Source: a virus | Taxonomy: Duplodnaviria; Heunggongvirae; Uroviricota; Caudoviricetes | Length of the DNA stretch: 64,000 nucleotides | Direction: 5' to 3' (one strand) | Virus record (IMG/VR): IMGVR_UViG_2703718833_000007 | Coordinates: 1 to 64,000 of that record | In this document: one piece after another, positions 1 through 64,000 of the stretch | Numbering within the stretch: the first letter of the stretch is position 1 | How the letters are laid out: every line of letters starts with the position of its first letter | The notes under the pieces: generated by a model | Databases searched by the model: none | Told to the model about the DNA's origin: nothing | The model's input: the letters and a program-made list of their open reading frames with translations, nothing else | Position numbers and translations under genes: made by a program

Positions 1-231
1 TTACGTCTTATCTCTGGCTGGCGTTAATCCGATCTTATCAAAGAACCGCATCACCTCCTGATAGCGATACATGACGCCACGCCCGGTCCCCAACACATCA
101 ACCGGGTCCGGGAATGGAGTCCCGTTCTCCTCCCACTTTTTACGCCATGAATAAAACGTTCCCCTGCTAATGCCGCCCAGCATCCGGCAGATGGCAGGGC
201 GACTAAGAAGAATTGTTGCCGTTTTATCCAT
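1..231 (-). CDS. AlpA/Xis-type small DNA-binding protein (putative excisionase or regulator)
   Basis: 76 aa; HTH-like segment followed by FPDP...GRG...Y motif pattern typical of AlpA-family proteins; position at distal end of leftward arm. Confidence 0.4.
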   Translation of the reverse strand: MDKTATILLSRPAICRMLGGISRGTFYSWRKKWEENGTPFPDPVDVLGTGRGVMYRYQEVMRFFDKIGLTPARDKT

Positions 232-890
232 TATCTTTTCCCCGTGTATTCAACGTGTCCGATACATCCATCAATAATAGCTTGCGCCATATTGCGATAA
301 TCGCACGAAAAATCATTGTCATGGTTAAAGTTAATCTCTTTTGCCGCGTCTTCACCCATAACATTGACAGCAAGTGCAAACGCGATTTCAGCAAGTGCCT
401 TTTCTTTCTGGTTAATGTGAATGCGATAAGAGTATTGTTTCCATGTAATTACCGTTTCCACATCTGATATTAATTTACTGTGAGCGATAGCCCAATTATC
501 ACCGAGATATAAAAACTTGACGACATCAAGAACCGTTCCGCTGGTCATACCTACACAATCAAGCCACACATTAACAGGAGGTTTATCACCTACGGCCCAT
601 TCCTTTTTTTCTGGTTGTGTTTCGCAACCATGCCGCTCATCTTCGATTAATTCATCAATGATCTCACTTTCTTTATTCATGCCGTCACCATCCTTATTAG
701 ATAAATTAGCGTATTTATCAAATTTCCAGCTTGCAGCCATAACCGAATAAGTGCCGCCATCCGCGCGAACACCCAATAAATAGTATGATCCAAAATTATA
801 TTCTGTGCGGCATGTTGTTACCTCAAACGATGGGTAACACTCAGGGTTAGTGCGATGGCTAATCACGCCAATTGCTTTAAGTTTATTCAT
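231..890 (-). CDS. hypothetical protein (219 aa)
   Basis: Long ORF in operon orientation; no recognisable motifs. Confidence 0.4.
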   Translation of the reverse strand: MNKLKAIGVISHRTNPECYPSFEVTTCRTEYNFGSYYLLGVRADGGTYSVMAASWKFDKYANLSNKDGDGMNKESEIIDELIEDERHGCETQPEKKEWAVGDKPPVNVWLDCVGMTSGTVLDVVKFLYLGDNWAIAHSKLISDVETVITWKQYSYRIHINQKEKALAEIAFALAVNVMGEDAAKEINFNHDNDFSCDYRNMAQAIIDGCIGHVEYTGKR

Positions 891-904
891 TTGCTTATCC
901 TCAA

Positions 905-1081
905 TTACGCCACAGTTACATTGTCAACTTTGATAAAATATTCAGGGTGATTTTCTATTTCGTGCTTAAAGTGCGCGTGACACAATCGCCAATCACGCGC
1001 CTGGTTGTGAAAGTAATAAACGTATTCGCCATCAATCTTATACAAAATGCCTGTAGGTTTAGCCATGTAATAACTAACCAT
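905..1081 (-). CDS. small hypothetical protein (58 aa)
   Basis: ORF below track cutoff; start overlaps NinB stop (TAATG). Confidence 0.25.
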   Translation of the reverse strand: MVSYYMAKPTGILYKIDGEYVYYFHNQARDWRLCHAHFKHEIENHPEYFIKVDNVTVA

Positions 1082-1512
1082 TATTGCCCCCAGCGTTTTA
1101 TAAATTCCTCGTTCAACTTAGTGTCACCAGACCATTGAACATTATGTTCAGCGCCGAACGAGTAGATCAGCTCAATTAATTCGCTAAATTCTGCTTTACT
1201 CATCCTGCTTGTAGATGTTCCCAATACAACGAATCCTGATTTATCCAGATTAGGGACAACGCCATATTTCTTAAGCCCGGCAGTAAATACCGCCTTCCAG
1301 TCTTCAGGTGACAGCTTCCTGCCGTACCAGTTAACTTGATCGCTAACGTCTGTCAGCAGCGCCCAAAGCAACGCGTTTTGACTCAGTGAGCGGGTTTTCT
1401 CCTGGATGGTGATTATCAGCGGGCTTTTGCTATCAGGCTGTATTTCCCTTATCTGCCTGATAGCATTTTCTTTCACGGCGTCGTTGACTATCTCAAATCT
1501 AATTTGCCTCAT
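1081..1512 (-). CDS. ninB: NinB-like recombination protein
   Basis: 143 aa; recalled similarity to lambda NinB (Orf-family) and position in nin-like region. Confidence 0.65.
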   Translation of the reverse strand: MRQIRFEIVNDAVKENAIRQIREIQPDSKSPLIITIQEKTRSLSQNALLWALLTDVSDQVNWYGRKLSPEDWKAVFTAGLKKYGVVPNLDKSGFVVLGTSTSRMSKAEFSELIELIYSFGAEHNVQWSGDTKLNEEFIKRWGQ

Positions 1513-1706
1513 AATACACCGTTGCTATTTTTCCATTGCGCCCGCGCATACATGATCGCCCATAAAGAAATGAGCCTTGAACTAGCCATATGGTCGTTTT
1601 TTAGTTTTTTCATATCAACGACGACAGGACGATCAGGATCATCGCCGCGCATGTATTCCGCAATCGTGCTCAGGTCTTCAACTGTTAAATCTAATTCCTT
1701 ATCCAT
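1509..1706 (-). CDS. hypothetical protein (65 aa)
   Basis: ORF with start/stop overlap to neighbours. Confidence 0.35.
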   Translation of the reverse strand: MDKELDLTVEDLSTIAEYMRGDDPDRPVVVDMKKLKNDHMASSRLISLWAIMYARAQWKNSNGVL

Positions 1707-1917
1707 AACGCCACCTCACACAATACGCATTGTGTTTCGTAATTCACCGCGCAGCGCCTGCAAAGCGTAACGAATCGGCACAAAAGCACGGTTAAATTTT
1801 ACGTGCCTGTACTTGCGCATTAGTGGAGGCGTATAACCATCGCGCCGCAAGAATTGCATGGAAATTTAAAGTGAGATTCGTCAATGAATGTTTCAACTGA
1901 ATAAAAAATTACACGTC

Positions 1918-2550
1918 TCATAATTCCAACCCCGTTTCACCGTTAAGTTTTTCGATCTCAAATACTGGTTTATCAGGTAGCAGGCCGTTATTTTTACGGT
2001 ATTCGTTCAGGCGACTATCAAAGTAAAACGCAAGATCATTAGCGTGACCGAATCGCCCAGGTTTAAACAGTGAGTAAAAGTTAACCCCGTGCCTATTTGG
2101 ATCAACGCAAAGCGTTTCATCAATCACCATTAAACGCAGAGTACGAGAGAGATAATTCCACGGGATTCCAGTCTCAGCGCTAATGTCGCGCATACGTTTT
2201 TTAACGCTGTAGTCACTAAATAACGACGCGACACGCTCACGACGTTCAGCATATAACTGTTTAATACGATAACCCAGCAGACGGCGGCGGCGTCCAAAAC
2301 ATGTATATACGCGCTCGACGATACCGTTTTTTATTAAGTGTTTAATTGCCTCAGGAAGTAACCCGTTTTTGTCATATCCAGCCAATAACCCCGTTTTATT
2401 GCGCAACTGGTGCATTGTTGCGATGCCATCAAGTTCAAGGATATTGATAACTTTTGTTTCAAGTTCAGCGCTCATTGTTTTTAGCCTCGTTTTTAAACGC
2501 GATAACAGCCACCAGAAAGCGGTAAACTTTCCGGTAAGCCGTTTGCTCAT
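1918..2550 (-). CDS. hypothetical protein downstream of helicase
   Basis: 210-aa ORF; start uncertain (internal Met possible). Confidence 0.4.
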   Translation of the reverse strand: MSKRLTGKFTAFWWLLSRLKTRLKTMSAELETKVINILELDGIATMHQLRNKTGLLAGYDKNGLLPEAIKHLIKNGIVERVYTCFGRRRRLLGYRIKQLYAERRERVASLFSDYSVKKRMRDISAETGIPWNYLSRTLRLMVIDETLCVDPNRHGVNFYSLFKPGRFGHANDLAFYFDSRLNEYRKNNGLLPDKPVFEIEKLNGETGLEL

Positions 2551-2555
2551 ATTGA

Positions 2556-3971
2556 TTAAAAAGATGCGTTATTCTGATTGTTTCGTTGGTTAAAACGGCT
2601 TGTGCGATGATTCATTGACTGAATACACGCTGCGGCTGCGCGCGCCTGGTCGCATGGCAAGATATTACCGTTGTCATCAAACCGCTGGTAAACAGTTCCA
2701 GACTTACCATGACGGTTTTTTGACACAATGATTTCCATGTATTCGCGGGCAACAGACTGCTCGTCGTAATACCCATCGCGGTAAACCATGATTATTCTGT
2801 CGGCATCTTGCTCAAGGTTGCCGGAATCACGAAGATCAGAATTATTAGGGCGCTTGTTTGGTCGTTCCTCAACTCGTCGTGATAATTGCGCCAGCGCTAA
2901 CACTGGAACGCGCAATTCTTTCGCCATCATCTTCAACGACCATGACAATTGCCCAACAGCGAGATCATGACGTTCTGCCTTAGCCAGCTTCATCAACCCT
3001 ATGTAGTCAATCATTACCATACCCAGGTTGGGATGTTCCTGTTTCATCCGTTCCGTGGTGGCGCGTATTTCCTCAACCGTTAACTGCGACGCGTCAACGA
3101 TCCACACATCAAGATTAGCAAGTGCGCTCATACCCTGGCCGACATGCGCCCAACCCTCATCATCAAGTTTTACAGGATTGCGCAGGCAGTCAGTTGATAA
3201 ATTACCAGCGCCAGCGATAGCGCGTTCAGTCATCTGATCGAGTGACATTTCAAGCGTGAATAACAAAACGCCAACCCGCTGATCCTTGCTGCCAGGGTAA
3301 GGGCGTTCAGCAGCAGCGCGGGCAATTGCCAGCGCCAACGCAGATTTACCAGACCCAGGGCGTCCGGCGAGAAGCACCAGATCAGTAGCGTTAATGCCGC
3401 CTAACATTTCGTCGAGTGGTTCTATCCCTGTTTTGATGTTGTCAGAATTGACACCGCATTCCATGCGCTTACTTAAAACTTCCGTGTATTCCTGGACAGC
3501 ATCGCGCAACAGAACAGGGATAATCTTGTCTTTCGTTACCTTTAATTTTGAATACCGGGAATCAAAATCTTTCATCGTCTCTTTGACGACCTCAAGCGTC
3601 CCCGTCTCCAGTTTGTAGCGCATATCGTCGATGAGTTCCAACATCTGCCGCCGCTGGTGCTCTTCACGTAGTAGCTGTGCGTATCCCTTCAGGTTGGCAG
3701 CAGACGGGCACGATCTCGCTGTTTGCATTAGCGGTACGAAATTTTCATTACCAATCTCATCACCGACCAGCAATGCATCGATGAGATTCCTGTTTCTGGC
3801 TTGTGCCCGGATAATTTCAAAAGCCCGCTTATACAGCGGAATAGTGAACACTTCAGGATCAAGCGTAGCGAGAACATCTTGCGCGTTAGGGGTTAGGCCA
3901 CCTAACAGCAGCCCGCCGATAACTGACGCCTCACGTTCCTGCCGTAGTGAGTTTATTTGCTCAGTTACCAT
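2556..3971 (-). CDS. DnaB-family replicative DNA helicase
   Basis: 471 aa; Walker A GRPGSGKSALAL and DnaB C-terminal RecA-like domain motifs. Confidence 0.85.
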   Translation of the reverse strand: MVTEQINSLRQEREASVIGGLLLGGLTPNAQDVLATLDPEVFTIPLYKRAFEIIRAQARNRNLIDALLVGDEIGNENFVPLMQTARSCPSAANLKGYAQLLREEHQRRQMLELIDDMRYKLETGTLEVVKETMKDFDSRYSKLKVTKDKIIPVLLRDAVQEYTEVLSKRMECGVNSDNIKTGIEPLDEMLGGINATDLVLLAGRPGSGKSALALAIARAAAERPYPGSKDQRVGVLLFTLEMSLDQMTERAIAGAGNLSTDCLRNPVKLDDEGWAHVGQGMSALANLDVWIVDASQLTVEEIRATTERMKQEHPNLGMVMIDYIGLMKLAKAERHDLAVGQLSWSLKMMAKELRVPVLALAQLSRRVEERPNKRPNNSDLRDSGNLEQDADRIIMVYRDGYYDEQSVAREYMEIIVSKNRHGKSGTVYQRFDDNGNILPCDQARAAAACIQSMNHRTSRFNQRNNQNNASF

Positions 3972-4510
3972 TATGTTATTGCCTCCGGTTTACAAAATGT
4001 ATTTTCATCTGGTGAAGAAATACCGTGGTTATGGTGATAGCCATATTTTATTTCAGCTTCACGCCGCGCCCTTACAGCATCATCATATGATTTCCCCCAG
4101 TACACGCTTATAGTTTTTCTTTTGCCATTTTTACTCCATACTACTATTCTTGATCTCCATACTTTTTTTATTTTATCCCAATAAACGCCAACGCAACCGC
4201 TAGTGTTATCTATTGGCTTCTTTGCGTTTCTTGCATTTTCCCACGCATAAACAAGTCTTAAATTTTCAATTCTATCGTCACCTGGCATGTGATTTATATG
4301 ATCAATCATCATTCCATCAGGGATAGGGCCATTAAACATTTCCCAAACAATTCTATGTCTAAGAAAATATTTTTTATTAATAACTATTTGCCAATAACCT
4401 ATGCTCCCCCTACATCCTGCCACATCACCGGGTTTTATTCTTGTTTTGTATCTGTGTTCTTTCCAGTACAAAACACCATTGCTATAAATAAATAATTTAC
4501 TCCATTCCAT
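3971..4510 (-). CDS. HNH endonuclease with AP2 domain (homing-endonuclease-like), copy 1
   Basis: HNH_3-like DHINH...N motif, AP2-like segment, C-terminal KYGYHHNHG; start taken at internal ATG 4510 to avoid 160-nt overlap. Confidence 0.75.
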   Translation of the reverse strand: MEWSKLFIYSNGVLYWKEHRYKTRIKPGDVAGCRGSIGYWQIVINKKYFLRHRIVWEMFNGPIPDGMMIDHINHMPGDDRIENLRLVYAWENARNAKKPIDNTSGCVGVYWDKIKKVWRSRIVVWSKNGKRKTISVYWGKSYDDAVRARREAEIKYGYHHNHGISSPDENTFCKPEAIT

Positions 4511-5624
4511 AATTAGACATCCCAGGTCTATACACAAAGCGCCCAATCTCGCCATATTCAGGACTGTAAATGATAACAGCAGCGCAACGTTGCGAACGCC
4601 ACCCACCACGGGCCGAATAAGCATCTTTAGCAGCCAATGTTCCGTGATGTTCGACAACGCCTAACGATGTTTCAATAACAGATTGATGGTGTAAATGGCC
4701 TACATGCGCGTAAACATATTTAGATTTACCGAAATCATCCCGCCAGTCAGAAACACAGGCAGCAAGTAAATTTTCTGGCTTTTTGATAGTGTGCCCGTGG
4801 TGGTAAGCAAGGAATGTTTTGCCGTACTGTGTGTGGTGGACGATGGCAGGGGACACGTCAACCTTTACGCGCGGTTCATCTTCGTAAAAAGCCGACAGCG
4901 CAGCACGTAGCCAGATCATTCCTGACTGGTCGTGATTGCCTTCAAGTACCTGTATTTCTACCTCCTTGTGATTCAGCAACATTTTCCCAACAGCACGCCT
5001 TACAGATCTGATAACCACATAAACAAGTTTTGCGTAGCGTGAATCGCAATCCAGGACGTGATTGCTTGATGGCGTAACTGGCAACAGCCCGTCAGAATGC
5101 GCCACATCACCGCCTAACAACAATACAGCTTTTTCAGACATCGGCGCAGCGCCTACCGCGTAGTCAAAGAAGTCATTTAACACGCGCTCAGCGATCCCAG
5201 TGTCGTAGCTCTCGCCGCATTCAGCTTTATGGGCAAGTGCCCCGATATGCAAATCAAATACCGGATAAAGGGCAAGACTTTTTTGAAAATCAATTTCAGG
5301 CACTGGCACGGCCTCCGCGCGTGGTATTTCCTCCGTGAATGCGTCGCGGGCAGCTTCCATTAGCCTTTCCATTTCATCACGGTCACGGGCAGTTTTAATC
5401 CAGCGCATGACCGTATTCCCAGCCTTATCGACAAGAACAGATTCACCAGTAACGCCAAAACCCGGCGCGCGGCGTGTTGATAACAAACCGCGTTTCGCCA
5501 GCTTTGCGCCCAGACGCTCGACGTTGCGTTTTGACATGCCGTATTTTTCAGCGATCTGCTTGTACGTTAAACCGTTGTTATATTCAGCGATCAATTGTTC
5601 ATCGCTGATTTTTCTTTGCGACAT
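4497..5624 (-). CDS. HTH domain fused to calcineurin-like metallophosphoesterase
   Basis: N-terminal HTH (LTYKQIAEKYGMSKRNVERL); phosphoesterase motifs DLHIG, GGDVAHSD, GNHD, GHLHH. Confidence 0.55.
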   Translation of the reverse strand: MSQRKISDEQLIAEYNNGLTYKQIAEKYGMSKRNVERLGAKLAKRGLLSTRRAPGFGVTGESVLVDKAGNTVMRWIKTARDRDEMERLMEAARDAFTEEIPRAEAVPVPEIDFQKSLALYPVFDLHIGALAHKAECGESYDTGIAERVLNDFFDYAVGAAPMSEKAVLLLGGDVAHSDGLLPVTPSSNHVLDCDSRYAKLVYVVIRSVRRAVGKMLLNHKEVEIQVLEGNHDQSGMIWLRAALSAFYEDEPRVKVDVSPAIVHHTQYGKTFLAYHHGHTIKKPENLLAACVSDWRDDFGKSKYVYAHVGHLHHQSVIETSLGVVEHHGTLAAKDAYSARGGWRSQRCAAVIIYSPEYGEIGRFVYRPGMSNYGME

Positions 5625-5655
5625 AATGTTACTTCCTCCGGTTTACTATATGTAT

Positions 5656-6426
5656 TTATTCAGAAAAAATAATATTTATCAGTTCATTAAATCTTGATTC
5701 GTAGAAATGAGGTTGAGTCTCTCGCGGATTAGTTGGATTGGTTACGTTTTTCGCGTACAAACGACCGTAAGCTGTGACGTTCCAAAATCTCTTTTCGCCG
5801 CAACGTGCTTTACGATACTTGCGTTCCACAATACCTTTGCGCTCAAGTATTGGATAAACTTCACGCGCATTCATGCCAACGTTATTTTCATCTAGCAATG
5901 CTGTAAGAGATTTTGTCACGCGGCTTGATCCATCCACCGCATCAGCAGGCGCATCAATAGCATAATGCGGAAGGATAGGAGGAATATTATATTCCTTTTC
6001 AATCTTCTGAAGCATTCCTAATTTTCCTGAATTACTCATATTCAGCATTCTACTCGCTGTTTCAGCGAAGGCTAGAACATTGCCGATCTGCGCGTTACCG
6101 TAATTTGGAACAGCATTTTGCCGTACTGCATTTTCAAGTTCCTGCCAGCGGTCAACGAGCCGCGCCGTAAATTCAGGGCAGTTTTGAGCCACGACAATGA
6201 TGCTATCTCGTTTGCCCTGTTCGCCTTCAAAAATATAGACATTAACAAACCTGTTAGGACTAAGTGATTGTTTATTCTCAACTTTCCCCATTGGGGGTAG
6301 TTGAATTATCCCCCTCTGTGCCATGCGTTCTATAGACTGTTTTACTTTATCGTGACGATTGCCTAGTAGTTCCGCAATTTCAAAACTATTCATCTTAACA
6401 GCATCAAAAACCATTAAGTCACTCAT
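5656..6426 (-). CDS. Rha-family phage regulatory protein / antirepressor-like
   Basis: N-terminal region resembles phage regulatory protein Rha; start set at ATG 6426 with GGAG RBS. Confidence 0.55.
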   Translation of the reverse strand: MSDLMVFDAVKMNSFEIAELLGNRHDKVKQSIERMAQRGIIQLPPMGKVENKQSLSPNRFVNVYIFEGEQGKRDSIIVVAQNCPEFTARLVDRWQELENAVRQNAVPNYGNAQIGNVLAFAETASRMLNMSNSGKLGMLQKIEKEYNIPPILPHYAIDAPADAVDGSSRVTKSLTALLDENNVGMNAREVYPILERKGIVERKYRKARCGEKRFWNVTAYGRLYAKNVTNPTNPRETQPHFYESRFNELINIIFSE

Positions 6427-6557
6427 TGTAATTTCTCCGTAAAACGCTCTACAACGCAAAATCCCACCGCGTAACCCATTTGCACAGGTTGCAGTGTCTT
6501 ATTGCGTCAGAGGCGCTTTCAGGTGGCTAATTTTTGATTTACAGACTGGTAGGTAGG

Positions 6558-6659
6558 TTATGGATTGACTAGAAGGAACAAACCGCCGAACAAAGCGACG
6601 TTAACAGCGATTGCCGCAGCGATGGCAAAAGCCAGGGCGAAAACGTGTTTACCGTCCAT
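6558..6659 (-). CDS. small hydrophobic peptide (33 aa)
   Basis: MDGKHVFALAFAIAAAIAVNVALFGGLFLLVNP; GAGAGG RBS 8 nt upstream; below track cutoff. Confidence 0.3.
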   Translation of the reverse strand: MDGKHVFALAFAIAAAIAVNVALFGGLFLLVNP

Positions 6660-6792
6660 TTTAAAATCCTCTCTAAAACGCTCTCTAACGAGCTAAACCG
6701 CTAAAGGTATGCAAGTGTAGCACCCAATGCTTTTTAGCTCGCTGGTGGGCTTGTTTTGTTGGTGATTTTTGATTTTTGCGTATTGTGGTTGG

Positions 6793-7845
6793 TCAAATAG
6801 CGCCTGCGCGTGTATCGCGTAGCGTTTTTGGTTTAAGCAGGAAATCAAGTGTCGCAGTGAAGCCATCGCCGAAGTAAAAGTCCGAAGCCTTGATCTTGAA
6901 CGCTTCAAAGTAGGCGATAAAGCCGTTAATGCTTTTGTCTTTCAGGTAGTCAGTGAACGCATAGATCTTACGTTCCAAATCCCGATCCAGTTCAGCAGGT
7001 GGCAACAGGCCATCAAACGTGATGTTAAACTCATTAACCACATCGGCAGCGTTTACAGTAGATGACAGCTTGCGCCATTGTTCAGCGTCAGCCAGATACC
7101 CATCGAATTTAGTTACCCGGCAAATGTTGATAGGCTTAGGTGTTCCGCCACGGCTACGCCATTGCGTTAAAGCCCACTCAATCACTAATGTGATCTCATC
7201 CTCCGTATACGCTTTGCGTGTTTTTGTTTCTGTCAGTAGTTCGATGAATGGCTTAGCATCACGACATTTGCATCCTGCCTTGTCGTTGTAGAATGCCAGG
7301 CAACGCAATGCAGCATCGCTTATCTGATAGTCACTATCCTGATTGACTTCTTTTCTTTTTATATTTTTCTTTTCTTCTTCTGTTTCTTTTTCTTCTTCTA
7401 ATTCTATTTCTAATTCATGACCCTTTCCTGACCCGGTCATGACCATATCATGACCTTTTGTTGTTGGATTGATTAACTTCTCTAATTTTAATTGCTCCTT
7501 AGCTGTGTTTATGGCTGCCCTGTATGCGCTTTTAGAAGTCATTGATTGGTCCAGCCTTTTCAATAACTTTAAACAAGTTATGTGGCCTTGAGAGCATTCG
7601 AATAAACCAATTTCGATAAAGTATTTCATCATTTCTTCTATGCGTTTTTCAGTCGATCCGACGTTTCGCGCGATGATTCTGGCGTCATGTCGTAGGTCAA
7701 ATGTAAGGTTGTGCTGATCTACGTCATAAGTTATCAGTTCTAGGCAATACCAATAAAGCCCGTAGCCTTCCAGGCCATAATCTAATAAAACGTTTTGAAG
7801 TTTTTCATCGCGGTTCGCATCGCTATCATGCTTAAACCACTTCAT
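6793..7845 (-). CDS. phage replication initiation / replisome organizer protein
   Basis: 350 aa; N-terminal replisome-organizer-like domain, acidic linker, conserved phage C-terminal domain; first large gene of rightward-type operon. Confidence 0.6.
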   Translation of the reverse strand: MKWFKHDSDANRDEKLQNVLLDYGLEGYGLYWYCLELITYDVDQHNLTFDLRHDARIIARNVGSTEKRIEEMMKYFIEIGLFECSQGHITCLKLLKRLDQSMTSKSAYRAAINTAKEQLKLEKLINPTTKGHDMVMTGSGKGHELEIELEEEKETEEEKKNIKRKEVNQDSDYQISDAALRCLAFYNDKAGCKCRDAKPFIELLTETKTRKAYTEDEITLVIEWALTQWRSRGGTPKPINICRVTKFDGYLADAEQWRKLSSTVNAADVVNEFNITFDGLLPPAELDRDLERKIYAFTDYLKDKSINGFIAYFEAFKIKASDFYFGDGFTATLDFLLKPKTLRDTRAGAI

Positions 7846-7848
7846 AGA

Positions 7849-8106
7849 TCATTCCTCCGGCAACATCACTACATAGACATCACTGAATGCATCAAGACGA
7901 CAAACAAATCCTTTATCCATTAATGCGGCGAATGCATCATGTACCGTATGAACAGGAAGTTCACACATTGCGGCTACTTCTTTGCGTGATGCATCATGTA
8001 CCCGTCCTTTGTTATCTGCCTTTTCAGCCAGAGCCATTAAGACAAGTTTTTGAATCGGGCTGTTAAGTTTTACGTTCCATGCTTTGCTAATAATGTTCAT
8101 GCTCAT
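7849..8106 (-). CDS. small DNA-binding protein in Cro/CII position
   Basis: 85 aa; divergent from repressor gene across a 306-bp regulatory region. Confidence 0.4.
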   Translation of the reverse strand: MSMNIISKAWNVKLNSPIQKLVLMALAEKADNKGRVHDASRKEVAAMCELPVHTVHDAFAALMDKGFVCRLDAFSDVYVVMLPEE

Positions 8107-8412
8107 TGTATTTTCTCCTATGGTTAAAATGAACGCGCTGGCGGGTATCCCATTAGCATTAGATAGCAGTGACTGACCGCTGAACAGATCCCGCCGTTGC
8201 GTGATATTTGTTTTTCGCTTCGCAGCGACACCGGATTTTTAAAGAGCTTTTAAGGTATGTGCCTTTTGTGCTTTCCATTATCTTTTTTCTTGCATCCTTG
8301 CAAGTATGGCCTTACCTTGTCTGCAAGTTTACAGAATGGCGTTAACAGGTCAAGGATTGAAAATTACATTTTGTGACTTGCATCAAATTTTTTTAGGTTA
8401 TAGGGTAGCGAC
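8107..8412. promoter_or_regulatory. divergent immunity-region promoter/operator region
   Basis: Intergenic between divergent repressor and cro-like genes; CTTGCA/TGCAAG repeats at 8289-8304, 8316-8327, 8377-8382. Confidence 0.5.
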
Positions 8413-9060
8413 ATGAAAACAAAATGGTATGACTTAGCGAAACAACTCATGCGGGCGCAGGGTATGAGTCAGGATTCATTGGCAGATCTCATGGGGATCA
8501 CAAAAGGCGGCTTGTCACACTGGCTTAACGGTCGCCGCGAGCCGAATCTTGAAGACATTGCGCGGATCATGCGGGCGCTTGGGCGTCGGCAATTCACTGT
8601 TACACATGATGGAATGGTCATTGATGATTCTGTTTCTAACACGTTGCCGGGAGCGCCACCGCGTGATTTAGGCAGTTACCCGGTTGTTGACTGGAAGGAT
8701 GTAGTAAACAATATGGAAGATGCAAGGCGATCAACATTACCACACGTTACGACTAGCGTTATTTGTTCAGATGATAGTTACTGGCTGGTAGCTAAAGGCG
8801 AATCAATGAACGCGCCGCAAGGATTGAGTATACCAGCGGGGACGATGATACTTGTCGATCCGCACGCGCCAGCTATTGATGGCAAACTGGTTATAGCCCA
8901 ATTGGAGGAGGGGCAGATACCGACGTTTAAACAGTTGATTATTGATGGAGGCAGAAAACTTTTGCGTTCACTGAATCCGTTGTATCCGCCAATCCCTATG
9001 AATCCAGAATCTAAAATCATAGGCGTGGTAGTGGATGCGAAGATCGTAAACCTGCCATAA
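8413..9060 (+). CDS. cI-like repressor (HTH-XRE plus S24 LexA-type peptidase domain)
   Basis: 215 aa; N-terminal HTH, C-terminal S24 peptidase with GESM serine motif and downstream lysine. Confidence 0.85.
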   Translation: MKTKWYDLAKQLMRAQGMSQDSLADLMGITKGGLSHWLNGRREPNLEDIARIMRALGRRQFTVTHDGMVIDDSVSNTLPGAPPRDLGSYPVVDWKDVVNNMEDARRSTLPHVTTSVICSDDSYWLVAKGESMNAPQGLSIPAGTMILVDPHAPAIDGKLVIAQLEEGQIPTFKQLIIDGGRKLLRSLNPLYPPIPMNPESKIIGVVVDAKIVNLP

Positions 9061-9066
9061 ACATTA

Positions 9067-9090
9067 GCCGCCTGGTGGCGGCTTTTCTTT
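9067..9090 (+). terminator. rho-independent terminator after repressor gene
   Basis: GCCGCC-TGGT-GGCGGC hairpin followed by TTTTCTTT. Confidence 0.5.
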
Positions 9091-9183
9091 GCCATAAAAA
9101 CACCAAAACGTAAACAGAAAACGTTATTTATTGTTTAAATATCAATGACATATAAAATATTTTAAAAAAGTATACAAAATGGA

Positions 9184-9212
9184 TTGACTCGGTGTTTTAC
9201 GTGGCGTATATT
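9184..9212 (+). promoter_or_regulatory. PL-like sigma70 promoter
   Basis: TTGACT, 17-bp spacer, TATATT. Confidence 0.5.
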
Positions 9213-9253
9213 GCGAGTCAAAGGAGGAAGCAAGGCAGGGAAAGAAGGTTACT

Positions 9254-9291
9254 TGCTCTTTAACAATCTGGTCAGCCGCTGGAAGTGCGGC
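9254..9291 (+). promoter_or_regulatory. nut-like site (boxA plus boxB hairpin)
   Basis: TGCTCTTTAACAA matches the boxA consensus; 8 nt downstream a GCCGC-TGGAAGT-GCGGC hairpin. Confidence 0.45.
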
Positions 9292-9346
9292 AATTAACGA
9301 AGATGATTTTTATTAAGTATCATCAAGGATATAAGGAGATCAGATC

Positions 9347-9637
9347 ATGACCGTTACAATCATGTATGGCAAATGTGATAGCAAAATAAACGCCAGGGAA
9401 CGCAGAAGAATAAAAAGAGAAAACGAAAGAAAATCATCACCTGCAATTAATAAAACAGACAATGTGGATAAAGCTATTCGCTTTGCAAACGAGGAAAGAT
9501 GCAAACCAAATAGCATTAAAGAACGTCGCAAAGGAGCAGTAAAATGGTATACGGAAAATGAAAGCGGCAACTACTACCACGCAACGCAACCACGCCAGTT
9601 AGGGGAAAAACCCCTTGATAAAGTCCGTTACCATTAA
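9347..9637 (+). CDS. N-like transcription antiterminator (arginine-rich motif protein)
   Basis: 96 aa, basic; N-proximal NARERRRIKRENERK resembles lambdoid N arginine-rich motif; first gene after promoter and nut-like site; AAGGAG RBS. Confidence 0.5.
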   Translation: MTVTIMYGKCDSKINARERRRIKRENERKSSPAINKTDNVDKAIRFANEERCKPNSIKERRKGAVKWYTENESGNYYHATQPRQLGEKPLDKVRYH

Positions 9638-9786
9638 TACAAAATGTAAATAATCGGAGGTGACATTATGGTTATTCAGGCGCTCCAATTCAAACTGGCG
9701 GTAGCGGAAATGCTTCATGATGCCGAAATGTGGAGCGCCGCGAATAAAGCCTTGTATGTAGTGTTAACAGCGAAGGAGATCAAAGA

Positions 9787-10440
9787 GTGAAAACAGAGTT
9801 ACACAAAAAACTGTGGACGATTCAGCAAACGCTGAACGCGCCTAAAAATCAGCGTAATAATTTCGGCGGGTATAATTACAGATCAGCGGAGGATATTTTA
9901 GAAGCGGTTAAACCACTGCTTCAAAATATCACGCTGACTGTTAGTGATGAAATTGTCCTGATCGGCAATCGCTATTACGTGAAAGCAACGGCGACGCTAA
10001 GCGACGGTGAAGATGAAATAGCGGTAACGGCTTACGCCAGGGAGGAAGAAAGCAAGAAGGGAATGGACGCAAGCCAGCTAACAGGAGCAACATCAAGTTA
10101 CGCGCGGAAATATGCTTTGAACGGATTGTTCTGCATTGACGACGCCCGCGATCCTGATACTGACGCATACGCGAAGCAGACAGGCCAGCAGCCACGCCAG
10201 CAGAAAAATACGCCAAAACAGCAACCTAATCAGAAACCACAGCAGCAGAAAGCGCCGCCAAATCCTGATGAGGTGTTAGCACGTTTTTGTGATGCGGCAG
10301 CGAAAGCGCAGGACGAAAAAACACTAAGGGAAATATTCGGTAAATGTTGGAAGCTGTTACCTGAAAATTCAGAGCAACGGCAGAAAGCGCAAGATTGTTA
10401 CCAGATCCGTAAGGATGAACTGAATGGAACAATTAACTAA
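9787..10440 (+). CDS. Erf-family single-strand annealing protein
   Basis: 217 aa; Erf-like N-terminal domain, Q/P-rich C-terminus; GTG start with AAGGAG RBS. Confidence 0.7.
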   Translation: MKTELHKKLWTIQQTLNAPKNQRNNFGGYNYRSAEDILEAVKPLLQNITLTVSDEIVLIGNRYYVKATATLSDGEDEIAVTAYAREEESKKGMDASQLTGATSSYARKYALNGLFCIDDARDPDTDAYAKQTGQQPRQQKNTPKQQPNQKPQQQKAPPNPDEVLARFCDAAAKAQDEKTLREIFGKCWKLLPENSEQRQKAQDCYQIRKDELNGTIN

Positions 10441-11020
10441 AAAATGCACAAAATGCGGCAGAATCCTGCCGCTTAACTCTTTCCTGAAGCACAAATCATG
10501 CAAATACGGCGTAGCTGGTACATGTAAGGATTGCGCAAAGGTATACAGGGAAGCCAATAAAGACAAAATAGCCGAGCAAAATAGAAGATGGAGGGAAAAA
10601 CACAAGGAAGAAATTCGAGAAAAGGATAGAAAATACTACGAAGAACACAAAGAAGAATGTAATAAGCGAGCGAAAGAGTATCGTAAAAATAACAAAGAAA
10701 AAATATTGGAAAAGAAAAATAATTGGGTAAGAAGAAACGAGGAAAGGTTAAAGGAGTATAGGAGACAATACCACGAAGATTATAAAGAAAGAAATAAGGC
10801 GGAACTAAAGGCAAGAACAAAACTAAGCAACGCCATTAGAGATGGTAAAGTATTAAGGCCAAATAAATGTGATAGGTGCGGGAAAAAGTGCACTCCTGAT
10901 GGGCATCATTGGAATTATGCATATCCGCTAAATGTTGTTTGGTTATGCCGTTCTTGTCATAAGATAGTGCATTTTAAGTTTGGGTGTATACACGAAAACA
11001 TTAACGGGGAGATCGGTTAA
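10424..11020 (+). CDS. zinc-ribbon / Lys-Glu-rich / HNH-like nuclease-motif protein
   Basis: N-terminal CxxC...CxxC, highly charged KE-rich middle, C-terminal CxxC...HH...CxxCH HNH-like motif; A-rich composition. Confidence 0.45.
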   Translation: MEQLTKKCTKCGRILPLNSFLKHKSCKYGVAGTCKDCAKVYREANKDKIAEQNRRWREKHKEEIREKDRKYYEEHKEECNKRAKEYRKNNKEKILEKKNNWVRRNEERLKEYRRQYHEDYKERNKAELKARTKLSNAIRDGKVLRPNKCDRCGKKCTPDGHHWNYAYPLNVVWLCRSCHKIVHFKFGCIHENINGEIG

Positions 11021-11424
11021 TGAGCTTAAATTTAATCACACTTGGCGGTAATATTGGGAATGATATGAAAGTTCGCTACACGCAAAACGGGAAGGCGATT
11101 GGTAGTTTTTCGTTAGCTGTAACGAATGGATACGGTGATAATAAACGGACAATGTGGATCACTTGTCTGGTATTTGGCGAGCGTGCGGAAAAATTAGCGC
11201 CACATATCCGCAAGGGCGGGAAAATAGTGGTAAGCGGTCGCCTGGACGTTCGGCAATATGACTGGAACGACGGCACGAAGGGGACTGCGGTAGAAGTGGC
11301 GGTTAATGAGTTCGAATTTTGCAGCAGAAACGATCAGCAACCACAGCAACAGCAGCAACAGCAGAATAATGGCGGTGGATATGAAGAGCCGCCAATGGAT
11401 TTTGATGATTCAATTCCTTTTTAA
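11020..11424 (+). CDS. ssb: single-stranded DNA-binding protein
   Basis: 134 aa; OB-fold SSB pattern, Q-rich linker, acidic C-terminal tail ending DDSIPF. Confidence 0.85.
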   Translation: MSLNLITLGGNIGNDMKVRYTQNGKAIGSFSLAVTNGYGDNKRTMWITCLVFGERAEKLAPHIRKGGKIVVSGRLDVRQYDWNDGTKGTAVEVAVNEFEFCSRNDQQPQQQQQQQNNGGGYEEPPMDFDDSIPF

Positions 11425-11439
11425 ATCAATAGGTTAGCG

Positions 11440-11718
11440 ATGGTCGATTATTTAAAACCGCCACCGCCACCGCGAACAAAAGAGCAAGTATTAAAAGAAG
11501 CCCGTGATCAAATCGATCATGGGCTTTTTTTATGTGGCACGGCAGCGGAACGGATGGCAAAAAGATTCAGTGACCTGTACGCAAAACAAATATGGTTCGA
11601 CAACTGGCAGGCAAGTTTTTATCCACTGCAAAGAAAACCGGATATGCACTGGCCTGAATATGTCGATCCGCGTATGCGCAAATATCGCGGGCGTATGGGC
11701 CAGGTCATTAACGATTAA
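11440..11718 (+). CDS. hypothetical protein (92 aa)
   Basis: Operon-context ORF. Confidence 0.4.
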   Translation: MVDYLKPPPPPRTKEQVLKEARDQIDHGLFLCGTAAERMAKRFSDLYAKQIWFDNWQASFYPLQRKPDMHWPEYVDPRMRKYRGRMGQVIND

Positions 11719-11957
11719 TGAGGTATCAAATCATGATCGAAGAAAAAGAAGTTGATAAGGAAATGCCTGACACAGCAGATGACTACGTTACTTTTGATGG
11801 CGGCCTGTATGAGTTCGATACGTCGGCTGGGTGGACGGATAAGTGGCCTCTTCCTACTCGCCAGGAATTAATGGCGCGCAAATCATTCGGCGAAGATGCG
11901 GAACGCCTTGCCAATAACAAATGGCTTGATAAGTTCATTGCGGAGGGTGGCAAATGA
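11718..11957 (+). CDS. hypothetical protein (79 aa)
   Basis: ATGA start/stop coupling. Confidence 0.4.
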   Translation: MRYQIMIEEKEVDKEMPDTADDYVTFDGGLYEFDTSAGWTDKWPLPTRQELMARKSFGEDAERLANNKWLDKFIAEGGK

Positions 11958-12067
11958 ACCTTGCAAAAATTGCCGCATTGCTTGCGGCTTTGTCTATCGC
12001 TGTGCTGTATCTCAGTGTATCGCTTTATATCACGGTAGCGATCATTAAACTCATTACTAACATGTGA
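11954..12067 (+). CDS. small membrane peptide (37 aa)
   Basis: Single hydrophobic helix; GGAGGG RBS; overlaps upstream stop. Confidence 0.35.
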   Translation: MNLAKIAALLAALSIAVLYLSVSLYITVAIIKLITNM

Positions 12068-12075
12068 GGTTAATC

Positions 12076-12195
12076 ATGAAAGTCGGTAAGGATATTGTAA
12101 CGGTCGCGTTTTGCATTATTTGCTTCCTGTTTGTGGTTGTGTTTTGTGGCGGATTTGCTGCGTTGGTTAGCCTTATTTTTAGGGGGTTGCTGTAA
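12076..12195 (+). CDS. small membrane peptide (39 aa)
   Basis: Hydrophobic helix; GAGGT RBS; stop overlaps next start. Confidence 0.35.
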   Translation: MKVGKDIVTVAFCIICFLFVVVFCGGFAALVSLIFRGLL

Positions 12196-12467
12196 TGAAA
12201 ACATGGGATGCAAAGGCTGGCGATCTTGTTGTATTGCCTGAATATCGTGATGACCCTGGCATGGTTGTGCTGAATAAGACGTATAACGATTTTGAGCGCC
12301 CACTATTGGTTAAATATCTGGACGGAGAAATCATAGAACCGCGCTACTTTGATGAGATTGAACTAAAGGCACGCAATGTCCGCGTTAAGCCGTTCCGGGC
12401 TTATGTTGAAGACCACTGGCGTAAATTGTTCGCCGGACTGAATGGGATGTACGGCGTATGGCTATAA
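12195..12467 (+). CDS. hypothetical protein (90 aa)
   Basis: Operon-context ORF. Confidence 0.4.
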   Translation: MKTWDAKAGDLVVLPEYRDDPGMVVLNKTYNDFERPLLVKYLDGEIIEPRYFDEIELKARNVRVKPFRAYVEDHWRKLFAGLNGMYGVWL

Positions 12468-12658
12468 AATTAGTGAAAGTTAAACACCTGAAAGGCGGTG
12501 AGACGATCCGCGCGTGGTATGGATACGAATTTACTGTATCTGCATTTTATTTCGGTCCTGGTGGTCAGGTGACACTATTTGACGAAGATTTATGCGAGGT
12601 TGGGCAATGGCATCTTGAACAATATGTTGAGGTGTTAAATGAAAATCAAGTTTTATAA
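12458..12658 (+). CDS. hypothetical protein (66 aa)
   Basis: Operon-context ORF. Confidence 0.35.
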   Translation: MAIKLVKVKHLKGGETIRAWYGYEFTVSAFYFGPGGQVTLFDEDLCEVGQWHLEQYVEVLNENQVL

Positions 12659-12971
12659 AAGTTATGATTCAGCTACTAACAAGCTATCACTATTTATTGA
12701 GTTCGAACGCCGGATCGTGGTTGTTCCTTATTCTCGGCGCTTTAATGATGCAGCAGGGCGGCGACAGTTCGCGTTAGATATGTTGTTACGCGGTTGCGGC
12801 CTTATGCGCCCGCTATCTGATTTAAAACGGATGATGCCTGGATCGTTCGGTCAGATTGATGAAATAGAAATAAGTCAGGAAGAACTAAAACGGGCGCGTG
12901 ATTTATTCCTTTCAAGCGAAGGAAACCAGTTTAATCCAGAAACTGAAATGAAATGGCATCACCCACTATAA
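12639..12971 (+). CDS. hypothetical protein (110 aa)
   Basis: Operon-context ORF. Confidence 0.4.
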   Translation: MKIKFYKSYDSATNKLSLFIEFERRIVVVPYSRRFNDAAGRRQFALDMLLRGCGLMRPLSDLKRMMPGSFGQIDEIEISQEELKRARDLFLSSEGNQFNPETEMKWHHPL

Positions 12972-12984
12972 AAGGATAAATATC

Positions 12985-13605
12985 ATGAACGACATCAAAA
13001 CAGCTTATTCACTCGGCAGCGAAGGCATGTTAATCACTCGCTACACTGAAGACGCAAGTTTTCATGAAGTAGAAATTAAAGATTATCACGAAGTATTGAA
13101 AGATATGGAAGCTGGCAAGTATGACGCTGATTTGAATCTGGCGTTACAGATTGTTGATATTGTGATGGATGCAAACATCCGCGATTATGTGTCTTTAAGT
13201 GCGGAAGAAAAAACATCGGTAGCTCGCTATGTCTTCTGTCTTGCTTTCGTAAAACGCATGGAAGAGGAATATGGGCGCGTACCAGTGCCGGAAGAGATTG
13301 ACCCGCTTGCGTTCGGAAGCGCTGTTATCTTCCCGCTTGATGAAAACCGTATGGGAAGCATTGCGCTGTATTCTATGCGTGGCATGATGAAAAAACTCTT
13401 TGAAGTTAAGGTGATGCAGAAATGTATTGATGAAGGCCACAAAGAGGAAGAAATAAAATTTTTCATGCCATTGTTTTACGGTGAAATGGTCGGAAATGAT
13501 ATGCGTGCAAATGATCTAGGTGTACAGGCGGCTATTGCGGTGCTTAATGATGCACGGAAAAATTCACAGCCAATGCCGGAACCGGAAAAACGTGTACTGC
13601 ATTAA
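12985..13605 (+). CDS. hypothetical protein (206 aa)
   Basis: Operon-context ORF. Confidence 0.45.
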   Translation: MNDIKTAYSLGSEGMLITRYTEDASFHEVEIKDYHEVLKDMEAGKYDADLNLALQIVDIVMDANIRDYVSLSAEEKTSVARYVFCLAFVKRMEEEYGRVPVPEEIDPLAFGSAVIFPLDENRMGSIALYSMRGMMKKLFEVKVMQKCIDEGHKEEEIKFFMPLFYGEMVGNDMRANDLGVQAAIAVLNDARKNSQPMPEPEKRVLH

Positions 13606-13703
13606 CAGCGTGATTGCGATCACATGAACATACATTTTGTGTTGTGATTGCATATCCGTTTTGTAAACTTAAATTAAAGGTTTACATCGCGGAGGAAAGT
13701 AAG

Positions 13704-13922
13704 ATGGAACGTGAATACATGCTTTATTGCGTTGAGGGTGGCGTAGGTAGCGATGCCTACGTCGCCGGGAAAAGCTATCCAGCAGATGAAGTGCTTTCTA
13801 ATATGCACTTCCGTGAAAATGAAAACCAGGTGTCTGTGTGGAAGCGATGCGTTGATGGTATTGAAGTCGTTAGCCTTGAAAGATATTTGGGTAAATTCGA
13901 CTACGGATTAATTGAGGCTTAA
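13704..13922 (+). CDS. hypothetical protein (72 aa)
   Basis: Start at ATG 13704 with GGAGGAAAG RBS. Confidence 0.4.
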   Translation: MEREYMLYCVEGGVGSDAYVAGKSYPADEVLSNMHFRENENQVSVWKRCVDGIEVVSLERYLGKFDYGLIEA

Positions 13923-14020
13923 CTATGGACGAATCATTGCTATTCATGTGCATTTGCTGGGGTTTTATTGCCTTATGCCTGTTTATCAGGTGGTTTATTG
14001 AATACCACATGAGGTGATAT

Positions 14021-14215
14021 ATGGAACAGAAAACTGATTATAGAATACCTGACAACCTGAAATTGGTTGGTATTGGTTTTGGTTGTCGTTTTGTATCTGA
14101 CGTAAACGGGGCTATTTATTTAGTGCGCATCATTGATGGCGTTCAGCATATAAGAAGGCTAGGACTTTATATCAAAGCATTCAGGAGAGGTTATTTGAAA
14201 ACTCATGAAATTTAA
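14021..14215 (+). CDS. hypothetical protein (64 aa)
   Basis: Operon-context ORF. Confidence 0.35.
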   Translation: MEQKTDYRIPDNLKLVGIGFGCRFVSDVNGAIYLVRIIDGVQHIRRLGLYIKAFRRGYLKTHEI

Positions 14216-14408
14216 ACAGTATAAAGAATGGAAGATTCCAGAAGAAGCAACAAAGGCAGCGCCAGGAAGTTTTTCTGGCGTTTACTTTTATATGGGTGGT
14301 AAATGGTATTTCGGCAGCAGGCCGGATCACTATTATCAAGAAGTATGCAAATCTCACACCTGGGATATTAATGAACGCGTGCAAGGTGGTGTAATAGACG
14401 AGGTTTAA
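14205..14408 (+). CDS. hypothetical protein (67 aa)
   Basis: Operon-context ORF. Confidence 0.35.
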   Translation: MKFKQYKEWKIPEEATKAAPGSFSGVYFYMGGKWYFGSRPDHYYQEVCKSHTWDINERVQGGVIDEV

Positions 14409-14409
14409 A

Positions 14410-14646
14410 ATGGTTAGGGCTTTTTTAAAGTGGTTAGGTGAGTGGCTTTTGGCTACGCTTTTCGTTTTTTTGACGTTCATTGCAGTAATGATCATCTTTC
14501 TTCTTTCCATGATGTTCCTTACATGGTCAGTACCAGAGTTTATGGATATTGGTAAGGTTCTTGATTTCGCTCGTGCTTTGTTGCTTTGTAGTGCATTTAT
14601 TGGTTTTTGCAGGACTGTTTCGCCTGATTGGGATGATGAATGGTGA
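14410..14646 (+). CDS. small membrane protein (78 aa, two predicted TM helices)
   Basis: Two hydrophobic segments. Confidence 0.4.
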   Translation: MVRAFLKWLGEWLLATLFVFLTFIAVMIIFLLSMMFLTWSVPEFMDIGKVLDFARALLLCSAFIGFCRTVSPDWDDEW

Positions 14647-14650
14647 TCCT

Positions 14651-14884
14651 ATGGCCTTGTTCAATATGTCAGAGCCGCAATTTAACGCCGTAAAGACTGC
14701 CGCCCGCGCAGCGCTTTCGGCCTGCAAAGCGGAAGTAGAGAAAAACGGCTACAGCGATAAAGCTACGCGGCTGATATTAGAAAAGCATTATCGCAAGGTC
14801 GCCCCACTAATCAGCATTGAGCGCTTTGTGTGGTTGGTGGGGTATTTAAACAACCGTTGGGGAACGGAACAGGATTATTTCTAA
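14651..14884 (+). CDS. hypothetical protein (77 aa)
   Basis: Start at ATG 14651 with GGTGA RBS. Confidence 0.4.
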   Translation: MALFNMSEPQFNAVKTAARAALSACKAEVEKNGYSDKATRLILEKHYRKVAPLISIERFVWLVGYLNNRWGTEQDYF

Positions 14885-14893
14885 GGGGGCGTA

Positions 14894-15433
14894 ATGAAAA
14901 ATGATTTTGGAGGCAGCCACACTCCTAAGGAAATTAAAGATCTATGGCAGACGCCTAAACCAGTTTTCAGAGGAATGGATCGGGAATTTGAATTCGTCGC
15001 GGATGTGGCGGCAAACAAGGCAAACGCGCTAGTTCCGCGATATATAACCGAAGAAATGGACACGTTGCATTATCCGTGGGGAGCGGTGGCAATGCCTGGC
15101 GAGTATGTCTGGCTTAATCCGCCATATTCTAAACCGGGGCCATTCGTTGAGAAGGCGGCATTAGAACATCAACGAAATCACATTGGCTGTGTAATGCTGT
15201 TGCCCGCTGACATTTCTGTTAGCTGGTTCATGAACGGCGTGGAGACGGCAAACGAATGCCGATTAATCACGCGCGGGCGTCTGGCGTTTATCAATGCTGA
15301 GACAGGGAAACCAGCAAGCGGAAACAACAAAGGCAGCTTGTTTTTGATCTGGCATCCACGGTGCAGACATGAATGTATTTTTACGCAGATAACACGTAAA
15401 GAGCTATATGCAAGAGGTGCAGATAATGACTAG
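14894..15433 (+). CDS. phage DNA N6-adenine methyltransferase (Dam-like)
   Basis: 179 aa; WLNPPYS matches the (D/N)PPY catalytic motif of N6-adenine methyltransferases; AAGGGGG RBS. Confidence 0.7.
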   Translation: MKNDFGGSHTPKEIKDLWQTPKPVFRGMDREFEFVADVAANKANALVPRYITEEMDTLHYPWGAVAMPGEYVWLNPPYSKPGPFVEKAALEHQRNHIGCVMLLPADISVSWFMNGVETANECRLITRGRLAFINAETGKPASGNNKGSLFLIWHPRCRHECIFTQITRKELYARGADND

Positions 15434-15854
15434 TGCGGCAGATTTACTACGAATCGCAGCGGAAACAATAGAGCAAAGGGGTAAACAAAACGGATACGAC
15501 AGAAAAGAGGAAAAATCAGCGCCAAAAATAGCCACTATTTACAACGCTAAGAAGGGTACAAATTTAACCCCGCTTGATGTATGGGATCTGTTGATTTGTC
15601 TCAAGGAGGCGCGTTTAGAGGCCATTTTGGTAAATGGTTCTGACCCTACTGATACTTTGGTTGACTTGATTAGCTACAGCGCACTAAAAGCTGAGCAGAT
15701 ATTAAGCGATCATGAGGAAGAGCAAAAGAAAAAACAGTTCACTGCTCTTAATCCTCAATGTGGTTGTATTTCAACTCGGCTTGATTTGAGTTTTGACAGA
15801 TCTGAAGCTATTCGCGATAAGAGGTATGACCCAAATGAAAAAGGTGGCAATTGA
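15426..15854 (+). CDS. hypothetical protein (142 aa)
   Basis: Start at ATG 15426 with AAGAGGTG RBS. Confidence 0.4.
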   Translation: MTSAADLLRIAAETIEQRGKQNGYDRKEEKSAPKIATIYNAKKGTNLTPLDVWDLLICLKEARLEAILVNGSDPTDTLVDLISYSALKAEQILSDHEEEQKKKQFTALNPQCGCISTRLDLSFDRSEAIRDKRYDPNEKGGN

Positions 15855-16338
15855 CAGGTTATTAGCCTGCGTTTATGTCGCCGTTTTCGTGATCATCAAC
15901 CTTATTGTTAACCATTGCGGCCCGTGGGTAATTCCGATCACCACGGTAGCCGCTGTGTGTGTCAATATGATGATCCGTGACTTCTTGCTGTATGACGGCG
16001 GCTTGAAATGGTCTGCTACAACATGCGCCGCCGCTGGCGCAATCACGGTAATGATAAATTACGATGCTGGAATGGTAGCGATCGCGTCATTCGTTGCGGT
16101 TGTTTCCGGTGCGCTTATATCTGGAGGTGTTTACCGGGTTTTGCCTGGTGATTTCGATTCTAAGCGCTGGCCTGCAAACATAGCTTCAGCCATCGGGGAT
16201 GCGTTAATTTTCCCGACGCTATCGTTTATGGCGTTTATGCCGGAAATATCAGCGATGCAGTTTATCTCAAAAATGGCAGCGGTAACGGTGATCACTATCA
16301 TCATGCGCCGCTATTTCACGTTTGAGGGTAGAAAATGA
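15835..16338 (+). CDS. integral membrane protein, possible YhhQ-like queuosine-precursor transporter family
   Basis: 167 aa, multiple TM helices; segment VYRVLPG..SKRWPANIASAIGDALIF resembles a conserved region of YhhQ-family transporters as recalled; tentative. Confidence 0.3.
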   Translation: MKKVAIDRLLACVYVAVFVIINLIVNHCGPWVIPITTVAAVCVNMMIRDFLLYDGGLKWSATTCAAAGAITVMINYDAGMVAIASFVAVVSGALISGGVYRVLPGDFDSKRWPANIASAIGDALIFPTLSFMAFMPEISAMQFISKMAAVTVITIIMRRYFTFEGRK

Positions 16339-16862
16339 ATTGGGATGATTATTTTATATACAATCCGGACACAGGTAAGTTGTACTGGAAATATAGAAAT
16401 GACATAGAAGAATCAAGGCGTAAACAATGGAATGCGTGTAATGCTGGTCATGAGGTTGGACATATTGGCGGAAGCGGTGGGTGTCTTAATACAGCGCTTA
16501 CCGTTGGCGGAAAGCGTTATAATTTAAAAGTACATAGAATATGTTACGAGATGTACTATGGGCCAATACCTGAAGGTAAGGAGGTTGATCATATAAATCA
16601 CGTTAAAACAGATAATCGAGCCGTCAATCTTGGATTAAAAGACCATAAAGATAATATGCGCAACATGTCTTTAATGGTAAACAATACCAGTGGGTGCGCT
16701 GGTATCCATAAAAATAAACATGGTAAATGGGTTGTTAGAATCGGTGGAGGCAAAAGAGGTAATAGAATTTATATAGGGTGTTTTTCTGATATCAATGACG
16801 CAATAAAAGCTAGGCGCGACGCTGAAAGAAAGTATGGCTATCATGAAAATCACGGCAAATAG
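16335..16862 (+). CDS. HNH endonuclease with AP2 domain, copy 2
   Basis: VDHINH...N HNH_3 motif, AP2-like segment, C-terminal KYGYHENHGK. Confidence 0.8.
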   Translation: MNWDDYFIYNPDTGKLYWKYRNDIEESRRKQWNACNAGHEVGHIGGSGGCLNTALTVGGKRYNLKVHRICYEMYYGPIPEGKEVDHINHVKTDNRAVNLGLKDHKDNMRNMSLMVNNTSGCAGIHKNKHGKWVVRIGGGKRGNRIYIGCFSDINDAIKARRDAERKYGYHENHGK

Positions 16863-17121
16863 AACAACCACGCCACCGCCGCGCGGCTTTGCCCGTGCTG
16901 TATTCCTGGCTAACGACCGGGCCATCAATCGTGCTACGCTCAACCGCGTTTTACCGGACTGAAATTTACAAAATGGCGTCATTGCGTGATGTGGATCACA
17001 TAATGGCGCTTTTCACCTTGTTCTGACGTATCCGTTTTGTATACTTCAAACAAGCAAAATGCTCTTTAAAAATCCGGCAGCGCTGAAATGCGTAGAAATC
17101 ACCTGAAAAGGAGAGAGCATT

Positions 17122-17298
17122 ATGCCTTTTGATAATTACCAATGGCATGACGACTATGAACGAGAAAGCGTCATGCGTGCAATGTGCAATGTATGCAGCA
17201 CGAAGAAAGGAGACTGCAACGAGTGCAACGAATGTTTAGATCATTGGCTAAGGGCCGGACACGCCGAAAGGCGGAGCGAAACAGAAAATCAAAAATAA
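17122..17298 (+). CDS. small Cys-rich protein (58 aa)
   Basis: CNVC...CNEC pattern; AAAAGGAGAG RBS; below track cutoff. Confidence 0.3.
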   Translation: MPFDNYQWHDDYERESVMRAMCNVCSTKKGDCNECNECLDHWLRAGHAERRSETENQK

Positions 17299-17312
17299 TC
17301 GGGGTGATTTTT

Positions 17313-17918
17313 ATGCAGAACCCTAAAAAACCCATAAGACGCCGTTGCAAATGCTGCGGCGTTTTTTTTGAACCTAAATATCACAATCAAACGTGGTGCA
17401 GCGATGAATGTCTGGAAGAACTGAAGTTTGATCAGCTATGCCGCGATCGTGAAAAGGCTATGAAGGCTATGGAGCGGAAGAAACGCCGCGATAGCCAGCG
17501 TGAGGAACGCAACCGGAAGCGGAAGCAGTTAAATCCGCGTAGTTATTGGTTAAAGCAGGCGCAAAACGTGTTTAACGCATATATTCGCGAACGTGACGCA
17601 GGACAGCCGTGTATATCTTGCGGGACTTATTATTATGAGCAATGCGGAGCAGATGCGGGGCATTACAGGACGGTAGCAGCAGCTGGACACCTTCGATTTA
17701 ACGAGGATAACGTAAACCTACAATGTCGACATTGCAATCAGGTATTAGACGGAAACATAGAGGCATATCGTCCGGCACTGATTCGAAAAATTGGCCTTGC
17801 CAGGGTGGAGGCGTTGGAGAACAACAACGAAACCCATAAATGGACGATCGAAGAATGCAAGGAGATCATTAAAGTTTACCAGGCGAAATTGGACGCCCTA
17901 AGGAGAAAGGCGGCATGA
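17313..17918 (+). CDS. ninG: NinG/Rap-family recombination-associated protein
   Basis: 201 aa; multiple Cys/His clusters; recalled similarity to lambda NinG; GGGGTGA RBS. Confidence 0.65.
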   Translation: MQNPKKPIRRRCKCCGVFFEPKYHNQTWCSDECLEELKFDQLCRDREKAMKAMERKKRRDSQREERNRKRKQLNPRSYWLKQAQNVFNAYIRERDAGQPCISCGTYYYEQCGADAGHYRTVAAAGHLRFNEDNVNLQCRHCNQVLDGNIEAYRPALIRKIGLARVEALENNNETHKWTIEECKEIIKVYQAKLDALRRKAA

Positions 17919-18322
17919 ATGAATATACATTTAGCCTACCTTACCCGCCATCGAATAATAGGTATTACCGGCATTCACGAGGTTTTCATTATATCAGTAA
18001 AGTGGGGAAAGAATACCGGGAACAGGTAAGAGACATCATCGAGCTATTAAATTTAAACATCAACCTATCTTGCCGACTGGCAATTACCATTCATGCCGCG
18101 CCGCCGGATAACCGGATAAGAGATCTGGATAATATCACCAAATGCCTTTTTGATAGCCTTACTTACGCCGGATTCTGGACCGACGACGGGCAGATCGATT
18201 CTATAAAAATTGTTCGCTGCCGGAAGGTAAAAGGCGGGCGCTTGTTTATTAAGATCCGCGAACGCGGCGACCTACTACCGGATATTGACGAATACGAGAC
18301 TAATATGTGGGGTGAGCAATGA
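17915..18322 (+). CDS. rusA: RusA-family Holliday junction resolvase
   Basis: 135 aa; RusA-like pattern; AAGGAG RBS. Confidence 0.7.
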   Translation: MNEYTFSLPYPPSNNRYYRHSRGFHYISKVGKEYREQVRDIIELLNLNINLSCRLAITIHAAPPDNRIRDLDNITKCLFDSLTYAGFWTDDGQIDSIKIVRCRKVKGGRLFIKIRERGDLLPDIDEYETNMWGEQ

Positions 18323-18501
18323 AAAACGAAGTTAAAGATCTGCAAATAGATATTCAGTGCGATGAGCATGATTTAGCTACAGTCAGAAAAATCCAGGCTT
18401 TTCATATGCGAGAATTGCTTGCATTGAAAGAGCTTGAGAGGAAGTTAGTCCAGTCTATTTCTGATCGTAAACGCCTTATTGCTCGTTACGGGGGCAAATA
18501 A
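18319..18501 (+). CDS. hypothetical protein (60 aa)
   Basis: Coupled ORF. Confidence 0.35.
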   Translation: MKNEVKDLQIDIQCDEHDLATVRKIQAFHMRELLALKELERKLVQSISDRKRLIARYGGK

Positions 18502-19223
18502 TGAATCTGGAGTCAATTCTTAAATTCCACTTCCCAAAATCACCGCATTTGTCAGATGAAAGTCGTGGCACGTCACCGGACGCGCTTAATACTACGGATG
18601 CGCTAACTGCCGCTGGTATGGCGCAATCGCGCGTAGAGCTTGGTTATAGCGCTTTTTTAGGGAAGATGGAACTATCACAAGCCGAAAAGCACAGGGCCGT
18701 AGTTTTGCTTACAGAGCGTTTAAGAGCTATGGCAAAAGATTATAAATACGTTATGGAACTGGACGAGGTGCGACGAAATGATCTCATTATTCTTGTTGCC
18801 GTTTTCGCATTTCGGGATTATTGCCAGAGTGCCGCGACGGAAAAAACTTGTATGGAGTGCGGCGGATATAAATTTACGTTTGACGAGTATGGGGAAAAAC
18901 ACCTTTGCAAAAAATGCAAGGGGCATGGGAAAGTTCTTAATCATTGCAAACAATGCAAGGGCCGTGGAGAAGTGCCTGATAAAGCAGCCAGCGAAGCGGC
19001 GGAAATGCCCGTGTTCAAAACGTGCCAGCATTGCGGCGGGCGCGGGTACTCGCGTTTCCCTGTAGATCTTGTCCGGCAGGCGGTTAATCAGCTTGTCTTT
19101 CCTGTAAGCCGATCAACATGGTGGAAGAAATACCGTGCTTTCTATGAAGACGCCATTGCTGAATTGTTCAAAGAAGAGGCGCGGGCTGATAACGAAATTA
19201 AACGAGTGACGCGGGGTGAATGA
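18501..19223 (+). CDS. DnaJ-type zinc-finger protein in late-antiterminator (Q) position
   Basis: 240 aa; four CxxCxGxG repeats; located after nin-like genes where lambdoid Q lies. Confidence 0.4.
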   Translation: MNLESILKFHFPKSPHLSDESRGTSPDALNTTDALTAAGMAQSRVELGYSAFLGKMELSQAEKHRAVVLLTERLRAMAKDYKYVMELDEVRRNDLIILVAVFAFRDYCQSAATEKTCMECGGYKFTFDEYGEKHLCKKCKGHGKVLNHCKQCKGRGEVPDKAASEAAEMPVFKTCQHCGGRGYSRFPVDLVRQAVNQLVFPVSRSTWWKKYRAFYEDAIAELFKEEARADNEIKRVTRGE

Positions 19224-19423
19224 TGGATAAGCTGGAAATAAACGATAAGTTTGCCGTTATCTTGTTCGAAGATAAAACGGGCGGTGCTTGGTGTAAGAAA
19301 GTTACTGGTGCTGAAGCGCGTTTAATATTGGGCATGGCAAGCGCATTAAACGAAGGTGAATTGCCAGCCGTGCCAGTTAAGCCAGTACATATTTACGGAC
19401 GGAGCAAAGACAATGAAGCCTAA
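19220..19423 (+). CDS. hypothetical protein (67 aa)
   Basis: ATGA overlap with upstream gene. Confidence 0.35.
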   Translation: MMDKLEINDKFAVILFEDKTGGAWCKKVTGAEARLILGMASALNEGELPAVPVKPVHIYGRSKDNEA

Positions 19424-19682
19424 ATTAAAAGAACATCTATTTGCAAAGCTGGTTAATGACCTGACGTTATCAGCGCGGTTGTGCGGTGATACGCAACAAT
19501 TGAGGGCATGGATAGCAAGGGATTTAAAAAAATATATTGAGCCTGGCGGGCCTGGTGACGAAATGACTATGGACAAGGCCATCAATCGCCGTTCGGCTGA
19601 ATGGTCAGTGAGTAACACCGGATTAACCGGATACATTGAAGGCTATAACGACTGTTTACAGGATCATAGCGATGGCAAATAA
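19413..19682 (+). CDS. hypothetical protein (89 aa)
   Basis: Start at ATG 19413 with GGAG RBS. Confidence 0.35.
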   Translation: MKPKLKEHLFAKLVNDLTLSARLCGDTQQLRAWIARDLKKYIEPGGPGDEMTMDKAINRRSAEWSVSNTGLTGYIEGYNDCLQDHSDGK

Positions 19683-19971
19683 ACACTTACATTTGAATTT
19701 AAAAGGAGAATACTTCCACGCTATCAGGGCGGGGAAGAAGGTCGAGGAATACCGGCTTTATAATGACTATTGGCGCAAACGCCTTGAGGGGCGCGACTAT
19801 ACAAGATTGATTCTTAAATGGGGATACCCTGCAAACGACGATAAGGAAAGAATCCTTGTTCTCCCTTACATGGGGTACAAGATAAAGACTATTCAGCATC
19901 CTTTGTTCGGTGATGAACCTGTTAAGGTTTTTGCTATCCACTGCGATATTTATTGGCAATATAGGTTTTAG
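19672..19971 (+). CDS. ASCH-domain-like protein
   Basis: IRAGKKVEEYR matches ASCH GxKxxExR-type motif; start ATG overlaps upstream stop. Confidence 0.45.
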   Translation: MANKHLHLNLKGEYFHAIRAGKKVEEYRLYNDYWRKRLEGRDYTRLILKWGYPANDDKERILVLPYMGYKIKTIQHPLFGDEPVKVFAIHCDIYWQYRF

Positions 19972-19974
19972 AAT

Positions 19975-20187
19975 ATGAAAAGTAACCGCAAGCGCCTTGT
20001 AAGGGCATACGACAAAGCATTAAAGGCTTTTGATGATCTGCGACGCAATAAGCGCCAGCGCCGTAAAGTTGCGCGCATGTTTGTAAGGTGGTTGCATAAT
20101 GAGGATTATTTCCTTAATGCTAGGCACATGACGCAGGATGTAGCAGACGCATTGGCTGACGAGAACGTTTATTATATGATGTGGTGA
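19975..20187 (+). CDS. hypothetical basic protein (70 aa)
   Basis: Operon-context ORF. Confidence 0.35.
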   Translation: MKSNRKRLVRAYDKALKAFDDLRRNKRQRRKVARMFVRWLHNEDYFLNARHMTQDVADALADENVYYMMW

Positions 20188-20191
20188 TAAT

Positions 20192-20557
20192 ATGCAAATA
20201 ATCATTGATTATCTTTGCCATGCTGCAAATACAATTTTTGGCATGTATCAACAACCATTCCTTCAGGAATGGGATGATATGCTAAACGACATCCTCGACA
20301 AAGGATTAATAATGGATGTTGACGAGCTTACAATCAGATTTAATTATGAGGGTGAAGAATATCTAATTTGGGTTGGTAATAGATGGTATTCATACGGTCA
20401 TATTTATTCAATTGGTGGTAAGTTCATTAAAAGAAACCAGGAATTTAGACCGCGCTTCCGCACAATGCGCCGCCTGCATGATCTGCATATGAAATTATTC
20501 GAAGATCAGGAAGCACGGGAATTATTCAAAATTTACGGGGATAAATCATGGAGCTAA
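20192..20557 (+). CDS. hypothetical protein (121 aa)
   Basis: Operon-context ORF. Confidence 0.4.
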   Translation: MQIIIDYLCHAANTIFGMYQQPFLQEWDDMLNDILDKGLIMDVDELTIRFNYEGEEYLIWVGNRWYSYGHIYSIGGKFIKRNQEFRPRFRTMRRLHDLHMKLFEDQEARELFKIYGDKSWS

Positions 20558-20778
20558 AAATCTGGCAGGCTATCGACGTGGTTGATAACGAATTATCTAT
20601 GTTTGCCACTGACGGGAAACGCGTGGTGATCGCTACATGGACACGCAACCACGATGATATTGCTTTTCGTCGCAAGGCGGCGGAATGGCTTTTCTCTGAT
20701 GGCGGCTACACGATGAACATCGCACAGCTTGCCAGAATGAAAGATGAAAAGCTGGTGGACAGCTACACAACTGCGTAA
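20548..20778 (+). CDS. hypothetical protein (76 aa)
   Basis: Operon-context ORF. Confidence 0.35.
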   Translation: MELKIWQAIDVVDNELSMFATDGKRVVIATWTRNHDDIAFRRKAAEWLFSDGGYTMNIAQLARMKDEKLVDSYTTA

Positions 20779-20788
20779 TGGGGTAAAT

Positions 20789-21019
20789 ATGCGTATCTAT
20801 GAGCACAAGCGGGATAAAACCCGCTTTTTTGTTCGTGCTGGCGTGGCGTACCAGTATCACGAATGCGGTTACATTGAGGCGCTTGCTTACGATCTGGACT
20901 TCGAGCAAGAAAAGGCATGGTTCGATTTTAAAATTTACCGTAAGCGCAAACCTACGCGCGACGAGCGCCACGCTATCCGGGACTTTTTAATCAGCATTGA
21001 GCGTTGGGAGTCAGATTAA
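20789..21019 (+). CDS. hypothetical protein (76 aa)
   Basis: Start at ATG 20789. Confidence 0.35.
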   Translation: MRIYEHKRDKTRFFVRAGVAYQYHECGYIEALAYDLDFEQEKAWFDFKIYRKRKPTRDERHAIRDFLISIERWESD

Positions 21020-21246
21020 TGAAAGTCAAATTCTTGCACGATCACGGTTATCCATCACTGAAACAGGTTGTTGGTAAGGTTGTTGATGTAGTTCATAGCG
21101 ATAATGTCACTTGCATGATTAACGGTGCTGACCTAATTGCCGCTGGCGCTGATGACCATTACATAAATCCGGCATGGTCGTATACGTTCAGCCTGGGCGA
21201 CTTCGTTGGCGACAAGGGGCGCGGGCTGGAAGTAGTCGAGGGTTAA
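21019..21246 (+). CDS. hypothetical protein (75 aa)
   Basis: TAATG overlap; GGGAG RBS. Confidence 0.35.
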   Translation: MKVKFLHDHGYPSLKQVVGKVVDVVHSDNVTCMINGADLIAAGADDHYINPAWSYTFSLGDFVGDKGRGLEVVEG

Positions 21247-21250
21247 CATC

Positions 21251-21499
21251 ATGGACGTTTACGAAGATCTATACCTCCAGACAGACACCAACACTTTTTA
21301 TTTTCTTAAAAACGGCGTCGTGTATCGCAGTGACGACGGGGTGATAATGAAAGAGTGGTTATTTAAGCGTGAAGACCTACTCGACGATCTGGTTTTTGCC
21401 GGGGTATTTCGTAAACGTCCGGCTAACATGAAAGAAGAGATGTTGATTGAGGTTATTAAAAATGAAAATCAGGGTAAGTTATTTCCGGGCGAAAGATAA
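21251..21499 (+). CDS. hypothetical protein (82 aa)
   Basis: Operon-context ORF. Confidence 0.35.
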   Translation: MDVYEDLYLQTDTNTFYFLKNGVVYRSDDGVIMKEWLFKREDLLDDLVFAGVFRKRPANMKEEMLIEVIKNENQGKLFPGER

Positions 21500-21713
21500 G
21501 GCAACAGGAAAGCAGGTGGCGATCCTGGTTAACGAGGCGCAGTACATGTTTGTCCTTCAACCGTGGTGTATAGCTGACTATAACGATGATTATCGCCGTC
21601 ACGCTGCGCGGAGTGCTGTAGGAATGAAAGGATGGCAGCCGCGCGACATGGAAAACTATTGTGATTGGAAATTGGTGGCAAAATACACGGTAGACTATAA
21701 AGGGGTTTTCTGA
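21462..21713 (+). CDS. hypothetical protein (83 aa)
   Basis: Start at ATG 21462 with GAGGT RBS; overlaps upstream ORF by 38 nt. Confidence 0.3.
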   Translation: MKIRVSYFRAKDKATGKQVAILVNEAQYMFVLQPWCIADYNDDYRRHAARSAVGMKGWQPRDMENYCDWKLVAKYTVDYKGVF

Positions 21714-21715
21714 TT

Positions 21716-21931
21716 ATGTTTGCAAGATGCGTTTACTCTGACACTGCGTGCTTTACTGTTGGTGAATTATATAGCGTTGATCTTCTTAACGGGTGCAAGC
21801 GCGGCGCTGGCGGCATTCATTATGTAAAGGATAATGATGGCGATGCGTGGCAAATTTACGGCGATCATGCAAAGTGGGCTGTTAAGGGAAGTTTTGACAA
21901 TCGCGTGATGGCGCGTTTTGTTAAGTGGTAA
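21716..21931 (+). CDS. hypothetical protein (71 aa)
   Basis: Operon-context ORF. Confidence 0.35.
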   Translation: MFARCVYSDTACFTVGELYSVDLLNGCKRGAGGIHYVKDNDGDAWQIYGDHAKWAVKGSFDNRVMARFVKW

Positions 21932-21977
21932 TGTCGTTTACATCAATAAATGTGATCTACCACGCAAAGTTTACGAA

Positions 21978-22343
21978 ATGGCATTGTTTCGGCAGTGCCA
22001 TTTTGTTATATATAAGCCACTGAAAGACGGATGGTGCAAAATCATGAAAAGCGACAAATTCATTGCGTGCTGTTTTGTTGAAGTGCCTAAAGGTGATTTT
22101 TTCTTCAATTATGAATTTAAAGATAGTTTAGGAAGATCTCATGTTGTCGCTGGTAAGCGTGGAGACTGGTTGTATATCACTGATGGGGACAGGATCTTCA
22201 CTAAAAACCAGTTATTCAGAATAAAGGCAGAAAATAATGAAATACCAGTAGGCAATATGGGGATTATGAATTATCACGCTGGTTTATCGTTAAAGCACGA
22301 TGCGGTAAATAAAGCGCGTAGCTTACCTGGTGCGGAGTTTTAA
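21978..22343 (+). CDS. hypothetical protein (start ambiguous: 21978 or 22044)
   Basis: Track ORF begins with non-ATG codon; first ATGs at 21978 and 22044. Confidence 0.3.
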   Translation: MALFRQCHFVIYKPLKDGWCKIMKSDKFIACCFVEVPKGDFFFNYEFKDSLGRSHVVAGKRGDWLYITDGDRIFTKNQLFRIKAENNEIPVGNMGIMNYHAGLSLKHDAVNKARSLPGAEF

Positions 22344-22345
22344 TT

Positions 22346-22600
22346 ATGGTTGTGATCAGACTATGGCGCGGCAATAGCCGATTTGATGGTGAGTACGTCC
22401 GCGTGATTGAAGATGTTAATCGTGGTCGGTTTTATGAATTGGTATACAGCGAAAAAAGGGAGAAAGAATATCTGAACGAATCGACCCCTATGTGGCGTAA
22501 AGTGGCTGGCCTTGCCTTAATTCTGCGCCGCGGGTTTTATACAGATCACAACACACTAACAGATGCGGAACTAGTGACAATTCTTTACAAAGGAGAATAA
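22346..22600 (+). CDS. hypothetical protein (84 aa)
   Basis: Operon-context ORF. Confidence 0.35.
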   Translation: MVVIRLWRGNSRFDGEYVRVIEDVNRGRFYELVYSEKREKEYLNESTPMWRKVAGLALILRRGFYTDHNTLTDAELVTILYKGE

Positions 22601-22603
22601 CAA

Positions 22604-22927
22604 ATGTCTAAATTTATCAGCGTTAATGTTTTCCGTGGCAATTTTCCAGAAGATAAAGAAATTGGACAATTCGCAGGTGAACGTGGCGTATGTTTCCGTG
22701 TAGCTACTGAAGACGATGCGCACGTTAAATGCTTTCACGTATCTGAACCGCCTTTTAATGCAGACCATCTTGAAGACCTGAATAGAATTAAAAGCCTTAT
22801 TTTTGCTTATCTGGCGTTCCCTGGTATTGGTGATACTGATGTCGAATTACTTGGCGCTGAACTGTTTGCGGAATACAAAATGACTGAAGGGGTAGAAGGG
22901 GGAATTGAAATTGAGCGCATCAAATAA
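22604..22927 (+). CDS. hypothetical protein (107 aa)
   Basis: Operon-context ORF. Confidence 0.4.
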   Translation: MSKFISVNVFRGNFPEDKEIGQFAGERGVCFRVATEDDAHVKCFHVSEPPFNADHLEDLNRIKSLIFAYLAFPGIGDTDVELLGAELFAEYKMTEGVEGGIEIERIK

Positions 22928-23162
22928 GCTGTATAAAGTCATGTGTAAAGGTGAATATCATGGCTTTACGGTTGGTTGCGAATACCTGGGCCACATTGGG
23001 TACGGCCCTTTCGGTGAACTGGGAATGAATACGATGGACGACGATGGAGACAGCAGGACGCTTGATCTTGATTCTGATGATTTCGAATACATCCCGCCGG
23101 TAACTTACCGCGACGTTGATGATTTCCTGGCTGAACATGAAGACGAGGACGATGATGATTGA
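22905..23162 (+). CDS. hypothetical protein with acidic C-terminal tail
   Basis: C-terminus EHEDEDDDD; start uncertain. Confidence 0.35.
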   Translation: MKLSASNKLYKVMCKGEYHGFTVGCEYLGHIGYGPFGELGMNTMDDDGDSRTLDLDSDDFEYIPPVTYRDVDDFLAEHEDEDDDD

Positions 23163-23352
23163 ATGCCTTATTGCTGTGATTGTTTTGCTTTATATCGCTG
23201 GCGCGATCCTGATGTCATGTTTTATTAAGGTTAGCGGCGCTGAACATGGTGGCCTTGAGATTCCCTTCTGGCCTGTATTGGTTTTTCTCGCTTTCTTTGA
23301 TGCTACGGTAGTGCAGATCAAGCGAGCCATTAAGGAGCGCAAGAATGATTGA
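23152..23352 (+). CDS. small membrane protein (two TM helices)
   Basis: Hydrophobic segments; start overlaps upstream stop. Confidence 0.35.
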   Translation: MMIECLIAVIVLLYIAGAILMSCFIKVSGAEHGGLEIPFWPVLVFLAFFDATVVQIKRAIKERKND

Positions 23353-23527
23353 AGATGGCATCTATGGTGTAAACCTTATTGAAAACGTATTTTACATGGT
23401 TGATGGCGATACCGTGACAATCAGCGTAAACGGTGGTGAATATGTAGAGCCATTCTTCAAAACAACAAAGGAAGACATTAAGCGAAGCGTTGATAAAGGC
23501 GTACTATTTAAGGTTGGCGAACTATGA
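23345..23527 (+). CDS. hypothetical protein (60 aa)
   Basis: Operon-context ORF. Confidence 0.35.
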   Translation: MIEDGIYGVNLIENVFYMVDGDTVTISVNGGEYVEPFFKTTKEDIKRSVDKGVLFKVGEL

Positions 23528-23700
23528 GCGAGATAGAAGACGGTATCTATTTTCACAAGGTATTTAACATCGTCTATTTACTTAGAGGTGAATCGGTGAT
23601 GATAAAACCTGATGATGATCCGCATTGGGAATCAAGCGACATGGATCGGTGGCATATGCAAACATTGCTAGATAATGGCCTGATATACAGAAAGCAGTAA
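23524..23700 (+). CDS. hypothetical protein (58 aa)
   Basis: ATGA overlap; below track cutoff. Confidence 0.3.
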   Translation: MSEIEDGIYFHKVFNIVYLLRGESVMIKPDDDPHWESSDMDRWHMQTLLDNGLIYRKQ

Positions 23701-23765
23701 AGCCGTATTTGTGGAGCGAAAACAAACAGATTAAAATATTCTCTAACAATGCGAAACTGTAACTA

Positions 23766-23787
23766 CCCGGCCCCGCGCCGGGTTTTT
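23766..23787 (+). terminator. rho-independent terminator immediately upstream of lysis cassette (tR-prime-like)
   Basis: CCCGGC-CCCGC-GCCGGG hairpin followed by TTTTT, about 20 nt before holin RBS. Confidence 0.5.
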
Positions 23788-23807
23788 GCTTTGTTGGAGG
23801 TAAATCT

Positions 23808-24008
23808 ATGTTCGAAAGAATACGGGAGGCGTGTGCGTATGTGGCTGGTGCAGTAACCGCTTTTTTCGGCGCGATAACCATCAATGACGTTGCCGTCTTT
23901 GTGGGTATCTTATCAACCATTGGCACATTTGCCGTTAACTATTACTTCAAATCACAGGAGAACAAGAGGGCGCAAGAGGAACACGACGCACGAATGGGGA
24001 ATAAGTAA
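23808..24008 (+). CDS. pinholin (phage 21 S-like class II holin)
   Basis: 66 aa, two TM helices, charged C-terminus; precedes SAR endolysin; GGAGG RBS. Confidence 0.65.
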   Translation: MFERIREACAYVAGAVTAFFGAITINDVAVFVGILSTIGTFAVNYYFKSQENKRAQEEHDARMGNK

Positions 24009-24009
24009 C

Positions 24010-24501
24010 ATGATTAGCCAATCGCTGAAAAACCGACTAACTAAGGCGGCGGCTGGTGGAACGTTAGCCATTGCATCTGTTTTGCTTGTATGGGTTGAGG
24101 GTACGGCTTACGAGCCTTATTACGATACCGGAGGCGTGCTAACTGTATGCAATGGCATAACCGGCCATGATGTTGTCCCTGGTAAGAGATATACACCGGA
24201 TGAATGCGAGAGACTTTTGCAAAAGCATTTAACCGTTCACAAAAAGGCGGTTGATCGTTATGTAAAAGTTGACATGAATGATTATCAACGCGCAGCGCTA
24301 ATTAGCTTTTCATACAATATCGGGGTTGACGCTTTCAAAAAATCAACCTTGTTAAAAAAAATAAACAAAGGCGACTTTAAGGGAGCGTGTAAGGAGATGG
24401 ATCGCTGGGTGTATGACAATGGGAGATATATACAAGGCTTAAAGAATCGTCGCGATATTGAACGTGCTATATGTGAATGGGGCGTAACCAATGGAAAGTG
24501 A
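24010..24501 (+). CDS. SAR endolysin (GH24 phage lysozyme with N-terminal signal-anchor-release helix)
   Basis: 163 aa from ATG 24010; weakly hydrophobic Gly/Ala-rich N-terminal helix; lysozyme motifs recalled as similar to phage 21 R. Confidence 0.8.
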   Translation: MISQSLKNRLTKAAAGGTLAIASVLLVWVEGTAYEPYYDTGGVLTVCNGITGHDVVPGKRYTPDECERLLQKHLTVHKKAVDRYVKVDMNDYQRAALISFSYNIGVDAFKKSTLLKKINKGDFKGACKEMDRWVYDNGRYIQGLKNRRDIERAICEWGVTNGK

Positions 24502-25012
24502 TGATGAACTAAAACGAAAGCTACACTACGATCCAGCGACAGGTATTTTCACCTATAAGATTAGTCCTCACGGGAGAATCAAGGCCGGAAGCGTAGCCGG
24601 GTGTAAGCATAAAAGCGGATACATACACATAGGAAGATATAAAGCGCATCGCCTTGCGTGGTTTTTCCATTATGGAGTGTGGCCCGAAAAGGACATTGAC
24701 CATATTAATGGAATAAAAACCGACAACAGGATAGTAAACCTGCGAGAAACAGATGATGCGCATAACTGCAGAAACAAGAAACATATTGCCACTCACACAT
24801 TGTCTGCATTCAGGGGTGTTAGCTACCACAAAACAGAGAGAAGCAAGCCTAAATGGCGAGTAAGAATTACCGACAATGAAGGTAAGCGTATATCTATTGG
24901 TTTATTTGACTCACTAGACGAAGCGATCGCCGCTCGCATTTTGGCGGAAAACTTTTTCTATGGTGAATATGCACCTTCGATGGGTTGCGAGGGTGAAACA
25001 TGGACAAGGTGA
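24491..25012 (+). CDS. HNH endonuclease with AP2 domain, copy 3 (divergent), inserted between endolysin and Rz
   Basis: IDHINGIKTDNRIVNL HNH_3 motif and AP2-like RGV...W segment. Confidence 0.7.
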   Translation: MESDDELKRKLHYDPATGIFTYKISPHGRIKAGSVAGCKHKSGYIHIGRYKAHRLAWFFHYGVWPEKDIDHINGIKTDNRIVNLRETDDAHNCRNKKHIATHTLSAFRGVSYHKTERSKPKWRVRITDNEGKRISIGLFDSLDEAIAARILAENFFYGEYAPSMGCEGETWTR

Positions 25013-25470
25013 AGACGTTAATCATCGCCGCTGTTGTTTGCATCATTGCCGGGCTTGCTGCCGTAACGTGCTATTACCAGGGTGAAACGGCAAGGTTGCA
25101 GGAAGAAGTCACGGTGACGAAAGGCGCGCTAAAAACAGCAAGTAACACTATTCAGCAGATGAAGGAGCGAAACGCAGAACTGTCAAAACTTGATAAGAGG
25201 TATCACGATGAGATTAAAGCTATCAGATCTGACATTGCCGATCTGCGCACTGGCATTGATAACGGCACTATCAGGCTGCGCGTCAACGCAATACCAGTGC
25301 GAGTGTCCGACTCCACCGGAACCGCCAGCCGCATTGATGGAGCCTCCTGTAGACTCACTCCCGACGCTGAATCGGCTTATCTATCCCTCAGAGAACAACT
25401 AAAAGAGAAAGATGCGAAGATAACCGCGCTTCAGGGCTACATCAAAACGCAGTGCTTACGCAAAGAATAA
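25000..25470 (+). CDS. Rz-like i-spanin
   Basis: 156 aa; N-terminal TM helix, coiled-coil periplasmic domain; contains embedded Rz1 frame. Confidence 0.7.
   Translation: MDKVKTLIIAAVVCIIAGLAAVTCYYQGETARLQEEVTVTKGALKTASNTIQQMKERNAELSKLDKRYHDEIKAIRSDIADLRTGIDNGTIRLRVNAIPVRVSDSTGTASRIDGASCRLTPDAESAYLSLREQLKEKDAKITALQGYIKTQCLRKE
25208..25402 (+). CDS. Rz1-like o-spanin (lipoprotein embedded in Rz, alternate frame)
   Basis: 64 aa; signal peptide with LSGC lipobox, proline-rich mature region. Confidence 0.7.
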   Translation: MRLKLSDLTLPICALALITALSGCASTQYQCECPTPPEPPAALMEPPVDSLPTLNRLIYPSENN

Positions 25471-25750
25471 CAGCGCGTGGACGTGTCGCCGTTTCTGCCA
25501 GCCAGCCATAACCGGGCCAATCCTTCCCGCGAGCGACGGCGGAAAAGTCAAAAACACGTAATACCGGATGCACGTCATCCCATTAACAGGTCAGGCGCTA
25601 CCTGGGTAGAAGAAAGCGCCACCCACCAGTTTATAAAATTCTGCAAACGTTACTCACACAGCGCCGTTTTCAGTGTTTTATAGCTGTTTTCACTCCCTGC
25701 TGTGTCCAGTTTTGCGGGGGTTATATTTTTCAGGATAGAGGAATATTCTG

Positions 25751-26335
25751 ATGGCTAAGGCTAAAGGCATTAAGTTGCCTCAATTCAAAGTCCCGCTCTT
25801 TGAGCATACAACAGTTTTCTTTTGCCCGACCCGCGACATGTTCTATGAATTTTGCGAAAAGGCAGGGATCCCAATCGAACCTGATTTCGAACTGGCAGGA
25901 GGATTAACACTTACTTGCACTGGCGAGAAAGGCGGTAACTTCTACGTGATCGCAGTATTCGACAATGAGTTAGGAACTCTGGTGCATGAAGCGGCCCACA
26001 CTACGTTTCACGTATTAAGTGATGTAGGCGTAGTGGCGACCACTGATCCCAGCCATCCGGCAAACGAGACTTATGCTTACATGGTAGGCCGCATCTTTGA
26101 TGCTTTCTTCCCCATCCTGGCGGAATCAAATGAAGCACAGGTGGCAGCAATGCAGGCAGCTGAAGTCGTAGAGAAGGCATTAGAACAGGCAGAAAAGGCG
26201 ACTGATGCAGCAGAGCAGGCAGTAGAGCAGGCAGAGGAGCCGAAAGAAGAGAAAAAACCAGCTAAGAAAGGCAAACGTAAGCCTAAAGCAAAAGAGGCGC
26301 TTGTACCGCGTATTATGAGCTTTAAACGAGGCTGA
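25751..26335 (+). CDS. hypothetical protein with HExxH motif and Lys/Ala/Glu-rich C-terminal tail
   Basis: 194 aa; LVHEAAHTTFH contains HEAAH; basic low-complexity tail. Confidence 0.4.
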   Translation: MAKAKGIKLPQFKVPLFEHTTVFFCPTRDMFYEFCEKAGIPIEPDFELAGGLTLTCTGEKGGNFYVIAVFDNELGTLVHEAAHTTFHVLSDVGVVATTDPSHPANETYAYMVGRIFDAFFPILAESNEAQVAAMQAAEVVEKALEQAEKATDAAEQAVEQAEEPKEEKKPAKKGKRKPKAKEALVPRIMSFKRG

Positions 26336-26337
26336 TT

Positions 26338-26412
26338 ATGATTGACCCGCTCATTATCCTTTCTTCCTGCGTCGCTGTATGGCTGGCGATCATGATATTC
26401 ATTGAAAGCTGA
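26338..26412 (+). CDS. micro-ORF 1 of tandem array: 24-aa single-TM peptide
   Basis: MIDPLIILSSCVAVWLAIMIFIES; GAGG RBS; starts 3 nt after upstream stop. Confidence 0.35.
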   Translation: MIDPLIILSSCVAVWLAIMIFIES

Positions 26413-26422
26413 AGGTGTTCAC

Positions 26423-26497
26423 ATGAATATTTACGATCTCATCTGGTGGTCGTTGGTCGCCGTCATTATCTATTTATGGTGGAAGAATGTTGTATAG
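26423..26497 (+). CDS. micro-ORF 2: 24-aa single-TM peptide
   Basis: MNIYDLIWWSLVAVIIYLWWKNVV; AAGGTG RBS. Confidence 0.35.
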   Translation: MNIYDLIWWSLVAVIIYLWWKNVV

Positions 26498-26505
26498 GTG
26501 ACGGC

Positions 26506-26604
26506 ATGGATATATTCGAATTACTGGCGATTATGTGCGGAATGATGTTAGGCACTGTCGCCATAATCATCATCATCGGCCTTGTTATGGGTAGCATCAA
26601 ATGA
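26506..26604 (+). CDS. micro-ORF 3: 32-aa single-TM peptide
   Basis: MDIFELLAIMCGMMLGTVAIIIIIGLVMGSIK; AGGTGA RBS. Confidence 0.35.
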   Translation: MDIFELLAIMCGMMLGTVAIIIIIGLVMGSIK

Positions 26605-26681
26605 ACGCATACGAAATGCTATTGCTGGTGGCTGTTATTACAGTTATCGCCGTTGATTTTTATCGAGGGTTGAAAAGATGA
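26601..26681 (+). CDS. micro-ORF 4: 26-aa single-TM peptide
   Basis: MNAYEMLLLVAVITVIAVDFYRGLKR; ATGA overlap with ORF 3. Confidence 0.35.
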   Translation: MNAYEMLLLVAVITVIAVDFYRGLKR

Positions 26682-26749
26682 GAGAAGCAGACTTCTTTTG
26701 CATGATTATGGTGATCGTCATCGTTGCCGTGCTTTTAAGCGTTAACTGA
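26678..26749 (+). CDS. micro-ORF 5: 23-aa single-TM peptide
   Basis: MREADFFCMIMVIVIVAVLLSVN; ATGA overlap with ORF 4. Confidence 0.35.
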   Translation: MREADFFCMIMVIVIVAVLLSVN

Positions 26750-26767
26750 ATCGCAGGGGGGTTAAAA

Positions 26768-26836
26768 ATGAAATGGCTTGATTTCTTTTTCCTGATCGTT
26801 GCGATTGTTCTTACCATGACCGCGCTGACTCAATAG
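26768..26836 (+). CDS. micro-ORF 6: 22-aa single-TM peptide
   Basis: MKWLDFFFLIVAIVLTMTALTQ; GGGGGG RBS. Confidence 0.35.
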   Translation: MKWLDFFFLIVAIVLTMTALTQ

Positions 26837-26905
26837 GTTATGGCTTGGACGCGCATTTTATGCGCTTCCTAAACTTAGTAAGCCAAAGAAAGAGAATGGC
26901 AAGCA

Positions 26906-26989
26906 ATGAAATATCTATCAAGTTGGTTGGGTGTATCAATATACTTCGCAACATTAATCGAGTGTTTATATATAGTGAATAAATTTTAA
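26906..26989 (+). CDS. micro-ORF 7: 27-aa hydrophobic peptide (weaker RBS)
   Basis: MKYLSSWLGVSIYFATLIECLYIVNKF; ends 10 nt before terminase small subunit start. Confidence 0.25.
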   Translation: MKYLSSWLGVSIYFATLIECLYIVNKF

Positions 26990-26999
26990 GAGGTGAATT

Positions 27000-27485
27000 A
27001 TGGCCCGCACTAAAAAGGCAAAGGCTGACGATAAAAAGCCAGCAGCTAAAAAGGTGGGCCGTCCGCATGGTTATACCGAAGAAAAGGCATTAGAGATCTG
27101 TGAGCTGGTGGCGGACGGTCAGAGCGTTAACAAAATTTCAAAAATGCCAGGTATGCCAACACGTTCGACAATCCTTAAGTGGTTCCGTGATGTGCCTGAA
27201 TTTTCGGACATGTACGTGAGAGCGAAGGAGATCGGTTTTGAGGTATTAGCTGATGAGATCATCGATATAGCTGACGCAGCTGAGAATATTGATAAGGATG
27301 AATTGCGCCGCCATCAATTAATGATTGAAACCCGTAAATGGCTATTGGCAAAACTGCAACCGCGTAAATATGGTGAACGCGTCACGCAGGAAATCGTTGG
27401 TAACAGGGAGGAATCACCCGTCCAGGTTGAAGTCACGAAAGAAGAGATCGCCCGCATCGTCCAGGAAGTAGAAGACGAGGTGTGA
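27000..27485 (+). CDS. terminase small subunit
   Basis: 161 aa; basic N-terminus, HTH-like segment, directly upstream of large terminase; GAGGTGA RBS. Confidence 0.65.
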   Translation: MARTKKAKADDKKPAAKKVGRPHGYTEEKALEICELVADGQSVNKISKMPGMPTRSTILKWFRDVPEFSDMYVRAKEIGFEVLADEIIDIADAAENIDKDELRRHQLMIETRKWLLAKLQPRKYGERVTQEIVGNREESPVQVEVTKEEIARIVQEVEDEV

Positions 27486-28966
27486 TTATGTTGACAATCA
27501 AAGAACGAGTTATTCAGTCCAAATGTGAAAACGATGGCCTGTTTTTCAATCGCTATTTCTATAAACAAGCGAACGGAACGAAGATGTTAATCTCAGGCCA
27601 TCATTTAGCTATCCGTGATGCACTGCAACGCGTTATTAATGGTGAGATCACCCGCCTCATCATTAACATCCCCCCAGGGTACGGCAAAACCATGATCGCA
27701 ACTATCAACATGATGGCGCGGTCACTCGCAATAAATCCCCGCACAAGATTCCTTCACGTTTCCTATTCCAACAACCTGGCATTACTCAATTCCTCGACTG
27801 TAAGAAACATGATCTGTACGCCTGAATATCAGGCAATGTGGCCCATGAAGATCCGCAACGATGCCAACAGTAAATCGATGTGGTGGACTGAATACGGTGG
27901 CGGCGTGTATGCAACGTCATCGCTTGGCCAGGTAACTGGGTTCCGTGCAGGGTATATGGAACCGGGATTTAACGGCGCGTTAATCATCGACGACCCATTA
28001 AAACCGGCTGACGCTTACTCTGACGTGGTGAGAAAGCAGGTAAACACCAACTATAACGACACACTTGCTTCACGTCTGGCAGTGCAAACAACGCCTGTCA
28101 TCGTCATCATGCAGCGCATCCACTACGATGATTTGTCCGGCTACTTGCTACGCGGTGGGAGCGGTGAAAAGTGGTATCACCTTAACCTGCCAGTGAAGAT
28201 CGACAATAGCGTTGACTATCGGGATTTGTACCCTGAAAACGAGTTCGCAATCCCTATCGCTCACAACCTGCCTGATGGCTGGCTGTGGCCTAAAAAGCAC
28301 AATGACGCCCATGAAGCTGGACTGAAAGCACACAGGCGGTCATTTGAAGCCCAGTACATGCAGCGCCCGCGTAAATTCGACGAAGAGGGTGCATTGTGGA
28401 CTGAAGCCATGATAACCGCAGCGCACCGGATGCAGATAACGCAGGATAAGGTTCGCACGGTGATAGCCATAGACCCGGCGACAACGTCATCTGACGAATC
28501 GGACGAAACGGGGATCGTGGCATGTTCCGCCTATGGTGGCGGCAAGAATGCTCAGTATTCTGTTGATGGCGACTACTCAGGCCGCATGTCTCCTAACGAC
28601 TGGGCGCAAGCCTCAATGAACGCCTACAACATCCATGAAGCTGACGCGATAGTTATCGAAACCAACCAGGGCGGCGAAATGGCAGAGGCCACGTTGCGTA
28701 ATGCCGGATTCAAGGGCCGCATTGTTAAGGTGCACGCAAGCAAAGGTAAGTTCGCCCGTGCTGAACCAATATCCGCACTATATGCGCAGGGAAGGGTAGC
28801 CCACACTGGCAGCCTGTACACGCTGGAGAATCAAATGATGGAATACGTGCCAGCCACCGCAAAAAAATCCCCTGACCGTATGGACGCTATGGTATGGGGA
28901 ATCACTGAATTAAGCCAACCGCAGGCAATGGGCCTCATGTTACCGAAGCGCCTGCGCGGATTTTAA
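27482..28966 (+). CDS. terminase large subunit (likely ATG start at 27488)
   Basis: 494 aa; P-loop-like PPGYGKT, ATPase plus nuclease arrangement. Confidence 0.8.
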   Translation: MIMLTIKERVIQSKCENDGLFFNRYFYKQANGTKMLISGHHLAIRDALQRVINGEITRLIINIPPGYGKTMIATINMMARSLAINPRTRFLHVSYSNNLALLNSSTVRNMICTPEYQAMWPMKIRNDANSKSMWWTEYGGGVYATSSLGQVTGFRAGYMEPGFNGALIIDDPLKPADAYSDVVRKQVNTNYNDTLASRLAVQTTPVIVIMQRIHYDDLSGYLLRGGSGEKWYHLNLPVKIDNSVDYRDLYPENEFAIPIAHNLPDGWLWPKKHNDAHEAGLKAHRRSFEAQYMQRPRKFDEEGALWTEAMITAAHRMQITQDKVRTVIAIDPATTSSDESDETGIVACSAYGGGKNAQYSVDGDYSGRMSPNDWAQASMNAYNIHEADAIVIETNQGGEMAEATLRNAGFKGRIVKVHASKGKFARAEPISALYAQGRVAHTGSLYTLENQMMEYVPATAKKSPDRMDAMVWGITELSQPQAMGLMLPKRLRGF

Positions 28967-29044
28967 AATCTGACTCACAATCCCCCACAAGTTTTTCTAT
29001 TTTTCGCGTAGCAACGCGTAAACATGTATTCAGGAGTAAACATT

Positions 29045-30415
29045 ATGCCATCAAATTTAGATTTGGCGGTTAATGCTGCCTTGTCACAACGCCAGGCGGC
29101 CTATGCCCGCTATACCGCAGCACACCCATTCACGATGGGGATAGATGCCAAACGCGATGCTGCGTGGAGTGAATACGGATTCAAAGAAGAGATCACGTAT
29201 GAAGACCTGTACAAACTGTACAGACGCGGTGGTATCGCTCACGGTGCTGTAGAGAAGATTGTTACTACGTGCTGGCGCACCATGCCGATGCTGATAGAAG
29301 GCACGGAAGACGAGAAAGCAGAAAAGGAAACACCGTGGGAAAGGGAAATCAAAAAGCAATTCGATAACAGATTTTGGCGTGTTATTGCCGAATGTGATCG
29401 CCGCCGCCTCATTGGTCGTTACGCTGGCCTGTTGATTCATGCCAGAGATAACCAGCCGTGGGAAAAGCCAGTCACAAAAGGCGTAGGTATTGCCAAATTT
29501 ACCCCGGTATGGGCTGGTGCTCTTACGCCGAAGGAGTTCGAAGAAGACCCGAACAGTGAAAATTATGGCCTGCCTACATGGTGGGAATACAAAGAACGCA
29601 TTAACAGTAAGACCATTGCCAGAAGAATCCACCCTGATCGCATATTCATCTTTGGCGACTATTCCGATGATGCCATCGCTTTCCTTGAACCTTCCTATAA
29701 CGCCTTTGTGTCACTGGAGAAGGTGGAAGGTGGTAGCGGTGAATCATTCCTGAAAAACGCCGCCCGTCAGCTTGCTATCTCATTCGATAAGGAAATTGAT
29801 TTCCGTTCCCTGGCCGCTACATACGATTGCGACGTTACAGAGTTACGCGAAAGATTCAATGAGGCTGCGGCTGAAATGAATAAGGGTAACGATGTGATGA
29901 TGGCATTACAAGGGGCGACAGTAAGCCCGCTGGTGACTGCCGTATCTGATCCGTCAGCAACCTATGACGTCAACCTGCAAACCGCCGCCGCTGGCATTGA
30001 TATTCCAACCCGCATCCTGGTTGGGAACCAGCAGGGCGAACGCGCATCAACCGAAGATCTGCGTTACTTCAACAGCCGCTGTATGACCCGCAGGGAAGAG
30101 ATTGGCGGTGAGCTTGAGGATTTATTCAGCAAGATGGCAGATCTGCGCCTTATCAGTATGCCAGTAGATATATCAGTGATATGGGACGACCTGAACGCCA
30201 TGACCAAAGCCGAACTACTGGAAGCTGCACACAAGATGGCGCAAATCAATCAGGCTTGCCTTGCTACTGGTGAAGAAATATTTAGCGGTGATGAGATCCG
30301 CGAGGCTGCCGGATACGATGGCCCTGCCAGTGTAGTAGAAATGGAAGAGGAAAACGATGATGAAGGTGAAGAAGATAATCAGGCGAATACCTCCAGCCGC
30401 GATAATGCCATCTAA
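29045..30415 (+). CDS. portal protein
   Basis: About 456 aa, follows terminase, acidic C-terminus. Confidence 0.65.
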   Translation: MPSNLDLAVNAALSQRQAAYARYTAAHPFTMGIDAKRDAAWSEYGFKEEITYEDLYKLYRRGGIAHGAVEKIVTTCWRTMPMLIEGTEDEKAEKETPWEREIKKQFDNRFWRVIAECDRRRLIGRYAGLLIHARDNQPWEKPVTKGVGIAKFTPVWAGALTPKEFEEDPNSENYGLPTWWEYKERINSKTIARRIHPDRIFIFGDYSDDAIAFLEPSYNAFVSLEKVEGGSGESFLKNAARQLAISFDKEIDFRSLAATYDCDVTELRERFNEAAAEMNKGNDVMMALQGATVSPLVTAVSDPSATYDVNLQTAAAGIDIPTRILVGNQQGERASTEDLRYFNSRCMTRREEIGGELEDLFSKMADLRLISMPVDISVIWDDLNAMTKAELLEAAHKMAQINQACLATGEEIFSGDEIREAAGYDGPASVVEMEEENDDEGEEDNQANTSSRDNAI

Positions 30416-31301
30416 CACCGAAGACCCGACCATGACAGGGAAGTTAAGGTCTGGTGCTATCAAGCGTTTTAAATCCTGCCTGAAGAAAGTTGCGGATCCG
30501 TATATTGCCATACTGGACAGGATGCAATATAGCCTTGCTGTTAATAAAAAATACACCTTTCAGATCTACATTGACGAATTACATGACTTGCTGGAAGACG
30601 CCAGCGACATGATTGATGAGATATTCGAGTTAACAGACCCGGAAAACTTCTGGTTCTGGCAGGAATACGTGAAAGTGGCATATCAGCGCGGCACTTCCCA
30701 GGAATACGCTAACCTCGCTAACCAGTCAGTCACATATTCCAGGGCTTACCCTGAAGTGTCGGCGGTATTAACCAGTCAGACCTATCGAACGCGCCTTGCT
30801 CTGGTGCGTACCCGCGTATTTGAAGAGATGCGCGGGCTGACAGCACAGATCAAGAAGGATATGGCACGCCGATTAACTGAAGGCATGGCCCGTGGTTTAA
30901 ATCCACTTGAAATAGCGCGCACATTGCAGCAGGAAACGCAATTACCGCTATACCGGTGCAAACGTATTGCCCGCACTGAAATATGCACAGCGTTGCGCAC
31001 AGCGCGTATGGATGAGGCTGAAGCGGCGACGGAAGAGCTTAATCTGCGCACTATGCAGATGCACATTTCGGCATTGTCGCCGACTACCAGGTTGTCACAC
31101 GCACAGCGGCACGGGAAAACTTACACCATAGAAGAGCAGCGCGAATGGTGGAGCAGATCCCCAAATTCAATTAACTGCAAATGTAGCACTATTACCGTGA
31201 TGGTCGATGAATCTGGTAACATATTAAACAAACGAATATTAGAGCGGGCGCAAGAAAATTATAAGGTTGCGCACGCTAAATATGGCGAAGATTGGGAGTG
31301 A
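30405..31301 (+). CDS. head morphogenesis protein (Mu gpF / SPP1 gp7-like)
   Basis: About 298 aa following portal; start ATG 30405 overlaps portal stop. Confidence 0.55.
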   Translation: MPSNTEDPTMTGKLRSGAIKRFKSCLKKVADPYIAILDRMQYSLAVNKKYTFQIYIDELHDLLEDASDMIDEIFELTDPENFWFWQEYVKVAYQRGTSQEYANLANQSVTYSRAYPEVSAVLTSQTYRTRLALVRTRVFEEMRGLTAQIKKDMARRLTEGMARGLNPLEIARTLQQETQLPLYRCKRIARTEICTALRTARMDEAEAATEELNLRTMQMHISALSPTTRLSHAQRHGKTYTIEEQREWWSRSPNSINCKCSTITVMVDESGNILNKRILERAQENYKVAHAKYGEDWE

Positions 31302-31305
31302 TATC

Positions 31306-31797
31306 GTGAATGAAGTGATTAATTGGCATGATTATTTCACGTATAAATCAGGCCATATTTACTGGAAAATATCACCAACTAACGGCGTTCATATTGGCGA
31401 CCATGCGGGGAATGACAGCGGGTTGGGCTACTTGCGTGTTCGTGTCAATTATAGGTTATATCTTGTTAGTAGAATCATATGGGAAATGCACAACGGCCCG
31501 ATCCCGGAAGGGTACGAGATAGACCACATTGACCATAACACACTAAATAACGATATAACGAACCTAAGGATGGTAAGTCATTACGAAAATACACTAAATG
31601 CGCCAATGAGAAAGGATAATAAAAGCGGTTATGTCGGTGTTATTTGGCATAAGGCGTCCCGTAAATGGATGGCGTATGTACAAGTGAATAAGAAGCGCAA
31701 ACATTTAGGTTTATTTGACAGCATAGATAAGGCCGTAGCTGCCCGCCGACAGGCTGAAAAAGAGAACAATTATCACCCAAATCACGGGAGTGTTTAA
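31306..31797 (+). CDS. HNH endonuclease with AP2 domain, copy 4
   Basis: GTG start 31306 with GGAG RBS; IDHIDHN HNH_3 motif; AP2-like segment; C-terminal NYHPNHG. Confidence 0.75.
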   Translation: MNEVINWHDYFTYKSGHIYWKISPTNGVHIGDHAGNDSGLGYLRVRVNYRLYLVSRIIWEMHNGPIPEGYEIDHIDHNTLNNDITNLRMVSHYENTLNAPMRKDNKSGYVGVIWHKASRKWMAYVQVNKKRKHLGLFDSIDKAVAARRQAEKENNYHPNHGSV

Positions 31798-31798
31798 G

Positions 31799-33064
31799 AT
31801 GTCAGATTTAATTCAAGTAAACACAAAAATTTCATGTAATAAAATCCGCAGGGAGACGTACAACGGGAGGGAGCATCTCGTAGTTCCTTCGTATACACTC
31901 CCATTTGGTATCGTTATGAATCGGGAATATTACCCAGAAGCTGAAATCATTGCTAATTATCAATCTCTGGAAGGAACACTCGCACCGTTGGGCCATCCTA
32001 CGGTTGACGGTGAATTTGTTTCCGCATTTAGCCCGGAAGGTCTGAATATTGGCTTTTGTGGAGCGTGGAACAGGAATGTTGAATTGCGCGGGAACCGTGT
32101 TTATGTGGAGAAATGGGTGGATGTTGAAACTGCCAGTCATTCAGAACAAGGACGCGAATTATTAAGCCGACTGGAAGCACTGGAAAAAGGCGAAAGCAAA
32201 GATCCGATCTGGTCATCTGTTGCCGTATATCGTCAGCGTATGCCAGCTACTGAAGAGATGAAAGCCCAGGGTGCTGATAGCGTTGTCAAAATCATGTCAA
32301 TTGACCATGACGCCATCTTACTGCATGAACCGCCAGCCGCATCGCCTGAACAGGGCGTTGGCCTGATGGTTAACACTGACCAGGCGAAGCCGTTAATGGC
32401 TGTGGCAATGAAAGAAAACAGCTATCGCACGCTTGAAAGACAATTGGAAGAAGCTGCGCGTGAACTGTTCCACGATGCAGATTATGTATATGTTGTGGAC
32501 TTCACTGATAAAGAAGTGACGATTGCCACTAATACCGAAAGTGCTCAAGTTTGCACATATGAAAAACAGGCTGATAAAATTATTCTCAATAATGGCGAGC
32601 TTGCAACCAATGAGGAAAGTAAATCCTGGTTCGCTCAGTTCGCTGAACACTTATCTAATCTTTTCTCCCTGAATGAAAAAATTAAGGCCAATAAATCGGA
32701 GGGTGAACCCATGCCTTTGACCAAAGAAGAACGCGCCGAACTGGTGAAAGAAATTAACGAAAGCATCACCGCTAATATGGCTAATGCAATCGCTGAAGCA
32801 CTTAAACCAGTACAGGCAAGCGTTGAAGAATTACAGACCAATCAAAAAGCGATTAAAGAAGAGATCGCAGCAAACGCAGATAAAGAAGTAGCAGAAAAAC
32901 GCGCCGCAGTAGCAAAAGTACACGGCGAAATTGTTGCTAACGCATTAAATGGTGAAGCGTTAGAAGCAATGTTTAAATCCCTGGGCAAAGCCGCGCCGAT
33001 GGCAACCAACGCAGCAAGCGAAGGTAAAAAAGGCGAAGTCCCGGACTTTAACACTTATTTCTAA
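31799..33064 (+). CDS. putative capsid scaffolding / prohead-protease-like protein
   Basis: About 420 aa with coiled-coil C-terminal half, between morphogenesis protein and capsid gene. Confidence 0.45.
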   Translation: MSDLIQVNTKISCNKIRRETYNGREHLVVPSYTLPFGIVMNREYYPEAEIIANYQSLEGTLAPLGHPTVDGEFVSAFSPEGLNIGFCGAWNRNVELRGNRVYVEKWVDVETASHSEQGRELLSRLEALEKGESKDPIWSSVAVYRQRMPATEEMKAQGADSVVKIMSIDHDAILLHEPPAASPEQGVGLMVNTDQAKPLMAVAMKENSYRTLERQLEEAARELFHDADYVYVVDFTDKEVTIATNTESAQVCTYEKQADKIILNNGELATNEESKSWFAQFAEHLSNLFSLNEKIKANKSEGEPMPLTKEERAELVKEINESITANMANAIAEALKPVQASVEELQTNQKAIKEEIAANADKEVAEKRAAVAKVHGEIVANALNGEALEAMFKSLGKAAPMATNAASEGKKGEVPDFNTYF

Positions 33065-33080
33065 TTAAAAGGGGATCACA

Positions 33081-33509
33081 ATGTTTCGTTTTCGTCGTGT
33101 AAATATTGATGGTAAATCCATCACCGAAACCCGCCTCGCTGGTGCTGAATTAAAACCGGGTGAACTGGTTAAACTGGCTGAAGGTAAATTCGCTAAAGCA
33201 GCCCTTGCAGATGTTGGCAAGGCCCAACTTTTCATCGTTAACCCGGCATTCCATGAAGGCAAAACCATTGCTGATGCAATCGCTGCAAATGAAACCGTTG
33301 TAGCCGATTATGTGGAACAGGGGCGTGAATTTGCTCTTCGTGTTCCTGCTGCAACCTACACCAAAGGCGCAGCTATTGCTCTCTCTGCCACTGGCATCAA
33401 GCTGTTTACCGCGCCTAGTGGTGATGATGCTGCGGACCCAATCATCGCATACTGCCAGGAAGACGTAAAACTGGAAGCGGAAGACTTCGTCCGCGTTCGC
33501 GTCGCTTAA
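33081..33509 (+). CDS. putative head structural / decoration protein
   Basis: 142 aa, immediately upstream of major capsid gene. Confidence 0.4.
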   Translation: MFRFRRVNIDGKSITETRLAGAELKPGELVKLAEGKFAKAALADVGKAQLFIVNPAFHEGKTIADAIAANETVVADYVEQGREFALRVPAATYTKGAAIALSATGIKLFTAPSGDDAADPIIAYCQEDVKLEAEDFVRVRVA

Positions 33510-33526
33510 TTTAAAAGGGGAAAAAC

Positions 33527-34579
33527 ATGTACTTTACTAAAGAAAACCTTGCTACCAACGCCCGTATGCAGGGTCATTGGAGCGAACTGTGGGCGCAGCG
33601 CAATATCTTCAACGCTCAACATGACGCCATGATTGCAGCAAACAAGGCGAACATGACTTCCGAAATGTTGGCCTGCAACGCTGTTGGTGGCTTCGCAAAA
33701 GAGTTCTGGAAAGAAATTGATAACCAGATCATCGAACTGAACACCGAGGAAATCGGTATTGAAATCGTCAACGACCTGATGGGTGTGCAAACCGTACTGC
33801 CTATCGGTAAAACGCTGAAAATGTACAGCGTATCCGGCGACATCAACGATGAAGTCGTAATGTCTATGGATGGTCAGGCGCCACACGGCTTTGATCACAC
33901 CGAATACGGCAGCGATGGCGACCCGATCCCGATGTTCGCAGCGGGTTACGGTGTTAACTGGCGTTTAGCTCAGGGCTTAAATACTGTAGGCATTGACCTT
34001 GCCCTGGACAGCCAGCGCCTGAAACTGAAAAAATTCAACAAAGCCCGCGTTAAATTCTACCTTGATGGTAACGAAAACATGGTTGTTGATGGTCATAAAG
34101 CTATGGGTATTAAAAACCACAAAAACACCCAACAACTGACCCTAACCACTAACCTGACCACTGCAAAATTTGACGCACTGATCGACTTCTTCACCATTGG
34201 TGAATTTGGTGTTCTGGCCCGCAATAACTTCGTTGCTAAATATGATGTTATGTGGGTATCACCTGAAATCATGGCTAACCTGGCCCGCCCGCACATCGTT
34301 AACGGTGCTGTAGTTGGCAGCGTGCTCAATACGGTTATGCCGTTCGCACCGGTTGGTGAAATCCGCCAGACCTTTGCACTGAAAGGCAACGAAATCATTG
34401 CTTATCAGCGCCGTCGTGACGTTATCACCCCGCTGATCGGTATGACTACTGGCGTAGTACCTGTGCCGCGCACCATGCCTACCGATAACTACAATTTCAA
34501 AATCATGTCTGCCGAAGGTTTACAAATCACCTGCGACATGCTGGGCCGTTCCGGAGTCGTTTACGGCAAAAATTCCTAA
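33527..34579 (+). CDS. major capsid protein
   Basis: 350 aa, position in head module, followed by strong terminator. Confidence 0.65.
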   Translation: MYFTKENLATNARMQGHWSELWAQRNIFNAQHDAMIAANKANMTSEMLACNAVGGFAKEFWKEIDNQIIELNTEEIGIEIVNDLMGVQTVLPIGKTLKMYSVSGDINDEVVMSMDGQAPHGFDHTEYGSDGDPIPMFAAGYGVNWRLAQGLNTVGIDLALDSQRLKLKKFNKARVKFYLDGNENMVVDGHKAMGIKNHKNTQQLTLTTNLTTAKFDALIDFFTIGEFGVLARNNFVAKYDVMWVSPEIMANLARPHIVNGAVVGSVLNTVMPFAPVGEIRQTFALKGNEIIAYQRRRDVITPLIGMTTGVVPVPRTMPTDNYNFKIMSAEGLQITCDMLGRSGVVYGKNS

Positions 34580-34598
34580 TATAACGTTTCCTGTAACT

Positions 34599-34627
34599 CC
34601 CCGGCGCAATGCCGGGGATTTTTTTTG
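34599..34627 (+). terminator. rho-independent terminator after capsid gene
   Basis: CCCCGGC-GCAAT-GCCGGGG hairpin plus T8. Confidence 0.6.
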
Positions 34628-34644
34628 TATGTGGAGCAAACAAA

Positions 34645-35031
34645 ATGGTAACTACAGAACAGGCGCGGGAATATCTTGAAAGCCAGGGTATTGACCTGCC
34701 AGACGTTATCTTATCTTTGCTGGTGGAGCAGGCAAATAGCGTTAATGAATGCCTTGATGCTAACTATCAGGCCTCCACTGCAACATTAATTCAGCTTTAT
34801 CTGATTGGCCTGTTGGGACTCACCCAGGCTAACAAATACGTTTCCTCGCATACTGGTACGAACGGCGCGAGCCAGTCATATCGCTATGTCGATTTTAATA
34901 AAAAATGGAAGGCGGCCTATTCGTTGCTTTACTCACTGGACAAACACCATTGCACAGCAGAACTGATTCCACCGGCTCCAGAAAACACCGCGCACGCCGG
35001 GCTGTGGATAGGTAAAAGCGGGAGGATGTAA
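34645..35031 (+). CDS. putative head-tail connector / head completion protein
   Basis: Start ATG 34645 with GGAG RBS; position. Confidence 0.4.
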   Translation: MVTTEQAREYLESQGIDLPDVILSLLVEQANSVNECLDANYQASTATLIQLYLIGLLGLTQANKYVSSHTGTNGASQSYRYVDFNKKWKAAYSLLYSLDKHHCTAELIPPAPENTAHAGLWIGKSGRM

Positions 35032-35033
35032 CA

Positions 35034-35219
35034 ATGTGGAATGACCTGACATTACCGGATCCGCTATTACCGAAACCGTTTACCCGCGTATGGGTGCAGA
35101 CTGATACCGGGCGGCAGGTGGCGGCATATCTCAATGACGCTGGCGAATGGGTGATTCTATGCCCGCGCGTGGCGGAAACCTATCCGAAAATCATCAAATG
35201 GAGTTGCGGATATGAGTAA
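35034..35219 (+). CDS. hypothetical protein (61 aa)
   Basis: Operon-context ORF. Confidence 0.35.
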   Translation: MWNDLTLPDPLLPKPFTRVWVQTDTGRQVAAYLNDAGEWVILCPRVAETYPKIIKWSCGYE

Positions 35220-35580
35220 GATCGCGAGATTCAGCTATAAGGCATTAGCCACCATTTACCCCGTGACGCGTGACGACTGGACAAACTCCGACGTATACGG
35301 AACGCCATATCTGATTGATTGTTCATGGGAACGCACTGACGGAACCGCAACAGACGCAAACGGGAATGAGGTTAGCAACACGATAACCGTATATACCGAA
35401 CTGCTTCACAAGATGCAGCCAGTGCAGCGCCCTGAAAAAGGGTGGATGCTTGCCACTGGTGACACTACTGCTATTTCTGACCCGCTGGCGGCTGGGGCCA
35501 ACTTTATAACCGGGATCGTTGAATGGGACATGAGCATGTTTAACGACACGCCGGACTATAAGATCGTGACAGGAGGTTAA
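35212..35580 (+). CDS. putative head-tail joining protein
   Basis: 122 aa; position. Confidence 0.35.
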   Translation: MSKIARFSYKALATIYPVTRDDWTNSDVYGTPYLIDCSWERTDGTATDANGNEVSNTITVYTELLHKMQPVQRPEKGWMLATGDTTAISDPLAAGANFITGIVEWDMSMFNDTPDYKIVTGG

Positions 35581-35582
35581 TC

Positions 35583-36056
35583 ATGCCACTGAAAGGCGTC
35601 AGGCGTGTCCGTATGAAAATGACGGAAGAAATCAGGAATATAGCAGACAAAAAGACTTATGAAGTGCTATGGATTGTTGGCAATGTCGCGTCCGGCCTTG
35701 CATCTGGAATGACGCCAGTTGATACGGGTTTTTTAATTAACAGCATGTATCAGACAGTTGAGAAAAACGGTAACGGACTTTGCCTCAGGGTTGGATATAC
35801 CGCCCGCTATGCTGAATGGGTGCATGACATGCCAGGTACATTAATGGGACAGCCTCGCGAGCATTTCGGGAAAACCAATAACCTTTCGGATTTCGGCCCG
35901 AAACAGGTAATTGAGTTCGGCGGCGGTACTGGCAAGGGTGATTACTGGGATCCAAACGCAGAACCTGAATTTTTGCGCAAGGCGTTCGAGGAACCAGATA
36001 ACTTCAATGAAATCTGGAACACGATCAAACTTGGATACTGGACGAAACAATCATGA
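35583..36056 (+). CDS. putative tail completion / adaptor protein
   Basis: 157 aa; position. Confidence 0.35.
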   Translation: MPLKGVRRVRMKMTEEIRNIADKKTYEVLWIVGNVASGLASGMTPVDTGFLINSMYQTVEKNGNGLCLRVGYTARYAEWVHDMPGTLMGQPREHFGKTNNLSDFGPKQVIEFGGGTGKGDYWDPNAEPEFLRKAFEEPDNFNEIWNTIKLGYWTKQS

Positions 36057-36439
36057 AACGCAGCGAAGTATACGATGAAATAAGGGATTGGATTAAATCC
36101 CACGGGTACGACGAAGGTTATATTTTGCAGGCCCGTTTCTGGAATGAGCGATCCAATTCTAATAAAGACAGATACATTGTCATACAGCAAAACGGCGGCG
36201 CGGCTGGAGAAGAAGCAATAACCCGTGACTATTTCCGCATCCTGGTTATTTCAGCGCGCAATGACGCAAATATCAGCGAAGTGGAAGACCTCGCCGATGC
36301 AATACGGCAAAGTATGATAACCGAATATAAAACTGATAAAATTACACACATGAAGCCAGTTGGCGCTATTCCTGCAATGCAGACAAGAGAAGGGCGCTTT
36401 ATTTTTACCGTAGCTTTTCAAACCATCATATCAAGATAA
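36053..36439 (+). CDS. putative tail terminator protein
   Basis: 128 aa; position before tail tube gene. Confidence 0.35.
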   Translation: MKRSEVYDEIRDWIKSHGYDEGYILQARFWNERSNSNKDRYIVIQQNGGAAGEEAITRDYFRILVISARNDANISEVEDLADAIRQSMITEYKTDKITHMKPVGAIPAMQTREGRFIFTVAFQTIISR

Positions 36440-36452
36440 GAGGTAACTAAAC

Positions 36453-36929
36453 ATGTCTCAGACTTGTGATAAAGGTTCGTTCTTAGGCCGCGACGTTGCC
36501 GTATTTTACGCTATCGCTTGCCCTAATGCGAAACCTAATGACGAAGCATATAAAGCGTTAGGCATGATGCGTGGTAAATCGCTTTCCGTAGAATGGGAAA
36601 CCGCAGACGCCACCGCTGATAAATCAGCAGACTACACGAAAGAATCATTGGTAACTTACAAATCTGTTGCCTTCTCAGGTGACGGCGTATCACGCACCGA
36701 AGAAATCCACAACCAGAAGGCACTTAAACGCCACGTTATTAACCCTGGCGAAACAACAGGTGCGCAGCCTTACGTCTGGTTGAAACTCGTTTCCCCGCTC
36801 GATGTAACCGAAGGTCCGTTTCTTTGCACCTCATTCAAAGAGGAGGATCCGCACGATGATGTGTCCACCTGGTCCATTGAATGCGAAAGCGCTGGCAAAG
36901 TCACGGTAGGTGACGTTCCGTCAGTGTAA
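36453..36929 (+). CDS. putative major tail (tube) protein
   Basis: 158 aa; position upstream of chaperone and tape measure. Confidence 0.45.
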   Translation: MSQTCDKGSFLGRDVAVFYAIACPNAKPNDEAYKALGMMRGKSLSVEWETADATADKSADYTKESLVTYKSVAFSGDGVSRTEEIHNQKALKRHVINPGETTGAQPYVWLKLVSPLDVTEGPFLCTSFKEEDPHDDVSTWSIECESAGKVTVGDVPSV

Positions 36930-36954
36930 CAGCAAATATTAACATCGGGGCCAT

Positions 36955-37665
36955 TTGGCCCCTTTATTTTTTATGGTGACAGTTATGATCCATGTTCGAA
37001 CAGGACAATTTGCGGTTGTTGTTGATGGCAGGCGTTACGAGTTTAACCCCTGCTTTGCTGCAATGGCTAAAATAGGCAGTGACAGAGAACTGGTCGAATA
37101 CTTCGCAACGGTGCACGGTGGCAAATATCCATCACGATTGCCAACGGATACAGACCTACGCAATCGCATTCTGGCGCGTTGTTATGGTGAACTGGTGCAA
37201 ACGTCCATCCACATACTTAAATGTTGCTCAGAATGCGAAATAGGCCCGTTATTGGGCGAATGTAGCTTTACTCCTTCTGGTAAGTTGAGACTTAAACCTG
37301 GATTGATGCCCACCAGCGACGTTATCACGCTTGCGCAGCACTGCATGTTCCACGGTTTAATTGGTGACGGACCGGAGGAAGACGTTGGCGATGAGCAGGA
37401 AGGCGACTATAAACAGACTTTTGACATCCTTGAATACGTTTACTCTGCCGTTGCTCACCTGGGATTGTCTGAATCTGAAGCATGGGGCATGACAATGACC
37501 GGATACAGGGCCGCTGTACGCGCTAAAACGCCACCAGACGAAAGAAACGAGAAACGTAAGCCAAACGTTCATATAAATAAACGTGATTATGATGAGCAAA
37601 TGGAGGCCGCTAAAAGGGTGCTGGAATTGATGAAAAAACGCGAGCAAGAAAAAGCCCGGAATTAA
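36955..37665 (+). CDS. putative tail assembly chaperone
   Basis: Position between tail tube and tape measure; basic C-terminus; start uncertain. Confidence 0.4.
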   Translation: MAPLFFMVTVMIHVRTGQFAVVVDGRRYEFNPCFAAMAKIGSDRELVEYFATVHGGKYPSRLPTDTDLRNRILARCYGELVQTSIHILKCCSECEIGPLLGECSFTPSGKLRLKPGLMPTSDVITLAQHCMFHGLIGDGPEEDVGDEQEGDYKQTFDILEYVYSAVAHLGLSESEAWGMTMTGYRAAVRAKTPPDERNEKRKPNVHINKRDYDEQMEAAKRVLELMKKREQEKARN

Positions 37666-37679
37666 CCGGGCCTTTATCT

Positions 37680-37982
37680 TTATTTGTATGCTGCAAATCT
37701 GCATCTTGCCTCATCCAGATCGTGAATATCGTACACGTTATCGTAAATGTAAGTTGCAACCTGTGCTTTCTGTACGTCAGTTGCGTTAGGGAACTCCATG
37801 CTTACAAAAGTCACTGCATCAACGTAGTTCTTAAACATTTTTTTGTTAACGCACAGTGCGTAAATCAATACACCAGGCCAGAAAATCAGCGCGCCAATGA
37901 ATGCCATGAGCATATTCAGATGTTTTTTCTGCGCTACAGCCATAGTTACTACGAAGCCGATGAGTGCAATTACCAGTTCCAT
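37680..37982 (-). CDS. reverse-oriented membrane protein (100 aa, two TM helices)
   Basis: Two hydrophobic helices then soluble C-terminal domain; opposite strand inside tail module. Confidence 0.45.
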   Translation of the reverse strand: MELVIALIGFVVTMAVAQKKHLNMLMAFIGALIFWPGVLIYALCVNKKMFKNYVDAVTFVSMEFPNATDVQKAQVATYIYDNVYDIHDLDEARCRFAAYK

Positions 37983-37992
37983 GATACACCTC

Positions 37993-38100
37993 TCATTTAC
38001 GTTTATCTTCGGTTGTCATTGCCAGCACTAGCACAGCCATCACATTAAATGCTAACCATTCTGTAATATATACATCTATAACCGTTTTGATTGCGTCCAT
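37993..38100 (-). CDS. reverse-oriented small TM peptide (35 aa)
   Basis: MDAIKTVIDVYITEWLAFNVMAVLVLAMTTEDKRK; below track cutoff. Confidence 0.3.
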   Translation of the reverse strand: MDAIKTVIDVYITEWLAFNVMAVLVLAMTTEDKRK

Positions 38101-38113
38101 TTACCCGCCCCGC

Positions 38114-38200
38114 TTATTTCTTGTTTTTAAGTGCTTTCAGCATTTCTTCGATAAAGTCGGCATAGTGCTCATGCTCGTTGGGTCGGTAGTAGTTTTTCAT
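38114..38200 (-). CDS. reverse-oriented small peptide (28 aa)
   Basis: MKNYYRPNEHEHYADFIEEMLKALKNKK; AAGAGGA RBS 7 nt upstream. Confidence 0.25.
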   Translation of the reverse strand: MKNYYRPNEHEHYADFIEEMLKALKNKK

Positions 38201-38276
38201 TTTCTTATCCTCTTTTGCTTCCTCCGGTTAATCCGGCCTTCTAAATCCCTTTACTCTATCCCTTTCCTTTAGCCTC

Positions 38277-38320
38277 TTTATACAAAATGTATTCGTTGAA
38301 GTGAAGCCATTTTGTATAAA
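38277..38320. promoter_or_regulatory. 13-bp perfect inverted repeat (operator-like) between reverse mini-operon and tape measure gene
   Basis: TTTATACAAAATG at 38277-38289 and CATTTTGTATAAA at 38308-38320, 18-bp spacer. Confidence 0.45.
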
Positions 38321-38357
38321 ATAGAGATCAGGATCACACTTTTTACGAGGTTAAATC

Positions 38358-40703
38358 ATGGCTACCAGTTTAGGTACAATTTATTACGAAGTTGATGCAA
38401 AAACTGGTCAACTTCTAGTCGCTCAGAGACAGGCTGATCAGGCTTTTGACAGTATAGAGCGCGGCGCAAAACGTGCCGACCGCCAGGTGAACACGCTTAA
38501 GACTTCAATCAAAGCACTATCCAGGGTCATCCATCTGTTACTTGCTGCGGAGGCTGTGCGCCAGTTTATTGACATGGCGGAGCAAGCAAAAATGCTTCGT
38601 GTCAAAATTAAAATGCTCACAGGTGACGCAGAGGCTGCAGGACGTGTTTTTGACGGCCTGAAAAAAATATCAAAGGAAACCGGGCAAAGCCTTAAAGACA
38701 CTGGCGAATTGTGGCAGGGCCTGGCTATTTCACTAAAGAACACTTCCGCTACGGAAGGCCAATTGCTCAACCTGGTTGGCACTATTCAGAAGATGGGTGC
38801 GTTAGGAGGCGCGTCAGCGGAACAGATGTCTAATTCTATGCGCCAGTTCCGCCAGTCTATAGACGGCGGCGTGCTGCGTGCTGAAGAGTTTAACAGCCTG
38901 TTAGAGAACACGCCGACCATCGTACAGACAATGGCCCGCCATATGGGGTTGTCAATGGGCCAGTTCCGCGCCGAAATGCTGGACGGCAAGATCACGGCTG
39001 AAAGGATGGTTAACGCGATTCAGGCAGCTACACAGGAAACAAACGAGAAGTTTGCACAGTTGCCGCGCACGTCCGGCAAGGCTATCAATGAGCTTAAAGT
39101 TGAGGTGATGGGACTTGTCGAACAGTTAGACGATCTTTTCGGCATATCAGATGGCGTTGTGTCGGCAATAGACTTAATCACTGGTGGCGTTGAGGGATTA
39201 GGTAAAGGCGCAAAATTCGCCGCAACATGTTTCAATACACTAAAAACGGCTGGCAGTGAGTTCATAGACATGTTTGACGACGTGGCTGTTAAGGCTGGCG
39301 AGGTGGCGGAAGAAATCATTAGAATGGTAACGCCAATCAAGGCGCTAATGGATGGCTACAAATGGATGAAGGAGATTGTAGGAAAGCAAACAGAAGAATA
39401 TAACACCAATTATGAGAAGAAATACGGTAAAAGACTTGGTAAGGGAATGCAATTTTGGGATGATTGGCAGGCCGTACTTAACCAAACAAAAGAAAACAAA
39501 GGAACCGACACCGCTAACGACGGCAAGATCACCGGATTCGAGCCGCCAGTAGATAAGCCAGGAAAACCGAAAAAAGGCAAAAAAGACAAGAAATCTGAAG
39601 CTGATCGGCTTGGTGATGAAGGTGTAAGTGTCTCCGACCAGTACAACAAAGACGCCGCCGCTATGCGTAAAGCACTGGAGAACGGCAAGGCCATTGACGC
39701 TGCGTTTGCTCAGGGCAAAATAACCCTCCTTGAGTACAAGGCAGCGCAAAAGGGGATAGGCAAGGAACTGAAGGACGAATTGGCACAAATCCCGGTAGAA
39801 GAATTGCAGGACAAATGGGCGCACATAGTAAGCCCGATGGATCAGCTTAAGGGCGAAATTGACCCAATCAAACAGGCGCAGAATGAATGGGCAGTAAGAA
39901 AGCAAATGTTATTAGACCTGGGCGCTACAGAGGCGCAACAGAGACAGGCGCAGTTAGAATATGAACAACAGATCCGCGATCTGAAGTGGGAGCAGTGGCA
40001 GGCGCAAAGCGACACAAACAGCCTGATCGGTGCTTGTGTTAGCGGCCTCAAAGGTGGCATGGGTAATGCTCTTACCGGCCTGCTAAACGGCACTCAATCA
40101 TTAAGCGAGGTTTTCGCCAACCTGGGAAGCAGCATACTTAACACCGTTGGCAACAAACTCTCAGAAATAGCCGCTAACTGGATAGCAGATCAGTTAATGA
40201 TGGAAACGCAAAGCAAGGCTACCCAGGCAAGCACTGCGGCTGGCGCTGTGGCTGCCCAGGGTGAGATCGCGGCAGCGGCGGCCCCGGCAGCGGCGGCTAC
40301 GGCTGCATCAACTGGCGGTAGTTGGGCTATGGCTGGTGCTGCGGCGCTTTCTGCGATCATGTCGCTGGCAACGTCAATTTTTGGCGGCGGGCGTTATAAT
40401 GGTGGTTCTGTGAATGGTGGTAGTCTGTATCGCGTAGGGGAACACGGAATACCTGAGCTATTCCAGACGAGCAACGGGCGTCAGTATATGATCCCTGGGG
40501 AAAATGGCAGGGTTATTCCTGGCCGCGATCTTTTCAGTGGTGGCGGCATTAATATGCCTGTTAACATCACTGTTCAGACCACAAACGGGTTTAGCGACGA
40601 GGACAGTCGCAGACTTGAGCAGACAATGGAACGTGTAGCGATGAAAATGATGGCAAGGGAATCGCAACGACCGGGCGGAATGTTGCAACCTCGCCGCAAA
40701 TAA
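38358..40703 (+). CDS. tail tape measure protein
   Basis: 781 aa; coiled-coil-rich with Gly-rich C-terminal region; position. Confidence 0.85.
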   Translation: MATSLGTIYYEVDAKTGQLLVAQRQADQAFDSIERGAKRADRQVNTLKTSIKALSRVIHLLLAAEAVRQFIDMAEQAKMLRVKIKMLTGDAEAAGRVFDGLKKISKETGQSLKDTGELWQGLAISLKNTSATEGQLLNLVGTIQKMGALGGASAEQMSNSMRQFRQSIDGGVLRAEEFNSLLENTPTIVQTMARHMGLSMGQFRAEMLDGKITAERMVNAIQAATQETNEKFAQLPRTSGKAINELKVEVMGLVEQLDDLFGISDGVVSAIDLITGGVEGLGKGAKFAATCFNTLKTAGSEFIDMFDDVAVKAGEVAEEIIRMVTPIKALMDGYKWMKEIVGKQTEEYNTNYEKKYGKRLGKGMQFWDDWQAVLNQTKENKGTDTANDGKITGFEPPVDKPGKPKKGKKDKKSEADRLGDEGVSVSDQYNKDAAAMRKALENGKAIDAAFAQGKITLLEYKAAQKGIGKELKDELAQIPVEELQDKWAHIVSPMDQLKGEIDPIKQAQNEWAVRKQMLLDLGATEAQQRQAQLEYEQQIRDLKWEQWQAQSDTNSLIGACVSGLKGGMGNALTGLLNGTQSLSEVFANLGSSILNTVGNKLSEIAANWIADQLMMETQSKATQASTAAGAVAAQGEIAAAAAPAAAATAASTGGSWAMAGAAALSAIMSLATSIFGGGRYNGGSVNGGSLYRVGEHGIPELFQTSNGRQYMIPGENGRVIPGRDLFSGGGINMPVNITVQTTNGFSDEDSRRLEQTMERVAMKMMARESQRPGGMLQPRRK

Positions 40704-40709
40704 ACAAAA

Positions 40710-40736
40710 CCCCGGTACAATGCCGGGGCTATTTTT
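40710..40736. terminator. bidirectional rho-independent terminator
   Basis: CCCCGG-TACAATG-CCGGGG hairpin flanked by A-run and T-run. Confidence 0.55.
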
Positions 40737-40929
40737 AGTTGTTCTCAAAACTTGTATATCCTCTTTCAATTTTTCCACCGTGTACGCTTCTGGCAAATAC
40801 CGCGTCAGTATACCTGAAAAATGGGCATGTATATGTATCCCCTTTACTATCCATATATTTTAGCACCCATGCTATGCGTTTTACGTTGCTTTTATTTGCC
40901 GGATTTTTCATTTTATTTTTCCTCCGCAA
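40735..40929 (-). CDS. hypothetical protein, last gene of reverse cassette
   Basis: 64-aa track ORF; two further micro-ORFs possible between it and HNH gene, including 41013-41162. Confidence 0.3.
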   Translation of the reverse strand: MRRKNKMKNPANKSNVKRIAWVLKYMDSKGDTYTCPFFRYTDAVFARSVHGGKIERGYTSFENN

Positions 40930-41174
40930 ATCACAATCTTCCGTTTCTTGCTATATAGCTGCGAGCAAACATCACCTGCCAGATGTTCCAAATCTCACGC
41001 CACGTAAATTCATCATCTTCCATATCTCACACCATCGCGCTTGTATGGTTCGCCATCAGCAAACGGGATTAACTCATCGTTTGCCACCATTCGATTAAAC
41101 CAGTCTTTCAGAACAACCAGGGAGAACCGGATCCCGTAACTGTGCAATTCGCGCCACCTCATTTATGTGCCACC

Positions 41175-41681
41175 CTATTTACCGTGATTTGGATGAAAAC
41201 CGTATTTAATTTCGGATTCTTGCCTTGCCTTGATTGCATCATCTTTGCTTTTGAATACCCCTAAATGTTTTAATTTTCCGTTGATTCTGATAACTGCGCA
41301 CCATTTACGCAATCTTTCAAGCCAATAAACACCAGCACAGCCGGATTTATTATTATGGTTGCGACTTCTGTTGTGGTTATTGTCTTGGCAGGTAACTAGC
41401 CGCAAATTTTCTATATGGTTGTTTACCTTATTGTGATCGATATGATCTATTTCCATTCCTTCCGGGATTGGTCCGTTGTGCATTTCCCATATAATTCTAT
41501 GCTCTTGGTATATCCTCCTGTTAAACCCTACATGTATATACCCACTTCGTTTATGAAGGCACCCGGCTCGCTTTCCCGCATATCTTGAATTCCAGGTTTT
41601 GGAAACGCCATTTCTTGGCTTCCATAATATAGCGCCGTCACTGTATATAAAATAATCATTCCAGTTAATTACTTGTGACAT
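41175..41681 (-). CDS. HNH endonuclease with AP2 domain, copy 5
   Basis: IDHIDHN HNH_3 motif, AP2-like segment, C-terminal KYGFHPNHGK. Confidence 0.8.
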   Translation of the reverse strand: MSQVINWNDYFIYSDGAILWKPRNGVSKTWNSRYAGKRAGCLHKRSGYIHVGFNRRIYQEHRIIWEMHNGPIPEGMEIDHIDHNKVNNHIENLRLVTCQDNNHNRSRNHNNKSGCAGVYWLERLRKWCAVIRINGKLKHLGVFKSKDDAIKARQESEIKYGFHPNHGK

Positions 41682-41923
41682 CCGCGCACCCCTGACAATT
41701 CATTAAATTTGTGATGCTCGACGATTACCCATGCTTTCAAGTCCTGGCTATAAACACGCCAATCTAAATTGGCGCGGAAGGCGTAGCCGTAGCCGTCCTT
41801 TAATTTTTTGGGTGCAACATCCTTGTTTAAAAACGCGTTCAGAAGTGCTTTTGCTTTTTTGATTACGTGTCCAGGTGCGTTTTTCTGTGCTTTAAGATTT
41901 TTGTCAATCATTACCAATTTCAT
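41669..41923 (-). CDS. RelE/ParE-superfamily-like small protein (putative toxin)
   Basis: 84 aa; pattern LKDGYGYAFRANLDWRVYSQ...WVIVEHHK resembles RelE/YoeB-type fold; tentative. Confidence 0.35.
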   Translation of the reverse strand: MKLVMIDKNLKAQKNAPGHVIKKAKALLNAFLNKDVAPKKLKDGYGYAFRANLDWRVYSQDLKAWVIVEHHKFNELSGVRGCHK

Positions 41924-41943
41924 AACTCACCCCACGCAATCCA

Positions 41944-42150
41944 TTAGTTGACCACTTTCAGGAAGAAATCACGGTATTCATCTTCTTTTGCGTTCATCAT
42001 GAATTGACCGTATTTGAATGCGTCATCAAAGCCTTTTACAATCGCCACTTCCACCTGTTCGAATGCTTTGTTTAGCATTACCACTACATAGCGTTTCATG
42101 ATGCCCCCCCTTTGTTGGTACTTCTTTCTCTTCTTGCTTTCTATATACAT
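41944..42150 (-). CDS. small hypothetical protein upstream of RelE-like gene
   Basis: 68-aa track ORF; internal Met gives 51 aa; first gene of reverse cassette. Confidence 0.35.
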   Translation of the reverse strand: MYIESKKRKKYQQRGGIMKRYVVVMLNKAFEQVEVAIVKGFDDAFKYGQFMMNAKEDEYRDFFLKVVN

Positions 42151-42269
42151 CTTGTTATGTCCTGTGTGAAGCCATTTTGTAAACTGGGTATAATTCTTGT
42201 GACGAAGTTCTCATTTTTCGCGTAGAAGCGCGTAAAGATGTATGCAATATGTAACTTATAGGGGGAATC

Positions 42270-42623
42270 ATGCCGGAAGTTTTCAGATGGACGCCACAAA
42301 GAAGCTACAGCGTGACCAGGGAACCAAATGTGTCGGTCGTTAAACTTGGTGATGGTTATGAACAGCGCCAGGCGAAAGGGATTAACACGTTGCTTGATAG
42401 CTACACCCTGGTTTTTAAAGGCAGTAGCGCAGGATGCGGTGATGGTGGGAACGTGGCGATCCAGGCAGAAGCATTCTTGAGGGCGCGCGGCGCTGTCGAG
42501 GCTTTTTACTGGTCGCCGTCTATGGATGGCGTGCAAAGGCTTTTTGTTTGCCGTAGCTGGAGTATGACAAAAGACGGGCCTGTATACACGCTAAACGCAA
42601 CATTTGAGCAAGTTGTCAGCTAG
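42270..42623 (+). CDS. minor tail protein M (lambda gpM-like)
   Basis: 117 aa; recalled similarity and position before L/K/I/J. Confidence 0.75.
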   Translation: MPEVFRWTPQRSYSVTREPNVSVVKLGDGYEQRQAKGINTLLDSYTLVFKGSSAGCGDGGNVAIQAEAFLRARGAVEAFYWSPSMDGVQRLFVCRSWSMTKDGPVYTLNATFEQVVS

Positions 42624-42820
42624 TGGGGGTTAATATGTACGGGACTTGTGTAGTTGACAAAACTGACGCATTTACATTATTTGACGACTATGAGATCAAC
42701 GACCTTACTGTAAAGGCTGACAATGGCGATACATGGTATCTTCATGATGTTGGTGACGGGTATGTGGGGTGCAGATCCAGAGAAGGCAAGGAGGTTTTAT
42801 TTTTGGTTGATGGCGTATAA
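42623..42820 (+). CDS. hypothetical protein (65 aa)
   Basis: Coupled to M (ATGA-type overlap). Confidence 0.4.
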   Translation: MGVNMYGTCVVDKTDAFTLFDDYEINDLTVKADNGDTWYLHDVGDGYVGCRSREGKEVLFLVDGV

Positions 42821-42826
42821 TAACAA

Positions 42827-42850
42827 CCCCGCTTCGCGCGGGGTTTTCTT
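42827..42850. terminator. rho-independent terminator
   Basis: CCCCGC-TTCGC-GCGGGG hairpin plus TTTT. Confidence 0.5.
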
Positions 42851-42851
42851 G

Positions 42852-42989
42852 TCAGTAGTGAATGTACATCAAACTCATTGGGTGAGCGTGCGCCATATTA
42901 TTGGCTATCGCCGCCCAGTCCCAATCGGCAGCATGAACGCCAAATACTATCAGTCCCATTATTATTAGCGCCAAAACTTCTATTTTCAT
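42852..42989 (-). CDS. reverse-oriented small membrane peptide (45 aa)
   Basis: MKIEVLALIIMGLIVFGVHAADWDWAAIANNMAHAHPMSLMYIHY; AGGTGA RBS 6 nt upstream. Confidence 0.3.
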   Translation of the reverse strand: MKIEVLALIIMGLIVFGVHAADWDWAAIANNMAHAHPMSLMYIHY

Positions 42990-42999
42990 AATCTGTCAC

Positions 43000-43248
43000 C
43001 TATAAGTTATCACGCAGGTAATTAACGCCCTTATCAGTGACGAATGAATGGTTGACCTGGTTTTCATCCGTCATAATGATGAATAACTTTTCTTGTAGGT
43101 ACTTAGCTTTCGGGTACAGCGTTAAACAGACCTGGTACAGTATCCCGCGCTCAATCAGCAAATCAATAAATTCGTGCTCATGATAACCGATGATGCGAGC
43201 GGCCTGTTTCAACGTGTACACATAATCGCCGTGATTGCGCCGCGCCAT
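43000..43248 (-). CDS. hypothetical protein (82 aa), reverse cassette
   Basis: Operon-context ORF on opposite strand within tail module. Confidence 0.4.
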   Translation of the reverse strand: MARRNHGDYVYTLKQAARIIGYHEHEFIDLLIERGILYQVCLTLYPKAKYLQEKLFIIMTDENQVNHSFVTDKGVNYLRDNL

Positions 43249-43257
43249 ATTGCCGCC

Positions 43258-43608
43258 TTATTTATCGAACGCAGACAAATTATCGATACAGAAATCTTTT
43301 GCCGCTTTTTCGTATTCGCGTTTTGCTTCTGGAACGTCAACCGGAAAACCTTTTGCGTGTATTTCACCAGGGCAAGACTGATCCATAGAATCCGCAAAAT
43401 TAACATTGAAGCTAACATCAATATCTTTAGGGTTCATCTCTTCCACCATATCAGGTACTTGGACCGGAGTAATATCAAAATCACGAGCGTTAGACCAACA
43501 GCGAAGTAATTCGCGACCTTCATCACGCGCCGCAGCATATGTGTCAAATAGGCCCATGCGTTCCCATTCACATTTATCAGTCCAAATTTCTAAACTATAT
43601 TTTTGCAT
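43258..43608 (-). CDS. hypothetical protein (116 aa), reverse cassette
   Basis: Operon-context ORF. Confidence 0.4.
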   Translation of the reverse strand: MQKYSLEIWTDKCEWERMGLFDTYAAARDEGRELLRCWSNARDFDITPVQVPDMVEEMNPKDIDVSFNVNFADSMDQSCPGEIHAKGFPVDVPEAKREYEKAAKDFCIDNLSAFDK

Positions 43609-43621
43609 TTTTGTTAACCTC

Positions 43622-43795
43622 TCATTTGACAGGTTCTATCCTGTACCCCAAAACGCGGTCATCCTCAGCAAGTAAAAGCGCGTCAGTAAGTGCCTCGCCT
43701 TCATCCTTATACAGAGCTACAGTCATTTCCCTGCCATCCGCTAGGAATACCTTCAATCTCCACACCTTATCAACCATCTCACACCTCCGCGCCAT
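43622..43795 (-). CDS. hypothetical protein (57 aa), first gene of reverse cassette
   Basis: Start at ATG 43795 with AGGG RBS; track gives longer 43852 start that would include the palindrome. Confidence 0.35.
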   Translation of the reverse strand: MARRCEMVDKVWRLKVFLADGREMTVALYKDEGEALTDALLLAEDDRVLGYRIEPVK

Positions 43796-43820
43796 TTTGT
43801 TAACCCTGCTTTCTTTTGAG

Positions 43821-43838
43821 TACAATATACATATTGTA
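43821..43838. promoter_or_regulatory. operator-like palindrome upstream of reverse cassette
   Basis: TACAATAT-AC-ATATTGTA, 8-bp inverted arms. Confidence 0.4.
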
Positions 43839-43905
43839 AAAAGCGCTATCAACCGTTTTGGTATGATTTAGCGTGACGGCGATCACAAAATGACAAGGTG
43901 ATAAA

Positions 43906-44610
43906 ATGCGCAGCATACCTACAGAAATGATTATTGATTCCGTGGATTCCGGAGTCGGCGCGGTAATTGACTTGTTTGAATTGGACCTCACGCCCCTGGG
44001 TGGCGAGGTTATCCGCTTCCATTCCGGCGCGAATGGCTATTACGGCCCGGTTATCTGGAAGGGAGTGGCTTACAACAGCTACCCAATCGAGGTAACTGGC
44101 TTCGAAATGAAAAACGAAGGCGTTTACTCACGCCCACAAATGGTAGTAGCTAACATTGGCGGGCTAATCACTGGGATGAATAACGATTTTAACGACCTTC
44201 GAGGAATGAAGGTTACGCGCCGCCAGGTGGAAGTAAAATACCTTGACGCTATCAACTTCCCCAACGGCAACCCAGATGCAGATCCATCTATTGAGGCTGT
44301 ATCTTTTTACGTCGTTGAGGCGATGAGCGAAGAAACAGCCGACCAGGTGCAATATGAACTATCAACGCCAATTGATGCTGATAAAGCTGTTATCCCTGGG
44401 CGCACAATTCTCGCTGACGTTTGCCAATGGCAGTATCGCGGAGACGGTTGCGGATATAGTGGCGGCCCTGTAGCTACTGATAAAGACGAATCGACCAGCG
44501 ATCCAAAGATGGACAAATGCAGCCACCGCCTAAGCGGTTGCCGTTTGCGTTTCCCGCGCCCGAATCCGTTACCAATTTCATGTTTCCCTGGATCGAGCAA
44601 GGTGGGTTGA
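43906..44610 (+). CDS. minor tail protein L (lambda gpL-like)
   Basis: 234 aa; recalled lambda L similarity including C-terminal Cys cluster. Confidence 0.8.
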   Translation: MRSIPTEMIIDSVDSGVGAVIDLFELDLTPLGGEVIRFHSGANGYYGPVIWKGVAYNSYPIEVTGFEMKNEGVYSRPQMVVANIGGLITGMNNDFNDLRGMKVTRRQVEVKYLDAINFPNGNPDADPSIEAVSFYVVEAMSEETADQVQYELSTPIDADKAVIPGRTILADVCQWQYRGDGCGYSGGPVATDKDESTSDPKMDKCSHRLSGCRLRFPRPNPLPISCFPGSSKVG

Positions 44611-44612
44611 TT

Positions 44613-45344
44613 ATGACGCTTGAAGATAAAATGATTCGCTATGCAGCAGCCCACCCAGAAGAGGAGGTGTGCGGGCTGGTGATAGATAACGATTATTTTT
44701 ACCCATGCTTAAACGTATCTGAAGCGCCGCACAACAGCTTTAAAATCTCGCCTGACGATTATATCAAAGCTGACGAATTAGGCGTTATAACAGCCGTTTT
44801 CCACTCACATACTAATGATTCATTGGTATTGTCAGCACGGGATCGACAACAGCAGGTTATTTCCGGCCTGCCGTGGTTTTTGTGTTCCGGTGGCAGGGTG
44901 AGAAAATTCCGCCCGGTGGCGCACCTGTTAGGCCGTAAATTTGAGCACGGGAAAACGGATTGTTACTCGCTTTTCCGTGACGCCTATCACCTTTGCGGCG
45001 TGGATCTGCCGGACTTTGAGCGCCACGATGGGTGGTGGCTGCGTGGGGAAAACCTGTACATAAAAAACCTGCCATTGAACGGTTTTTACATGGTTGACGC
45101 GCAAAGCATTCAGCCCGGTGACGTGATTATCCGCCAGCCGTTTAAAGGCGCTGACCCATGTCACGCGATGATTTACCTGGGCGACAACACTGTTTTGCAT
45201 CATGACAATGCCGGACTGTTAAGCCGCCGCGAGCAAATGCGGCCAGCTTATGTTAGGCAGACTAATTCAATATGGAGATCTGACAAATGCTCAAATTTAG
45301 ATTTACGGGCAATCTTCGAAGATATTACGGCAAGGTGTGTTTAA
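44613..45344 (+). CDS. tail assembly protein K (MPN/JAB plus NlpC/P60-like)
   Basis: Start ATG 44613; JAMM-like HSHT motif; lambda gpK-like. Confidence 0.75.
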   Translation: MTLEDKMIRYAAAHPEEEVCGLVIDNDYFYPCLNVSEAPHNSFKISPDDYIKADELGVITAVFHSHTNDSLVLSARDRQQQVISGLPWFLCSGGRVRKFRPVAHLLGRKFEHGKTDCYSLFRDAYHLCGVDLPDFERHDGWWLRGENLYIKNLPLNGFYMVDAQSIQPGDVIIRQPFKGADPCHAMIYLGDNTVLHHDNAGLLSRREQMRPAYVRQTNSIWRSDKCSNLDLRAIFEDITARCV

Positions 45345-45817
45345 ACGTTGACACGCCAGCGCAGGGACTTGGCTTGCTGGTTGCGCAGAATCATGAGTTC
45401 AAAAAGGCGTTTTTAAGTACCCCATTGCGCTTGCGGATTGCCGGAAAAGATTATGACGAAAAGACCGCGCCAGCAGCGGTTAATAGTAAATACCCTGACG
45501 GGACTACCGTCATTGTTGCGCCAGTGGTGGAAGGCGGTATTGCAGGAATTGGCGTTGTAGGCTGGATTTTGATCGGTGTTTCGGTTGTTAGCGTTGCGTT
45601 CTCGATCTTTATGTCTCGCAACATGAAGATAAAAACATCAGCAGAAAGTGCACAAGATAACACCATATCTAACAACACATACACCAGCGTTGAAAACAAA
45701 GTGGGCCAGGGTAGACCAGTGCCGATCCTGTTGGGTGAAATGAAAATAGGTTCAAACGTCGGATCGTTAGGCATAGACACAAGTAACAACAAAGACGCCC
45801 TAGACGTTGTAAGTTAA
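45287..45817 (+). CDS. tail assembly protein I (lambda gpI-like)
   Basis: 176 aa with hydrophobic stretch; position before J. Confidence 0.7.
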   Translation: MLKFRFTGNLRRYYGKVCLNVDTPAQGLGLLVAQNHEFKKAFLSTPLRLRIAGKDYDEKTAPAAVNSKYPDGTTVIVAPVVEGGIAGIGVVGWILIGVSVVSVAFSIFMSRNMKIKTSAESAQDNTISNNTYTSVENKVGQGRPVPILLGEMKIGSNVGSLGIDTSNNKDALDVVS

Positions 45818-45830
45818 CAGGAGAAAAGCC

Positions 45831-48800
45831 ATGAGTAGCGGCGGCGGCAAAGCCAAAACACCAACATTATTAAACGATAACCTGTATCATAAACAGTTTT
45901 ATCGTGTTTTAGACATTCTCAGCGAGGGGCCGATATACGGTCCGGTAAACCAGAATGCGCCATTAAACAACGTAATGCTTAATGACACGCCTATCACTGA
46001 CGCAAACGGAAACACATCAATCCCGGGGATTAGTATAGCCTGGCGCAACGGCACGGCTGACCAGTCGCCGATTAATGGTTTTAATGCTATCGAATCAACC
46101 GTTATTGTTAACGCAAAGGTAACTCACGATACACCAATAATCAGGACTGTTTCAGATCCAAACGTTAACCGCGTAAGGCTGAATCTTGGCGTTGATTCTC
46201 TGGTTCAGTCAGATGATAAGGGCAATCAATATAATACATCCGTTATGTTGATGGTTGATGTTAAACCGTCATCATCTTCTACGTGGTCGCAAATTAAAAT
46301 CATTACCATCGGACCAGGTAAACAGAGTGGTGAGTATCTTGAAGCTCATATCATAGATGCACCCAATGAAAAACCGTTTGATATTCGCGTGCGCCGCATA
46401 ACAGCAGATAGCAACAGCGATCTATTGCAGAATGATACGCGATGGAGTAGCTACAGCGAAATCATAGACGATAATCTGTCTTACCCTCACACCGCTGTAG
46501 CTGGCGCCGTAATTGACCATGATCAGTATACTGATACGCCTACCCGTAACTATCACCTTCGCGGGCTGATTGTTGATGTGCCGGACAACTATAACCCTGA
46601 AACGCGCACGTATTCCGGTTTATGGCTTGGTGGATTTAAAAAAGCGTACACCAATAACCCTGCGTGGCTTTTCCGGTATCTGGTTAAAAATGAACGTTTC
46701 GGGCTTGCCCGTCACGCTGGTTACATTGACGTTGATGACGGCGCATTGTATACGCTTTCTCAATACTGTGACCAGTTGGTTAGCGACGGTTACGGCGGCT
46801 TTGAACCTCGCATGACGCTTAATGCTTACATCACGGAGCAAATGAGCGCACGCGACTTGCTGGATAATATTGCTGGCATGTTCCGTGGTATCGCGTTATG
46901 GGATGGGCAACGCCTTACCGTGATGATTGATGCGCCACAGGATCCAATTGCCACCATCACAAACGCAAACGTCGTTGATGGTGTGTTTACTCGCTCAAGT
47001 CTTCCGCTTGCAGAGTGTTACAACGCCGTGATCGTATCATGGACTGACCCGGAAAACGGCTGGGAGCAATCAAAAGAATACGTGGCAGATGATGAATTGA
47101 TCGCCCGCGATGGTTATAACGAAACCACGTTGGAGGCGTTCGGTTGCACGTCACGCGGTCAGGCGTACCGCGCTGGCAAATGGCTGATAGAAACAGCAAA
47201 ACGCGAACCGTCAAAATTCACGTTTAAAATGGCCCGTGACGCAATTCACTTCACCCCCGGGGATATTATCGAGATACTCGACAATAACCGCGCTGGCGCA
47301 CGTTTAGGCGGTCGTATCGTGTCAAACACTGGCAGGGTTATCACTGTCGATAAGGTTGATTCTGAATACATCGCCCCAGGTGACACCATTAGCCTGCTTG
47401 ATAGTGATGGCAAGTTTAAAAAACACCAGATCACTGGGGTTAACGGAAACAAAATCACCCTTGCATCCGCCCCGTCATGGATTCGCAACGGGACTGTTTT
47501 CGCTGTATCAACCAACGCGGCAAAACCCGTATTGTGTCGAATCATCAGCGTAGCAGAAACAGAAAATAACAGCGTGTACACCATCGAGGCTGCGCAGCAT
47601 GATCCGCACAAACAGGCCGTAGTTGATGAAGGCGCGATCTTCGAGGTAAACAACGACACCCTTAATCACTTCCGCGTGCCTAACATTGAAAACCTGAAGG
47701 TGTTAAATGTTGGTTCTGAGACAGTTCAATGCCGCGCGACATGGGAAACACAGACGACAACGCATCGCCTGACCTTTGAGATCCGCGTATATAACGCCGA
47801 AGGCCGCGTGGTGGAAACTTATGAAACCACGAATTACCGCTATGAATTTTATGGCCTCGACGCTGGCAGTTACACGCTTGGTATTCGCGGGCGTAATGAC
47901 ACTGGCATGAAGGGTGCGGAAAGTATTGTGGACCTGGTTATTGGTGTACCATTGGCCCCTGTCGGCGTTAATTGGGTTCCTGGTGTTTTCCAGGCAACAG
48001 TATACCCGATCAGCAAAACAACCATGACCACTGATACAGCATATGAGTTCTATTTCTCAGGTGAAAATCAGATCACAGACCCATCAAAAGTAACCACATT
48101 AGCGCAGTTCACCGGGCGTGGCTACCAATGGACTTTTGGCGGCATGAACACGGGCCATACCTATTACGTTTATGTCCGCACACGTAACGCTTTTGGTGTG
48201 TCAGATTTCGTTGAGGCATCAGGAAAACCAACTGAAAACTTCGATGAAATCAGCGACTACGTGACGAAGGATGTTATGGGGTCAGAACAGTTTAAGGACA
48301 TGATTGGCGACATTAAAGATCTTGGCGACCGCACAGATGTTATTGAAAATGCTACAAATGAACTAAAAACAGCGACCGGCAACCTCAAAACTGCAACTGA
48401 TAATCTGACAAACATAACTGACGATTTAAGAACTGAAACCGACAACCTGACCAACATAACCGAAGATTTAAGAACTGACACTGACAACCTGATCACAGAA
48501 ACAGGATCAATAAAAGCTGATACCGATACGCTAAAAAAAGAAACAGAAGATCTTTATAAAAAAGTTAAGGAAAACGCCGATGATATTGGTCAGCATGAGT
48601 CAAGAATTGACTCATTAGAAGTGTCCAGCGAAAAAGTTGGCAGCGAACTGGCGCAAGCAAAAGCAAGCCTGCAAAACGCGTCACTTGCTCTTATTAATAA
48701 CTCACTTGCACAGACAAACACGCGCGTAACTCTTACCGCTCAGTACAATAAAGGCAGGGCAGAGACCAAAGCGCAAATTGACCGCATTGACAACGTTATC

Positions 48801-51170
48801 GCTGAAGAGAAAAAAGCGACAGCGGAATCACTGGAAACCATCACGGCAGAAATGAACACGATGGATTCTAACCTTAAAGGTCAGATTTCTAACGTGCAGC
48901 GCGCAGTAGCTGACGAGGCCAGCGCCCGCGCTGAAGCTATTAACGGTGTAAATGCCTCAATAAGCAATCTTGATAAGAAAACTGACTCCAGCGTTAACCG
49001 CATTGATCAAGCGATCGCTGACGAGACGAGCGCACGGACTCAAGCCATCAGCGACGTAAATGCAAGTATCTCAACGCTAGACAAGAAAACTGACGCCAGC
49101 GTTAAACGCTTGGATCAGGCAATTGCAGATGAAACCAGTGCAAGAACTGAAGCCATCAGCGGCGTGAATGCCTCAATTTCCACGCTTGATGGCAAAGTTA
49201 CAAGCAATATTAACCGCATTGATAAAGCGATTGCAGACGAAACGAAAGCACGCACCGACGCGATCAGTAGCGTGAATGCAAGTATTAGCACACTTGAAAA
49301 CAATACAGAATCAGAAGTAAGCAGACTGGATCAAGCGGTTGCAGATGAAACCAGTGCCCGCACCCAGGCCATTAGCGACGTTAACGCCTCAATAAGCAAT
49401 CTTGAAAGCAAAACTGACGCGAGCGTTTCCCGTCTTGATAAAGCAATATCAGATGAAACGCAGGCAAGAAGCGACGCAGTAACAGAGGTTAAAGCTAATT
49501 TAACGACGCTTGAAAATAGCACAAACTCCAGTGTTAAGCGCCTTGATCAAGCCATCGCCGACGAATCAAGCGCCAGGGCGCAGGCAATATCAGGCATCAG
49601 CGCTGAACTTGGTATAGTTGAAAAAGATGTTGACAAAAACAGCGACGAAATAAATCAGACTAAAGCAAGTCTGCAAAACGCCTCAATCGCACTTATCAAC
49701 AACTCTATCGCTCAGACCAACACGCGGGTTACTCTTACTGCCCAATATAAGAAAGGTCGCAGAGAAACCAACGCGCAAATTGACCGTATTGACAATGTTG
49801 TAGCAGAGGAGAAAAAAGCCACTGCAGAAGCCATTAGCTCTGTAAACGCATCGATAACCGAACTTGATAAGAAGACAGAAGCAAGCGTTAGCCGCCTTGA
49901 TAGAGCGATTGCAGACGAAACGAGCGCCCGCAGCGAGGCCATCAGCGGTGTGAATGCCTCAATTTCCACGCTTGATGGCAAGGTGACAAGCAACGTAACC
50001 AGGATGGATAAGGCGATTGCAGACGAAACGAAGGCCCGTACTGACGCAATAAGTAGTCTTAACTCATCGCTTACCAGTACGATTAATTCTAAGGTATCAG
50101 AGGCGTCAACGGCACTTTCTACGCATGAAGCATCAAGCGCAGAAAAATTTAGCCAGATCTCTGCGTCTTTCGAATCTGTAAACTCAAGTATTACAGAATG
50201 GTCGCAGGCAATGGCAACGGCTGACGAGGCATTATCAAGCAAAATTGATCAGTTGACAGTAACAGTTAACGGGAACAAAACGGCGATAGAGACGACATCG
50301 AAAGCGTTAACCGACTTCAAAGGTAATGTTGATGCGTCGTACTCTATCAAGCTGGCGACCGACAACAACGGAATGAAATACGCAACAGGTATGTCGCTTG
50401 GCCTCACTGGTGACGGCACTAACTTTCAGTCGCAGTGTATTTTCCTTGTTGACCGTTTCGTGTTAATGACCGCAGCAAACGGCACATATACAACGCCTTT
50501 CTATGTCACCAATGGCGCAATGTATGTAAGAGAAGCGTTTATTAAGGACGGCACTATCAACTCCGCCAAAATAGCTGATCTAATACAGTCAGTTAATTAC
50601 AGCTGGGAAAACGGTACAGGATGGGCGATAAATAAAGACGGTAACGCAGTATTTAACCAGGTAACAGTAAGGGGTACGGTATACGCCACAAACGGTAAAT
50701 TTACTGGTGAGATTCAGGCCACAAGCGGGACGTTTAAAGGGACTGTACAGGCTAACAAATTTGTCGGTGATATTGTGGCTATTCACACTTTCCCTGATTC
50801 CAGCACTGTCTATAACTCAAGCCAGCGTGTAGCGCGTTTCTGTTATCGCTATGTGGACTCAACATCCGAAGAGACTTATAAAAACGTTATGTTCCAGGCA
50901 AGGTTATCAGGGGCTACCAACACATCACAGATCAATGCCTGGATAGCTGGTTCTCAGGTATTGGTTGGTAAGAAATACGGTAACGAAAACTCAAACGGCA
51001 TGTTCTGTTTCGGTATGGATGGTGTAACAAATCAGATTGTCGATGTTGTTATCGAGATCTACACTCCGTGGTCAACAGGTAACAACACTGGGATTACGTT
51101 AAGTTGTCCGACCATGTTTATAGGTCGCAGTAACGGCACATGGTCGAAATGGGAAGAATCACACGACTAA
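45831..51170 (+). CDS. host specificity protein J (central tail fiber), expanded to 1779 aa
   Basis: N-terminal 800 aa collinear with recalled lambda J (e.g. YHLRGLIVDVPDNYNPETRTYSG); large internal coiled-coil repeat insertion; distinct C-terminal domain. Confidence 0.9.
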   Translation: MSSGGGKAKTPTLLNDNLYHKQFYRVLDILSEGPIYGPVNQNAPLNNVMLNDTPITDANGNTSIPGISIAWRNGTADQSPINGFNAIESTVIVNAKVTHDTPIIRTVSDPNVNRVRLNLGVDSLVQSDDKGNQYNTSVMLMVDVKPSSSSTWSQIKIITIGPGKQSGEYLEAHIIDAPNEKPFDIRVRRITADSNSDLLQNDTRWSSYSEIIDDNLSYPHTAVAGAVIDHDQYTDTPTRNYHLRGLIVDVPDNYNPETRTYSGLWLGGFKKAYTNNPAWLFRYLVKNERFGLARHAGYIDVDDGALYTLSQYCDQLVSDGYGGFEPRMTLNAYITEQMSARDLLDNIAGMFRGIALWDGQRLTVMIDAPQDPIATITNANVVDGVFTRSSLPLAECYNAVIVSWTDPENGWEQSKEYVADDELIARDGYNETTLEAFGCTSRGQAYRAGKWLIETAKREPSKFTFKMARDAIHFTPGDIIEILDNNRAGARLGGRIVSNTGRVITVDKVDSEYIAPGDTISLLDSDGKFKKHQITGVNGNKITLASAPSWIRNGTVFAVSTNAAKPVLCRIISVAETENNSVYTIEAAQHDPHKQAVVDEGAIFEVNNDTLNHFRVPNIENLKVLNVGSETVQCRATWETQTTTHRLTFEIRVYNAEGRVVETYETTNYRYEFYGLDAGSYTLGIRGRNDTGMKGAESIVDLVIGVPLAPVGVNWVPGVFQATVYPISKTTMTTDTAYEFYFSGENQITDPSKVTTLAQFTGRGYQWTFGGMNTGHTYYVYVRTRNAFGVSDFVEASGKPTENFDEISDYVTKDVMGSEQFKDMIGDIKDLGDRTDVIENATNELKTATGNLKTATDNLTNITDDLRTETDNLTNITEDLRTDTDNLITETGSIKADTDTLKKETEDLYKKVKENADDIGQHESRIDSLEVSSEKVGSELAQAKASLQNASLALINNSLAQTNTRVTLTAQYNKGRAETKAQIDRIDNVIAEEKKATAESLETITAEMNTMDSNLKGQISNVQRAVADEASARAEAINGVNASISNLDKKTDSSVNRIDQAIADETSARTQAISDVNASISTLDKKTDASVKRLDQAIADETSARTEAISGVNASISTLDGKVTSNINRIDKAIADETKARTDAISSVNASISTLENNTESEVSRLDQAVADETSARTQAISDVNASISNLESKTDASVSRLDKAISDETQARSDAVTEVKANLTTLENSTNSSVKRLDQAIADESSARAQAISGISAELGIVEKDVDKNSDEINQTKASLQNASIALINNSIAQTNTRVTLTAQYKKGRRETNAQIDRIDNVVAEEKKATAEAISSVNASITELDKKTEASVSRLDRAIADETSARSEAISGVNASISTLDGKVTSNVTRMDKAIADETKARTDAISSLNSSLTSTINSKVSEASTALSTHEASSAEKFSQISASFESVNSSITEWSQAMATADEALSSKIDQLTVTVNGNKTAIETTSKALTDFKGNVDASYSIKLATDNNGMKYATGMSLGLTGDGTNFQSQCIFLVDRFVLMTAANGTYTTPFYVTNGAMYVREAFIKDGTINSAKIADLIQSVNYSWENGTGWAINKDGNAVFNQVTVRGTVYATNGKFTGEIQATSGTFKGTVQANKFVGDIVAIHTFPDSSTVYNSSQRVARFCYRYVDSTSEETYKNVMFQARLSGATNTSQINAWIAGSQVLVGKKYGNENSNGMFCFGMDGVTNQIVDVVIEIYTPWSTGNNTGITLSCPTMFIGRSNGTWSKWEESHD
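48350..50160 (+). repeat. in-frame tandem repeat region within J (short heptad-like repeats, then ~9 copies of a 36-aa / 108-bp unit, with an internal diverged duplication)
   Basis: Repeating units VNASIS.LD.KT..SV.R.D.AIADETSAR..AIS; block starting QAKASLQNASLALINNSLAQTNTRVTLTAQY recurs at about 49.65 kb. Confidence 0.7.
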
Positions 51171-51278
51171 TACTAACCCCGCTACGGCGGGGTTTATACA
51201 TATAGTAAACACATATTCGTCTGCGTAATGATAAGGCGTTAAAATAGTATGGTTAATTAACATAATGGAGTCATTGCG

Positions 51279-53216
51279 ATGATTTACACAACTGGAACAA
51301 TTGCCATCAATGGCAACACCGTTACAGGTACGGGAACAGATTTTTCCGCGCCGCTTTCTCTCATCCGTGTAGGTTGCACGCTCATTGCCATCGGCAATCC
51401 GGTGCAGATCTTTACCATTACGGAAATCAAAAACGGTACTGAACTGTCAGTTACGCCAGCGGCTAACCCTGCAATCCCTGCGGGAACAAAATTTAGTATT
51501 CTGCTTTCTGATTCGATCTCAGTTGATGGGCTTGCCCAGGACGTAGCTGAAACGTTGCGCTACTATCAGAGTAAAGAAACAGAAGTAGCGGAAGCGCTTG
51601 AATGGAGTCAGAACCATATAGCAGACAAGATCGGGCTTGGTGCAGATCACCGCGACTGGCCTGATTGCAACGATCCTACTGGTTATATAGGTTTTTGCCG
51701 TGCTGTAGAAGCTGAATCACGTAACTTTCCGTCAATCGCATCTGGCGAAATTTACTTGGTTGGTTGGCTTGCGCGTGGTGACAATGCCGTTATTAACGGC
51801 TGTTTCGTTGGTACAATTAGCCTTTCACTGTACACATACAGATATAACCCAACAGATGGTACGAAAGTATGGACACGACACGCAAGAAAAGATGAGGTAA
51901 GCAGATTGGCCCAGGGTTCTGACGAATCAGCTTTATGGGCCGCAGGAGGGAAGCAAAAATTTGTTCTGTTGGATGGAGGTGATGGGAATACTCTATCTTG
52001 GGGTGTTTGGGATGATGCTGTTAGTCAATGGAGTCCATTAGCAATAGCTCAGGGCGGTACTGGTGCGCTTGATGCTTTAACTGCTAGGAACAATCTAGGG
52101 GTGGGTGTAGGTGACAGTCCTCAATTCAGGGATGTGAATCTATCACGCTCAACAGATGAATCATCTGGCTTGGTATCTGGTGGTATACAAAGTTCCATAC
52201 TTCTGGGATCTGATGGTACTAAGCGTGCAGAAGGTTTATTTTATGTAGAACACCAACAAGATAAACCAACACAAGTAACGCTTTCTGTAAATGGAGCTAA
52301 CGAAGGTTATAAATATTTATGCTTTAATACAATGGGGCAGATTTTAGTAGATACAGCCATTTTCAGATCAAACGGCACTAATCCACTTATTATTAAAAGC
52401 AACACACCAACAATCTTATTCGTTGAAGAGGATCGCCCAAACGGATCACCTTATTACAGCTTAAATTTTGATGATGGTAACTGGCGCATTCAGAAAAGTG
52501 GCAATGGGTATAATGGTGAATATGTAATAAACTACGACTATCAAAAAAATGAAATAGAGGTTCCAAAACTCAAAGCATCAAGAATGAGTATTCTTGGGAC
52601 AGGCAGTAGTTTAGAAATAAATAGCGCTGGAACAGCAGATGAAACGACGTCTATTCAATCATGGGGTAATAGATCTGATCGCTTGTCTGTTTTTGAGGTA
52701 AGTTTAGATACAGGCTATTTATTTTACGCGCAGAAAAATGCTGATAAAAGCATGGTTTTATCAGTCAACGGGAAGATAGAATGCGTGTCATTATCCCAAT
52801 CATCTGACAGGGATCTGAAGGATAACATCAAGATTATCAGTGACGCCACTGAAGCCATCCGTAAAATGAACGGGTACACCTACACGCTTAAAGAAAACGG
52901 CCTGCCTTACGCTGGCGTTATCGCTCAGGAGGTCATGGAGGCAATACCGGAAGCAATAGGGTCGTTCACAAAGTACGGTGAAGAACTGGCAGGCCCGACA
53001 CAAAGCGGTCATGAACTGCGAGAAGAAACCCGTTTCCTTAGCGTTGACTACGCAGCAGTCACTGGTTTACTTGTCCAGGTGGCACGCGAAACAGATAACC
53101 GCGTCACCGAACTTGAAGAGGAAAACGCCAGCCTGCGAGATAACATTGCCGCAATGGATGAGCGTATCGCAAAACTTGAAGCGCTTGTCAGCAAGTTGAC
53201 TGGAAGCGAAAAATAA
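51279..53216 (+). CDS. tail fiber protein with C-terminal intramolecular chaperone (S74-type) domain
   Basis: 645 aa; C-terminal segment DLKDNIKII...GYTYTLKENG...AGVIAQEV typical of self-cleaving chaperone domain; AT-rich middle segment. Confidence 0.7.
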   Translation: MIYTTGTIAINGNTVTGTGTDFSAPLSLIRVGCTLIAIGNPVQIFTITEIKNGTELSVTPAANPAIPAGTKFSILLSDSISVDGLAQDVAETLRYYQSKETEVAEALEWSQNHIADKIGLGADHRDWPDCNDPTGYIGFCRAVEAESRNFPSIASGEIYLVGWLARGDNAVINGCFVGTISLSLYTYRYNPTDGTKVWTRHARKDEVSRLAQGSDESALWAAGGKQKFVLLDGGDGNTLSWGVWDDAVSQWSPLAIAQGGTGALDALTARNNLGVGVGDSPQFRDVNLSRSTDESSGLVSGGIQSSILLGSDGTKRAEGLFYVEHQQDKPTQVTLSVNGANEGYKYLCFNTMGQILVDTAIFRSNGTNPLIIKSNTPTILFVEEDRPNGSPYYSLNFDDGNWRIQKSGNGYNGEYVINYDYQKNEIEVPKLKASRMSILGTGSSLEINSAGTADETTSIQSWGNRSDRLSVFEVSLDTGYLFYAQKNADKSMVLSVNGKIECVSLSQSSDRDLKDNIKIISDATEAIRKMNGYTYTLKENGLPYAGVIAQEVMEAIPEAIGSFTKYGEELAGPTQSGHELREETRFLSVDYAAVTGLLVQVARETDNRVTELEEENASLRDNIAAMDERIAKLEALVSKLTGSEK

Positions 53217-53245
53217 GAGGTGATGTGCGAAGAACATCGCCGCGC

Positions 53246-53275
53246 GAAACGAGGCTCACGCCTCGTTTCTTTTTG
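53246..53275 (+). terminator. rho-independent terminator at end of prophage late operon
   Basis: 10-bp perfect stem GAAACGAGGC/GCCTCGTTTC, loop TCAC, then TTTTTG. Confidence 0.65.
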
Positions 53276-53649
53276 TGTACCAAATAGTGACCAAATTTTA
53301 AAAAACAAAACTAAATCATACATAACACACTGTTTTTAAAGAGATAATATTTAACATTAACCATTCCAGACAGGACTGGTGAGTAAGTCCAGGGTATTGA
53401 AGTTGTGCGTAATCATTGAGATCCCGTTATTTTTATCAATTTTTGTTGCTATCCGATCGCAAAAAAGCCACGTCATATGATCAGATAATTCTGATAATGA
53501 TAGACGCTATTTAACACTTCACACGGTTTGTATACGGATAAGCATTTTGCTTTTTGTATTCAATTTAGACAGAATTTTATTAATCATTTCAGGGTAATGG
53601 GGTGATGAGATGTTGCGTAACAGGGCCAGAAGGCTAGACTACAAAATAA

Positions 53650-54654
<1,005 letters not shown>

Positions 54655-54700
54655 CAAAAGCAATTTTTCCGGCTGTCTGTATACAAAAACGCCGCAAAGT

Positions 54701-54714
54701 TTGAGCGAAGTCAA
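54701..54714 (+). promoter_or_regulatory. FNR-box upstream of fnrS
   Basis: TTGAGCGAAGTCAA matches TTGAT-N4-ATCAA consensus, centred about 42 bp upstream of predicted sRNA 5-prime end. Confidence 0.5.
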
Positions 54715-54749
54715 TAAACTCTCTACCCATTCAGGGCAATATCTCTCTT

Positions 54750-54871
54750 GCAGGTGAATGCAACGTCAAGCGATGGGCGTTGCGCTCCATATTGTCTTAC
54801 TTCCTTTTTTGAATTACTGCATAGCACAATTGATTCGTACGACGCCGACTTTGATGAGTCGGCTTTTTTTT
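54750..54871 (+). ncRNA. fnrS: FnrS small regulatory RNA
   Basis: Between zntB and dbpA; begins GCAGGTGAATGCAACGTC and ends with GCCGACT...AGTCGGC hairpin plus T8; matches recalled FnrS locus. Confidence 0.6.
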
Positions 54872-54928
54872 GCCTGTTATTTATCAGCGTCTACCCTTTA
54901 AGAGTCCACCCAATGACCAGAGGGAAAT

Positions 54929-55102
54929 ATGACGACACTTATTTATTTGCAAATTCCTGTCCCTGAACCGATTCCTGGCGATCCTGTTCCAGTGCCCGAT
55001 CCGATCCCTCGCCCGCAACCCATGCCTGACCCACCACCCGATGAAGAACCGATTAAATTGTCGCATCGTGAGCGTAGATCTGCGAGGATACGCGCCTGCT
55101 AA
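54929..55102 (+). CDS. small proline-rich ORF (57 aa)
   Basis: AGAGGG RBS; MTTLIYLQIPVPEPIPGDPVPVPDPIPRPQPMPDPPPDEEPIKLSHRERRSARIRAC; coding status unverified. Confidence 0.3.
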   Translation: MTTLIYLQIPVPEPIPGDPVPVPDPIPRPQPMPDPPPDEEPIKLSHRERRSARIRAC

Positions 55103-55131
55103 CTTTGCGTCGATGACCACGAGAATAGATT

Positions 55132-56505
55132 GTGACCGCTTTTTCTACCCTGAATGTTTTGCCTCCCGCCCAACTCACGAACCTTAATGAGTTGGGTTAT
55201 TTAACCATGACGCCGGTGCAGGCCGCCGCGCTTCCGGCGATCCTTGCCGGAAAAGATGTTCGCGTGCAGGCGAAAACCGGCAGCGGCAAAACGGCGGCTT
55301 TTGGCCTCGGCTTGTTACAGCAAATTGATGCGTCGCTATTTCAAACCCAGGCTTTAGTGCTGTGTCCTACGCGTGAACTGGCGGATCAGGTGGCAGGTGA
55401 ATTGCGTCGGCTGGCGCGTTTTCTGCCAAATACCAAAATTTTGACGTTGTGCGGTGGTCAACCGTTCGGTATGCAGCGTGATTCGTTGCAACATGCGCCG
55501 CATATTATCGTGGCAACGCCGGGGCGTTTGCTGGATCACCTGCAAAAAGGCACGGTATCACTGGATGCGTTGAATACGCTGGTGATGGATGAGGCCGACC
55601 GCATGCTGGATATGGGATTTAGCGATGCCATTGATGATGTCATCCGTTTTGCGCCTGCATCTCGACAGACGCTTCTGTTTTCGGCAACCTGGCCGGAAGC
55701 CATCGCTGCAATCAGCGGACGAGTGCAACGCGATCCTTTGGCGATTGAAATTGACTCAACAGATGCTTTGCCACCCATTGAACAACAATTTTATGAGACA
55801 TCCAGCAAAGGCAAAATTCCTCTGTTGCAACGGTTATTAAGCTTGCATCAGCCATCCTCTTGCGTGGTGTTTTGCAATACCAAAAAAGATTGCCAGGCTG
55901 TCTGCGACGCGCTGAATGAAGTAGGGCAAAGTGCATTGTCATTACACGGCGATTTGGAGCAACGCGATCGCGATCAGACCCTGGTACGTTTTGCTAACGG
56001 TAGCGCCCGTGTACTGGTCGCGACTGATGTTGCTGCGCGTGGTCTGGATATTAAATCGCTTGAGCTGGTGGTGAACTTTGAGCTGGCGTGGGACCCTGAA
56101 GTTCATGTACATCGCATCGGTCGTACAGCTCGTGCAGGAAATAGCGGTCTGGCGATCAGTTTCTGTGCTCCGGAAGAAGCACAGCGGGCCAATATCATTT
56201 CTGACATGTTGCAGATAAAACTTAACTGGCAAACGCCGCCAGCTAATAGTTCCATTGCGACGCTGGAAGCAGAAATGGCAACGTTGTGTATCGATGGCGG
56301 GAAAAAAGCCAAAATGCGCCCGGGTGATGTATTAGGTGCACTGACAGGAGATATCGGGCTTGATGGCGCAGATATTGGCAAAATCGCCGTGCATCCGGCG
56401 CATGTCTATGTCGCGGTCCGTCAGGCTGTTGCTCATAAAGCATGGAAACAGTTACAGGGCGGGAAGATTAAAGGAAAAACGTGCCGGGTGCGGTTATTAA
56501 AATAA
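55132..56505 (+). CDS. dbpA: ATP-dependent RNA helicase DbpA
   Basis: 457 aa; DEAD-box motifs (GSGKT, DEAD, SAT, HRIGRTAR) and C-terminal RNA-binding domain; GTG start. Confidence 0.9.
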   Translation: MTAFSTLNVLPPAQLTNLNELGYLTMTPVQAAALPAILAGKDVRVQAKTGSGKTAAFGLGLLQQIDASLFQTQALVLCPTRELADQVAGELRRLARFLPNTKILTLCGGQPFGMQRDSLQHAPHIIVATPGRLLDHLQKGTVSLDALNTLVMDEADRMLDMGFSDAIDDVIRFAPASRQTLLFSATWPEAIAAISGRVQRDPLAIEIDSTDALPPIEQQFYETSSKGKIPLLQRLLSLHQPSSCVVFCNTKKDCQAVCDALNEVGQSALSLHGDLEQRDRDQTLVRFANGSARVLVATDVAARGLDIKSLELVVNFELAWDPEVHVHRIGRTARAGNSGLAISFCAPEEAQRANIISDMLQIKLNWQTPPANSSIATLEAEMATLCIDGGKKAKMRPGDVLGALTGDIGLDGADIGKIAVHPAHVYVAVRQAVAHKAWKQLQGGKIKGKTCRVRLLK

Positions 56506-56633
56506 TGAAATGTTGAATTGCCGGGTGCAAGAGTAAACATCTTATTCGGGATTGCCGGATGCGACGCTGGCCGCGTCTTATCCGGCCTCCATAAGAGTAG
56601 CCCGATACGCTTGCGCATCGGGCGCTATCCTGG

Positions 56634-57569
56634 TTATTTCACTTCAACCACATTCAGCCGTAACTCATCCAACTGATTTTCATCTTCTTCTGGCTGCCAG
56701 CACGCCGGTTGTAGTGGGATCTCTTCGCGATCAAACGCCAGATCACCCCCGTTAACCACTTCAGAACCGTGGGTGATGCCTTTGAAATCGAACAGGTTGG
56801 TATCGCACAGATGCGACGGCACCACATTCTGCATCGCGCTGAACATCGTCTCGATACGCCCTGGATAACGTTTATCCCAGTCACGCAACATGTCAGCAAT
56901 CACCTGACGTTGCAGGTTAGGCTGTGAACCGCACAGGTTGCACGGAATAATCGGGAACGCTTTTGCATCGGCAAATCGCTGAATATCTTTCTCGCGGCAG
57001 TAGGCCAGCGGACGAATAACGATATGTTTGCCATCATCGCTCATCAGTTTCGGAGGCATACCTTTCATCTTACCGCCGTAGAACATATTTAAGAACAACG
57101 TTTGCAGGATATCGTCACGATGGTGACCCAACGCGATCTTCGTCGCCCCCAGTTCCGTTGCGGTACGATAAAGGATACCGCGACGAAGGCGAGAACACAG
57201 TGAGCAAGTGGTTTTGCCCTCTGGAATCTTCTCTTTCACGATACCGTAAGTATTCTCTTCAACAATCTTGTACTCAACGCCCAGCTTTTCAAGATACTCG
57301 GGCAGAACGTGTTCCGGGAAGCCCGGTTGCTTTTGATCGAGGTTAACAGCCACCAGCGAAAAATTGATTGGCGCGCTTTGCTGCAAATTGCGCAGAATCT
57401 CCAGCATGGTATAGCTGTCTTTACCCCCGGAGAGGCAAACCATGATGCGATCGCCTTCTTCAATCATATTGAAGTCAGCAATGGCTTCGCCCACGTTACG
57501 ACGCAGACGTTTTTGTAATTTGTTCAGATTGTATTGTTCTTTCTTTGTAATTTGTTGATTTTCTTGCAT
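56634..57569 (-). CDS. ttcA: tRNA 2-thiocytidine biosynthesis protein TtcA
   Basis: 311 aa; PP-loop SGGKDS motif and Cys clusters. Confidence 0.9.
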
Positions 57570-57620
57570 TATTTCAGTTCTCTGGTACTAAATGGGGCAA
57601 ATTGGGGGCAAACTTTGCAA

Positions 57621-58856
57621 CTACGATAACCGCGCATTCAACATGGCTATCTGTTCGTCGTTCATGTCATCAATCCACATACCGTAAATTTCATACACCA
57701 TCTGCGCAGTTTCATGCCCCATTTGGCTGGCTATAAATGCCGGGTTCGCTCCTGCCGTCAACAGCCAGCAGGCAAAAGTATGCCGCGTATGGTACGGATT
57801 ACGGCGGCGAATACCAGCACGTTTTACTGCTGCATTCCACCTTGCCCCCAAACTGCTTACCGAGTAATAAGGTTTTTGTTTTCCGTTACACACCCTGGGC
57901 ATGAAAACAAAATGCAGTTTTTGCTTTTCGGTTCTGCCGTACTCCCGATGATAAAAGGTGATTTCGCTTTTGCGATGATGCCCGGTCAGTTTGTATTGCT
58001 CCTTCAGTGCTTCAAGAGCAGGCTGCAGTAGTGTTACTGTTCGGATCCCGGCATTTGTTTTTGGGGGACCGAACATATCAAGTATCGTCAGGTTTCTTCT
58101 GACATTCACTATTCCCTTTTCGAGATCCACATCCTCCCACGCCAGAGCTGCCAGTTCCCCGTGACGAAGTCCTGAGTAAACGGCAAATTTCCACAAGTTC
58201 TGGCTCTGTCCTTTTTCACTTTCCATTAATGCATTGAATTCTGTTTTAGATAACGGATCAGGCTTTATTCTGTTTCGCTGTAATTTTTTTACTCCTTCAA
58301 ATGGTTTGGTTGATATAAATCCCGACTGATACGCAAAACGCAACAGCGAACAGAGCAGGGCGATATAGTTATCAACTGTGCGCACGGTTCTTCCTTTTTT
58401 GTTGGATCTTGGATTATCCAGGTAAAGCGTTTCTCCATGCAGCAGTTCATTCCGGTAGTTTAAGATATCGCTATAACGAATATGTGATATCGGGGTACTT
58501 TCACAAATTATTATTCTGAGTGTTTTTAATTGTGATTTTGTTTTCTTCATTGTGTATGTTGTTAACTCTGTCTCTTTAATTTTTGTCCAGATATCACAAA
58601 GCTCTCCGAACGTTTTTATGACTCTCGTTGTCACCATTTTTGCCCCAGTGCTGGACTGGGGAAAACGTCTTAAATACTCAAATTCACCGGAGTTTATTTC
58701 ATGAACTATCAGCGCTCTTAAATTTCCGGCCTTTTTAATATTACTGTTTGTAATCTCCCAGCCTTTTAATGTTTCCCGACATCGTTTTCCTCGAAACATG
58801 AACCAGATGCGAATGTATCTACCTCTAATCTCGACACCTGTTGGTAATTTAGACAT
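57621..58856 (-). CDS. intR: Rac prophage tyrosine integrase
   Basis: 411 aa; tyrosine recombinase C-terminal motifs (R...HxxR...Y). Confidence 0.9.
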   Translation of the reverse strand: MSKLPTGVEIRGRYIRIWFMFRGKRCRETLKGWEITNSNIKKAGNLRALIVHEINSGEFEYLRRFPQSSTGAKMVTTRVIKTFGELCDIWTKIKETELTTYTMKKTKSQLKTLRIIICESTPISHIRYSDILNYRNELLHGETLYLDNPRSNKKGRTVRTVDNYIALLCSLLRFAYQSGFISTKPFEGVKKLQRNRIKPDPLSKTEFNALMESEKGQSQNLWKFAVYSGLRHGELAALAWEDVDLEKGIVNVRRNLTILDMFGPPKTNAGIRTVTLLQPALEALKEQYKLTGHHRKSEITFYHREYGRTEKQKLHFVFMPRVCNGKQKPYYSVSSLGARWNAAVKRAGIRRRNPYHTRHTFACWLLTAGANPAFIASQMGHETAQMVYEIYGMWIDDMNDEQIAMLNARLS

Positions 58857-58857
58857 A

Positions 58858-59073
58858 TCATGAGTCTTTGATAAACTGATTTATCTTTGGATAGTTGTAC
58901 CAGATAATCCCTCGTTTGCTGTCTGGCTTACCTAAAGGAGATACTCGTTTGAAGTGGAAGCCCTCCACCCAACAGTTCTGGCGGTATGCTTCAATTTGTC
59001 TGGCCCCCAGACCAGTGCGAAGCATCAGGCCGTATTCAACCATCCACTCTTCATTAAAGATTACTTGTGCCAT
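58858..59073 (-). CDS. xisR: Rac excisionase
   Basis: 71 aa from internal Met [10 protein letters not shown]; directly upstream of intR. Confidence 0.75.
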
Positions 59074-59151
59074 CGCATCACCTCTGGCAGGCGCCAATGT
59101 TAGACTGAAATTGACGCCCGATGTTGATTATTAATAATAAGCTATGAAGTT

Positions 59152-59361
59152 TTAATTTGAATACAATGCAATTCTCGAGGACTGAAGTTTCTCGCAATTA
59201 AAATTTATCAGTTTTACTTTCTGCTCTCTGGAAACGCCTGCTTCTTTTTTACCTGAGAGCATTTTTTCGCATTCTGATTTCGTTAGTTTAGATTTTGAAT
59301 ATCTTGTCCAGTTAGTAGGAGTGCCACCTTCCTTTTCAATAGTGGCGGTAATTTTATACAT
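59152..59361 (-). CDS. rcbA: Rac small protein RcbA-like
   Basis: Track ORF 93 aa; likely 69 aa from MYKITATIEK; assignment from recalled Rac gene order. Confidence 0.5.
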   Translation of the reverse strand: MYKITATIEKEGGTPTNWTRYSKSKLTKSECEKMLSGKKEAGVSREQKVKLINFNCEKLQSSRIALYSN

Positions 59362-59548
59362 GAACACCTCCATTATTATTTCCAGTGGTTCGTTTATTCC
59401 ATCTTTCGAGTGCTTCTTTTTCACCTCCACCATAACCGGTTCGGGATTCGCATCCGTTACACTTCGCTCGGTAATATCCTGAAATGGCTTTCACCGTTAC
59501 TGATGGACAACCACAAAATGGACATGGTTTAACATTGTCATATCTCAT
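59354..59548 (-). CDS. ralR: RalR / Lar (restriction alleviation protein; type I toxin)
   Basis: 64 aa from MRYDNVKPCPFCGC; CxxC...CxxC zinc-ribbon. Confidence 0.7.
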   Translation of the reverse strand: MRYDNVKPCPFCGCPSVTVKAISGYYRAKCNGCESRTGYGGGEKEALERWNKRTTGNNNGGVHV

Positions 59549-59604
59549 AATTTTTCTCATAAAAAATATTTCAAGTTGGCGGTGCATTACACCGCCAGGC
59601 TGAA

Positions 59605-60414
59605 TTATTCCTCTGAATTATCGATTACACTGTATTCCCCGGTTAATACAGAGGAATCTGCAGGATCGATTGTCAGTGGTTCCTTTTCATCCATTGATAC
59701 TGCACGCTGGATCTCAATTGATACGGGCAGATATTTGAACAGGCGACGAATAGCCGTTTTCTTTGCCATTTCTTCCCAGTGAGTTACCCACGGCCCGTTA
59801 TTACCAGCTTTACTCAGGCTGCGCACCAGCTCAATCTGTTTGCGCGTCATAACTTCAAACTGAGTACCTCCGTCTTTCAGTCTTGCGACAGCATAGACGT
59901 GGGTAACCGGGGCATCTTCGTTTTCTCCCGGGCGGTGTATTAACTTTTCATCAAGGCCAAATTCGAAGCTAAACTCGTCACCTTCACGGACAACACGGGC
60001 TGACAGGCTGGCGATTTGACCAGAACGGCGAGCCAGATCAATCATGCCGCGATAGCCAATGATTAGCTGAACGTTCTTTTTACCGCTCTTTTCGTTTTTA
60101 TTACCAAAAGGCAGTAAATATGCATGACCGAGGGCGCTACCTGGCTCAAGTCCGAGCTGTGAACACTGTACGATCGCACTGACAAAACTCATAGTGTCAC
60201 AGTTTCCTAACGCCGGAACTTTACGAATTTCTGTGGTGGCGATACGGATCATACGTTCAGCCGTCATATGGCGTGGAAGAGCTGCTGCCAGTTGCTCTTT
60301 CATTGATGGCTGGTTAATAAAACTAATCACGTCGCTATTTTTAACTGCTGCTGGTGCACGGTTTCCCTGAGTTTTTTGCAGATCGGTTTTTGCGATTGGT
60401 GGTTGCTTAGTCAT
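59605..60414 (-). CDS. recT: RecT single-strand annealing protein
   Basis: 269 aa from MTKQPPIAK; start overlaps recE stop. Confidence 0.9.
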
Positions 60415-63007
60415 TTGCATATTCCTTAGCCCAGCGGGGCAGTGATAATGTCTTAATAGCTGGCCATTCATCGGTATTCAGGCAGTCAGACAGGGTTCGC
60501 AGATTGCGGTGATATTCCTGTTGACCTGCCAGTTTTGCTTCTTCGCCCATCATGAAAATTTCAACCGGATAACGTCCGCATTCAATAGTTGTGCTGGCAA
60601 CCAGAAAAACGAAAGTTGGCTGCACTCCAAACTGTGCTTCATAACCGTCACTGTAGAATGCATCCTGAACGTGATAGCGGTAGTCGTAATAAGCGGTTTT
60701 GAATCGTTGAATATCCGCCGTAGTTTTCACGTCCATGATCCAGTGAAATTCAGGGATAATTTTGTCCGGACGGCACCGACACAAAATTCCTGTTTCAGGA
60801 TCTTCCCAGTAAATTGATGATTCAGCGTGTCCGGCGCTTTCAACAAGCCATTGCCCCAGCGGCAAAGCCATAACGCTTTGATACATGAGTTCAATTTTCC
60901 GGCCTTCTTCCGCAGTGATAACCGTTTTTCCTGTGCTTGCGCATTCCATCAGAAACGCTTTCTCTTCTTCTTTTCCGGCGTTTGTACGGCGGTTAAATTC
61001 AGGTGCTACGATAAAGCGGTTACTGAATTCCTCCGGTTCAAGTACCCGGCAGTGGAAAGCGGTTCCTAAATCGAGCGTTTTTGTCTTTGTGGTGTCCACG
61101 GGGGCATTTTTACGCCACAAATATAGTGCCGGAGTATCAGCAATGTCATCGAGCTGAGACTTACTGACACCGGGACCCGCGTGGTAATTCTCATTCGAAA
61201 TTCCGTAATAAATACCTGGCTCTATGTCTTCTACGATTACGGGATCTGCGACTTCGCCAGTTTCATCACTGCAATCGCGATGCGGATCGCTGCCAGCATT
61301 CTCATTGTGCGGATGTTCAGCGCCTTCCATTTCCTCCGGATCATTTTCCTTAGCTTCAACCTGACTCTCTTCATCGAATGTTTCCTGGTATGTTGCGTCG
61401 CCCATCACCGCACCACAGTCAGGGCAGTTATCCCCGCCAGTCTGGCCGCAGGCATTGCAGGCTATTTCCGGTTCCTGTTGCACTACTGGCTCAGGTTGAT
61501 TCATATCCGGGCTGGTTTTTTCCGTTTCTGGCTGGTTCTGGTACACACAATCGCGAGTCTGGATCCCCTTTACCCATTTCGGATCGTTCGGGTCGCTAAT
61601 TCCGTCAACAAATTCACCACGTGATGCAGCAAGCAATTTATCGGCATCGACAGGATTTTTTGATGGAATGTTTTTCCGGGCTTCATGGAGTTCTGCCCGC
61701 AGTTCCTGATATTTCGCATCAACAGAATTTACCTGTGACTGAGCATCCAGCGGCTGCGTGTCCTGATGATGTTCAGTTGCGTCCGGTTCCATTGTTTCAG
61801 CCTCTCCCTGTTCAACTGCCGTTGTTCCAGATGGTTGCGGTTTTTCTTCATCATCCTGTTTTCCTTCTTCTGTTACTCGCTGCGGCATCGGGGCAGAGGA
61901 GCGACCGCAGGCAATATCCACGATTTCCGGATCAGGGTTGGCATGATCGGTTTCAGTCAGTACTTTGTTCAGATATTCAGTGACGTGCGCGGGGATGACC
62001 TCGATCCCAATTGGTGCTTCTTTTACGGACGCAACCACGATGGCGCGGGAATAATCCAGCCCGCCAGGCATGGTGATGAATTTGTCGCGGAAAACAGAAA
62101 AGGGCGGTTTATTTTCAGCGATAATTTCCTCAATGCGTTTAGCGTGTGCCGGATGAAGGTTATAGATGTCCAGATCCATTGAACGGGCCAGTACGCCAGT
62201 GGCTACGTCGCGCGCCAGTGACGTCAGATCGTGTACGAAACCTTCGCCGCGATCGGTGAGGTTTCCGCCGCCAGCATTAGCACCGGAAGCCGTGCGAGTG
62301 ATGTGTGAAACACGATTACCCTTCATCCACTCTTTTGTCAGCAGTCCTCGATCGGTGTAGTCAGCGTTCAGGTATGCTTCGAAAAAAGCAGTTATCAGTC
62401 CCAGGTTTGAATTACCAGGATTAGGGAAAACTTTGTCAGTGTCACGAACCAGTTTGTGGAGTTCGCGAATTTCCAGCGGGTCGAGCAGGCTGGTTTTGTG
62501 GGAAACAGCCAGGGCAGTAACAGCCGGTAGTTCTTCAGCCCGAGCAATGTGTAATGCCTGGAGTCCGTCGCGTGAAACGTGCGTTACCGGTTTTTCGCTG
62601 CCGTGTTGAGCAAGCCAACGAATGGGCAGTTCCTGGCCAGAAATTGGGAGTAGCATATTCTCCTCAATCTCAGTCATGTCTTCGCCGTTGACGTTGGTAT
62701 TGCCTTGATAGTGAGCGTTGTCTGGTGCTGCTCCCGGTTTTAGTTCCCATGTCATGGAGTCTTTGCTGAGTTGATAGCGTTCACTCCAGGTAAAATCGAT
62801 CTCACCTTCAGCGGGCAGGTCATTAACGACAGGAAAATTCGTGGCAACAGCTTTAAAATAGCTGCTCAGTTTTTTACCTGACTTAACGATCAGGTAGTCC
62901 AGAGTGGCACAGGTCGATTCAAAATCGTTGCTTGCCCACAGGACGACGTCAGGTTCACCGGATGATTTTTTCGCTTTCCGTAACAGGAAGAGTGGTTTTG
63001 TGCTCAT
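60407..63007 (-). CDS. recE: RecE exonuclease VIII
   Basis: 866 aa; followed by recT. Confidence 0.9.
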
Positions 63008-63108
63008 TGTTTTTTAACCTCAACTCAGATTAAAATTCGTTTTGTTCAGTGAATGATCTTGCCGGATACACACTGTTCATAGCCTGCGCCATACGCAGGC
63101 TATTTCTT

Positions 63109-63384
63109 TCAGATTTCACCTTTTAATTTCATTGCAATTAGAGTTGCCAGAAATTCGGCTTTTTTTTCTGCGGGCAGATTCTTTCCGATATGCACCAGGC
63201 ACATTTTTTTGACACCTTCATCAAGTGTTTTTACGTTGCCTGATGGACCATCGATATCAACCACAGTGAATGGGGTTTCTTTATTTTCTGTTTTAATTAC
63301 GTAGCCAATGCGCTTTCCTTCCAGATTCACCTCGTGAACAATGTCATCGGTAGTTACAACAGTGGCTTCATAATTGGTAATCAT
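63109..63384 (-). CDS. racC: RacC
   Basis: 91 aa from MITNYEATVV. Confidence 0.7.
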   Translation of the reverse strand: MITNYEATVVTTDDIVHEVNLEGKRIGYVIKTENKETPFTVVDIDGPSGNVKTLDEGVKKMCLVHIGKNLPAEKKAEFLATLIAMKLKGEI

Positions 63385-63458
63385 GTTTTTCTCCTTAATT
63401 AAGGTTGAGCGAATACCTGCCATTTCTGGCATAAATTCAGTTTCGAATAGTCAATTAA

Positions 63459-63629
63459 TTAAAGTTCATGTGCCATCTGGTCTTTTTCGGCACAAGCTTC
63501 ACTGCAATATTTTCTCGGTTCGTCTTTTGATAAAATCCCGTGCATGAAGTGAAGCATTCTTTCAATAGCTTTGCTTTCTTCAACGTCTTTTTTGCAAAGG
63601 TGGTAAGCACATTTTATTTTCTTAGTCAT
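63459..63629 (-). CDS. ydaE: YdaE-like small Cys-rich protein (56 aa)
   Basis: [56 protein letters not shown]; below track cutoff. Confidence 0.55.
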   Translation of the reverse strand: MTKKIKCAYHLCKKDVEESKAIERMLHFMHGILSKDEPRKYCSEACAEKDQMAHEL

Positions 63630-63850
63630 CACCATGACTCCGCCTTTACAGGTAAACCATCACGACCGAGGAAGACTTTAATCATGCGGTCAGTAATGCA
63701 TGTTTTTGTGGTCAGGTTACGAATATATAGTTTTCGCTTTTTAATATTGTTTGCCGAGGCAATATATGTCCGGCCTTCATGAAGAACATAATCGCCAGGA
63801 GTCACACACTGACGTGGTATTTCATCAGTTCCGAAGTGATGTGCAATCAT
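63629..63850 (-). CDS. kilR: KilR (Rac killing protein, cell-division inhibitor)
   Basis: 73 aa from [10 protein letters not shown]. Confidence 0.7.
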
Positions 63851-64000
63851 AATTATCTCCATTTTTACAAATGAACTTTGTTGATGCGGTGCCTGGTGCC
63901 TCCAGGTGACTGCAACCAGTTAACAATTACAGTCGGCTTTCCCACCCAAACCAATAAGGACTAACATGACTTTTAACTGTGCCACGTGCGCTTAGCCGCA

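Follow-up and report, generated by a model that had tools for sequence, protein, structure and literature searches.

The KilAC domain (PF03374) is among the commonest domains in temperate-phage proteins annotated as antirepressors, and it is contained in the Ant proteins of P1 and P7. Experiments on the domain by itself come from three other systems. CreP of the Acinetobacter baylyi CreAP module, which consists of KilAC only, acts as a bacteriostatic toxin and makes cells filament, E. coli included (10.1101/2024.01.05.574328). In AriS of Listeria phage phi10403S, the KilAC domain alone blocks the SOS response (PMC9043618), and the isolated KilAC domain of Gp07 from S. aureus phage Phi11 leads to growth arrest and filamentation. 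The domains tested differ in mechanism, with a weak co-immunoprecipitation of FtsZ in one case and a probable inhibition of RecA in another.

Here we describe four genes, g1 to g4, which form a reverse-oriented cassette within the tail module of a prophage and of which g3 encodes a KilAC domain. Compared by description, CreP and g3 are each a single KilAC/ANT domain (103 aa and 82 aa, respectively) derived from phage Ant/KilA-type proteins; the promoter of CreP is tightly controlled, and that of g3 is predicted. However, CreP is part of a CRISPR-Cas locus, where a CRISPR-like RNA and the Cas effector together repress it, whereas g3 is the third of four genes in a phage operon that has no CRISPR element. 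AriS and Gp07 share the PF03374 domain with g3, but in both it is accompanied by an AntA/B or Bro-N domain at the N-terminus, which g3 does not have. Their genes belong to the early or regulatory part of phages with Firmicutes hosts, whereas g3 lies in a tail module on the opposite strand.

Two further kinds of phage locus resemble the cassette in their arrangement. Lambdoid morons in the sense of Hendrix and Juhala, such as HK97 gp15 in the tail-gene region, are likewise extra DNA between structural genes, and the cassette shares with them predicted signals of its own, a differing base composition and one relative in which the site is empty. Morons are sporadic, however, whereas almost every phage of its family carries the cassette, a set of four genes in which the core is constant and the periphery mosaic. 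In immI of P22 and P1, an Ant-family gene lies away from the main repressor region, as in the cassette. The immI promoter overlaps a dyad symmetry, and immI of P22 is located between late genes. In contrast to immI, the cassette shows no sign of an Arc/Mnt-type repressor or a c4-type antisense RNA, g3 has no N-terminal Ant domain, and the operon is oriented opposite to late transcription.

A reverse-strand cassette between tail genes M and L

The window, a stretch of 64,000 nucleotides of viral DNA, derives from an E. coli prophage of the mEpimmI group (mEp021/mEp013-like). The list of open reading frames and a Pfam search place g1 to g4 on the minus strand between tail genes M and L (Table 1), as the first-pass annotation of this DNA had described. 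The sizes that it gave for three of the open reading frames (116, 82 and 45 aa) hold, whereas for g1 a length of 51 aa is likelier than the 57 aa given. Spacing between the genes is tight, with gaps of 13, 9 and 10 nt, and the G+C content is 0.43–0.44 in the cassette, compared with 0.49–0.52 in M and L. Published genomes already contain the cassette, with its genes labelled as hypothetical proteins.

Table 1. Coordinates of genes and predicted signals in and around the cassette, in window numbering.
Feature	Position	Strand	Description
CI-like repressor of the prophage	8413-9060		215 aa
M, tail gene	42270-42623		PF05939, E 7e-29
orf61	42635..42820	+	61 aa, after M; 65-aa ORF if from GTG 42623
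Intrinsic-terminator hairpin (predicted)	42825..42845	bidirectional	8-bp G+C-rich stem, 5-nt loop
g4	42852..42989	-	45-aa peptide, one N-terminal hydrophobic helix
g3	43000..43248	-	82 aa, stand-alone KilAC/ANT domain
g2	43258..43608	-	116 aa, acidic, pI 4.4
g1	43622..43777	-	51 aa (probable start), acidic, first operon gene; 57 aa if from ATG 43795 (ORF 43622-43795)
Divergent regulatory region, g1-L (putative)	43796..43905		conserved
Dyad TACAATAT-AC-ATATTGTA	43821..43838		overlaps -10 of predicted cassette promoter
Predicted sigma-70-like promoter	43824..43852	-	-35 TTGATA (43852..43847), 17-nt spacer, -10 TATATT (43829..43824)
Promoter-like elements	in 43796..43905	+	TTGTTA-18-TACAAT; TGgTATGAT at 43859-43867
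L, tail gene	43906-44610		PF05100, E 1e-71

Of 59 related loci, 58 have the cassette in this position, and 34 of the 35 relatives that are E. coli prophages carry it. In the prophage of E. coli MS 21-1 (L011), the cassette is absent and M and L lie 127 bp apart. A relative with adjacent M and L had been proposed as the means of defining the insert, and the comparison with L011 does provide its boundaries: the window has 1162 extra bases, from 42632 to 43793. The reverse-oriented insert of about 1 kb recognised earlier is borne out, but the extra DNA extends beyond it and includes the forward gene orf61, which is missing in L011 together with the cassette. Because the empty site occurs in only one of 59 loci, loss of this DNA from L011 is no less likely than its gain by the others.

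Pooled across relatives, dN/dS was 0.09 for g4 (from 7 loci), 0.11 for g3, 0.21 for g2 and 0.22 for g1, and 0.07 and 0.04 for M and L. The range of 0.09–0.22 within the cassette bears out the conservation of its open reading frames as coding sequence, and all four are genuine genes under purifying selection. The mean pairwise nucleotide identity was 0.886 for g3, which forms the constant core, 0.837 for the C-terminal half of g2 and 0.867 for the promoter region, with values of 0.86 for M and 0.895 for L; these three parts are thus conserved to the level of the tail genes. The corresponding values were 0.68 for the N-terminal domain of g2, 0.735 for g1 and 0.46 for g4, and this periphery is polymorphic, swapped or absent.

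Searches for families with a described role were negative in several directions. In PADLOC-DB v2, neither g1–g4 nor orf61 had a match to a defence system at E values up to 0.1. The four cassette genes matched no toxin-antitoxin family in Pfam, NCBIfam or PADLOC and no tail-protein family in the Pfam and PHROG profile searches, and an Rfam scan of positions 40600–44100 returned no RNA family. The text of the paper on mEp021 virion mass spectrometry, in which the protein list itself is a figure, does not mention g1–g4. The neighbouring reverse cassette has a ParE-like toxin gene, and the first gene in it does not resemble the g2 profile.

A constant KilAC protein and its companions

None of the cassette proteins had been thought to show a recognisable motif. 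For g3 this no longer applies, since it matches PF03374 (ANT/KilAC) with 30.8 bits (E 4e-7), which exceeds the gathering cut-off of 25.3, and residues 10–82 align with positions 23–105 of the 108 in the profile. Structure prediction, which the first-pass annotation had proposed as a check, gave a confident N-terminal domain in g2 (AF2), and the model of g3 has a MerR/excisionase-like winged helix. Outside the phage group, the closest relatives of g3 are the C-terminal domains of Ant/Rha proteins, and identity to the closest KilAC domains is 31–39%. Published work on the phage family lists a KilAC-like protein among the near-core genes (PMC11893012).

g2 matches phrog_38567 and found no match in sequence searches of Pfam, NCBIfam, PADLOC and the PDB. 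When 1.84 billion representatives were searched in full with an HMMER profile, only members of its own phage group came up, together with fragments and repetitive noise; g2 is thus an orphan family limited to this group. The AF2 model divides the protein into two parts. The N-terminal domain (residues 1–50) has a beta-beta-alpha-beta fold with a pLDDT of about 94, and this fold resembles a large class of uncharacterised phage proteins of 50–70 aa, including DUF7336; the C-terminal half (residues 53–116) falls below 60, and its conserved tail has one helix. The same division is seen among the relatives. The N-terminal domain occurs in at least 7 allelic types with a mean identity of 57%, and purifying selection holds within the types; the C-terminal half is of one type, with 86% identity. 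This half is present at every g3 locus (the open reading frames were read in 15 loci), the tail and g3 occur together in 58 of 58 loci, and g2 ends 9 nt upstream of g3. In two relatives (L007 and L008) the N-terminus of g2 is disrupted, and in both the frame of the C-terminal half is open.

g1 matches phrog_29559 and has a pI of 5.0. Its second ATG (43777) has a GGAGGTG Shine-Dalgarno sequence 5 nt upstream, and GenBank and RefSeq place the start at this codon in relatives, so that g1 probably begins there and encodes 51 aa rather than 57 aa. In three loci (L007, L008 and L055) it is swapped for an unrelated gene of 52 aa. An hhalign comparison of g1 with the N-terminal domain of g2 gave P values of 0.006–0.0085, which is at the suggestive level, and g1 may be a stand-alone paralogue of that domain. 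The g1 profile gave nothing meaningful against the PDB, and the RefSeq label "transporter" for g1 was backed by none of the libraries searched. g4 is preceded by an AGGTGA Shine-Dalgarno sequence, and its hydrophobic helix spans residues 3–20 (IEVLALIIMGLIVFGVHA); in many relatives g4 is missing or is a 38-aa allele. Neither ribbon-helix-helix proteins nor any further repressor family was detected in g1, g2 or g4, and neither the optional 77-aa and 67-aa genes of the relatives nor the 52-aa replacement of g1 gave an informative family match.

Predicted transcription signals

The site TTGATA-17-TATATT was the top promoter-like site in a 3.5-kb scan; it agrees with the consensus at 10 of 12 positions, and both hexamers are kept across the 59 loci. 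An 8-bp-arm palindrome had been pointed out in this presumptive promoter, and it is indeed present and overlaps the −10 hexamer. Perfect palindromes with 8-bp arms are not rare in the window (14, compared with about 6 in shuffled sequences); the position and conservation of this dyad weigh more than its mere existence. It stands alone in the window, where a search allowing up to 3 mismatches gave no second copy. The dyad is perfect in 17 of 59 loci, and 35 of 59 have TAAAATAT with no compensating change in the other arm. Candidate explanations are an operator and two −10 elements that overlap; the block may simply be the latter, the perfect form being the minority state.

Two known identities for the dyad were ruled out. 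It is not a LexA box, as the sequence contains no CTG-N10-CAG, and it is not a CI operator, as it has a single copy in the window and the repeats of the immunity region differ. Because the dyad is unrelated to those repeats, repression of the cassette by CI is not predicted, although this argument is indirect. The surrounding divergent region between g1 and L is as noted strongly kept, and its mean pairwise identity contrasts with a synonymous-site difference (pS) of 0.40–0.44 in M and L. The region upstream of M (42103–42270) is collinearly similar to it. The promoter region is still present in L011, which has no cassette, and it may therefore serve the expression of L.

At the other end of the cassette, the earlier assignment of a terminator hairpin is supported. 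The hairpin, AACCCCGC-n5-GCGGGGTT, has a terminator score on both strands, with folding energies of −14.6 and −16.4 kcal/mol and z values of −3.1 and −4.0. Its T-run is good on the plus strand; the one on the cassette strand, where the hairpin lies 6 nt after the stop codon of g4, is weaker (GTTATTAT). A terminator is annotated at this hairpin in mEp021, mEp013, mEp010 and mEp554. Plus-strand transcripts of M and orf61 are predicted to end at the hairpin. orf61 matches phrog_3249 (E 1.9e-22), has a dN/dS of 0.10, and its ATG (42635) is preceded by a GGGGG Shine-Dalgarno sequence; though part of the 1162-bp indel, it appears to be co-transcribed with the tail genes.

Possible roles of the cassette

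The reading that we favour, tentatively and at somewhat less than an even chance, is that of an accessory operon which is complete in itself and runs counter to the tail genes, and in which a host-directed KilAC effector is paired with g2. Transcription of g1–g4 would run leftward from the predicted sigma-70-like promoter to the bidirectional terminator. The products would stay outside the virion, as suggested by the opposite strand, the predicted signals of their own and the unmatched tail families. By analogy with the KilAC domains of the three other systems, g3 would be an effector on a host process. g2 would be the partner of g3, with the constant, probably disordered tail binding or neutralising g3 and the variable head providing allele-specific recognition of something else; this interaction is proposed solely from co-conservation and adjacency, both of which linkage alone could yield. 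The promoter, whose −10 overlaps the near-palindrome, would be controlled by a dimeric DNA-binding protein, and the winged helix in its model makes g3 one candidate for this protein. As read-through late transcription converges with the operon, its activity would fall in periods when the late genes are not expressed, either in the lysogen or soon after infection or induction. Promoter, operator and timing of expression are all predictions from sequence.

The family to which g3 belongs is annotated as "phage antirepressor KilAC", which suggests that the cassette could instead serve as a second module for immunity, comparable to immI in P22 and P1. g3 would then bind and inactivate the CI-like repressor of the prophage, a small repressor at the palindrome would silence the operon, and derepression would lead to induction. 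The presence of KilAC in P1/P7 Ant, the Ant/Rha domains as the closest outside relatives, and a late-region site behind a dyad-bearing promoter, as in P22 immI, all agree with such a role. So does the near-core status of a KilAC-like gene in the family, and most phages of the group are not UV-inducible (PMC11893012), so that a LexA-independent trigger of induction might serve them. We nevertheless consider an antirepressor role unlikely. Repressor binding is reported for no isolated KilAC domain, and the regulation of phage genes by AriS was mapped to an N-terminal domain of a kind that g3 does not have (PMC9043618). Repressors of the Arc, Mnt, other ribbon-helix-helix or HTH kind were not recognised among the cassette genes, and g1, the sole candidate for a small repressor, is polymorphic or replaced, whereas the operator region is nearly invariant. 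The first-pass annotation had favoured a moron that could be expressed in the lysogen. Such a moron would protect the host by superinfection exclusion or abortive infection, perhaps as a toxin-antitoxin-like pair with g1 and the g2 heads sensing invaders. The anatomy expected of a moron stands, including the counter-orientation, the predicted promoter and terminator, the lower G+C content, the single relative lacking the cassette and the mosaic periphery, but the sporadic occurrence of a moron does not (58 of 59 loci): the cassette is near-universal and its position fixed. The strong, arms-race-like polymorphism of g1 and the g2 head would suit a defence function, as would the KilAC-only CreP, a toxin of a defence-associated module (10.1101/2024.01.05.574328), and the ParE-like gene next door. 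The PADLOC search gave no match, however, and the tested KilAC members hit host growth, cell division or SOS rather than superinfecting phages. In addition, experiments on this group have traced superinfection exclusion to lipoproteins whose genes lie elsewhere (PMC11893012). As g3 is intact where g1 is replaced and the g2 N-terminus is disrupted, g1 and the g2 head are not essential antidotes, and overall we regard this reading as doubtful.

An early counter-defence function would assign the active role to g1 and g2, as inhibitors of host defences expressed from a host-type promoter that fires at DNA entry, with heads that track their targets and g3 as regulator of the operon. Both proteins are small and acidic, the g2 head is multi-allelic under purifying selection inside its types and shares its fold with the short uncharacterised phage proteins mentioned above, and the winged-helix-like g3 model, together with an operator region as constant as g3, would fit a regulator. 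This explanation seems very improbable to us, since no known anti-defence protein is similar, it leaves unexplained why the g2 tail is so strictly conserved, and the KilAC domains tested so far act on the host and not as operon regulators. A further reading, which we hold to be quite improbable, is a two-part switch of g2 and g3. A KilAC effector that arrests the host would be held by the g2 tail, the g2 heads and g1 would be swappable sensors of invader or host proteins, and binding by a sensor would free the effector, with abortive infection or host takeover as the outcome. In this reading one regulator may also govern the neighbouring cassette with the ParE-like gene, as the promoter regions of the two cassettes are paralogous.

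The value of the locus lies in the occurrence of KilAC alone, in cultured phages that infect E. coli K-12 (mEp021, mEp013 and others), at one site throughout the family and beside a putative partner whose tail is constant and whose heads are swappable. This makes the cassette a tractable system for the binding partner of KilAC, for its toxicity or SOS modulation in E. coli and for its control. If the cassette is merely a silent accessory operon, it is ordinary, and the gain is chiefly a better annotation of the mEpimmI group.

Genomic setting and anatomy of the cassette

The 2.5 kb around the cassette, the four minus-strand genes g1 to g4, shares 91-95% identity with six cultured "mEp" coliphages (mEp013, mEp021, mEp554, mEp515, mEp010 and mEp044) and 88% with phage MagusPhagus, and the left 24 kb of the window matches the same phages. 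They make up the mEpimmI group, described recently in PMC11893012 as Nus-dependent, non-lambdoid temperate siphoviruses. Toward its right end the window passes into E. coli chromosomal DNA, where the genes encode a CorA-type transporter, the helicase DbpA and a PP-loop protein. Because of the phage matches and this chromosomal end, the window is, on its sequence, an integrated mEpimmI-type prophage. Past the chromosomal genes, an integrase, RecT and exonuclease VIII mark another prophage-like segment (Rac-like), so that the window spans two prophages. None of the complete E. coli genomes in the collection was more than about 93% identical at the cassette region.

Four minus-strand ORFs lie between M (PF05939) and L (PF05100) at the positions proposed in the first-pass annotation. 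For g1, however, the 57 residues proposed are less likely than 51, because the second ATG (43777) is preceded by a strong GGAGGTG Shine-Dalgarno sequence and is the start chosen by GenBank and RefSeq in relatives. A Shine-Dalgarno sequence precedes every gene, and the intergenic gaps are 13, 9 and 10 nt. Pooled Nei-Gojobori dN/dS was 0.09 for g4, 0.11 for g3, 0.21 for g2 and 0.22 for g1 (7-15 relatives), with pS of 0.29-0.38 in the same relatives; the comparison values were 0.07 for M and 0.04 for L. The G+C content is 0.43-0.44 in the cassette versus 0.49-0.52 in M and L, and the GC skew flips sign in the cassette, matching the expectation for minus-strand coding. The four ORFs are real genes.

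The hairpin and the 8-bp-arm dyad that had been reported at the two ends of the cassette are both present. The hairpin is stable, and on either strand it is scored as an intrinsic terminator; its stem begins 6 nt past the final stop codon, and an equivalent terminator is also annotated in four cultured phages. An identical stem, AACCCCGC...GCGGGGTT, forms a hairpin after the J gene. The top match in a 3.5-kb promoter scan was TTGATA-17-TATATT, with a predicted -10 that shares bases with the dyad's left arm.

Coordinates of the features (window positions unless a locus is named)
Feature	Coordinates	Strand	Remarks
g1	43622-43777	minus	51 aa likelier
g2	43258-43608	minus	116 aa
g3	43000-43248	minus	82 aa, KilAC/ANT (PF03374)
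g4	42852-42989	minus	45 aa
Terminator	42825-42845	both	
Dyad	43821-43838		8-bp arms
Promoter-like site	43852..43824	minus	
orf61	42635-42820	plus	61 aa, phrog_3249; after M
DNA extra relative to L011	42632-43793		1162 bases
Region upstream of L	43796-43905		110 bp
Region upstream of M	42103-42270		
Second reverse cassette	40708-42269	minus	between tape-measure gene and M
Second-cassette gene	41944-42099	minus	51 aa, phrog_29810
Second-cassette gene	41669-41923	minus	84 aa, ParE-like toxin domain (PF24732, E 1.8e-7)
Second-cassette gene	41175-41681	minus	HNH homing-type endonuclease (PF13392)
Terminator of second cassette	40708-40730	both	
Terminator after J	51175-51194		
Chromosome and second prophage-like segment	53671-63432		
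g2 region, E. coli prophage L007	1337-1690		frameshifted/truncated N-terminus
g2 region, E. coli prophage L008	1278-1631		frameshifted/truncated N-terminus
P0049, locus L016	3001-3519		172 aa
HNH gene, mEp021 (L001)	6882-7448		between I and J

An empty site defines the indel unit

Comparison with a prophage in which M and L are adjacent, suggested earlier for defining the insert, was possible with L011, the prophage of E. coli MS 21-1, where the M-L distance is 127 bp. The left edge of the DNA that L011 lacks is immediately before the ATG of orf61, and the right edge is the first ATG of g1. Because these edges enclose orf61 through g1, the indel unit comprises two convergent transcription units with a common bidirectional terminator, and not the reverse cassette alone. 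The promoter region upstream of L is kept in L011. Of 35 E. coli prophage relatives 34 have the cassette, as do 58 of 59 loci overall, and the difference is at least as likely to reflect a deletion in L011 as insertions in the others.

A constant core and a variable periphery

We compared 59 loci, from 7 phages, E. coli prophages, 2 Logan contigs and 43 IMG/VR contigs. Every g3-bearing locus has g3 at the M-L position (72-99% identity to the window copy) and retains the g2 C-half, the part following the head of residues 1-50 (66-92%). The g2 C-half is of one type only (86%), whereas the head has at least 7 allelic types (22, 18, 11, 1, 1, 1 and 1 loci) with a mean pairwise identity of 57% and a minimum of 19%. 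Mean pairwise nucleotide identity was 0.886 for g3, 0.837 for the g2 C-half and 0.867 for the promoter region, comparable to M (0.86) and L (0.895), and was lower for the g2 head (0.68), g1 (0.735) and g4 (0.46). Several divergent types of g1 occur (41-96% identity), and in three loci it is swapped for an unrelated 52-aa gene; g4 is a 45-aa allele, a 38-aa allele or missing. Optional genes encode 77-79 aa between g2 and g3 (mEp021 has one) or 67 aa after g3. In two E. coli prophages (L007 and L008) the g2 N-terminus is frameshifted or truncated and g1 is replaced by the unrelated 52-aa gene, while the g2 C-half frame is open and g3 is intact.

The g2 protein is acidic (pI 4.4), and a profile search of 1.84 billion representatives gave no matches beyond the mEpimmI-type group, making it an orphan family. 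Its head was modeled confidently (pLDDT about 94) as beta-beta-alpha-beta, similar to many uncharacterised 50-70-aa phage proteins, some named DUF7336; the PDB matches were generic, and the conserved tail gave a low-confidence model with one helix. The secondary structure of g1, predicted from sequence, is patterned like the g2 head, with a collinear but weak alignment (P 0.006). In P0049 a separate g1 is absent and a tandem duplicate of g2's own head is fused to g2 (hhalign E 6e-5 between the heads), an arrangement that appears to link g1 and the g2 head functionally. RefSeq calls g1 orthologues 'transporter' (e.g., WP_458677821.1 in locus L004); no Pfam, NCBIfam or PHROG model supports the name and the protein is acidic and soluble-looking, so the name is probably a propagated annotation artefact. 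The g4 product has one hydrophobic helix.

The regulatory region

Across the 59 loci (46 distinct sequences), the region contains near-invariant blocks, CATTTTGTTAAC, TTTGAGTA, AATATACATATTGTA, ATCAAC, GTGAC..GATCAC and the L Shine-Dalgarno, conserved far above synonymous sites of the flanking genes (pS 0.40-0.44). A minority of loci (17/59) carry the dyad in perfect form; the left arm is TAAAATAT in 35/59, and the right arm shows no compensating change. Selection thus keeps the dyad sequence but not strictly its symmetry. The 7-of-8 dyad is still compatible with a candidate operator, and an equally possible alternative is a pair of overlapping -10 elements, since TTGTTA-18-TACAAT lies at the dyad on the plus strand. 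No further copies were found in the window. The dyad is unlike the repeats surrounding the CI-like repressor gene, and it is not a LexA box, as it has no CTG-N10-CAG.

The region upstream of M aligns collinearly with that upstream of L (score 43 versus 23.9 ± 4.5 for shuffles, maximum 39). Common to both are ATATACATnTTGT, CCRTTTT and a plus-strand GGTATRATT..GTGAC motif, a pattern picked after the data were seen, which looks like an extended -10. A regulator or promoter type may be common to the two reverse cassettes or to the M and L tail-gene segments.

Possible function

The cassette fits known classes, namely accessory operons within structural modules and the KilAC family. Isolated KilAC domains have been tested in three independent experiments: the KilAC-only CreP (103 aa) has a bacteriostatic effect and makes cells filament, also in E. 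coli, with weak co-precipitation of FtsZ (10.1101/2024.01.05.574328); the isolated KilAC domain of Gp07 from S. aureus phage Phi11 leads to growth arrest and filamentation; and Listeria AriS needs only its KilAC domain to block the SOS response, probably via RecA (PMC9043618). By analogy, because such domains act on the host elsewhere, g3 is best read as a putative host-directed effector requiring tight control. Its candidate partner would be the g2 tail, which is co-conserved, probably disordered and encoded 9 nt upstream. Type II antitoxins commonly combine a folded head with a partner-binding tail behind it; no TA family was detected in the cassette. Since the operon is convergent with late transcription, it would be active when the late genes are off.

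Other readings differ in what the operon would serve. The cassette could be an immI-like antirepressor module. The first-pass annotation favored a defence moron expressed from the lysogen, and PADLOC gave no match for any cassette protein. The genes could also be early counter-defence genes. The cassette genes are already deposited in mEp021 and relatives as hypothetical proteins and 'putative antirepressor'. PMC11893012 counts the KilAC-like protein among near-core genes of the family, and its searched text contains no discussion of the cassette. New here are the operon anatomy and empty-site boundaries, the constant core and variable periphery with a multi-allelic g2 head, and the connection to KilAC domains that are experimentally toxic or SOS-modulating.

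Other insertions in the tail module

In the mEpimmI group the tail module seems to be a hotspot where homing-endonuclease genes and small genes insert. The second reverse cassette, preceded by the region upstream of M, has a further bidirectional terminator at its end. Its 51-aa and ParE-like genes, which look like a toxin-antitoxin pair, are present in all relatives whose flank was seen, L011 included. Phage mEp021 has an additional HNH endonuclease gene that the window lacks.

Follow-up and report, generated by a model that had tools for sequence, protein, structure and literature searches.

The central tail fibre protein of phage lambda, gpJ (PDB 8iyk, 8xck, 8xcj), follows the domain order FNIII, alpha-helical shaft (AHS), CSF and receptor-binding domain (RBD). 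Its AHS is short and spans residues 809-861 (PMC11101478). The central fibres of F-type pyocins carry a long helical shaft leading from FNIII to a beta-prism (F2, PDB 25vf, PMC13455828; F7, PMC12874032), and residues 913-1082 of the F2 fibre belong to a solved three-stranded coiled-coil AHS (PMC13455828). [quoted passage not shown] In the mEpimmI group of phages, J proteins vary in size and contain "repeats of different length (positions 950-1,475)", and two members, mEp021 and mEp515, are both viable with OmpA as the receptor (PMC11893012). The published TEM description of this group gives tails of about 130 nm and is silent on any long terminal fibre.

Here we describe the J gene of a 64,000-nucleotide viral sequence, referred to in its entirety as the window. 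Its J protein shares the domain order of lambda gpJ, but its AHS comprises about 630 residues in place of about 53, and the receptor-binding domains of the two proteins are unrelated in sequence. Like the pyocin fibres it has a long helical shaft between FNIII and beta-prism; the pyocin shaft, however, lacks near-regular 36-aa tandem units and is 3-4 times shorter. The same h, Q and R repeat modules, in the same order, occur in the J proteins of mEp021, mEp044, mEp554, mEp010, mEp013 and mEp515, although the window J differs from these six characterised phages in its unit count and its type of receptor-binding domain. By sequence, the source is an E. coli prophage of the mEpimmI group (mEp021-like). 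Window positions 1-8000 are 89-91% identical to mEp515, mEp010, mEp044, mEp021 and mEp554, J and its neighbouring genes are syntenic with those of mEp021-group phages, and the J protein is 69-85% identical to theirs. For this J allele, the best nucleotide identity to complete E. coli genomes is 88%, and the exact window sequence is absent from them.

Gene J and its domain map

Gene J (45831..51170, plus strand) is an intact open reading frame encoding 1779 aa, and the protein was assigned to phrog_31 (central tail fiber J). Five Pfam lambda-J domains were found in the lambda order, all above their gathering scores: FNIII-A_GpJ (aa 88-214), Phage-tail_3 (aa 335-493), Ig_J (aa 609-707), Ig_J_second (aa 709-811) and Phage_Tail_Tip (aa 1485-1623). 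Between the last two, aa 812-1484 gave no Pfam match. The NCBIfam model lambda_TipJ (NF049904) scored 725.9 bits, below its curated cut-off of 1950, and the protein is a member of the J family and not an equivalent of lambda J. Upstream, the open reading frames at 43906-44610, 44517-45344 and 45287-45817 are the tail-tip genes L, K and I, with NLPC_P60 and Prok-JAB domains in K; the order L-K-I-J is common to annotated relatives. Immediately downstream of J is a gene for a side tail fibre bearing an S74 chaperone domain (51279-53216).

The conserved hub and FNIII/Ig part covers aa 1-811 (45831..48263, plus strand) and is matched by PDB 8iyk_J with an E value of 3e-185. Residues 1-849 are 38% identical to lambda J 1-856 and residues 1-824 are 65% identical to ES18 J 1-821, in agreement with an earlier note on this DNA, which had the N-terminal 800 or so residues tracking lambda J. 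Homology restarts at aa 1482 against lambda and at about aa 1367 against ES18, leaving a surplus of about 630 aa (about 1.9 kb). The Pfam map and the two alignments place this surplus ahead of the tail-tip and receptor-binding part, again as that note had stated. The tail-tip fibre domain (aa 1485-1623; 50283..50699, plus strand; Pfam E value 2.6e-40) is the counterpart of the lambda CSF beta-prism. By blastp, aa 1482-1666 align with lambda J 841-1020, and the top Foldseek matches of the C-terminal model are lambda gpJ central fibre structures (8xck, 8xcj, 9wca).

The receptor-binding domain occupies aa 1626-1779 (50706..51167, plus strand). It is 93.5% identical to that of KKa019 J and 69% identical to that of STEC308 J, with only 22-35% identity to those of mEp010, mEp013, mEp044, mEp554 and MIN12, and no match to those of mEp021 and mEp515. 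Nucleotide similarity of the gene to MIN12 and N921 ends at gene position 4856. Sequence comparison thus indicates a domain type unlike any found in characterised relatives that use LamB or OmpA, and transferring a receptor from either set was rejected on these values (22-35% identity to LamB users, no match to OmpA users). KKa019 J carries the same domain type on a 1-unit stalk, whereas the stalk of the window J has 8 units. Shaft length is here decoupled from the receptor-binding domain.

Repeat anatomy of the probable helical shaft

The shaft begins at aa 812-941 (48264..48653, plus strand), a segment supported by Tandem Repeats Finder (TRF), a unit scan, an AlphaFold2 (AF2) helix, hydrophobic periodicity and SMC/Rad50 matches. 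Within it, at aa 842-883 (48354-48479, plus strand), lie three two-heptad units of 14 aa, TDNLTNITDDLRTE, which were recovered by the unit scan and by TRF (42-nt period, 2.5 copies at 48389-48492, 85% matches). The first copy of the Q block (QAKASLQNAS...EEKKATAE) follows at aa 942-1001 (48654..48833, plus strand), and then a degenerate R-like unit at aa 1004-1039 (48840..48947, plus strand; profile match at 1006-1038, 22 bits). R array 1 consists of six full 36-aa (108-nt) units of types A, A, B, C, D and E, at aa 1040-1255 (48948..49595, plus strand), found by TRF, repeat search and profile. A 20-aa linker (49596-49655, plus strand) leads to the second Q block (aa 1276-1335; 49656..49835, plus strand), identified by repeat search and by its identity to the first. 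Two full 36-aa units of types F and B, seen with the profile, form R array 2 (aa 1338-1409; 49842..50057, plus strand). The last, non-repetitive part of the shaft (aa 1410-1484; 50058..50282, plus strand) was traced with AF2 using an MSA and by alignment to the F2 pyocin, and runs into the beta part.

TRF reported the 108-nt period at 48931-49186, and the repeat search returned a family spaced by 108 nt from 48909 to 50065. A profile of the 36-aa unit detected eight full units in J (6 + 2), each with an E value between 1e-21 and 1e-24, and degenerate matches at aa 1006-1038, 978-999 and 1312-1337. The two Q blocks (60 aa, 180 nt) are 77% identical in nucleotides and 85% in amino acids at an offset of 1002 nt; within them, the repeat search found a 168-nt pair (48660-48827 and 49662-49829, 79% identity, 1002 nt apart). 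Weaker in-register likeness of both copies extends to about 134 aa (65% nt identity), because R-type units follow each of them. The earlier description therefore holds in its main features, with one intact reading frame bearing about 630 extra residues in which TRF and the repeat search both detect repeats, heptad-like repeats at the start, and a count of "about nine" 36-aa units that is fair once degenerate matches are added to the eight full ones. The internal duplication is likewise real, at the reported level of nucleotide identity, but its conserved size is about 60 aa and not the roughly 170 aa first given.

R units share 52-84% nucleotide identity (mean 65%), and only 45% of their identical residues use identical codons. 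The B unit of R array 2 and the third unit of R array 1 are 84% identical in nucleotides and 92% in amino acids. The longest exact internal repeat in J is 32 nt and links 49164 with 49950. The units are old and diverged, and conserved residues combined with heavy synonymous divergence show that the protein is under purifying selection. The same identities (52-84%) and the 32-nt longest exact match ruled out that identical units had slipped recently.

Several lines of evidence support a helical, coiled-coil shaft. Prediction from the single sequence gave helix at aa 819-927, 943-1296 and 1303-1502 with a loop at 928-942, in a monomer model of moderate confidence (mean pLDDT 62, pTM 0.21); with an MSA of 27 sequences, also as a monomer, aa 1329-1473 formed a helix with pLDDT of about 95. 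Hydrophobic periodicity peaks at 3.52 for the heptad part and at 3.60 for the R arrays, and no peak of this kind was seen in aa 1-800. Weak matches to SMC/Rad50 coiled coils start at aa 827. Residues 1328-1500 match positions 913-1082 of the F2 pyocin fibre (E value 1.3e-6), a tie to a solved AHS that covers the last quarter of the shaft. The structure prediction proposed earlier has thus been run and yields a near-continuous helix, and the coiled-coil character read from the repeats is borne out by helix, periodicity and homology together. By analogy with the lambda gpJ and pyocin structures, the shaft is most likely trimeric.

The minus strand opposite the repeats holds an open frame of 176 aa (49712..50242) which had been dismissed as a repeat artefact, rightly on the present data. 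It is poor in stop trinucleotides, and its translation is a mirror of the repeats rich in Leu, Ser, Ala and Val. Its extent varies in close relatives, with 115-116 aa in MIN12 despite the same repeat architecture, and a real gene at this position was ruled out by the unconserved extent and the low-complexity mirror sequence.

Repeat number among related phages

The comparison of copy number among related prophages, suggested in the earlier note, was carried out on annotated phage and E. coli records. Across 16 relatives, J ranges from 1393 to 1935 aa with 1-4 h, 1-2 Q and 1-12 R units, and unit types keep a conserved order. Only one of those examined, the prophage MIN12 (complete genome, J of 1777 aa), shows the h3-Q-R6-Q-R2 layout of the window, and the Q...Q duplication occurs in at least 10 other phages and prophages. 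The repeats of J are an ordinary trait of this phage group, already noted in a 2025 paper (PMC11893012) and now mapped in detail; the novelty implied at first was overstated.

J of mEp515 equals J of mEp021 minus exactly 1002 nt (334 residues) and is otherwise identical. A 35-nt exact repeat within unit B, the longest exact repeat, marks the deletion junction, which directly shows repeat-mediated recombination. On sequence evidence, changes in repeat number arise by rare recombination at short identical patches. An expectation that the repeats are prone to slippage stands in the sense of unequal homologous recombination, given the 16 relatives and the mEp515 deletion, and falls as recent slippage of identical units. 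On K-12, mEp515 tolerates being 334 residues shorter in J, so shaft length is not essential under laboratory conditions, and any adaptive value of it is putative.

Queries of a set of 5.8 billion proteins with the repeat region and with the C-terminal part yielded chiefly truncated entries labelled "partial", few complete proteins and no copy-number data. Since many J homologues in databases are partial proteins at contig ends, the gene is evidently hard for short-read assemblers, and J gene models at contig ends should be treated with caution. The 36-aa profile, at E <= 0.001, hit only 47 representative clusters in 1.84 billion. Other phage fibre proteins (metagenomic representatives P0052-P0067, 780-1920 aa) share with the window J a tandem "...RLDQAIADE.SAR..AIS" motif, in arrays with periods of 18, 33, 35, 36, 40 or 47 aa and 5-14 copies; they are, however, different proteins with identities below 50%, and their arrays are of independent origin.

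Probable shaft expansion and competing explanations

The extra segment is very probably a greatly expanded AHS of a trimeric central tail fibre, enlarged by nested tandem duplication. A foreign insertion was ruled out, since the segment begins within a helix that aligns with the lambda AHS and its terminal helix shows homology to the AHS of the pyocin. The region once described as inserted is indeed extra relative to lambda; it is an enlargement of J's own shaft, a helical element already present in lambda J (AHS, 809-861). The AHS would have grown from about 50 residues, as in lambda, to about 630 through duplication of three module types, the 14-aa heptad units, the 60-aa Q block and the 36-aa R units. 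A long three-stranded coiled coil is the most likely product; it would have a left-handed twist along the heptad part and run almost straight through the R arrays, whose period is 36/10 = 3.6. With each residue adding about 0.15 nm, such a shaft would hold the conserved tail-tip domain and the exchangeable receptor-binding domain as far as roughly 90 nm from the tail tip. It counts against the model that the TEM description of the group names no such fibre. We infer both this physical length and a benefit from reach past O-antigen or capsule. Unequal homologous recombination, possible because the modules retain short nt-identical stretches, adds or removes whole units in frame and generates a natural length series among related phages.

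An addition to the expanded-shaft model, which it does not exclude, is that the Q/R part (aa ~943-1480) is a metastable coiled coil that turns into a beta-prism after receptor binding. A shorter fibre, an opened tail tip and easier breaching of the envelope would result, with repeat number tuning stroke or stored energy. We regard this as possible but unlikely; a fold switch has been demonstrated for the F7 pyocin only. Each 36-aa unit has two matches to the SxSxxMxxLxS motif, ASVKRLDQAIA in reverse (positions 14-24) and ARTEAISGVNA in forward orientation (positions 29-3); the Q blocks contain matches too, and the two directions alternate between aa 950 and 1402. Across 74 unique units, drawn from 17 phages, the six S positions hold only A, S, T or G, with A3 and A29 invariant and A22 in 72 of the 74; the L positions are V or I, and the M positions L, I, V or M. 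The layout also resembles F7, with about 116 residues ahead of the Q block (the F7 "spine" has 104), then shaft and beta-prism domain, and aa 1328-1500 are homologous to the matching shaft region of the F2 fibre. Motif matches number 38 in the region against 9.3 +/- 3.0 in shuffles, but with repeat redundancy removed the enrichment is modest (P ~0.01-0.07 for the Q block and one R unit) and is not significant in the tail and heptad part. The motif itself comes from one preprint and might be no more than a signature of such helical shafts as a family; according to that preprint lambda and T5 lack an extensive switch (PMC12874032), and in lambda residues 841-861 alone turn to strands (PMC11101478). 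Monomer AF2 models, from the single sequence or the shallow 27-sequence MSA, contain helix only, although they are not a fair test of the beta state.

A more specific form, which we consider rather improbable, makes the Q/R arrays a modular fold-switching "spring" with one post-binding beta-prism hairpin per 36-aa unit. If it were true, a coiled coil of about 540 residues (about 80 nm) would contract to about 15 nm and pull the tail tip in to the outer membrane, and recombination between repeats would match reach and stroke to how thick the host's surface layers are. The pair mEp021 and mEp515, with its 334-residue difference, would be a ready natural test, and if fold switching does occur the phage group would constitute a natural allelic series for segment length versus infection.

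It is very unlikely that the shaft mainly docks side fibres or accessory proteins, with extra repeats as extra docking sites. The F-type pyocin AHS does bind three side-fibre trimers, attached in F2 at a Gly kink (PMC13455828), the side tail fibre gene stands next to J, and position 36 is G in 40 of the 74 units, most of which end in Gly; against this, Ur-lambda side fibres join via a collar at the gpV/gpM junction and not at the J shaft, and AF2 places no kinks inside the R arrays. A repeat count or internal duplication created by mis-assembly of repetitive reads, through collapse or expansion, can be put aside as extremely improbable: partial homologues mark a difficult gene and the 88% best match offers no cross-check from complete genomes, but the reading frame is intact over 5.3 kb, units that are 52-84% identical with a longest exact repeat of 32 nt make collapse unlikely, h3-Q-R6-Q-R2 recurs in the independent complete genome of MIN12, and at least 10 other phages or prophages have the Q...Q duplication.

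On the expanded-shaft model, stalk length is encoded by modules that recombine, which explains why J varies in size within this phage group, a common one in the human gut. How far a siphophage reaches through O-antigen or capsule to its outer-membrane protein receptor would be set by central-fibre length.

Architecture of the enlarged J protein

The central tail fibre gene J occupies 45831-51170 (+) of the window as a single intact ORF of 1779 aa (ORF listing, translation), and is preceded by the tail-tip genes L, K (NlpC/P60 + JAB), and I. PHROGs assigns the protein to central tail fibre J. Pfam domains are FNIII-A_GpJ (aa 88-214), Phage-tail_3 (aa 335-493), Ig_J (aa 609-707), Ig_J_second (aa 709-811), and Phage_Tail_Tip (aa 1485-1623), with no Pfam match above threshold in aa 812-1484. 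By blastp, lambda J 1-856 aligns with aa 1-849 (38% identity) and ES18 J 1-821 with aa 1-824 (65%); similarity returns only at aa 1482 for lambda (lambda 841-1020) and at ~aa 1367 for ES18. Compared to ordinary J proteins of 1051-1132 aa, this J therefore has ~630 additional residues (~1.9 kb). An earlier note had described J as enlarged by coiled-coil repeats at 48350-50160. This interval is the repetitive core of the extra segment; the repeat expansion is real and the earlier interpretation is essentially right.

Tandem Repeats Finder and repeat searches revealed a period of 42 nt at 48389-48492, a family that recurs every 108 nt between 48909 and 50065, and a 168-nt pair (48660-48827 and 49662-49829) that is 79% identical at a spacing of 1002 nt. 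At the protein level, three module types were distinguished in the shaft, in the order h3-Q-R6-Q-R2 (numbers denote copies). The h units comprise 14 aa (two heptads, TDNLTNITDDLRTE) in three copies at aa 842-883. The Q block of 60 aa (QAKASLQNAS...EEKKATAE) lies at aa 942-1001 and 1276-1335, with 77% nucleotide and 85% amino acid identity between copies. The R units of 36 aa (consensus VNASISTLDxKTxSSVxRLDQAIADETSARTxAISx) are complete in eight copies, six within aa 1040-1255 and two within aa 1338-1409; each scores E 1e-21 to 1e-24 against the profile of the unit, and degenerate copies adjoin them. The duplication of a ~170-aa block proposed earlier stands but its size does not, as the strongly duplicated core is 60 aa and weaker in-register similarity extends up to ~134 aa because R-type units follow both Q copies.

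The shaft repeat units are old. Their mean pairwise identity is 65%, nucleotide and protein alike, and where residues are identical between units the codon is also identical in only 45%. The longest exact repeat inside this gene is 32 nt, and an independent complete genome, the E. coli prophage relative MIN12, has the identical h3-Q-R6-Q-R2 layout. An assembly artefact is excluded as a likely cause of the repeats. Most database homologues matching the repeat or C-terminal region (P0003-P0014, P0032-P0044) are labelled 'partial' and start or stop within or near the repeats, which suggests contig breaks in J in short-read assemblies; candidate causes are the repeats themselves or sharing of J genes by prophages of one host.

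The minus-strand ORF 49712-50242 (-) of 176 aa was rejected as a gene, in agreement with its earlier description as a repeat artefact. It is rich in Leu/Ser/Ala/Val, mirroring the repeats, and its length and position vary among relatives, with only 115-116 aa in MIN12 despite the same layout. The repeats are rich in Lys/Asn/Asp/Glu/Thr/Ser/Ala, hence the strong excess of A over T on the coding strand (AT skew 0.30 in 48001-50000; A 651 vs T 328 in 48351-50159), which leaves one antisense frame with few stop trinucleotides. In the GenBank entries of mEp044, mEp515, and mEp554, a Rho-independent terminator (ARNold) is annotated on the minus strand within the J repeats (L001 6185-6231, L003 6189-6227, and L004 4689-4727, respectively), probably a spurious match in repetitive sequence.

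Predicted structure of the shaft

From the single sequence of aa 812-1534, AlphaFold2 predicted three helices, aa 819-927, 943-1296, and 1303-1502, with strands after the last (mean pLDDT 62). With a 27-sequence alignment, aa 1329-1473 were helical at pLDDT ~95, followed by beta domains whose best structural matches are the lambda gpJ central fibre in closed and open states. The monomer prediction, helical almost throughout, thus matches the coiled-coil claim. Hydrophobicity recurs with a spectral peak of 3.52 residues in the h part and of 3.60 (= 36/10) in the R arrays, with no comparable peak in aa 1-800; these periodicities are consistent with a canonical left-handed coiled coil that passes into an almost straight bundle in which heptads and hendecads are mixed. 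Weak sub-threshold NCBIfam matches to SMC and Rad50 coiled-coil arms begin at aa 827.

In a search against PDB sequences, residues 913-1082 of the F2 pyocin tail fibre matched aa 1328-1500 (E 1.3e-6). That region is described as a three-stranded coiled-coil alpha-helical shaft, AHS (PMC13455828), and the corresponding AHS of lambda (residues 809-861) sits between its FNIII domains and its beta-prism 'CSF' (PMC11101478). The extra segment is therefore an existing element of J proteins enlarged roughly twelve-fold, and a foreign insert was rejected as its origin. A length-variable trimeric coiled-coil stalk is the best-supported reading and probably correct.

[quoted passage not shown] Every 36-aa unit contains one reverse (ASVKRLDQAIA) and one forward (ARTEAISGVNA) match, and the Q blocks also match. 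Among 74 unique units from 17 phages, no residue other than A/S/T/G occurs at any of the six 'S' positions (with A3 and A29 invariant); the 'L' positions are restricted to V/I and the 'M' positions to L/I/V/M. The region has 38 matches vs 9.3 ± 3.0 in shuffles with repeat redundancy included, but enrichment is modest once redundancy is removed (P ~0.01-0.07). AlphaFold2 in monomer mode returned helix only, and lambda and T5 lack an extensive switch (PMC12874032).

Length variation and mosaicism among relatives

The prophage is a member of the mEpimmI (mEp021-like) group, with 89-91% identity of window 1-8000 to mEp515, mEp010, mEp044, mEp021, and mEp554, and 69-85% identity of its J to their J proteins. 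The window is E. coli chromosome; positions 56000-64000 share 99.9% identity with ttcA, dbpA, and the Rac prophage (intR, recT, recE). The product of ORF 53671-54654 is a transporter of the CorA family, which puts the end of the prophage near 53.2-53.7 kb. It adjoins host genes (CorA-family transporter, dbpA, ttcA) and then directly Rac, two prophages within a few kb.

Repeat copy number varies among related phages and prophages. In seven phages and nine E. coli prophages, every J contains the modules in conserved order with varying numbers (h1-4, Q1-2, R1-12), and J length ranges from 1393 to 1935 aa. When R units are lettered by sequence type, this window reads AABCDE-Q-FB, mEp044 and mEp021 AABCDE-Q-FICB, mEp010 ADE-Q-FACB, and mEp515 AAB. 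The J genes of mEp515 and mEp021 show no mismatch across the first 3395 nt, nor any beyond mEp515 position 3390 when the alignment is anchored at the 3' end; their sole difference is a deletion of exactly 1002 nt. Its junction lies at a 35-nt exact repeat common to two B-type units, the longest exact repeat in the gene. The arrays therefore alter length by unequal homologous recombination, which bears out the expected proneness to length change. Both phages are viable and need OmpA (PMC11893012); thus, growth on K-12 does not require one third of the shaft.

The nearest stalks are those of MIN12 and N921, but nucleotide similarity to both breaks off at position 4856 of the J gene, at the border that follows the tail-tip domain. 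A recombination breakpoint lies at this tail-tip/receptor-binding boundary (window 50686-51167, aa ~1619-1779). The last 154 residues are 93.5% identical to J of prophage KKa019, which has one R unit, and 69% identical to that of STEC308; they share only 22-35% identity with LamB-using mEp010/013/044/554 and are unrelated to J of OmpA-using mEp021/515. Receptor-binding type therefore varies independently of stalk length. The receptor-binding domain is of a type distinct from those of the LamB- and OmpA-using mEp phages, whose receptors are thus no guide to its own.

Adjacent genes also differ. J is separated by 108 nt (51171-51278) from the side tail fibre gene, as in KKa019 and STEC308, which have the same receptor-binding domain type. 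In most relatives this interval (compared in L001 8519-8891 and L010 7866-8114) holds a small minus-strand gene (~249 nt) of lipoprotein/exclusion type (PMC11893012). The side tail fibre (51279-53216, 645 aa) carries an intramolecular chaperone domain, Peptidase_S74, in its C-terminal part (aa 509-559); relatives encode quite different fibres at this position, 1.8 to over 3.4 kb in size and of 'head spike fiber' or 'pyocin knob' type. In mEp021 and mEp515 (L002 and L003, both 2442-3008), I and J are separated by a gene of 567 nt for a putative HNH endonuclease, which is absent in the window (I ends 45817, J starts 45831) and other relatives. The K ORF as mechanically called (44517-45344, 275 aa) shares 94 nt with L; in RefSeq relatives the annotated gene is 732 nt long and begins right behind L, so K probably starts near 44613.

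A recurrent helical motif and the possible role of the stalk

mEpimmI J proteins are known to differ in size and to carry repeats that vary in length at positions 950-1,475 (PMC11893012, 2025), so the phenomenon is already on record, though not dissected, and this J adds a new allele to a type known from the literature. New here are the map of the modules, a recombination event shown to be clean, the mosaicism of the receptor-binding end, the removal of assembly artefact from the likely causes, and the motif link to fold-switching fibres. A search of the 36-aa profile against 1.84 billion representative proteins yielded only 47 clusters at E <= 0.001. Several are other large fibre-like proteins with '...RLDQAIADE.SAR..AIS' in tandem at periods of 18, 33, 35, 36, 40, or 47 aa; thus, motif expansion is a recurrent theme. 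Among the metagenomic representatives P0052-P0067, arrays include 18 aa x ~14 in P0054, near-identical 40-aa units in P0057/P0058, and 35 aa in P0067, as if one helical motif had expanded independently in unrelated proteins.

For the J stalk, we infer physical length, trimeric state, and benefit. At ~0.15 nm per residue, the 630 residues would lengthen the distance from tail tip to receptor-binding end by as much as roughly 90 nm, and a plausible benefit would be access to outer-membrane proteins through O-antigen or capsule.

Follow-up and report, generated by a model that had tools for sequence, protein, structure and literature searches.

Among phages described so far, the closest system to the locus analyzed here is the mEpimmI (mEp021-like) group of temperate siphophages, whose integration site is the 5' region of ydaM (PMC11893012). 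In this group, a fiber gene (mEp010_118, PP180001; mEp554_113) follows J, and no further gene separates it from attR in ydaM. A variable "tail tip protein" is among the virion proteins of mEp021 detected by mass spectrometry (PMC11893012), and the mEp021 homologue of the fiber discussed below is mEp021_82, annotated as "tail structural protein; putative tail tip protein".

Four other systems are useful for comparison. The first comprises the L-shaped fibers of the T5-like phages, which end in an S74 chaperone where Ser and Lys form a dyad at a distance of five residues. The L-shaped fiber of T5, pb1 (PDB 4UW7/4UW8), binds polymannose O-antigen. Ser1264 of T5 pb1 is an experimentally proven nucleophile, as the S1264A substitution abolishes auto-proteolysis, and Lys1269 has a catalytic role as well; the binding site has been proposed to lie at the fiber end that is laid bare by cleavage of the chaperone (PMC4690869). 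The second is the K1F endosialidase endoNF, a trimeric protein of host recognition that has a domain of the same Pfam family, PF13884, as its extreme C-terminal part. The third consists of the KP36-like (Webervirus) depolymerases Depo32 (7VYV/7VZ3) and 7LZJ, which are beta-helix enzymes lacking an S74 end. Finally, the side fibers of the lambda Stf and Mu type have a separate Tfa chaperone gene directly downstream.

The fiber gene and its genomic setting

The stretch of DNA analyzed, referred to below as the window, is 64,000 nt long. At 51279-53216 on the plus strand it contains an intact ORF that begins with ATG and encodes 645 aa, a precursor of 69.8 kDa, exactly as a preliminary description had reported. 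This is the side (lateral) tail fiber gene, and the last gene, of an mEpimmI prophage. All the annotated families among its best 25 of 33 PHROG matches are tail-fiber or baseplate families, and NCBI holds a protein identical to the 645-aa product, named "tail fiber domain-containing protein". In a Pfam search S74 was the sole match. An NCBIfam search of the protein returned no significant family, nor did it detect the pyocin-knob domain mentioned for some relatives. Fold matches were to phage fibers only. Pfam and fold searches revealed no sialidase or other enzymatic domain, in contrast to K1F endoNF, and a depolymerase or endosialidase function was rejected on these grounds.

The upstream neighbor is J, a protein of 1779 aa with Pfam J domains. 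The right prophage/host junction (attR) was placed by BLASTN against MG1655 at approximately 53365; from there on the window is 99.8% identical to E. coli K-12, beginning within the first 52 nt of dgcM (ydaM). The prophage is thus inserted in dgcM/ydaM, and its fiber gene comes after J and last before attR, as in mEp010, mEp044, mEp554 and mEp021. These four phages differ from the present prophage in possessing a lipoprotein gene between J and the fiber gene. Directly 3' of the J stop codon, a GC-rich hairpin read from the sequence (ccccgc-tacg-gcgggg, then TTT; 51177..51192, plus strand) is a probable terminator between J and the fiber gene. It is absent from the list produced by a simple terminator scan; mEp010, mEp044 and mEp554 have an annotated terminator at the homologous position. 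A ribosome-binding site, GGAG, also read from the sequence, is located at 51267-51270 (plus strand), 8 nt before the ATG. The promoter scan yielded a weak sigma-70-like candidate on the same strand (TTAAAA, 16 nt, CATAAT; 51239-51266; 9/12 matches), a site no better than chance in a scan whose number of sites was not above that in shuffles. Behind the gene, the terminator scan detected a rho-independent terminator (53246..53279, plus strand; 10-bp stem, 4-nt loop, T-run) at the same position as an annotated one in mEp010, mEp044 and mEp554. There is no separate tail fiber assembly gene of the kind found beside lambda Stf, the terminator and attR lying less than 150 nt after the fiber stop codon, with no downstream phage ORF. 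Two minus-strand ORFs inside the fiber gene (52800-53012 and 53048-53323) were taken to be chance ORFs, because it is the plus frame that is conserved across relatives.

Anchor, shaft and tip

Judged from its sequence, the fiber is built of a conserved anchor, a shuffled AT-rich part that would bind the receptor, and a folding chaperone predicted to cleave itself. Homologues of the AT-rich part were sought by tblastn against phages and by local BLAST on 120 full-length relatives. Median identities among these relatives are 93% for the anchor, 55% for a proximal shaft module (A), 39% for a second shaft module (B), 39% for the distal tip and 87% for the chaperone. The two ends are therefore the conserved elements, with the 93% median holding for the N-terminal 109 aa, and they are retained by relatives with differing middle parts. 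The same is evident in the named phages: compared with the mEp010 and mEp554 fibers, the N-terminal 109 aa are 90-97% identical and the S74 chaperone 87-88% identical. Overall, the mEp010 protein, annotated as a tail fiber protein, is 79% identical to the present one, and the DNA is about 90% identical over 87% of the gene.

The anchor (aa 1-111; 51279..51611, plus strand) was defined by this identity and by its PDB matches. Residues 3-111 match depolymerases of Klebsiella siphophages (7VYV, 7VZ3 and 7LZJ) at their N-terminus with E=8e-25, in a region described for KP36-like phages as a conserved anchor domain (PMC10581125). Past the anchor the likeness to these proteins ends. The codon usage of the anchor is native (z=-0.4), and its presumed role is to dock the fiber on the tail tip. 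The anchor bears no similarity to the BF23 or T5 Ltf proteins; the present fiber has a Webervirus-type N-terminus where the T5-type Ltf has a collar-binding end.

Beyond the anchor, the resemblance is to the T5-like L-shaped fibers. In module A (aa 112-275; 51612..52103, plus strand), residues 118-273 are 45% identical to aa 173-327 of BF23 Ltf, and AlphaFold models aa 120-200 as a beta domain with a pLDDT of 82-91. Module B (aa 276-420; 52104..52538, plus strand) has a GC3 of 0.269; a segment that begins in it, aa 280-438, is 42% identical to BF23 Ltf aa 432-593, and a longer one that takes in part of the chaperone (aa 352-620) is 27% identical to BF23 Ltf. By tblastn the fiber also matches many Tequintavirus fibers, while T5 pb1 matches it only in the chaperone core. 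There are clear differences as well: the present fiber, at 645 aa, is half as long as the T5-like fibers of 1265 and 1396 aa, and the phage that carries it is temperate and has a J-type tip.

The distal tip (aa 421-508; 52539..52802, plus strand) is the most variable segment. It is predicted to become the mature C-terminus after cleavage, and it is probably the receptor-binding end. Its identity to the mEp010-type protein is as low as 33%, but it reaches 89% with P0004 (L006), a metagenomic relative, and 81% with P0005, which marks the tip as derived from a different lineage. In an AlphaFold model of aa 396-645 the tip has a pLDDT of about 90, and Foldseek matched it to the C-terminal region of T4 gp34 (E=1e-5). 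When aa 276-508 alone were searched against a large protein database, the one match was an alternative annotation of the same gene, a result that is evidently due to a word-index limit.

Recombination and base composition

The preliminary description had also called attention to base composition, stating that the central part of the gene is more AT-rich than its flanks. This is the case. The block 52101..52800 has 37.7% GC, compared with 47.3% in the 5' part of the gene, 50.0% in the 3' part and 45.8% in the window as a whole, and only 0.5% of 700-bp windows have a GC content as low or lower. It had been suggested that this block is a recently exchanged receptor-binding segment. If so, a single segment at 52.1-52.8 kb would have been imported recently, with the boundary in composition marking the exchange. 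The strength of the compositional anomaly and the fact that the block spans the most variable segments of the family both speak for this idea.

Recombination in the fiber gene is real, and its location can be derived from the 471 informative sites in a comparison with mEp010 and P0004. Between nucleotides 91 and 1170 of the gene, 241 sites are mEp010-like and 22 are P0004-like; between nucleotides 1261 and 1800 the corresponding numbers are 8 and 177. The 5' switch in parentage thus falls between nucleotides of about 1100 and 1260 of the gene (about 52.38-52.54 kb), within the end of module B (NPLxxKSxxPTIxFxE...DGNWRIQK...GEYVI), and the 3' switch falls at about 53.08 kb. Sliding identity and informative sites together define a recombinant cassette of about 540 nt (52540..53078), which is 90-99% identical to P0004 and only 40-84% to mEp010. 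Over the 5' 1.2 kb of the gene the relation is reversed, and mEp010 is the closer of the two. The cassette contains the tip, the predicted cleavage site and about 90 aa of the chaperone.

The swapped block (about 52.54-53.08 kb) and the AT-rich block (52.1-52.8 kb) do not coincide. The breakpoints cut across the AT-rich block, and the cassette runs on into the chaperone, which is normal in GC. Moreover, AT-biased codons are present already from aa 112, so that the compositionally foreign part comprises aa 112-508 rather than 52.1-52.8 kb alone. A dip in GC is also seen in the homologous columns of mEp010, mEp044, mEp554, P0004 and P0005, whichever variant they carry. Because it is common to all the relatives checked, the AT-richness is an ancient trait that the T5-Ltf-like part has throughout the family, and not the trace of something recent in this prophage. 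Nor can an import of this material have been recent, because the nearest AT-rich gene of the donor type, BF23 ltfp, is just 42-45% identical. Finally, none of the 120 relatives combines flanks at least 95% identical with a GC-normal, unrelated sequence at exactly 52.1-52.8 kb. As a whole, these results make it unlikely that the block is one recent import. What survives of the earlier suggestion is that a segment with the probable receptor-binding end was exchanged; what does not is the identification of that segment with the AT-rich block and the reading of its composition as evidence of recency.

The S74 chaperone end

The same description had recognized the hallmarks of an intramolecular chaperone in the C-terminal 130 aa or so, and profile searches bear this out. 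The stretch SDRDLKDNIKII begins at aa 509, which gives a C-terminal domain of 137 aa and 15.1 kDa (aa 509-645 plus the stop codon; 52803..53216, plus strand), compared with 133 aa in T5. The match to PF13884 (Peptidase_S74) covers aa 509-559 and profile positions 1-56 of 58 with 53.4 bits (E=3.1e-14), where the gathering score is 22 and T5 pb1 itself scores 35.9 bits. Sequence comparison thus supports the presence of an S74-type intramolecular chaperone on this tail fiber. Compared directly with T5 pb1, the domain shows a weak similarity that does not extend beyond its first half (aa 493-561; pairwise E=0.027). When the chaperone profile was aligned by hhalign with the single T5 pb1 sequence, the match was likewise weak (E=0.071), though in the correct register, and the register was for this reason taken from the Pfam profile positions. 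In this register Ser509 (52803-52805, plus strand), at profile position 1, corresponds to T5 pb1 Ser1264 and is the predicted nucleophile, while Lys514 (52818-52820, plus strand) is aligned with Lys1269 and is the predicted general base. The predicted scissile bond is accordingly placed between Ser508 and Ser509. The motif SSDRxxK aligns with a chain of PDB 6F45 named "Long tail fiber distal subunit".

The S74 domain forms the last 137 residues of the protein and ends in a heptad-rich helix (aa about 597-645), which AlphaFold models at aa about 596-645 with a pLDDT of 62-88; aa 601-640 give matches to coiled coils of both designed and natural origin. The chaperones of K1F and T5 (3GW6 and 4UW8) have a fold with a beta-hairpin tentacle and a coiled coil at the center. 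In the AlphaFold monomer of aa 396-645 the chaperone residues 505-595 are poorly modeled (pLDDT about 40), and Foldseek with this model, poor in its chaperone part, matched no chaperone structure. Since a part of the chaperone that is putatively its "tentacle" lies within the swapped cassette, it was at first suspected that tip and chaperone are co-adapted and move as a unit. This was rejected: for the tip versus any sub-region of the chaperone among the 120 relatives, Spearman r ranges from -0.04 to 0.07.

The S74-like domain might instead be retained uncleaved, as a permanent C-terminal trimerization domain. The nucleophile position is occupied by Ser in 115 of the 120 relatives and by Cys in the other 5, including mEp010, so that cleavage could be dispensable in the family. 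However, Cys is itself a competent nucleophile, and the domain is 137 aa long in all 5 Cys-type relatives, as it is in 112 of the 115 with Ser. In a 32-sequence alignment Asp510 and Lys514 are invariant and Ser509 is nearly so. Further, an uncleaved fragment of the T5 fiber does not act as a competitive inhibitor of phage infection, and the authors of that study interpreted this to mean that the receptor site is masked until cleavage (PMC4690869). Permanent retention of the domain consequently seems distinctly unlikely, and we favor a chaperone that is removed.

Codon usage

The low GC content might, in principle, say nothing about ancestry and merely reflect the amino-acid make-up of a beta-structured fiber rich in Ser, Asn and Gly. 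Indeed, aa 276-508 are rich in Ser and Asn, and GC1 and GC2 drop there as well. Synonymous sites permit a decision. When aa 276-508 were recoded with the codon usage of the prophage, the expected GC was 0.461 +/- 0.011, as against an observed value of 37.6% (z = -7.6), and amino-acid content therefore does not explain the dip. The GC3 of this segment is 0.275, while 233-codon windows in the remaining structural genes of this prophage average 0.498 +/- 0.057 with a minimum of 0.391. This synonymous-site test largely refutes an explanation from amino-acid content, which is left as very improbable. The codons of aa 112-275 are likewise AT-biased (z = -4.6). Across aa 112-508 GC3 is 0.27-0.34, and the value for BF23 ltfp is 0.283, so that in the modules shared with BF23 Ltf the GC3 is alike, at about 0.28.

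That the prophage is defective and the gene no more than a silent remnant, as its place at the extreme prophage edge between terminators and its weak promoter-like site might hint, is scarcely credible given an uninterrupted 645-codon ORF with a ribosome-binding site, the same position and flanking terminators in the viable phages mEp010, mEp044 and mEp554, and the strong conservation of anchor and chaperone.

A model for the fiber and its implications

In the account of the gene as a whole, the model below included, we place high confidence. We infer from these comparisons that the fiber trimerizes, is cleaved and binds a receptor, in the following manner. The C-terminal S74 chaperone (aa 509-645) would hold three chains in register and act as the nucleus from which the trimeric tip and shaft fold. 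In the correctly folded trimer, Lys514 would activate Ser509, and Ser509 would cut the Ser508-Ser509 bond; departure of the 15-kDa chaperone would then expose the distal tip (aa 421-508) of a mature fiber of 54.7 kDa, which the conserved N-terminal anchor would fix to the tail tip. The initial contact, reversible and with a glycan or a protein of the cell surface, would probably fall to the fiber, and the irreversible one to J. In this mosaic gene, the conserved anchor and chaperone serve as homologous-recombination handles, flanking an AT-rich shaft-and-tip region of T5-like L-shaped-fiber ancestry that is shuffled between phages.

A broader proposal is offered only tentatively, and we rate its chances as somewhat below even. 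Residues 112-508 may derive from an AT-rich gene pool that is shared with virulent T5-like phages and plugged, in the temperate mEpimmI phages, between two universal adaptors, and one nearly invariant S74 chaperone may fold dozens of tips without tip-specific co-variation. Across the family the chaperone is more than 90% identical, while identity among the tips is only about 38%.

Both S74 chaperone ends and mosaicism in receptor-binding proteins belong to the textbook knowledge of phages. The fiber gene is an ordinary one, already annotated and from a known group of E. coli prophages, and it is of little importance alone. Nevertheless, the analysis maps the domains, and predicts cleavage at Ser508|Ser509, for the uncharacterized gene that comes last in the mEpimmI phages, a group described only recently, and it illustrates that a compositional dip in a fiber gene need not coincide with a recombination boundary. 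It also suggests that a single type of chaperone is compatible with many different tips, a point of relevance to host-range engineering. If the notion of a shared gene pool is correct, the chaperone would be a general-purpose folding handle for the engineering of fibers, and the mosaic would be a sign that virulent and temperate coliphages continue to exchange genes.

The side tail fibre gene and its setting

The fibre ORF occupies positions 51279-53216 of the plus strand, exactly where the preliminary description placed it, and encodes 645 aa from an ATG preceded by GGAG 8 nt upstream. NCBI lists an identical 645-aa protein under the name "tail fiber domain-containing protein [Escherichia coli]" and gives it a precomputed PF13884 assignment. 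Annotation of the gene is inconsistent across public records; P0121, an earlier call at this locus on the 258-kb contig that also carries P0001, is just a 267-aa 'hypothetical protein' corresponding to aa 379-645. Among relatives, the whole fibre is between 534 and 1121 aa long.

Downstream of the gene, a computed scan finds a terminator at 53246-53269, and from about 53365 BLASTN shows 99.8% identity to K-12, beginning within the first 52 nt of dgcM/ydaM. With its right junction (about 53365) inside these 52 nt, the prophage interrupts this diguanylate cyclase gene, in agreement with the published account of mEpimmI phages. The host flank (53365-64000) is E. coli chromosomal DNA, in which the region of zntB (53671-54654) and dbpA (55132-56505), 3' of the fibre gene, shares 99% identity with thousands of E. 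coli genomes. The window begins within the prophage, with a DnaB-like helicase encoded at 2556-3971, and the left prophage end therefore lies outside it. The nearest phage, mEp010 (about 90% DNA identity across 87% of the fibre gene), belongs to a recently described group of temperate siphophages, mEpimmI (mEp021-like), whose integration site is the 5' end of ydaM (PMC11893012). The homologous fibre gene is also the last gene in mEp010, mEp044, mEp554 and mEp021, and in the first three it is followed by an annotated terminator. A variable "tail tip protein" is among the mEp021 virion proteins detected by mass spectrometry, and S74 is not mentioned in that paper (PMC11893012); mEp021_82 is annotated as "tail structural protein; putative tail tip protein".

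The J-type tip protein encoded upstream (45831-51170) is unusually long at 1779 aa and carries a long coiled-coil-like insertion of tandem repeats (48389-48492 and 48931-49186) with units of 36 aa (108 nt) and 14 aa (42 nt). Repeat content is not the same as in mEp010 J, and the alignment of the two is gapped at about 49000-49350 and about 49900. Most of J is 75-97% identical to mEp010 at the DNA level, whereas the C-terminal receptor-binding end (50500-51170) is only 25-69% identical, and the outer-membrane receptor of the prophage is probably other than LamB, the receptor of mEp010. Only 108 nt (51171-51278) separate J from the fibre gene. This gap lacks the minus-strand lipoprotein (Lpp superinfection-exclusion) gene that is present there in mEp010, mEp044, mEp554 and mEp021; the system has been reported in 83% of mEpimmI genomes (PMC11893012).

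Domain organization and the S74 chaperone

The N-terminal anchor (aa 1-111), conserved among relatives with differing middles, matches the N-terminal part of 7VYV and 7LZJ, depolymerases of Klebsiella siphophages (E=8e-25), a part described as a conserved N-terminal anchor in KP36-like phages (PMC10581125). It is followed by two shaft modules, A (aa 112-275) and B (aa 276-420), supported by homology to the L-shaped fibre of BF23, a T5-like phage (45% identity over aa 118-273 and 42% over aa 280-438), and by AlphaFold, which models them as confident beta domains (pLDDT 80-90). The distal tip (aa 421-508; pLDDT about 90) matches the C-terminal region of T4 gp34 (Foldseek, E=1e-5). In the viral library, the structural neighbours of the middle part are all tail fibres, among them proteins named "L-shaped tail fiber" and "Peptidase S74 domain-containing". 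Pfam and fold searches found no enzymatic domain in the protein.

Since the motif SDRDLKDNIKII starts at residue 509, the C-terminal domain (aa 509-645) comprises 137 aa, a length shared by 117 of the 120 relatives. The proposed S74-type chaperone is borne out at the level of sequence: the match of Pfam Peptidase_S74 ("chaperone of endosialidase") covers aa 509-559 and scores 53.4 bits (E=3.1e-14), the curated cut-off being 22 bits. The experimentally characterised T5 pb1 matches the same model at 1264-1323, profile position 1 being Ser1264 in T5 and Ser509 here, and when the two proteins are aligned pairwise, Ser509 pairs with Ser1264 and Lys514 with Lys1269. In T5 pb1, auto-proteolysis is blocked by S1264A, the serine is activated by Lys1269, a 133-residue chaperone is freed once the trimer has folded, and the fibre fragment competes with infection only in its cleaved form (PMC4690869). 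A further alignment matches the SSDRxxK motif to the PDB 6F45 chain called "Long tail fiber distal subunit". In a 32-sequence alignment neither Asp510 nor Lys514 varies, and the nucleophile position holds Ser in 115 of 120 relatives and Cys in the other 5. From the match to the T5 residues and this conservation, cleavage is predicted at Ser508|Ser509, which would split the chain into a mature fibre of 54.7 kDa and a chaperone of 15.1 kDa. AlphaFold models the chaperone poorly as a monomer (pLDDT about 40).

The Cys-type relatives (P0002, P0008, P0039, P0054 and P0074), with the motif SCDRDLK, include the cultured phage mEp010, where the position is aa 519 of the fibre. Their fibre architectures differ, which suggests that the Ser-to-Cys changes arose independently or spread by recombination. 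The mEp021 fibre (positions 3501-4850 of its genome, 449 aa) shares the anchor and has a far more divergent S74 chaperone (23% identity; LSDRDHK at aa 332), and at least two chaperone lineages are circulating among mEpimmI phages.

The absence of a downstream gene rules out a fibre of lambda or Mu type, which has a separate assembly protein. Nor is the protein a full orthologue of T5 Ltf: its N-terminal anchor is of Webervirus type, it is only half as long, and similarity to T5 pb1 itself is confined to the chaperone core. By every sequence criterion tested, the protein belongs to both the S74 chaperone and the mEpimmI fibre families, and its mode of action would be that of a lateral fibre of T5 type that carries an intramolecular chaperone.

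The AT-rich block is a property of the family

The AT-rich middle is real: 52101-52800 has 37.7% GC, compared with 47.3% and 50.0% in the flanks of the gene and 45.8% in the whole window, and among all 700-bp windows just 0.5% are that low. An expected GC was obtained for every segment by recoding it with codon frequencies taken from the remaining structural genes of the prophage. Observed and expected GC were 0.477 and 0.484 for the anchor (z -0.4), 0.472 and 0.534 for aa 112-275 (z -4.6), 0.376 and 0.461 +/- 0.011 for aa 276-508 (z -7.6), and 0.504 and 0.479 for the chaperone (z +1.6), so that amino-acid content is ruled out as the cause. GC3 in aa 276-508 is 0.275, compared with 0.498 +/- 0.057 elsewhere in the structural genes and 0.283 in the BF23 ltfp gene. 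The part with foreign codons thus coincides with that homologous to T5-like L-shaped fibres, suggesting that the segment is part of an AT-rich pool of fibre genes shared with Demerecviridae.

The preliminary description had taken this composition as the sign of a recently exchanged receptor-binding segment. With protein identity to BF23 of only 42-45%, there is no indication of recent transfer, and the dip recurs in the homologous columns of mEp010, mEp044, mEp554, P0004 and P0005, regardless of the variant carried; it is therefore family-wide.

A different cassette has been exchanged

The fibre family is strikingly mosaic, with median identities to the 120 best relatives of 93% in the anchor, 55% in module A, 39% in module B, 39% in the tip and 87% in the chaperone. 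Parentage is incongruent along the gene: in the same order, the mEp010-like P0002 is 96%, 93%, 75%, 33% and 87% identical to the window fibre, and P0004 95%, 64%, 55%, 89% and 95%. When the window gene was compared three ways, codon by codon, with mEp010 and the metagenomic contig carrying P0004, 471 sites were informative. Between gene nt 91 and 1170, 241 are mEp010-like and 22 P0004-like; between nt 1261 and 1800 the counts are 8 and 177, and beyond about nt 1800 the signal weakens. These shifts place the 5' breakpoint at about 52380-52540, in the conserved motif that ends module B, and the 3' breakpoint at about 53080, within the conserved helix at the C-terminus. An exchange thus did occur, and its cassette comprises the tip, the cleavage site and the first ~90 residues of the chaperone; with breakpoints at these positions, the AT-rich block is ruled out as the exchanged segment. 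As a whole, the earlier observations are confirmed and the chaperone reading is supported by sequence, while the step from composition to recent exchange was only partly right. The gene is one more member of a well-known kind.

Because the cassette includes part of the chaperone, co-variation of tip and chaperone was examined over all pairs among the 120 relatives. No sub-region of the chaperone correlated in identity with the tip (mean tip identity 38%; Spearman r = -0.04 to 0.07), and co-variation is rejected. The chaperone is >90% identical throughout these relatives, whatever the tip. Evidently, a single chaperone type serves many different tips, and most simply the anchor and the chaperone are conserved flanks that host homologous recombination.

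Follow-up and report, generated by a model that had tools for sequence, protein, structure and literature searches.

FnrS, characterised since 2010, is a small RNA that is activated by FNR from a class II position and that, depending on Hfq, pairs with its target mRNAs at their ribosome-binding regions; the gene is identical to the one described here. Among short leader frames, mgtP and mgtL (in the leaders of Salmonella mgtCBR and mgtA, respectively) carry proline codons and sense translation status through alternative RNA hairpins, that is, by attenuation. Translation of PPP and PPD motifs is EF-P-dependent, and hairpin 92 of 23S rRNA is the target of the helicase DbpA. Anaerobic, FNR-dependent accumulation and Hfq dependence of K-12 fnrS were reported by Durand & Storz (2010) and Boysen et al. 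(2010), as these are cited in PMC3688515. An FNR ChIP-seq peak with the fnrS site at -42.5, the same value as here, was described by Myers et al. (2013; PMC3688515), whose Table 5 includes sodB, gpmA and cydDC as examples of FnrS targets. For the small protein YnaL, a 57-residue sequence identical to that encoded here was given in Table 1 of VanOrsdel et al. (2018; PMC6001520) and detected by immunoblot of a chromosomal SPA-tag fusion. The same study found YnaL positive in a screen by tetracycline ribosome profiling and suggested a ynaL-dbpA operon.

Positions 54701-55102 of the window (the whole 64,000-nt stretch of DNA that was analysed) are E. coli chromosomal DNA carrying two catalogued genes, fnrS and ynaL. 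From 53365 to at least 57621, the window shared 99.95% identity with E. coli K-12 MG1655, and a 481-nt region of the locus was found in 5,391 of 5,426 complete E. coli genomes. The gene order zntB-fnrS-ynaL-dbpA-ttcA was kept in 10 enterobacterial genera (a set of Escherichia, two Citrobacter, Salmonella, Leclercia, Pseudocitrobacter, Klebsiella, Enterobacter, Kosakonia and Raoultella), which were aligned from the zntB stop to the dbpA start. The locus of 'Shigella flexneri SFBU1023' was left out as error-ridden (YnaL identity 52%, dbpA frameshifted, FnrS match absent). The identities of fnrS and ynaL are established, and these two known genes very probably give the best explanation of the interval overall; an operon, translational coupling and a cis-element role may be inferred in addition. 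Since both genes were already known, the observation as first submitted is of low interest. The features of the fnrS part of the interval are listed below.

54701-54714, plus strand: TTGAGCGAAGTCAA, the FNR box upstream of fnrS, with its centre at -42.5 from +1 (class II position).
54737-54742, plus strand: CAATAT, 7 nt before the +1 of fnrS, a candidate -10 hexamer by its position.
54750-54871, plus strand: fnrS, FNR-activated, Hfq-dependent small RNA of 122 nt (Rfam RF01796; K-12 b4699).
54844-54871, plus strand: intrinsic terminator of fnrS, with a stem-loop at 54844-54863 followed by T8 at 54864-54871.

Scanning of the whole window with Rfam gave a full-length FnrS match (RF01796) at 54750-54867 with 134.8 bits against a gathering score of 60, covering model positions 1-119 of 119 (E = 4.4e-24). 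K-12 fnrS (b4699; 1409129-1409250, 122 nt) was mapped to 54750-54871. The terminator scan returned a stem of 8 pairs (5 G-C) with a loop of 4 and the T-run after it, coinciding with the 3' hairpin of the Rfam model. The FnrS sequence was located between zntB and dbpA in 10/10 genera aligned, where the RNA was nearly invariant and its spacing fixed amid variable flanks, and Rfam FnrS matches had the same zntB-dbpA placement in five genera besides Escherichia. TTGA-N6-TCAA was found at a constant distance from the FnrS +1 in all 10 genera. Because the bare pattern occurs in the window no more often than by chance (2 matches vs 1.97 expected), the FNR box is meaningful only by its position and conservation. 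GCAATAT was kept in 9 of the 10 genera, with GCACTAT in Leclercia; the candidate -10 that it contains (54737-54742) was not called by a generic sigma-70 scan, as is expected of an activator-dependent promoter without a -35 element. In its position between zntB and dbpA, its FNR box at -42.5 and its terminator, the locus showed no detectable difference from RF01796/b4699, and on its sequence this fnrS is the K-12 fnrS gene in another E. coli strain. The first-pass annotation had placed an FnrS locus with an FNR box and a strong terminator here, which the Rfam score, the box position and the 8-pair stem with T8 bear out; the comparison with K-12 fnrS that it had proposed led to b4699, at a locus of 99.95% identity.

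Under anaerobiosis, FNR occupies TTGA-N6-TCAA at -42.5, overlapping the -35 region in the class II manner, and recruits RNA polymerase. Hfq binding is served by the U-tail of the 122-nt transcript together with an internal U-rich single-stranded stretch. FnrS then represses mRNAs for functions that are dispensable without oxygen, by pairing with them at their ribosome-binding regions.

Two open frames overlap fnrS. The frame at 54748-54966 (72 aa, TTG start) had been thought non-coding from the outset, rightly: the other nine genera have TCG or CCG in place of the TTG, and the frame is anywhere between 21 and 100 aa long. The frame at 54758-54901 starts with ATG inside the FnrS 5' stem, is without a Shine-Dalgarno sequence and ranges from 31 to 98 aa across genera, two of which have a T-run indel that shifts its reading frame; this frame is also non-coding. 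Neither frame gave a match in a Pfam search. Downstream of fnrS the following features were assigned.

54890-54897, plus strand: TCTACCCT, conserved, lying between ynaL and the terminator of fnrS; its TACCCT is a candidate -10 for a promoter of ynaL-dbpA.
54920-54924, plus strand: Shine-Dalgarno sequence GAGGG of ynaL, by pairing to the 16S 3' end.
54929-55102, plus strand: ynaL (b4743), encoding a 57-aa proline-rich small protein (ORF list, RefSeq, Pfam PF23677).
55028-55045, plus strand: polyproline motif D-P-P-P-D-E of YnaL (residues 34-39), in which D34-D38 do not vary among 22 aligned homologs.
55049-55067, plus strand: block 1, CCGATTAAATTGTCGCATC, nucleotide-invariant, encoding P I K L S H.
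55076-55096, plus strand: block 2, AGATCTGCGAGGATACGCGCC, nucleotide-invariant, encoding R S A R I R A with the rare AGA, AGG and ATA among its codons.
55120-55134, plus strand: initiation region of dbpA, with a weak Shine-Dalgarno sequence CGAGA at 55120-55124 and GTG at 55132-55134, 29 nt after the ynaL stop.
55132-56505, plus strand: dbpA, encoding a 23S-rRNA-specific DEAD-box helicase of 50S assembly (ORF list, annotation).

The ynaL frame starts with ATG at 54929 and its stop codon ends at 55102. Its Shine-Dalgarno pairing was calculated at -6.3 kcal/mol in E. coli and at -7.4 to -11.0 kcal/mol in the other nine genera, and the frame was intact, with a Shine-Dalgarno sequence, in 10/10 genera. 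The product matched Pfam PF23677 with 136.9 bits against a cut-off of 27, residues 1-57 corresponding to profile positions 1-57. K-12 MG1655 annotates the 57-aa frame as ynaL (b4743), and RefSeq carries 'proline-rich small protein YnaL' on it in all full-length matches listed (WP_001296046.1). Set against PF23677/b4743, the frame had identical amino acids and the same site directly upstream of dbpA, with no difference. A database search returned 164 YnaL homologs; of the 120 listed, all those with a named source were from Enterobacteriaceae. The order CorA(ZntB)-YnaL-DbpA-TtcA was present in every genus examined. No description of YnaL function or of dbpA regulation was found in the searchable literature, and the Adams 2021 supplements make no mention of ynaL, dbpA or fnrS.

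The first-pass annotation had described a proline-rich frame with a good ribosome-binding site, which agrees with GAGGG at 54920-54924, and had called the frame unannotated and of unknown status, which was mistaken, the frame being ynaL b4743 with its own Pfam family and a protein detected in 2018. Published detection by SPA tag and by tetracycline ribosome profiling means that the translation test it proposed had already been done. Three of its four statements hold (the FnrS locus, the proline-rich frame with its ribosome-binding site, and the non-coding status of 54748-54966) and one fails ('unannotated'); correction of that label, a negative result, is the main value of the check.

YnaL consists of a variable leucine-rich N-terminus, an alternating (P-x)n rod and a basic tail, RSARIRAC. 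In the alignment of 22 homologs, the N-terminal 10-15 residues were variable and leucine-rich. Residues 14-41 had proline at nearly every second position and ended in an invariant DPPPD followed by EEP, and the tail read IK(L/M)SH-xxx-RSARIRAC. The AlphaFold2 model had a pTM of 0.23, with no secondary structure and no globular fold; local confidence was high only in the proline stretch, where residues 21-40 were extended (pLDDT ~91). A search of solved structures for relatives of YnaL returned none. Residues 9-43 aligned with the NCBIfam TonB model (NF008084; E = 2.9e-4) at 20.8 bits against a curated cut-off of 315. The (Glu-Pro)n(Lys-Pro)n spacer of TonB is, like YnaL, an alternating X-Pro repeat predicted to form an extended rod. 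Unlike TonB, YnaL is without an N-terminal anchor and without a C-terminal domain, and the proline-rich spacer alone aligns. Homology to TonB was rejected on the score and the absent architecture, the likeness being compositional. The 12 amino-acid-invariant codon columns in the ynaL proline core all carried 2-4 synonymous codons across the 10 genera, and the core is therefore under selection at the protein level. This pattern of codons suggests that YnaL has a function of its own and is not merely a leader.

The 3' end of ynaL behaved differently from the core in a codon test, in which columns with an invariant and degenerate amino acid were taken as informative and were counted if all 10 genera shared the codon. 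Identical codons were found in 14 of 208 informative columns of zntB and 24 of 311 of dbpA (background 38/519, 7.3%), vs 0/12 in the ynaL proline core and 9/9 in the last 20 codons of ynaL (P ~6e-11 for 9/9 by chance). The longest run of identical-codon columns was 9 in ynaL vs 2 in zntB and 1 in dbpA. Block 1 reads CCGATTAAA(T/A)TGTCGCATC, where T/A falls in an L/M codon (TTG or ATG); with that codon excepted, all of its synonymous sites were fixed in the 10 genera and in 31 distinct metagenome sequences, which had been picked by peptide patterns outside the blocks. Across both blocks, the single synonymous change among these 31 sequences was CGC to CGT. The spacer between the blocks consisted of 8 variable nt in E. 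coli and 8-9 in other genera, and the Pro, Asp and Glu codons just upstream of the blocks, as well as the stop codon, varied even within E. coli. The 49-nt element was single-copy in 5,393 E. coli genomes, and no copies of the blocks with <=3 mismatches were found elsewhere in the window, which speaks against a dispersed repeat or a regulon motif. The constraint on the last ~50 nt of ynaL is real. No description of it was found in the searchable literature; it is the sole new detail of the locus, and it lies at the DNA level.

Several explanations of the blocks were tested, and none was supported. Against a stable RNA hairpin, the E. coli 141-nt fold had z = -0.06 and the 48-nt core had z between -1.0 and +0.6 per species (13 sequences). 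A covarying consensus structure was rejected on RNAalifold (-10 kcal/mol; covariation term +0.47, a penalty; nearly all pairs invariant), and an Rfam search of the block region at E <= 10 returned no family. Mimicry of, or complementarity to, rRNA and tRNA was assessed for 23S, 16S and 5S rRNA, tRNA-Ile, tRNA-Ala and the rrn spacers, and the best alignments fell within shuffle distributions. An autoregulatory mimic of 23S nt 2454-2606 (H89-H92) failed likewise, with alignments at shuffle level and no H92-like hairpin. The region contains the motif GCG-AGGAUA-CGC with a candidate CsrA-type GGA. The Potts 2017 CLIP-seq supplement has a peak at fnrS, the next at azoR and none in ynaL-dbpA, and flags dbpA as No and NS (not significant); a CsrA-bound leader was rejected accordingly. 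The best site for FnrS seed pairing was the ynaL Shine-Dalgarno sequence (-13.2 kcal/mol), a value equalled or bettered by 33 of 300 shuffles. Overlapping frames in the other five reading frames had neither conserved lengths nor conserved starts, and the antisense frame of ynaL is open only through proline-codon composition.

The junction of ynaL with dbpA was then considered across the genera. The dbpA Shine-Dalgarno sequence CGAGA was invariant, with a pairing energy of about -3.0 kcal/mol in the 10 genera (-3.4 in Salmonella). The dbpA start was GTG in 9/10; for Citrobacter sp. NCU1 the tblastn-derived coordinate gave ATT, 3 nt early, with GTG next. From the ynaL stop to dbpA the gap was 29 nt here and 14-30 nt in the nine other genera, on the same strand. 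Initiation is thus ATG with -6.3 to -11.0 kcal/mol for ynaL vs GTG with about -3.0 kcal/mol for dbpA. Because dbpA always has GTG with a weak Shine-Dalgarno sequence 14-30 nt downstream, ynaL may serve also as a coupled leader for dbpA, and dbpA is probably its operon partner. Upstream of both, CTAC(C/G)CT was invariant in the 10 genera amid variable surroundings, and in E. coli TTGCCT (54870-54875) stands 16 nt upstream of the candidate -10 TACCCT. TCTACCCT was not called by the promoter scan, and its -35 spacing was not kept in Citrobacter sp. NCU1; its conservation is consistent with a putative promoter element for a shared ynaL-dbpA transcript. One proteomic study (PMC13393375) gave no support for TCTACCCT as a sigma-S -10. 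In that study, DbpA levels were higher during exponential growth than in prolonged stationary phase, which fits growth-linked control and does not discriminate between the alternatives.

On the favoured reading, ynaL and dbpA would form one bicistronic transcription unit, in which initiation at dbpA would need ribosomes that have reached the ynaL stop. A sequence-specific cis element, formed by the last ~50 nt of ynaL, would act on this initiation step, and the PPP motif and rare codons could make ribosome flux sensitive to EF-P and to tRNA supply.

A tentative alternative is that YnaL is a free-standing functional small protein, e.g., an extended proline rod ending in a basic tail, with DbpA, rRNA or the ribosome as its binding partner, and that the 3' invariance is a signal in the DNA (an internal dbpA promoter or operator, or an antisense promoter) and not a sign of coupling. 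The protein half of this account agrees with the proline core, where amino acids are under purifying selection and synonymous change is free, and with the locally confident extended geometry of residues 21-40, but the model has neither a globular fold nor secondary structure, and the search of solved structures returned no relative. For the DNA half, two invariant blocks separated by a variable spacer of ~8-9 bp would also suit protein-binding DNA sites, and by inspection the minus strand of block 1 reads TGcGACAAT, an extended -10-like sequence. However, a sigma-70 promoter scan of 54600-55200 was empty on both strands, the sole -35-like hexamer of block 1 (TTGTCG) varies at its first T (T or A), and no known transcription-factor motif was recognised by inspection.

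It is quite improbable that ynaL is a regulatory upstream frame only, with a functionless peptide and with dbpA controlled by pausing at polyproline and rare codons. The invariant PPP motif, the conservation of rare AGA, AGG and ATA within the last 8 codons and the constant close spacing to the weak dbpA initiation site are all features that such a frame would have. Yet more than 20 residues outside PPP are invariant or nearly so in 22 homologs while their codons vary, which argues for selection on the peptide sequence itself along a stretch longer than stalling would require, and SPA-tagged YnaL accumulates to detectable levels (PMC6001520). That the 57-aa frame is a chance, unexpressed one in a spacer rich in G+C and in proline codons has next to no probability and is already refuted, since only its small size speaks for it, along with an antisense frame likewise open by composition, against an ATG and strong Shine-Dalgarno sequence kept in 10 genera, codon-periodic substitutions, the dedicated Pfam family PF23677 and the published tagged protein and ribosome-profiling signal (PMC6001520).

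The reading of ynaL as both a protein gene and a coupled leader for dbpA invites comparison with mgtP and mgtL. Like them, ynaL is a short frame with consecutive proline codons placed directly upstream of a gene (a regulated one, in mgtP and mgtL), and by analogy EF-P- or Pro-tRNA-dependent transit could set downstream expression. Unlike them, ynaL encodes a much longer product (57 aa), is conserved as a protein and has no detectable alternative structure. An attenuator-type proline leader of the mgtP/mgtL kind was rejected here: there was no stable or covarying structure, and the terminator scan returned no terminator-like site after ynaL. A further step, which is considered unlikely, would make the blocks a new cis element that, with PPP and AGA/AGG/ATA, turns ynaL into a sensor of translation status gating DbpA synthesis. 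Ribosome transit through ynaL, dependent on EF-P and rare tRNAs, would then set re-initiation at the weak dbpA GTG.

About 50 nt with synonymous sites frozen in at least 10 genera, in a polyproline frame abutting a gene with poor initiation, constitute a cheaply testable lead and the sole part of the locus worth an experiment. The lead bears on the regulation of dbpA and on the role of YnaL, and may be of modest importance. If ynaL does act as a sensor of translation status, it would provide feedback from translation capacity to 50S biogenesis.

Codon conservation in ynaL, the 57-aa proline-rich small protein gene between fnrS and dbpA, was compared across 10 enterobacterial genera and 31 distinct metagenome sequences. 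Two blocks at the 3' end of the gene (55049-55067 and 55076-55096) were invariant at synonymous sites in both sets, and identical codons were found at 9/9 informative positions, against a background of 7.3% in zntB plus dbpA. The rare codons AGA, AGG and ATA lie within these blocks. Secondary structure, Rfam family membership, rRNA mimicry, a CsrA site, an overlapping ORF, a promoter and a repeat were all checked for the blocks, and none accounted for the invariance.

The dbpA initiation region downstream (55120-55134) consists of a GTG start and a very weak Shine-Dalgarno sequence (CGAGA, ~-3 kcal/mol) that is the same across the 10 genera. The gap from the ynaL stop to dbpA initiation ranged from 14 to 30 nt; ynaL has 4-5 extra codons in Klebsiella and Raoultella, where its stop lies 14 nt ahead of the dbpA GTG.

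Upstream of ynaL, the spacer following the fnrS terminator contains TCTACCCT (54890-54897), of which CTAC[C/G]CT was invariant in the 10 genera while the rest of the spacer was variable. TCTACCCT is a candidate -10 element of a ynaL-dbpA promoter, partnered with TTGCCT (54870-54875); this candidate -35 would overlap the T-run of the FnrS terminator. A second copy of the TCTACCCT octamer, confined to E. coli, was located at 55145-55152, within dbpA codons 5-7. On the sRNA itself, an in vivo CsrA CLIP-seq peak (peak_142, K-12 1409142-1409250; PMC5694010 supplement) corresponds to window positions 54763-54871. The authors of that study reported no high-affinity binding of FnrS by CsrA on its own in vitro, and the peak may reflect indirect crosslinking. 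Besides the fnrS box, the sole TTGA-N6-TCAA match in the window was TTGATTTGTCTCAA (15591-15604), the left half of which agrees with the FNR consensus TTGAT; chance alone would be expected to yield one match of this kind.

The following features were placed around the locus:

51279-53216, tail-fibre-like ORF (645 aa) in prophage DNA upstream of the K-12 junction
Inside ORF 53357-53476, minus strand, dgcM remnant (first ~17 codons only)
53610-53657, ynaN ('protein YnaN', b4773), 15-codon ORF placed by offset from RefSeq records
59177-59355, RalA, full-length Rfam match (RF02694, 225 bits)

Homology to K-12 starts at a junction at 53365, and the DNA upstream is prophage (region ~51279-53476). 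Since only its first ~17 codons are left, dgcM, which encodes a diguanylate cyclase, has apparently been disrupted by a prophage. None of the complete E. coli genomes covered at least 80% of 50500-53700; in the best partial matches, phage tail-fibre genes likewise adjoin ynaN-zntB. ynaN, which fell below the length limit of the window ORF list, lies directly upstream of zntB and is a further annotated micro-ORF immediately 5' of a gene. RalA is the antitoxin sRNA of the Rac prophage, and the zntB-fnrS-ynaL-dbpA-ttcA core segment is therefore flanked by two prophages in this strain.

A 336 bp contig of an Alkalicoccobacillus porphyridii assembly (L002; NZ_VLXZ01000104.1, ~1.1x coverage) encodes a YnaL 100% identical to that of E. 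coli, and is almost certainly E. coli contamination. In CP182556.1 (L004; 'Shigella flexneri SFBU1023'), identity was 52% for YnaL and 58% for ZntB, dbpA was frameshifted, and no FnrS match was found despite E. coli/Shigella species membership; this record looks like an error-rich assembly, not real divergence. Among ~5,390 occurrences of this chromosomal segment in the E. coli genomes search, six came from records labelled plasmid. Such records may have the wrong replicon label, or the plasmids may carry large stretches of chromosome.

A 70-aa YnaL variant from Salmonella enterica (P0053) carries an internal 10-residue duplication (PIPDPRPHPQ) of the proline-rich repeat. This duplication shows that the predicted (P-x)n rod of YnaL can grow through repeat slippage while the C-terminal part remains fixed.
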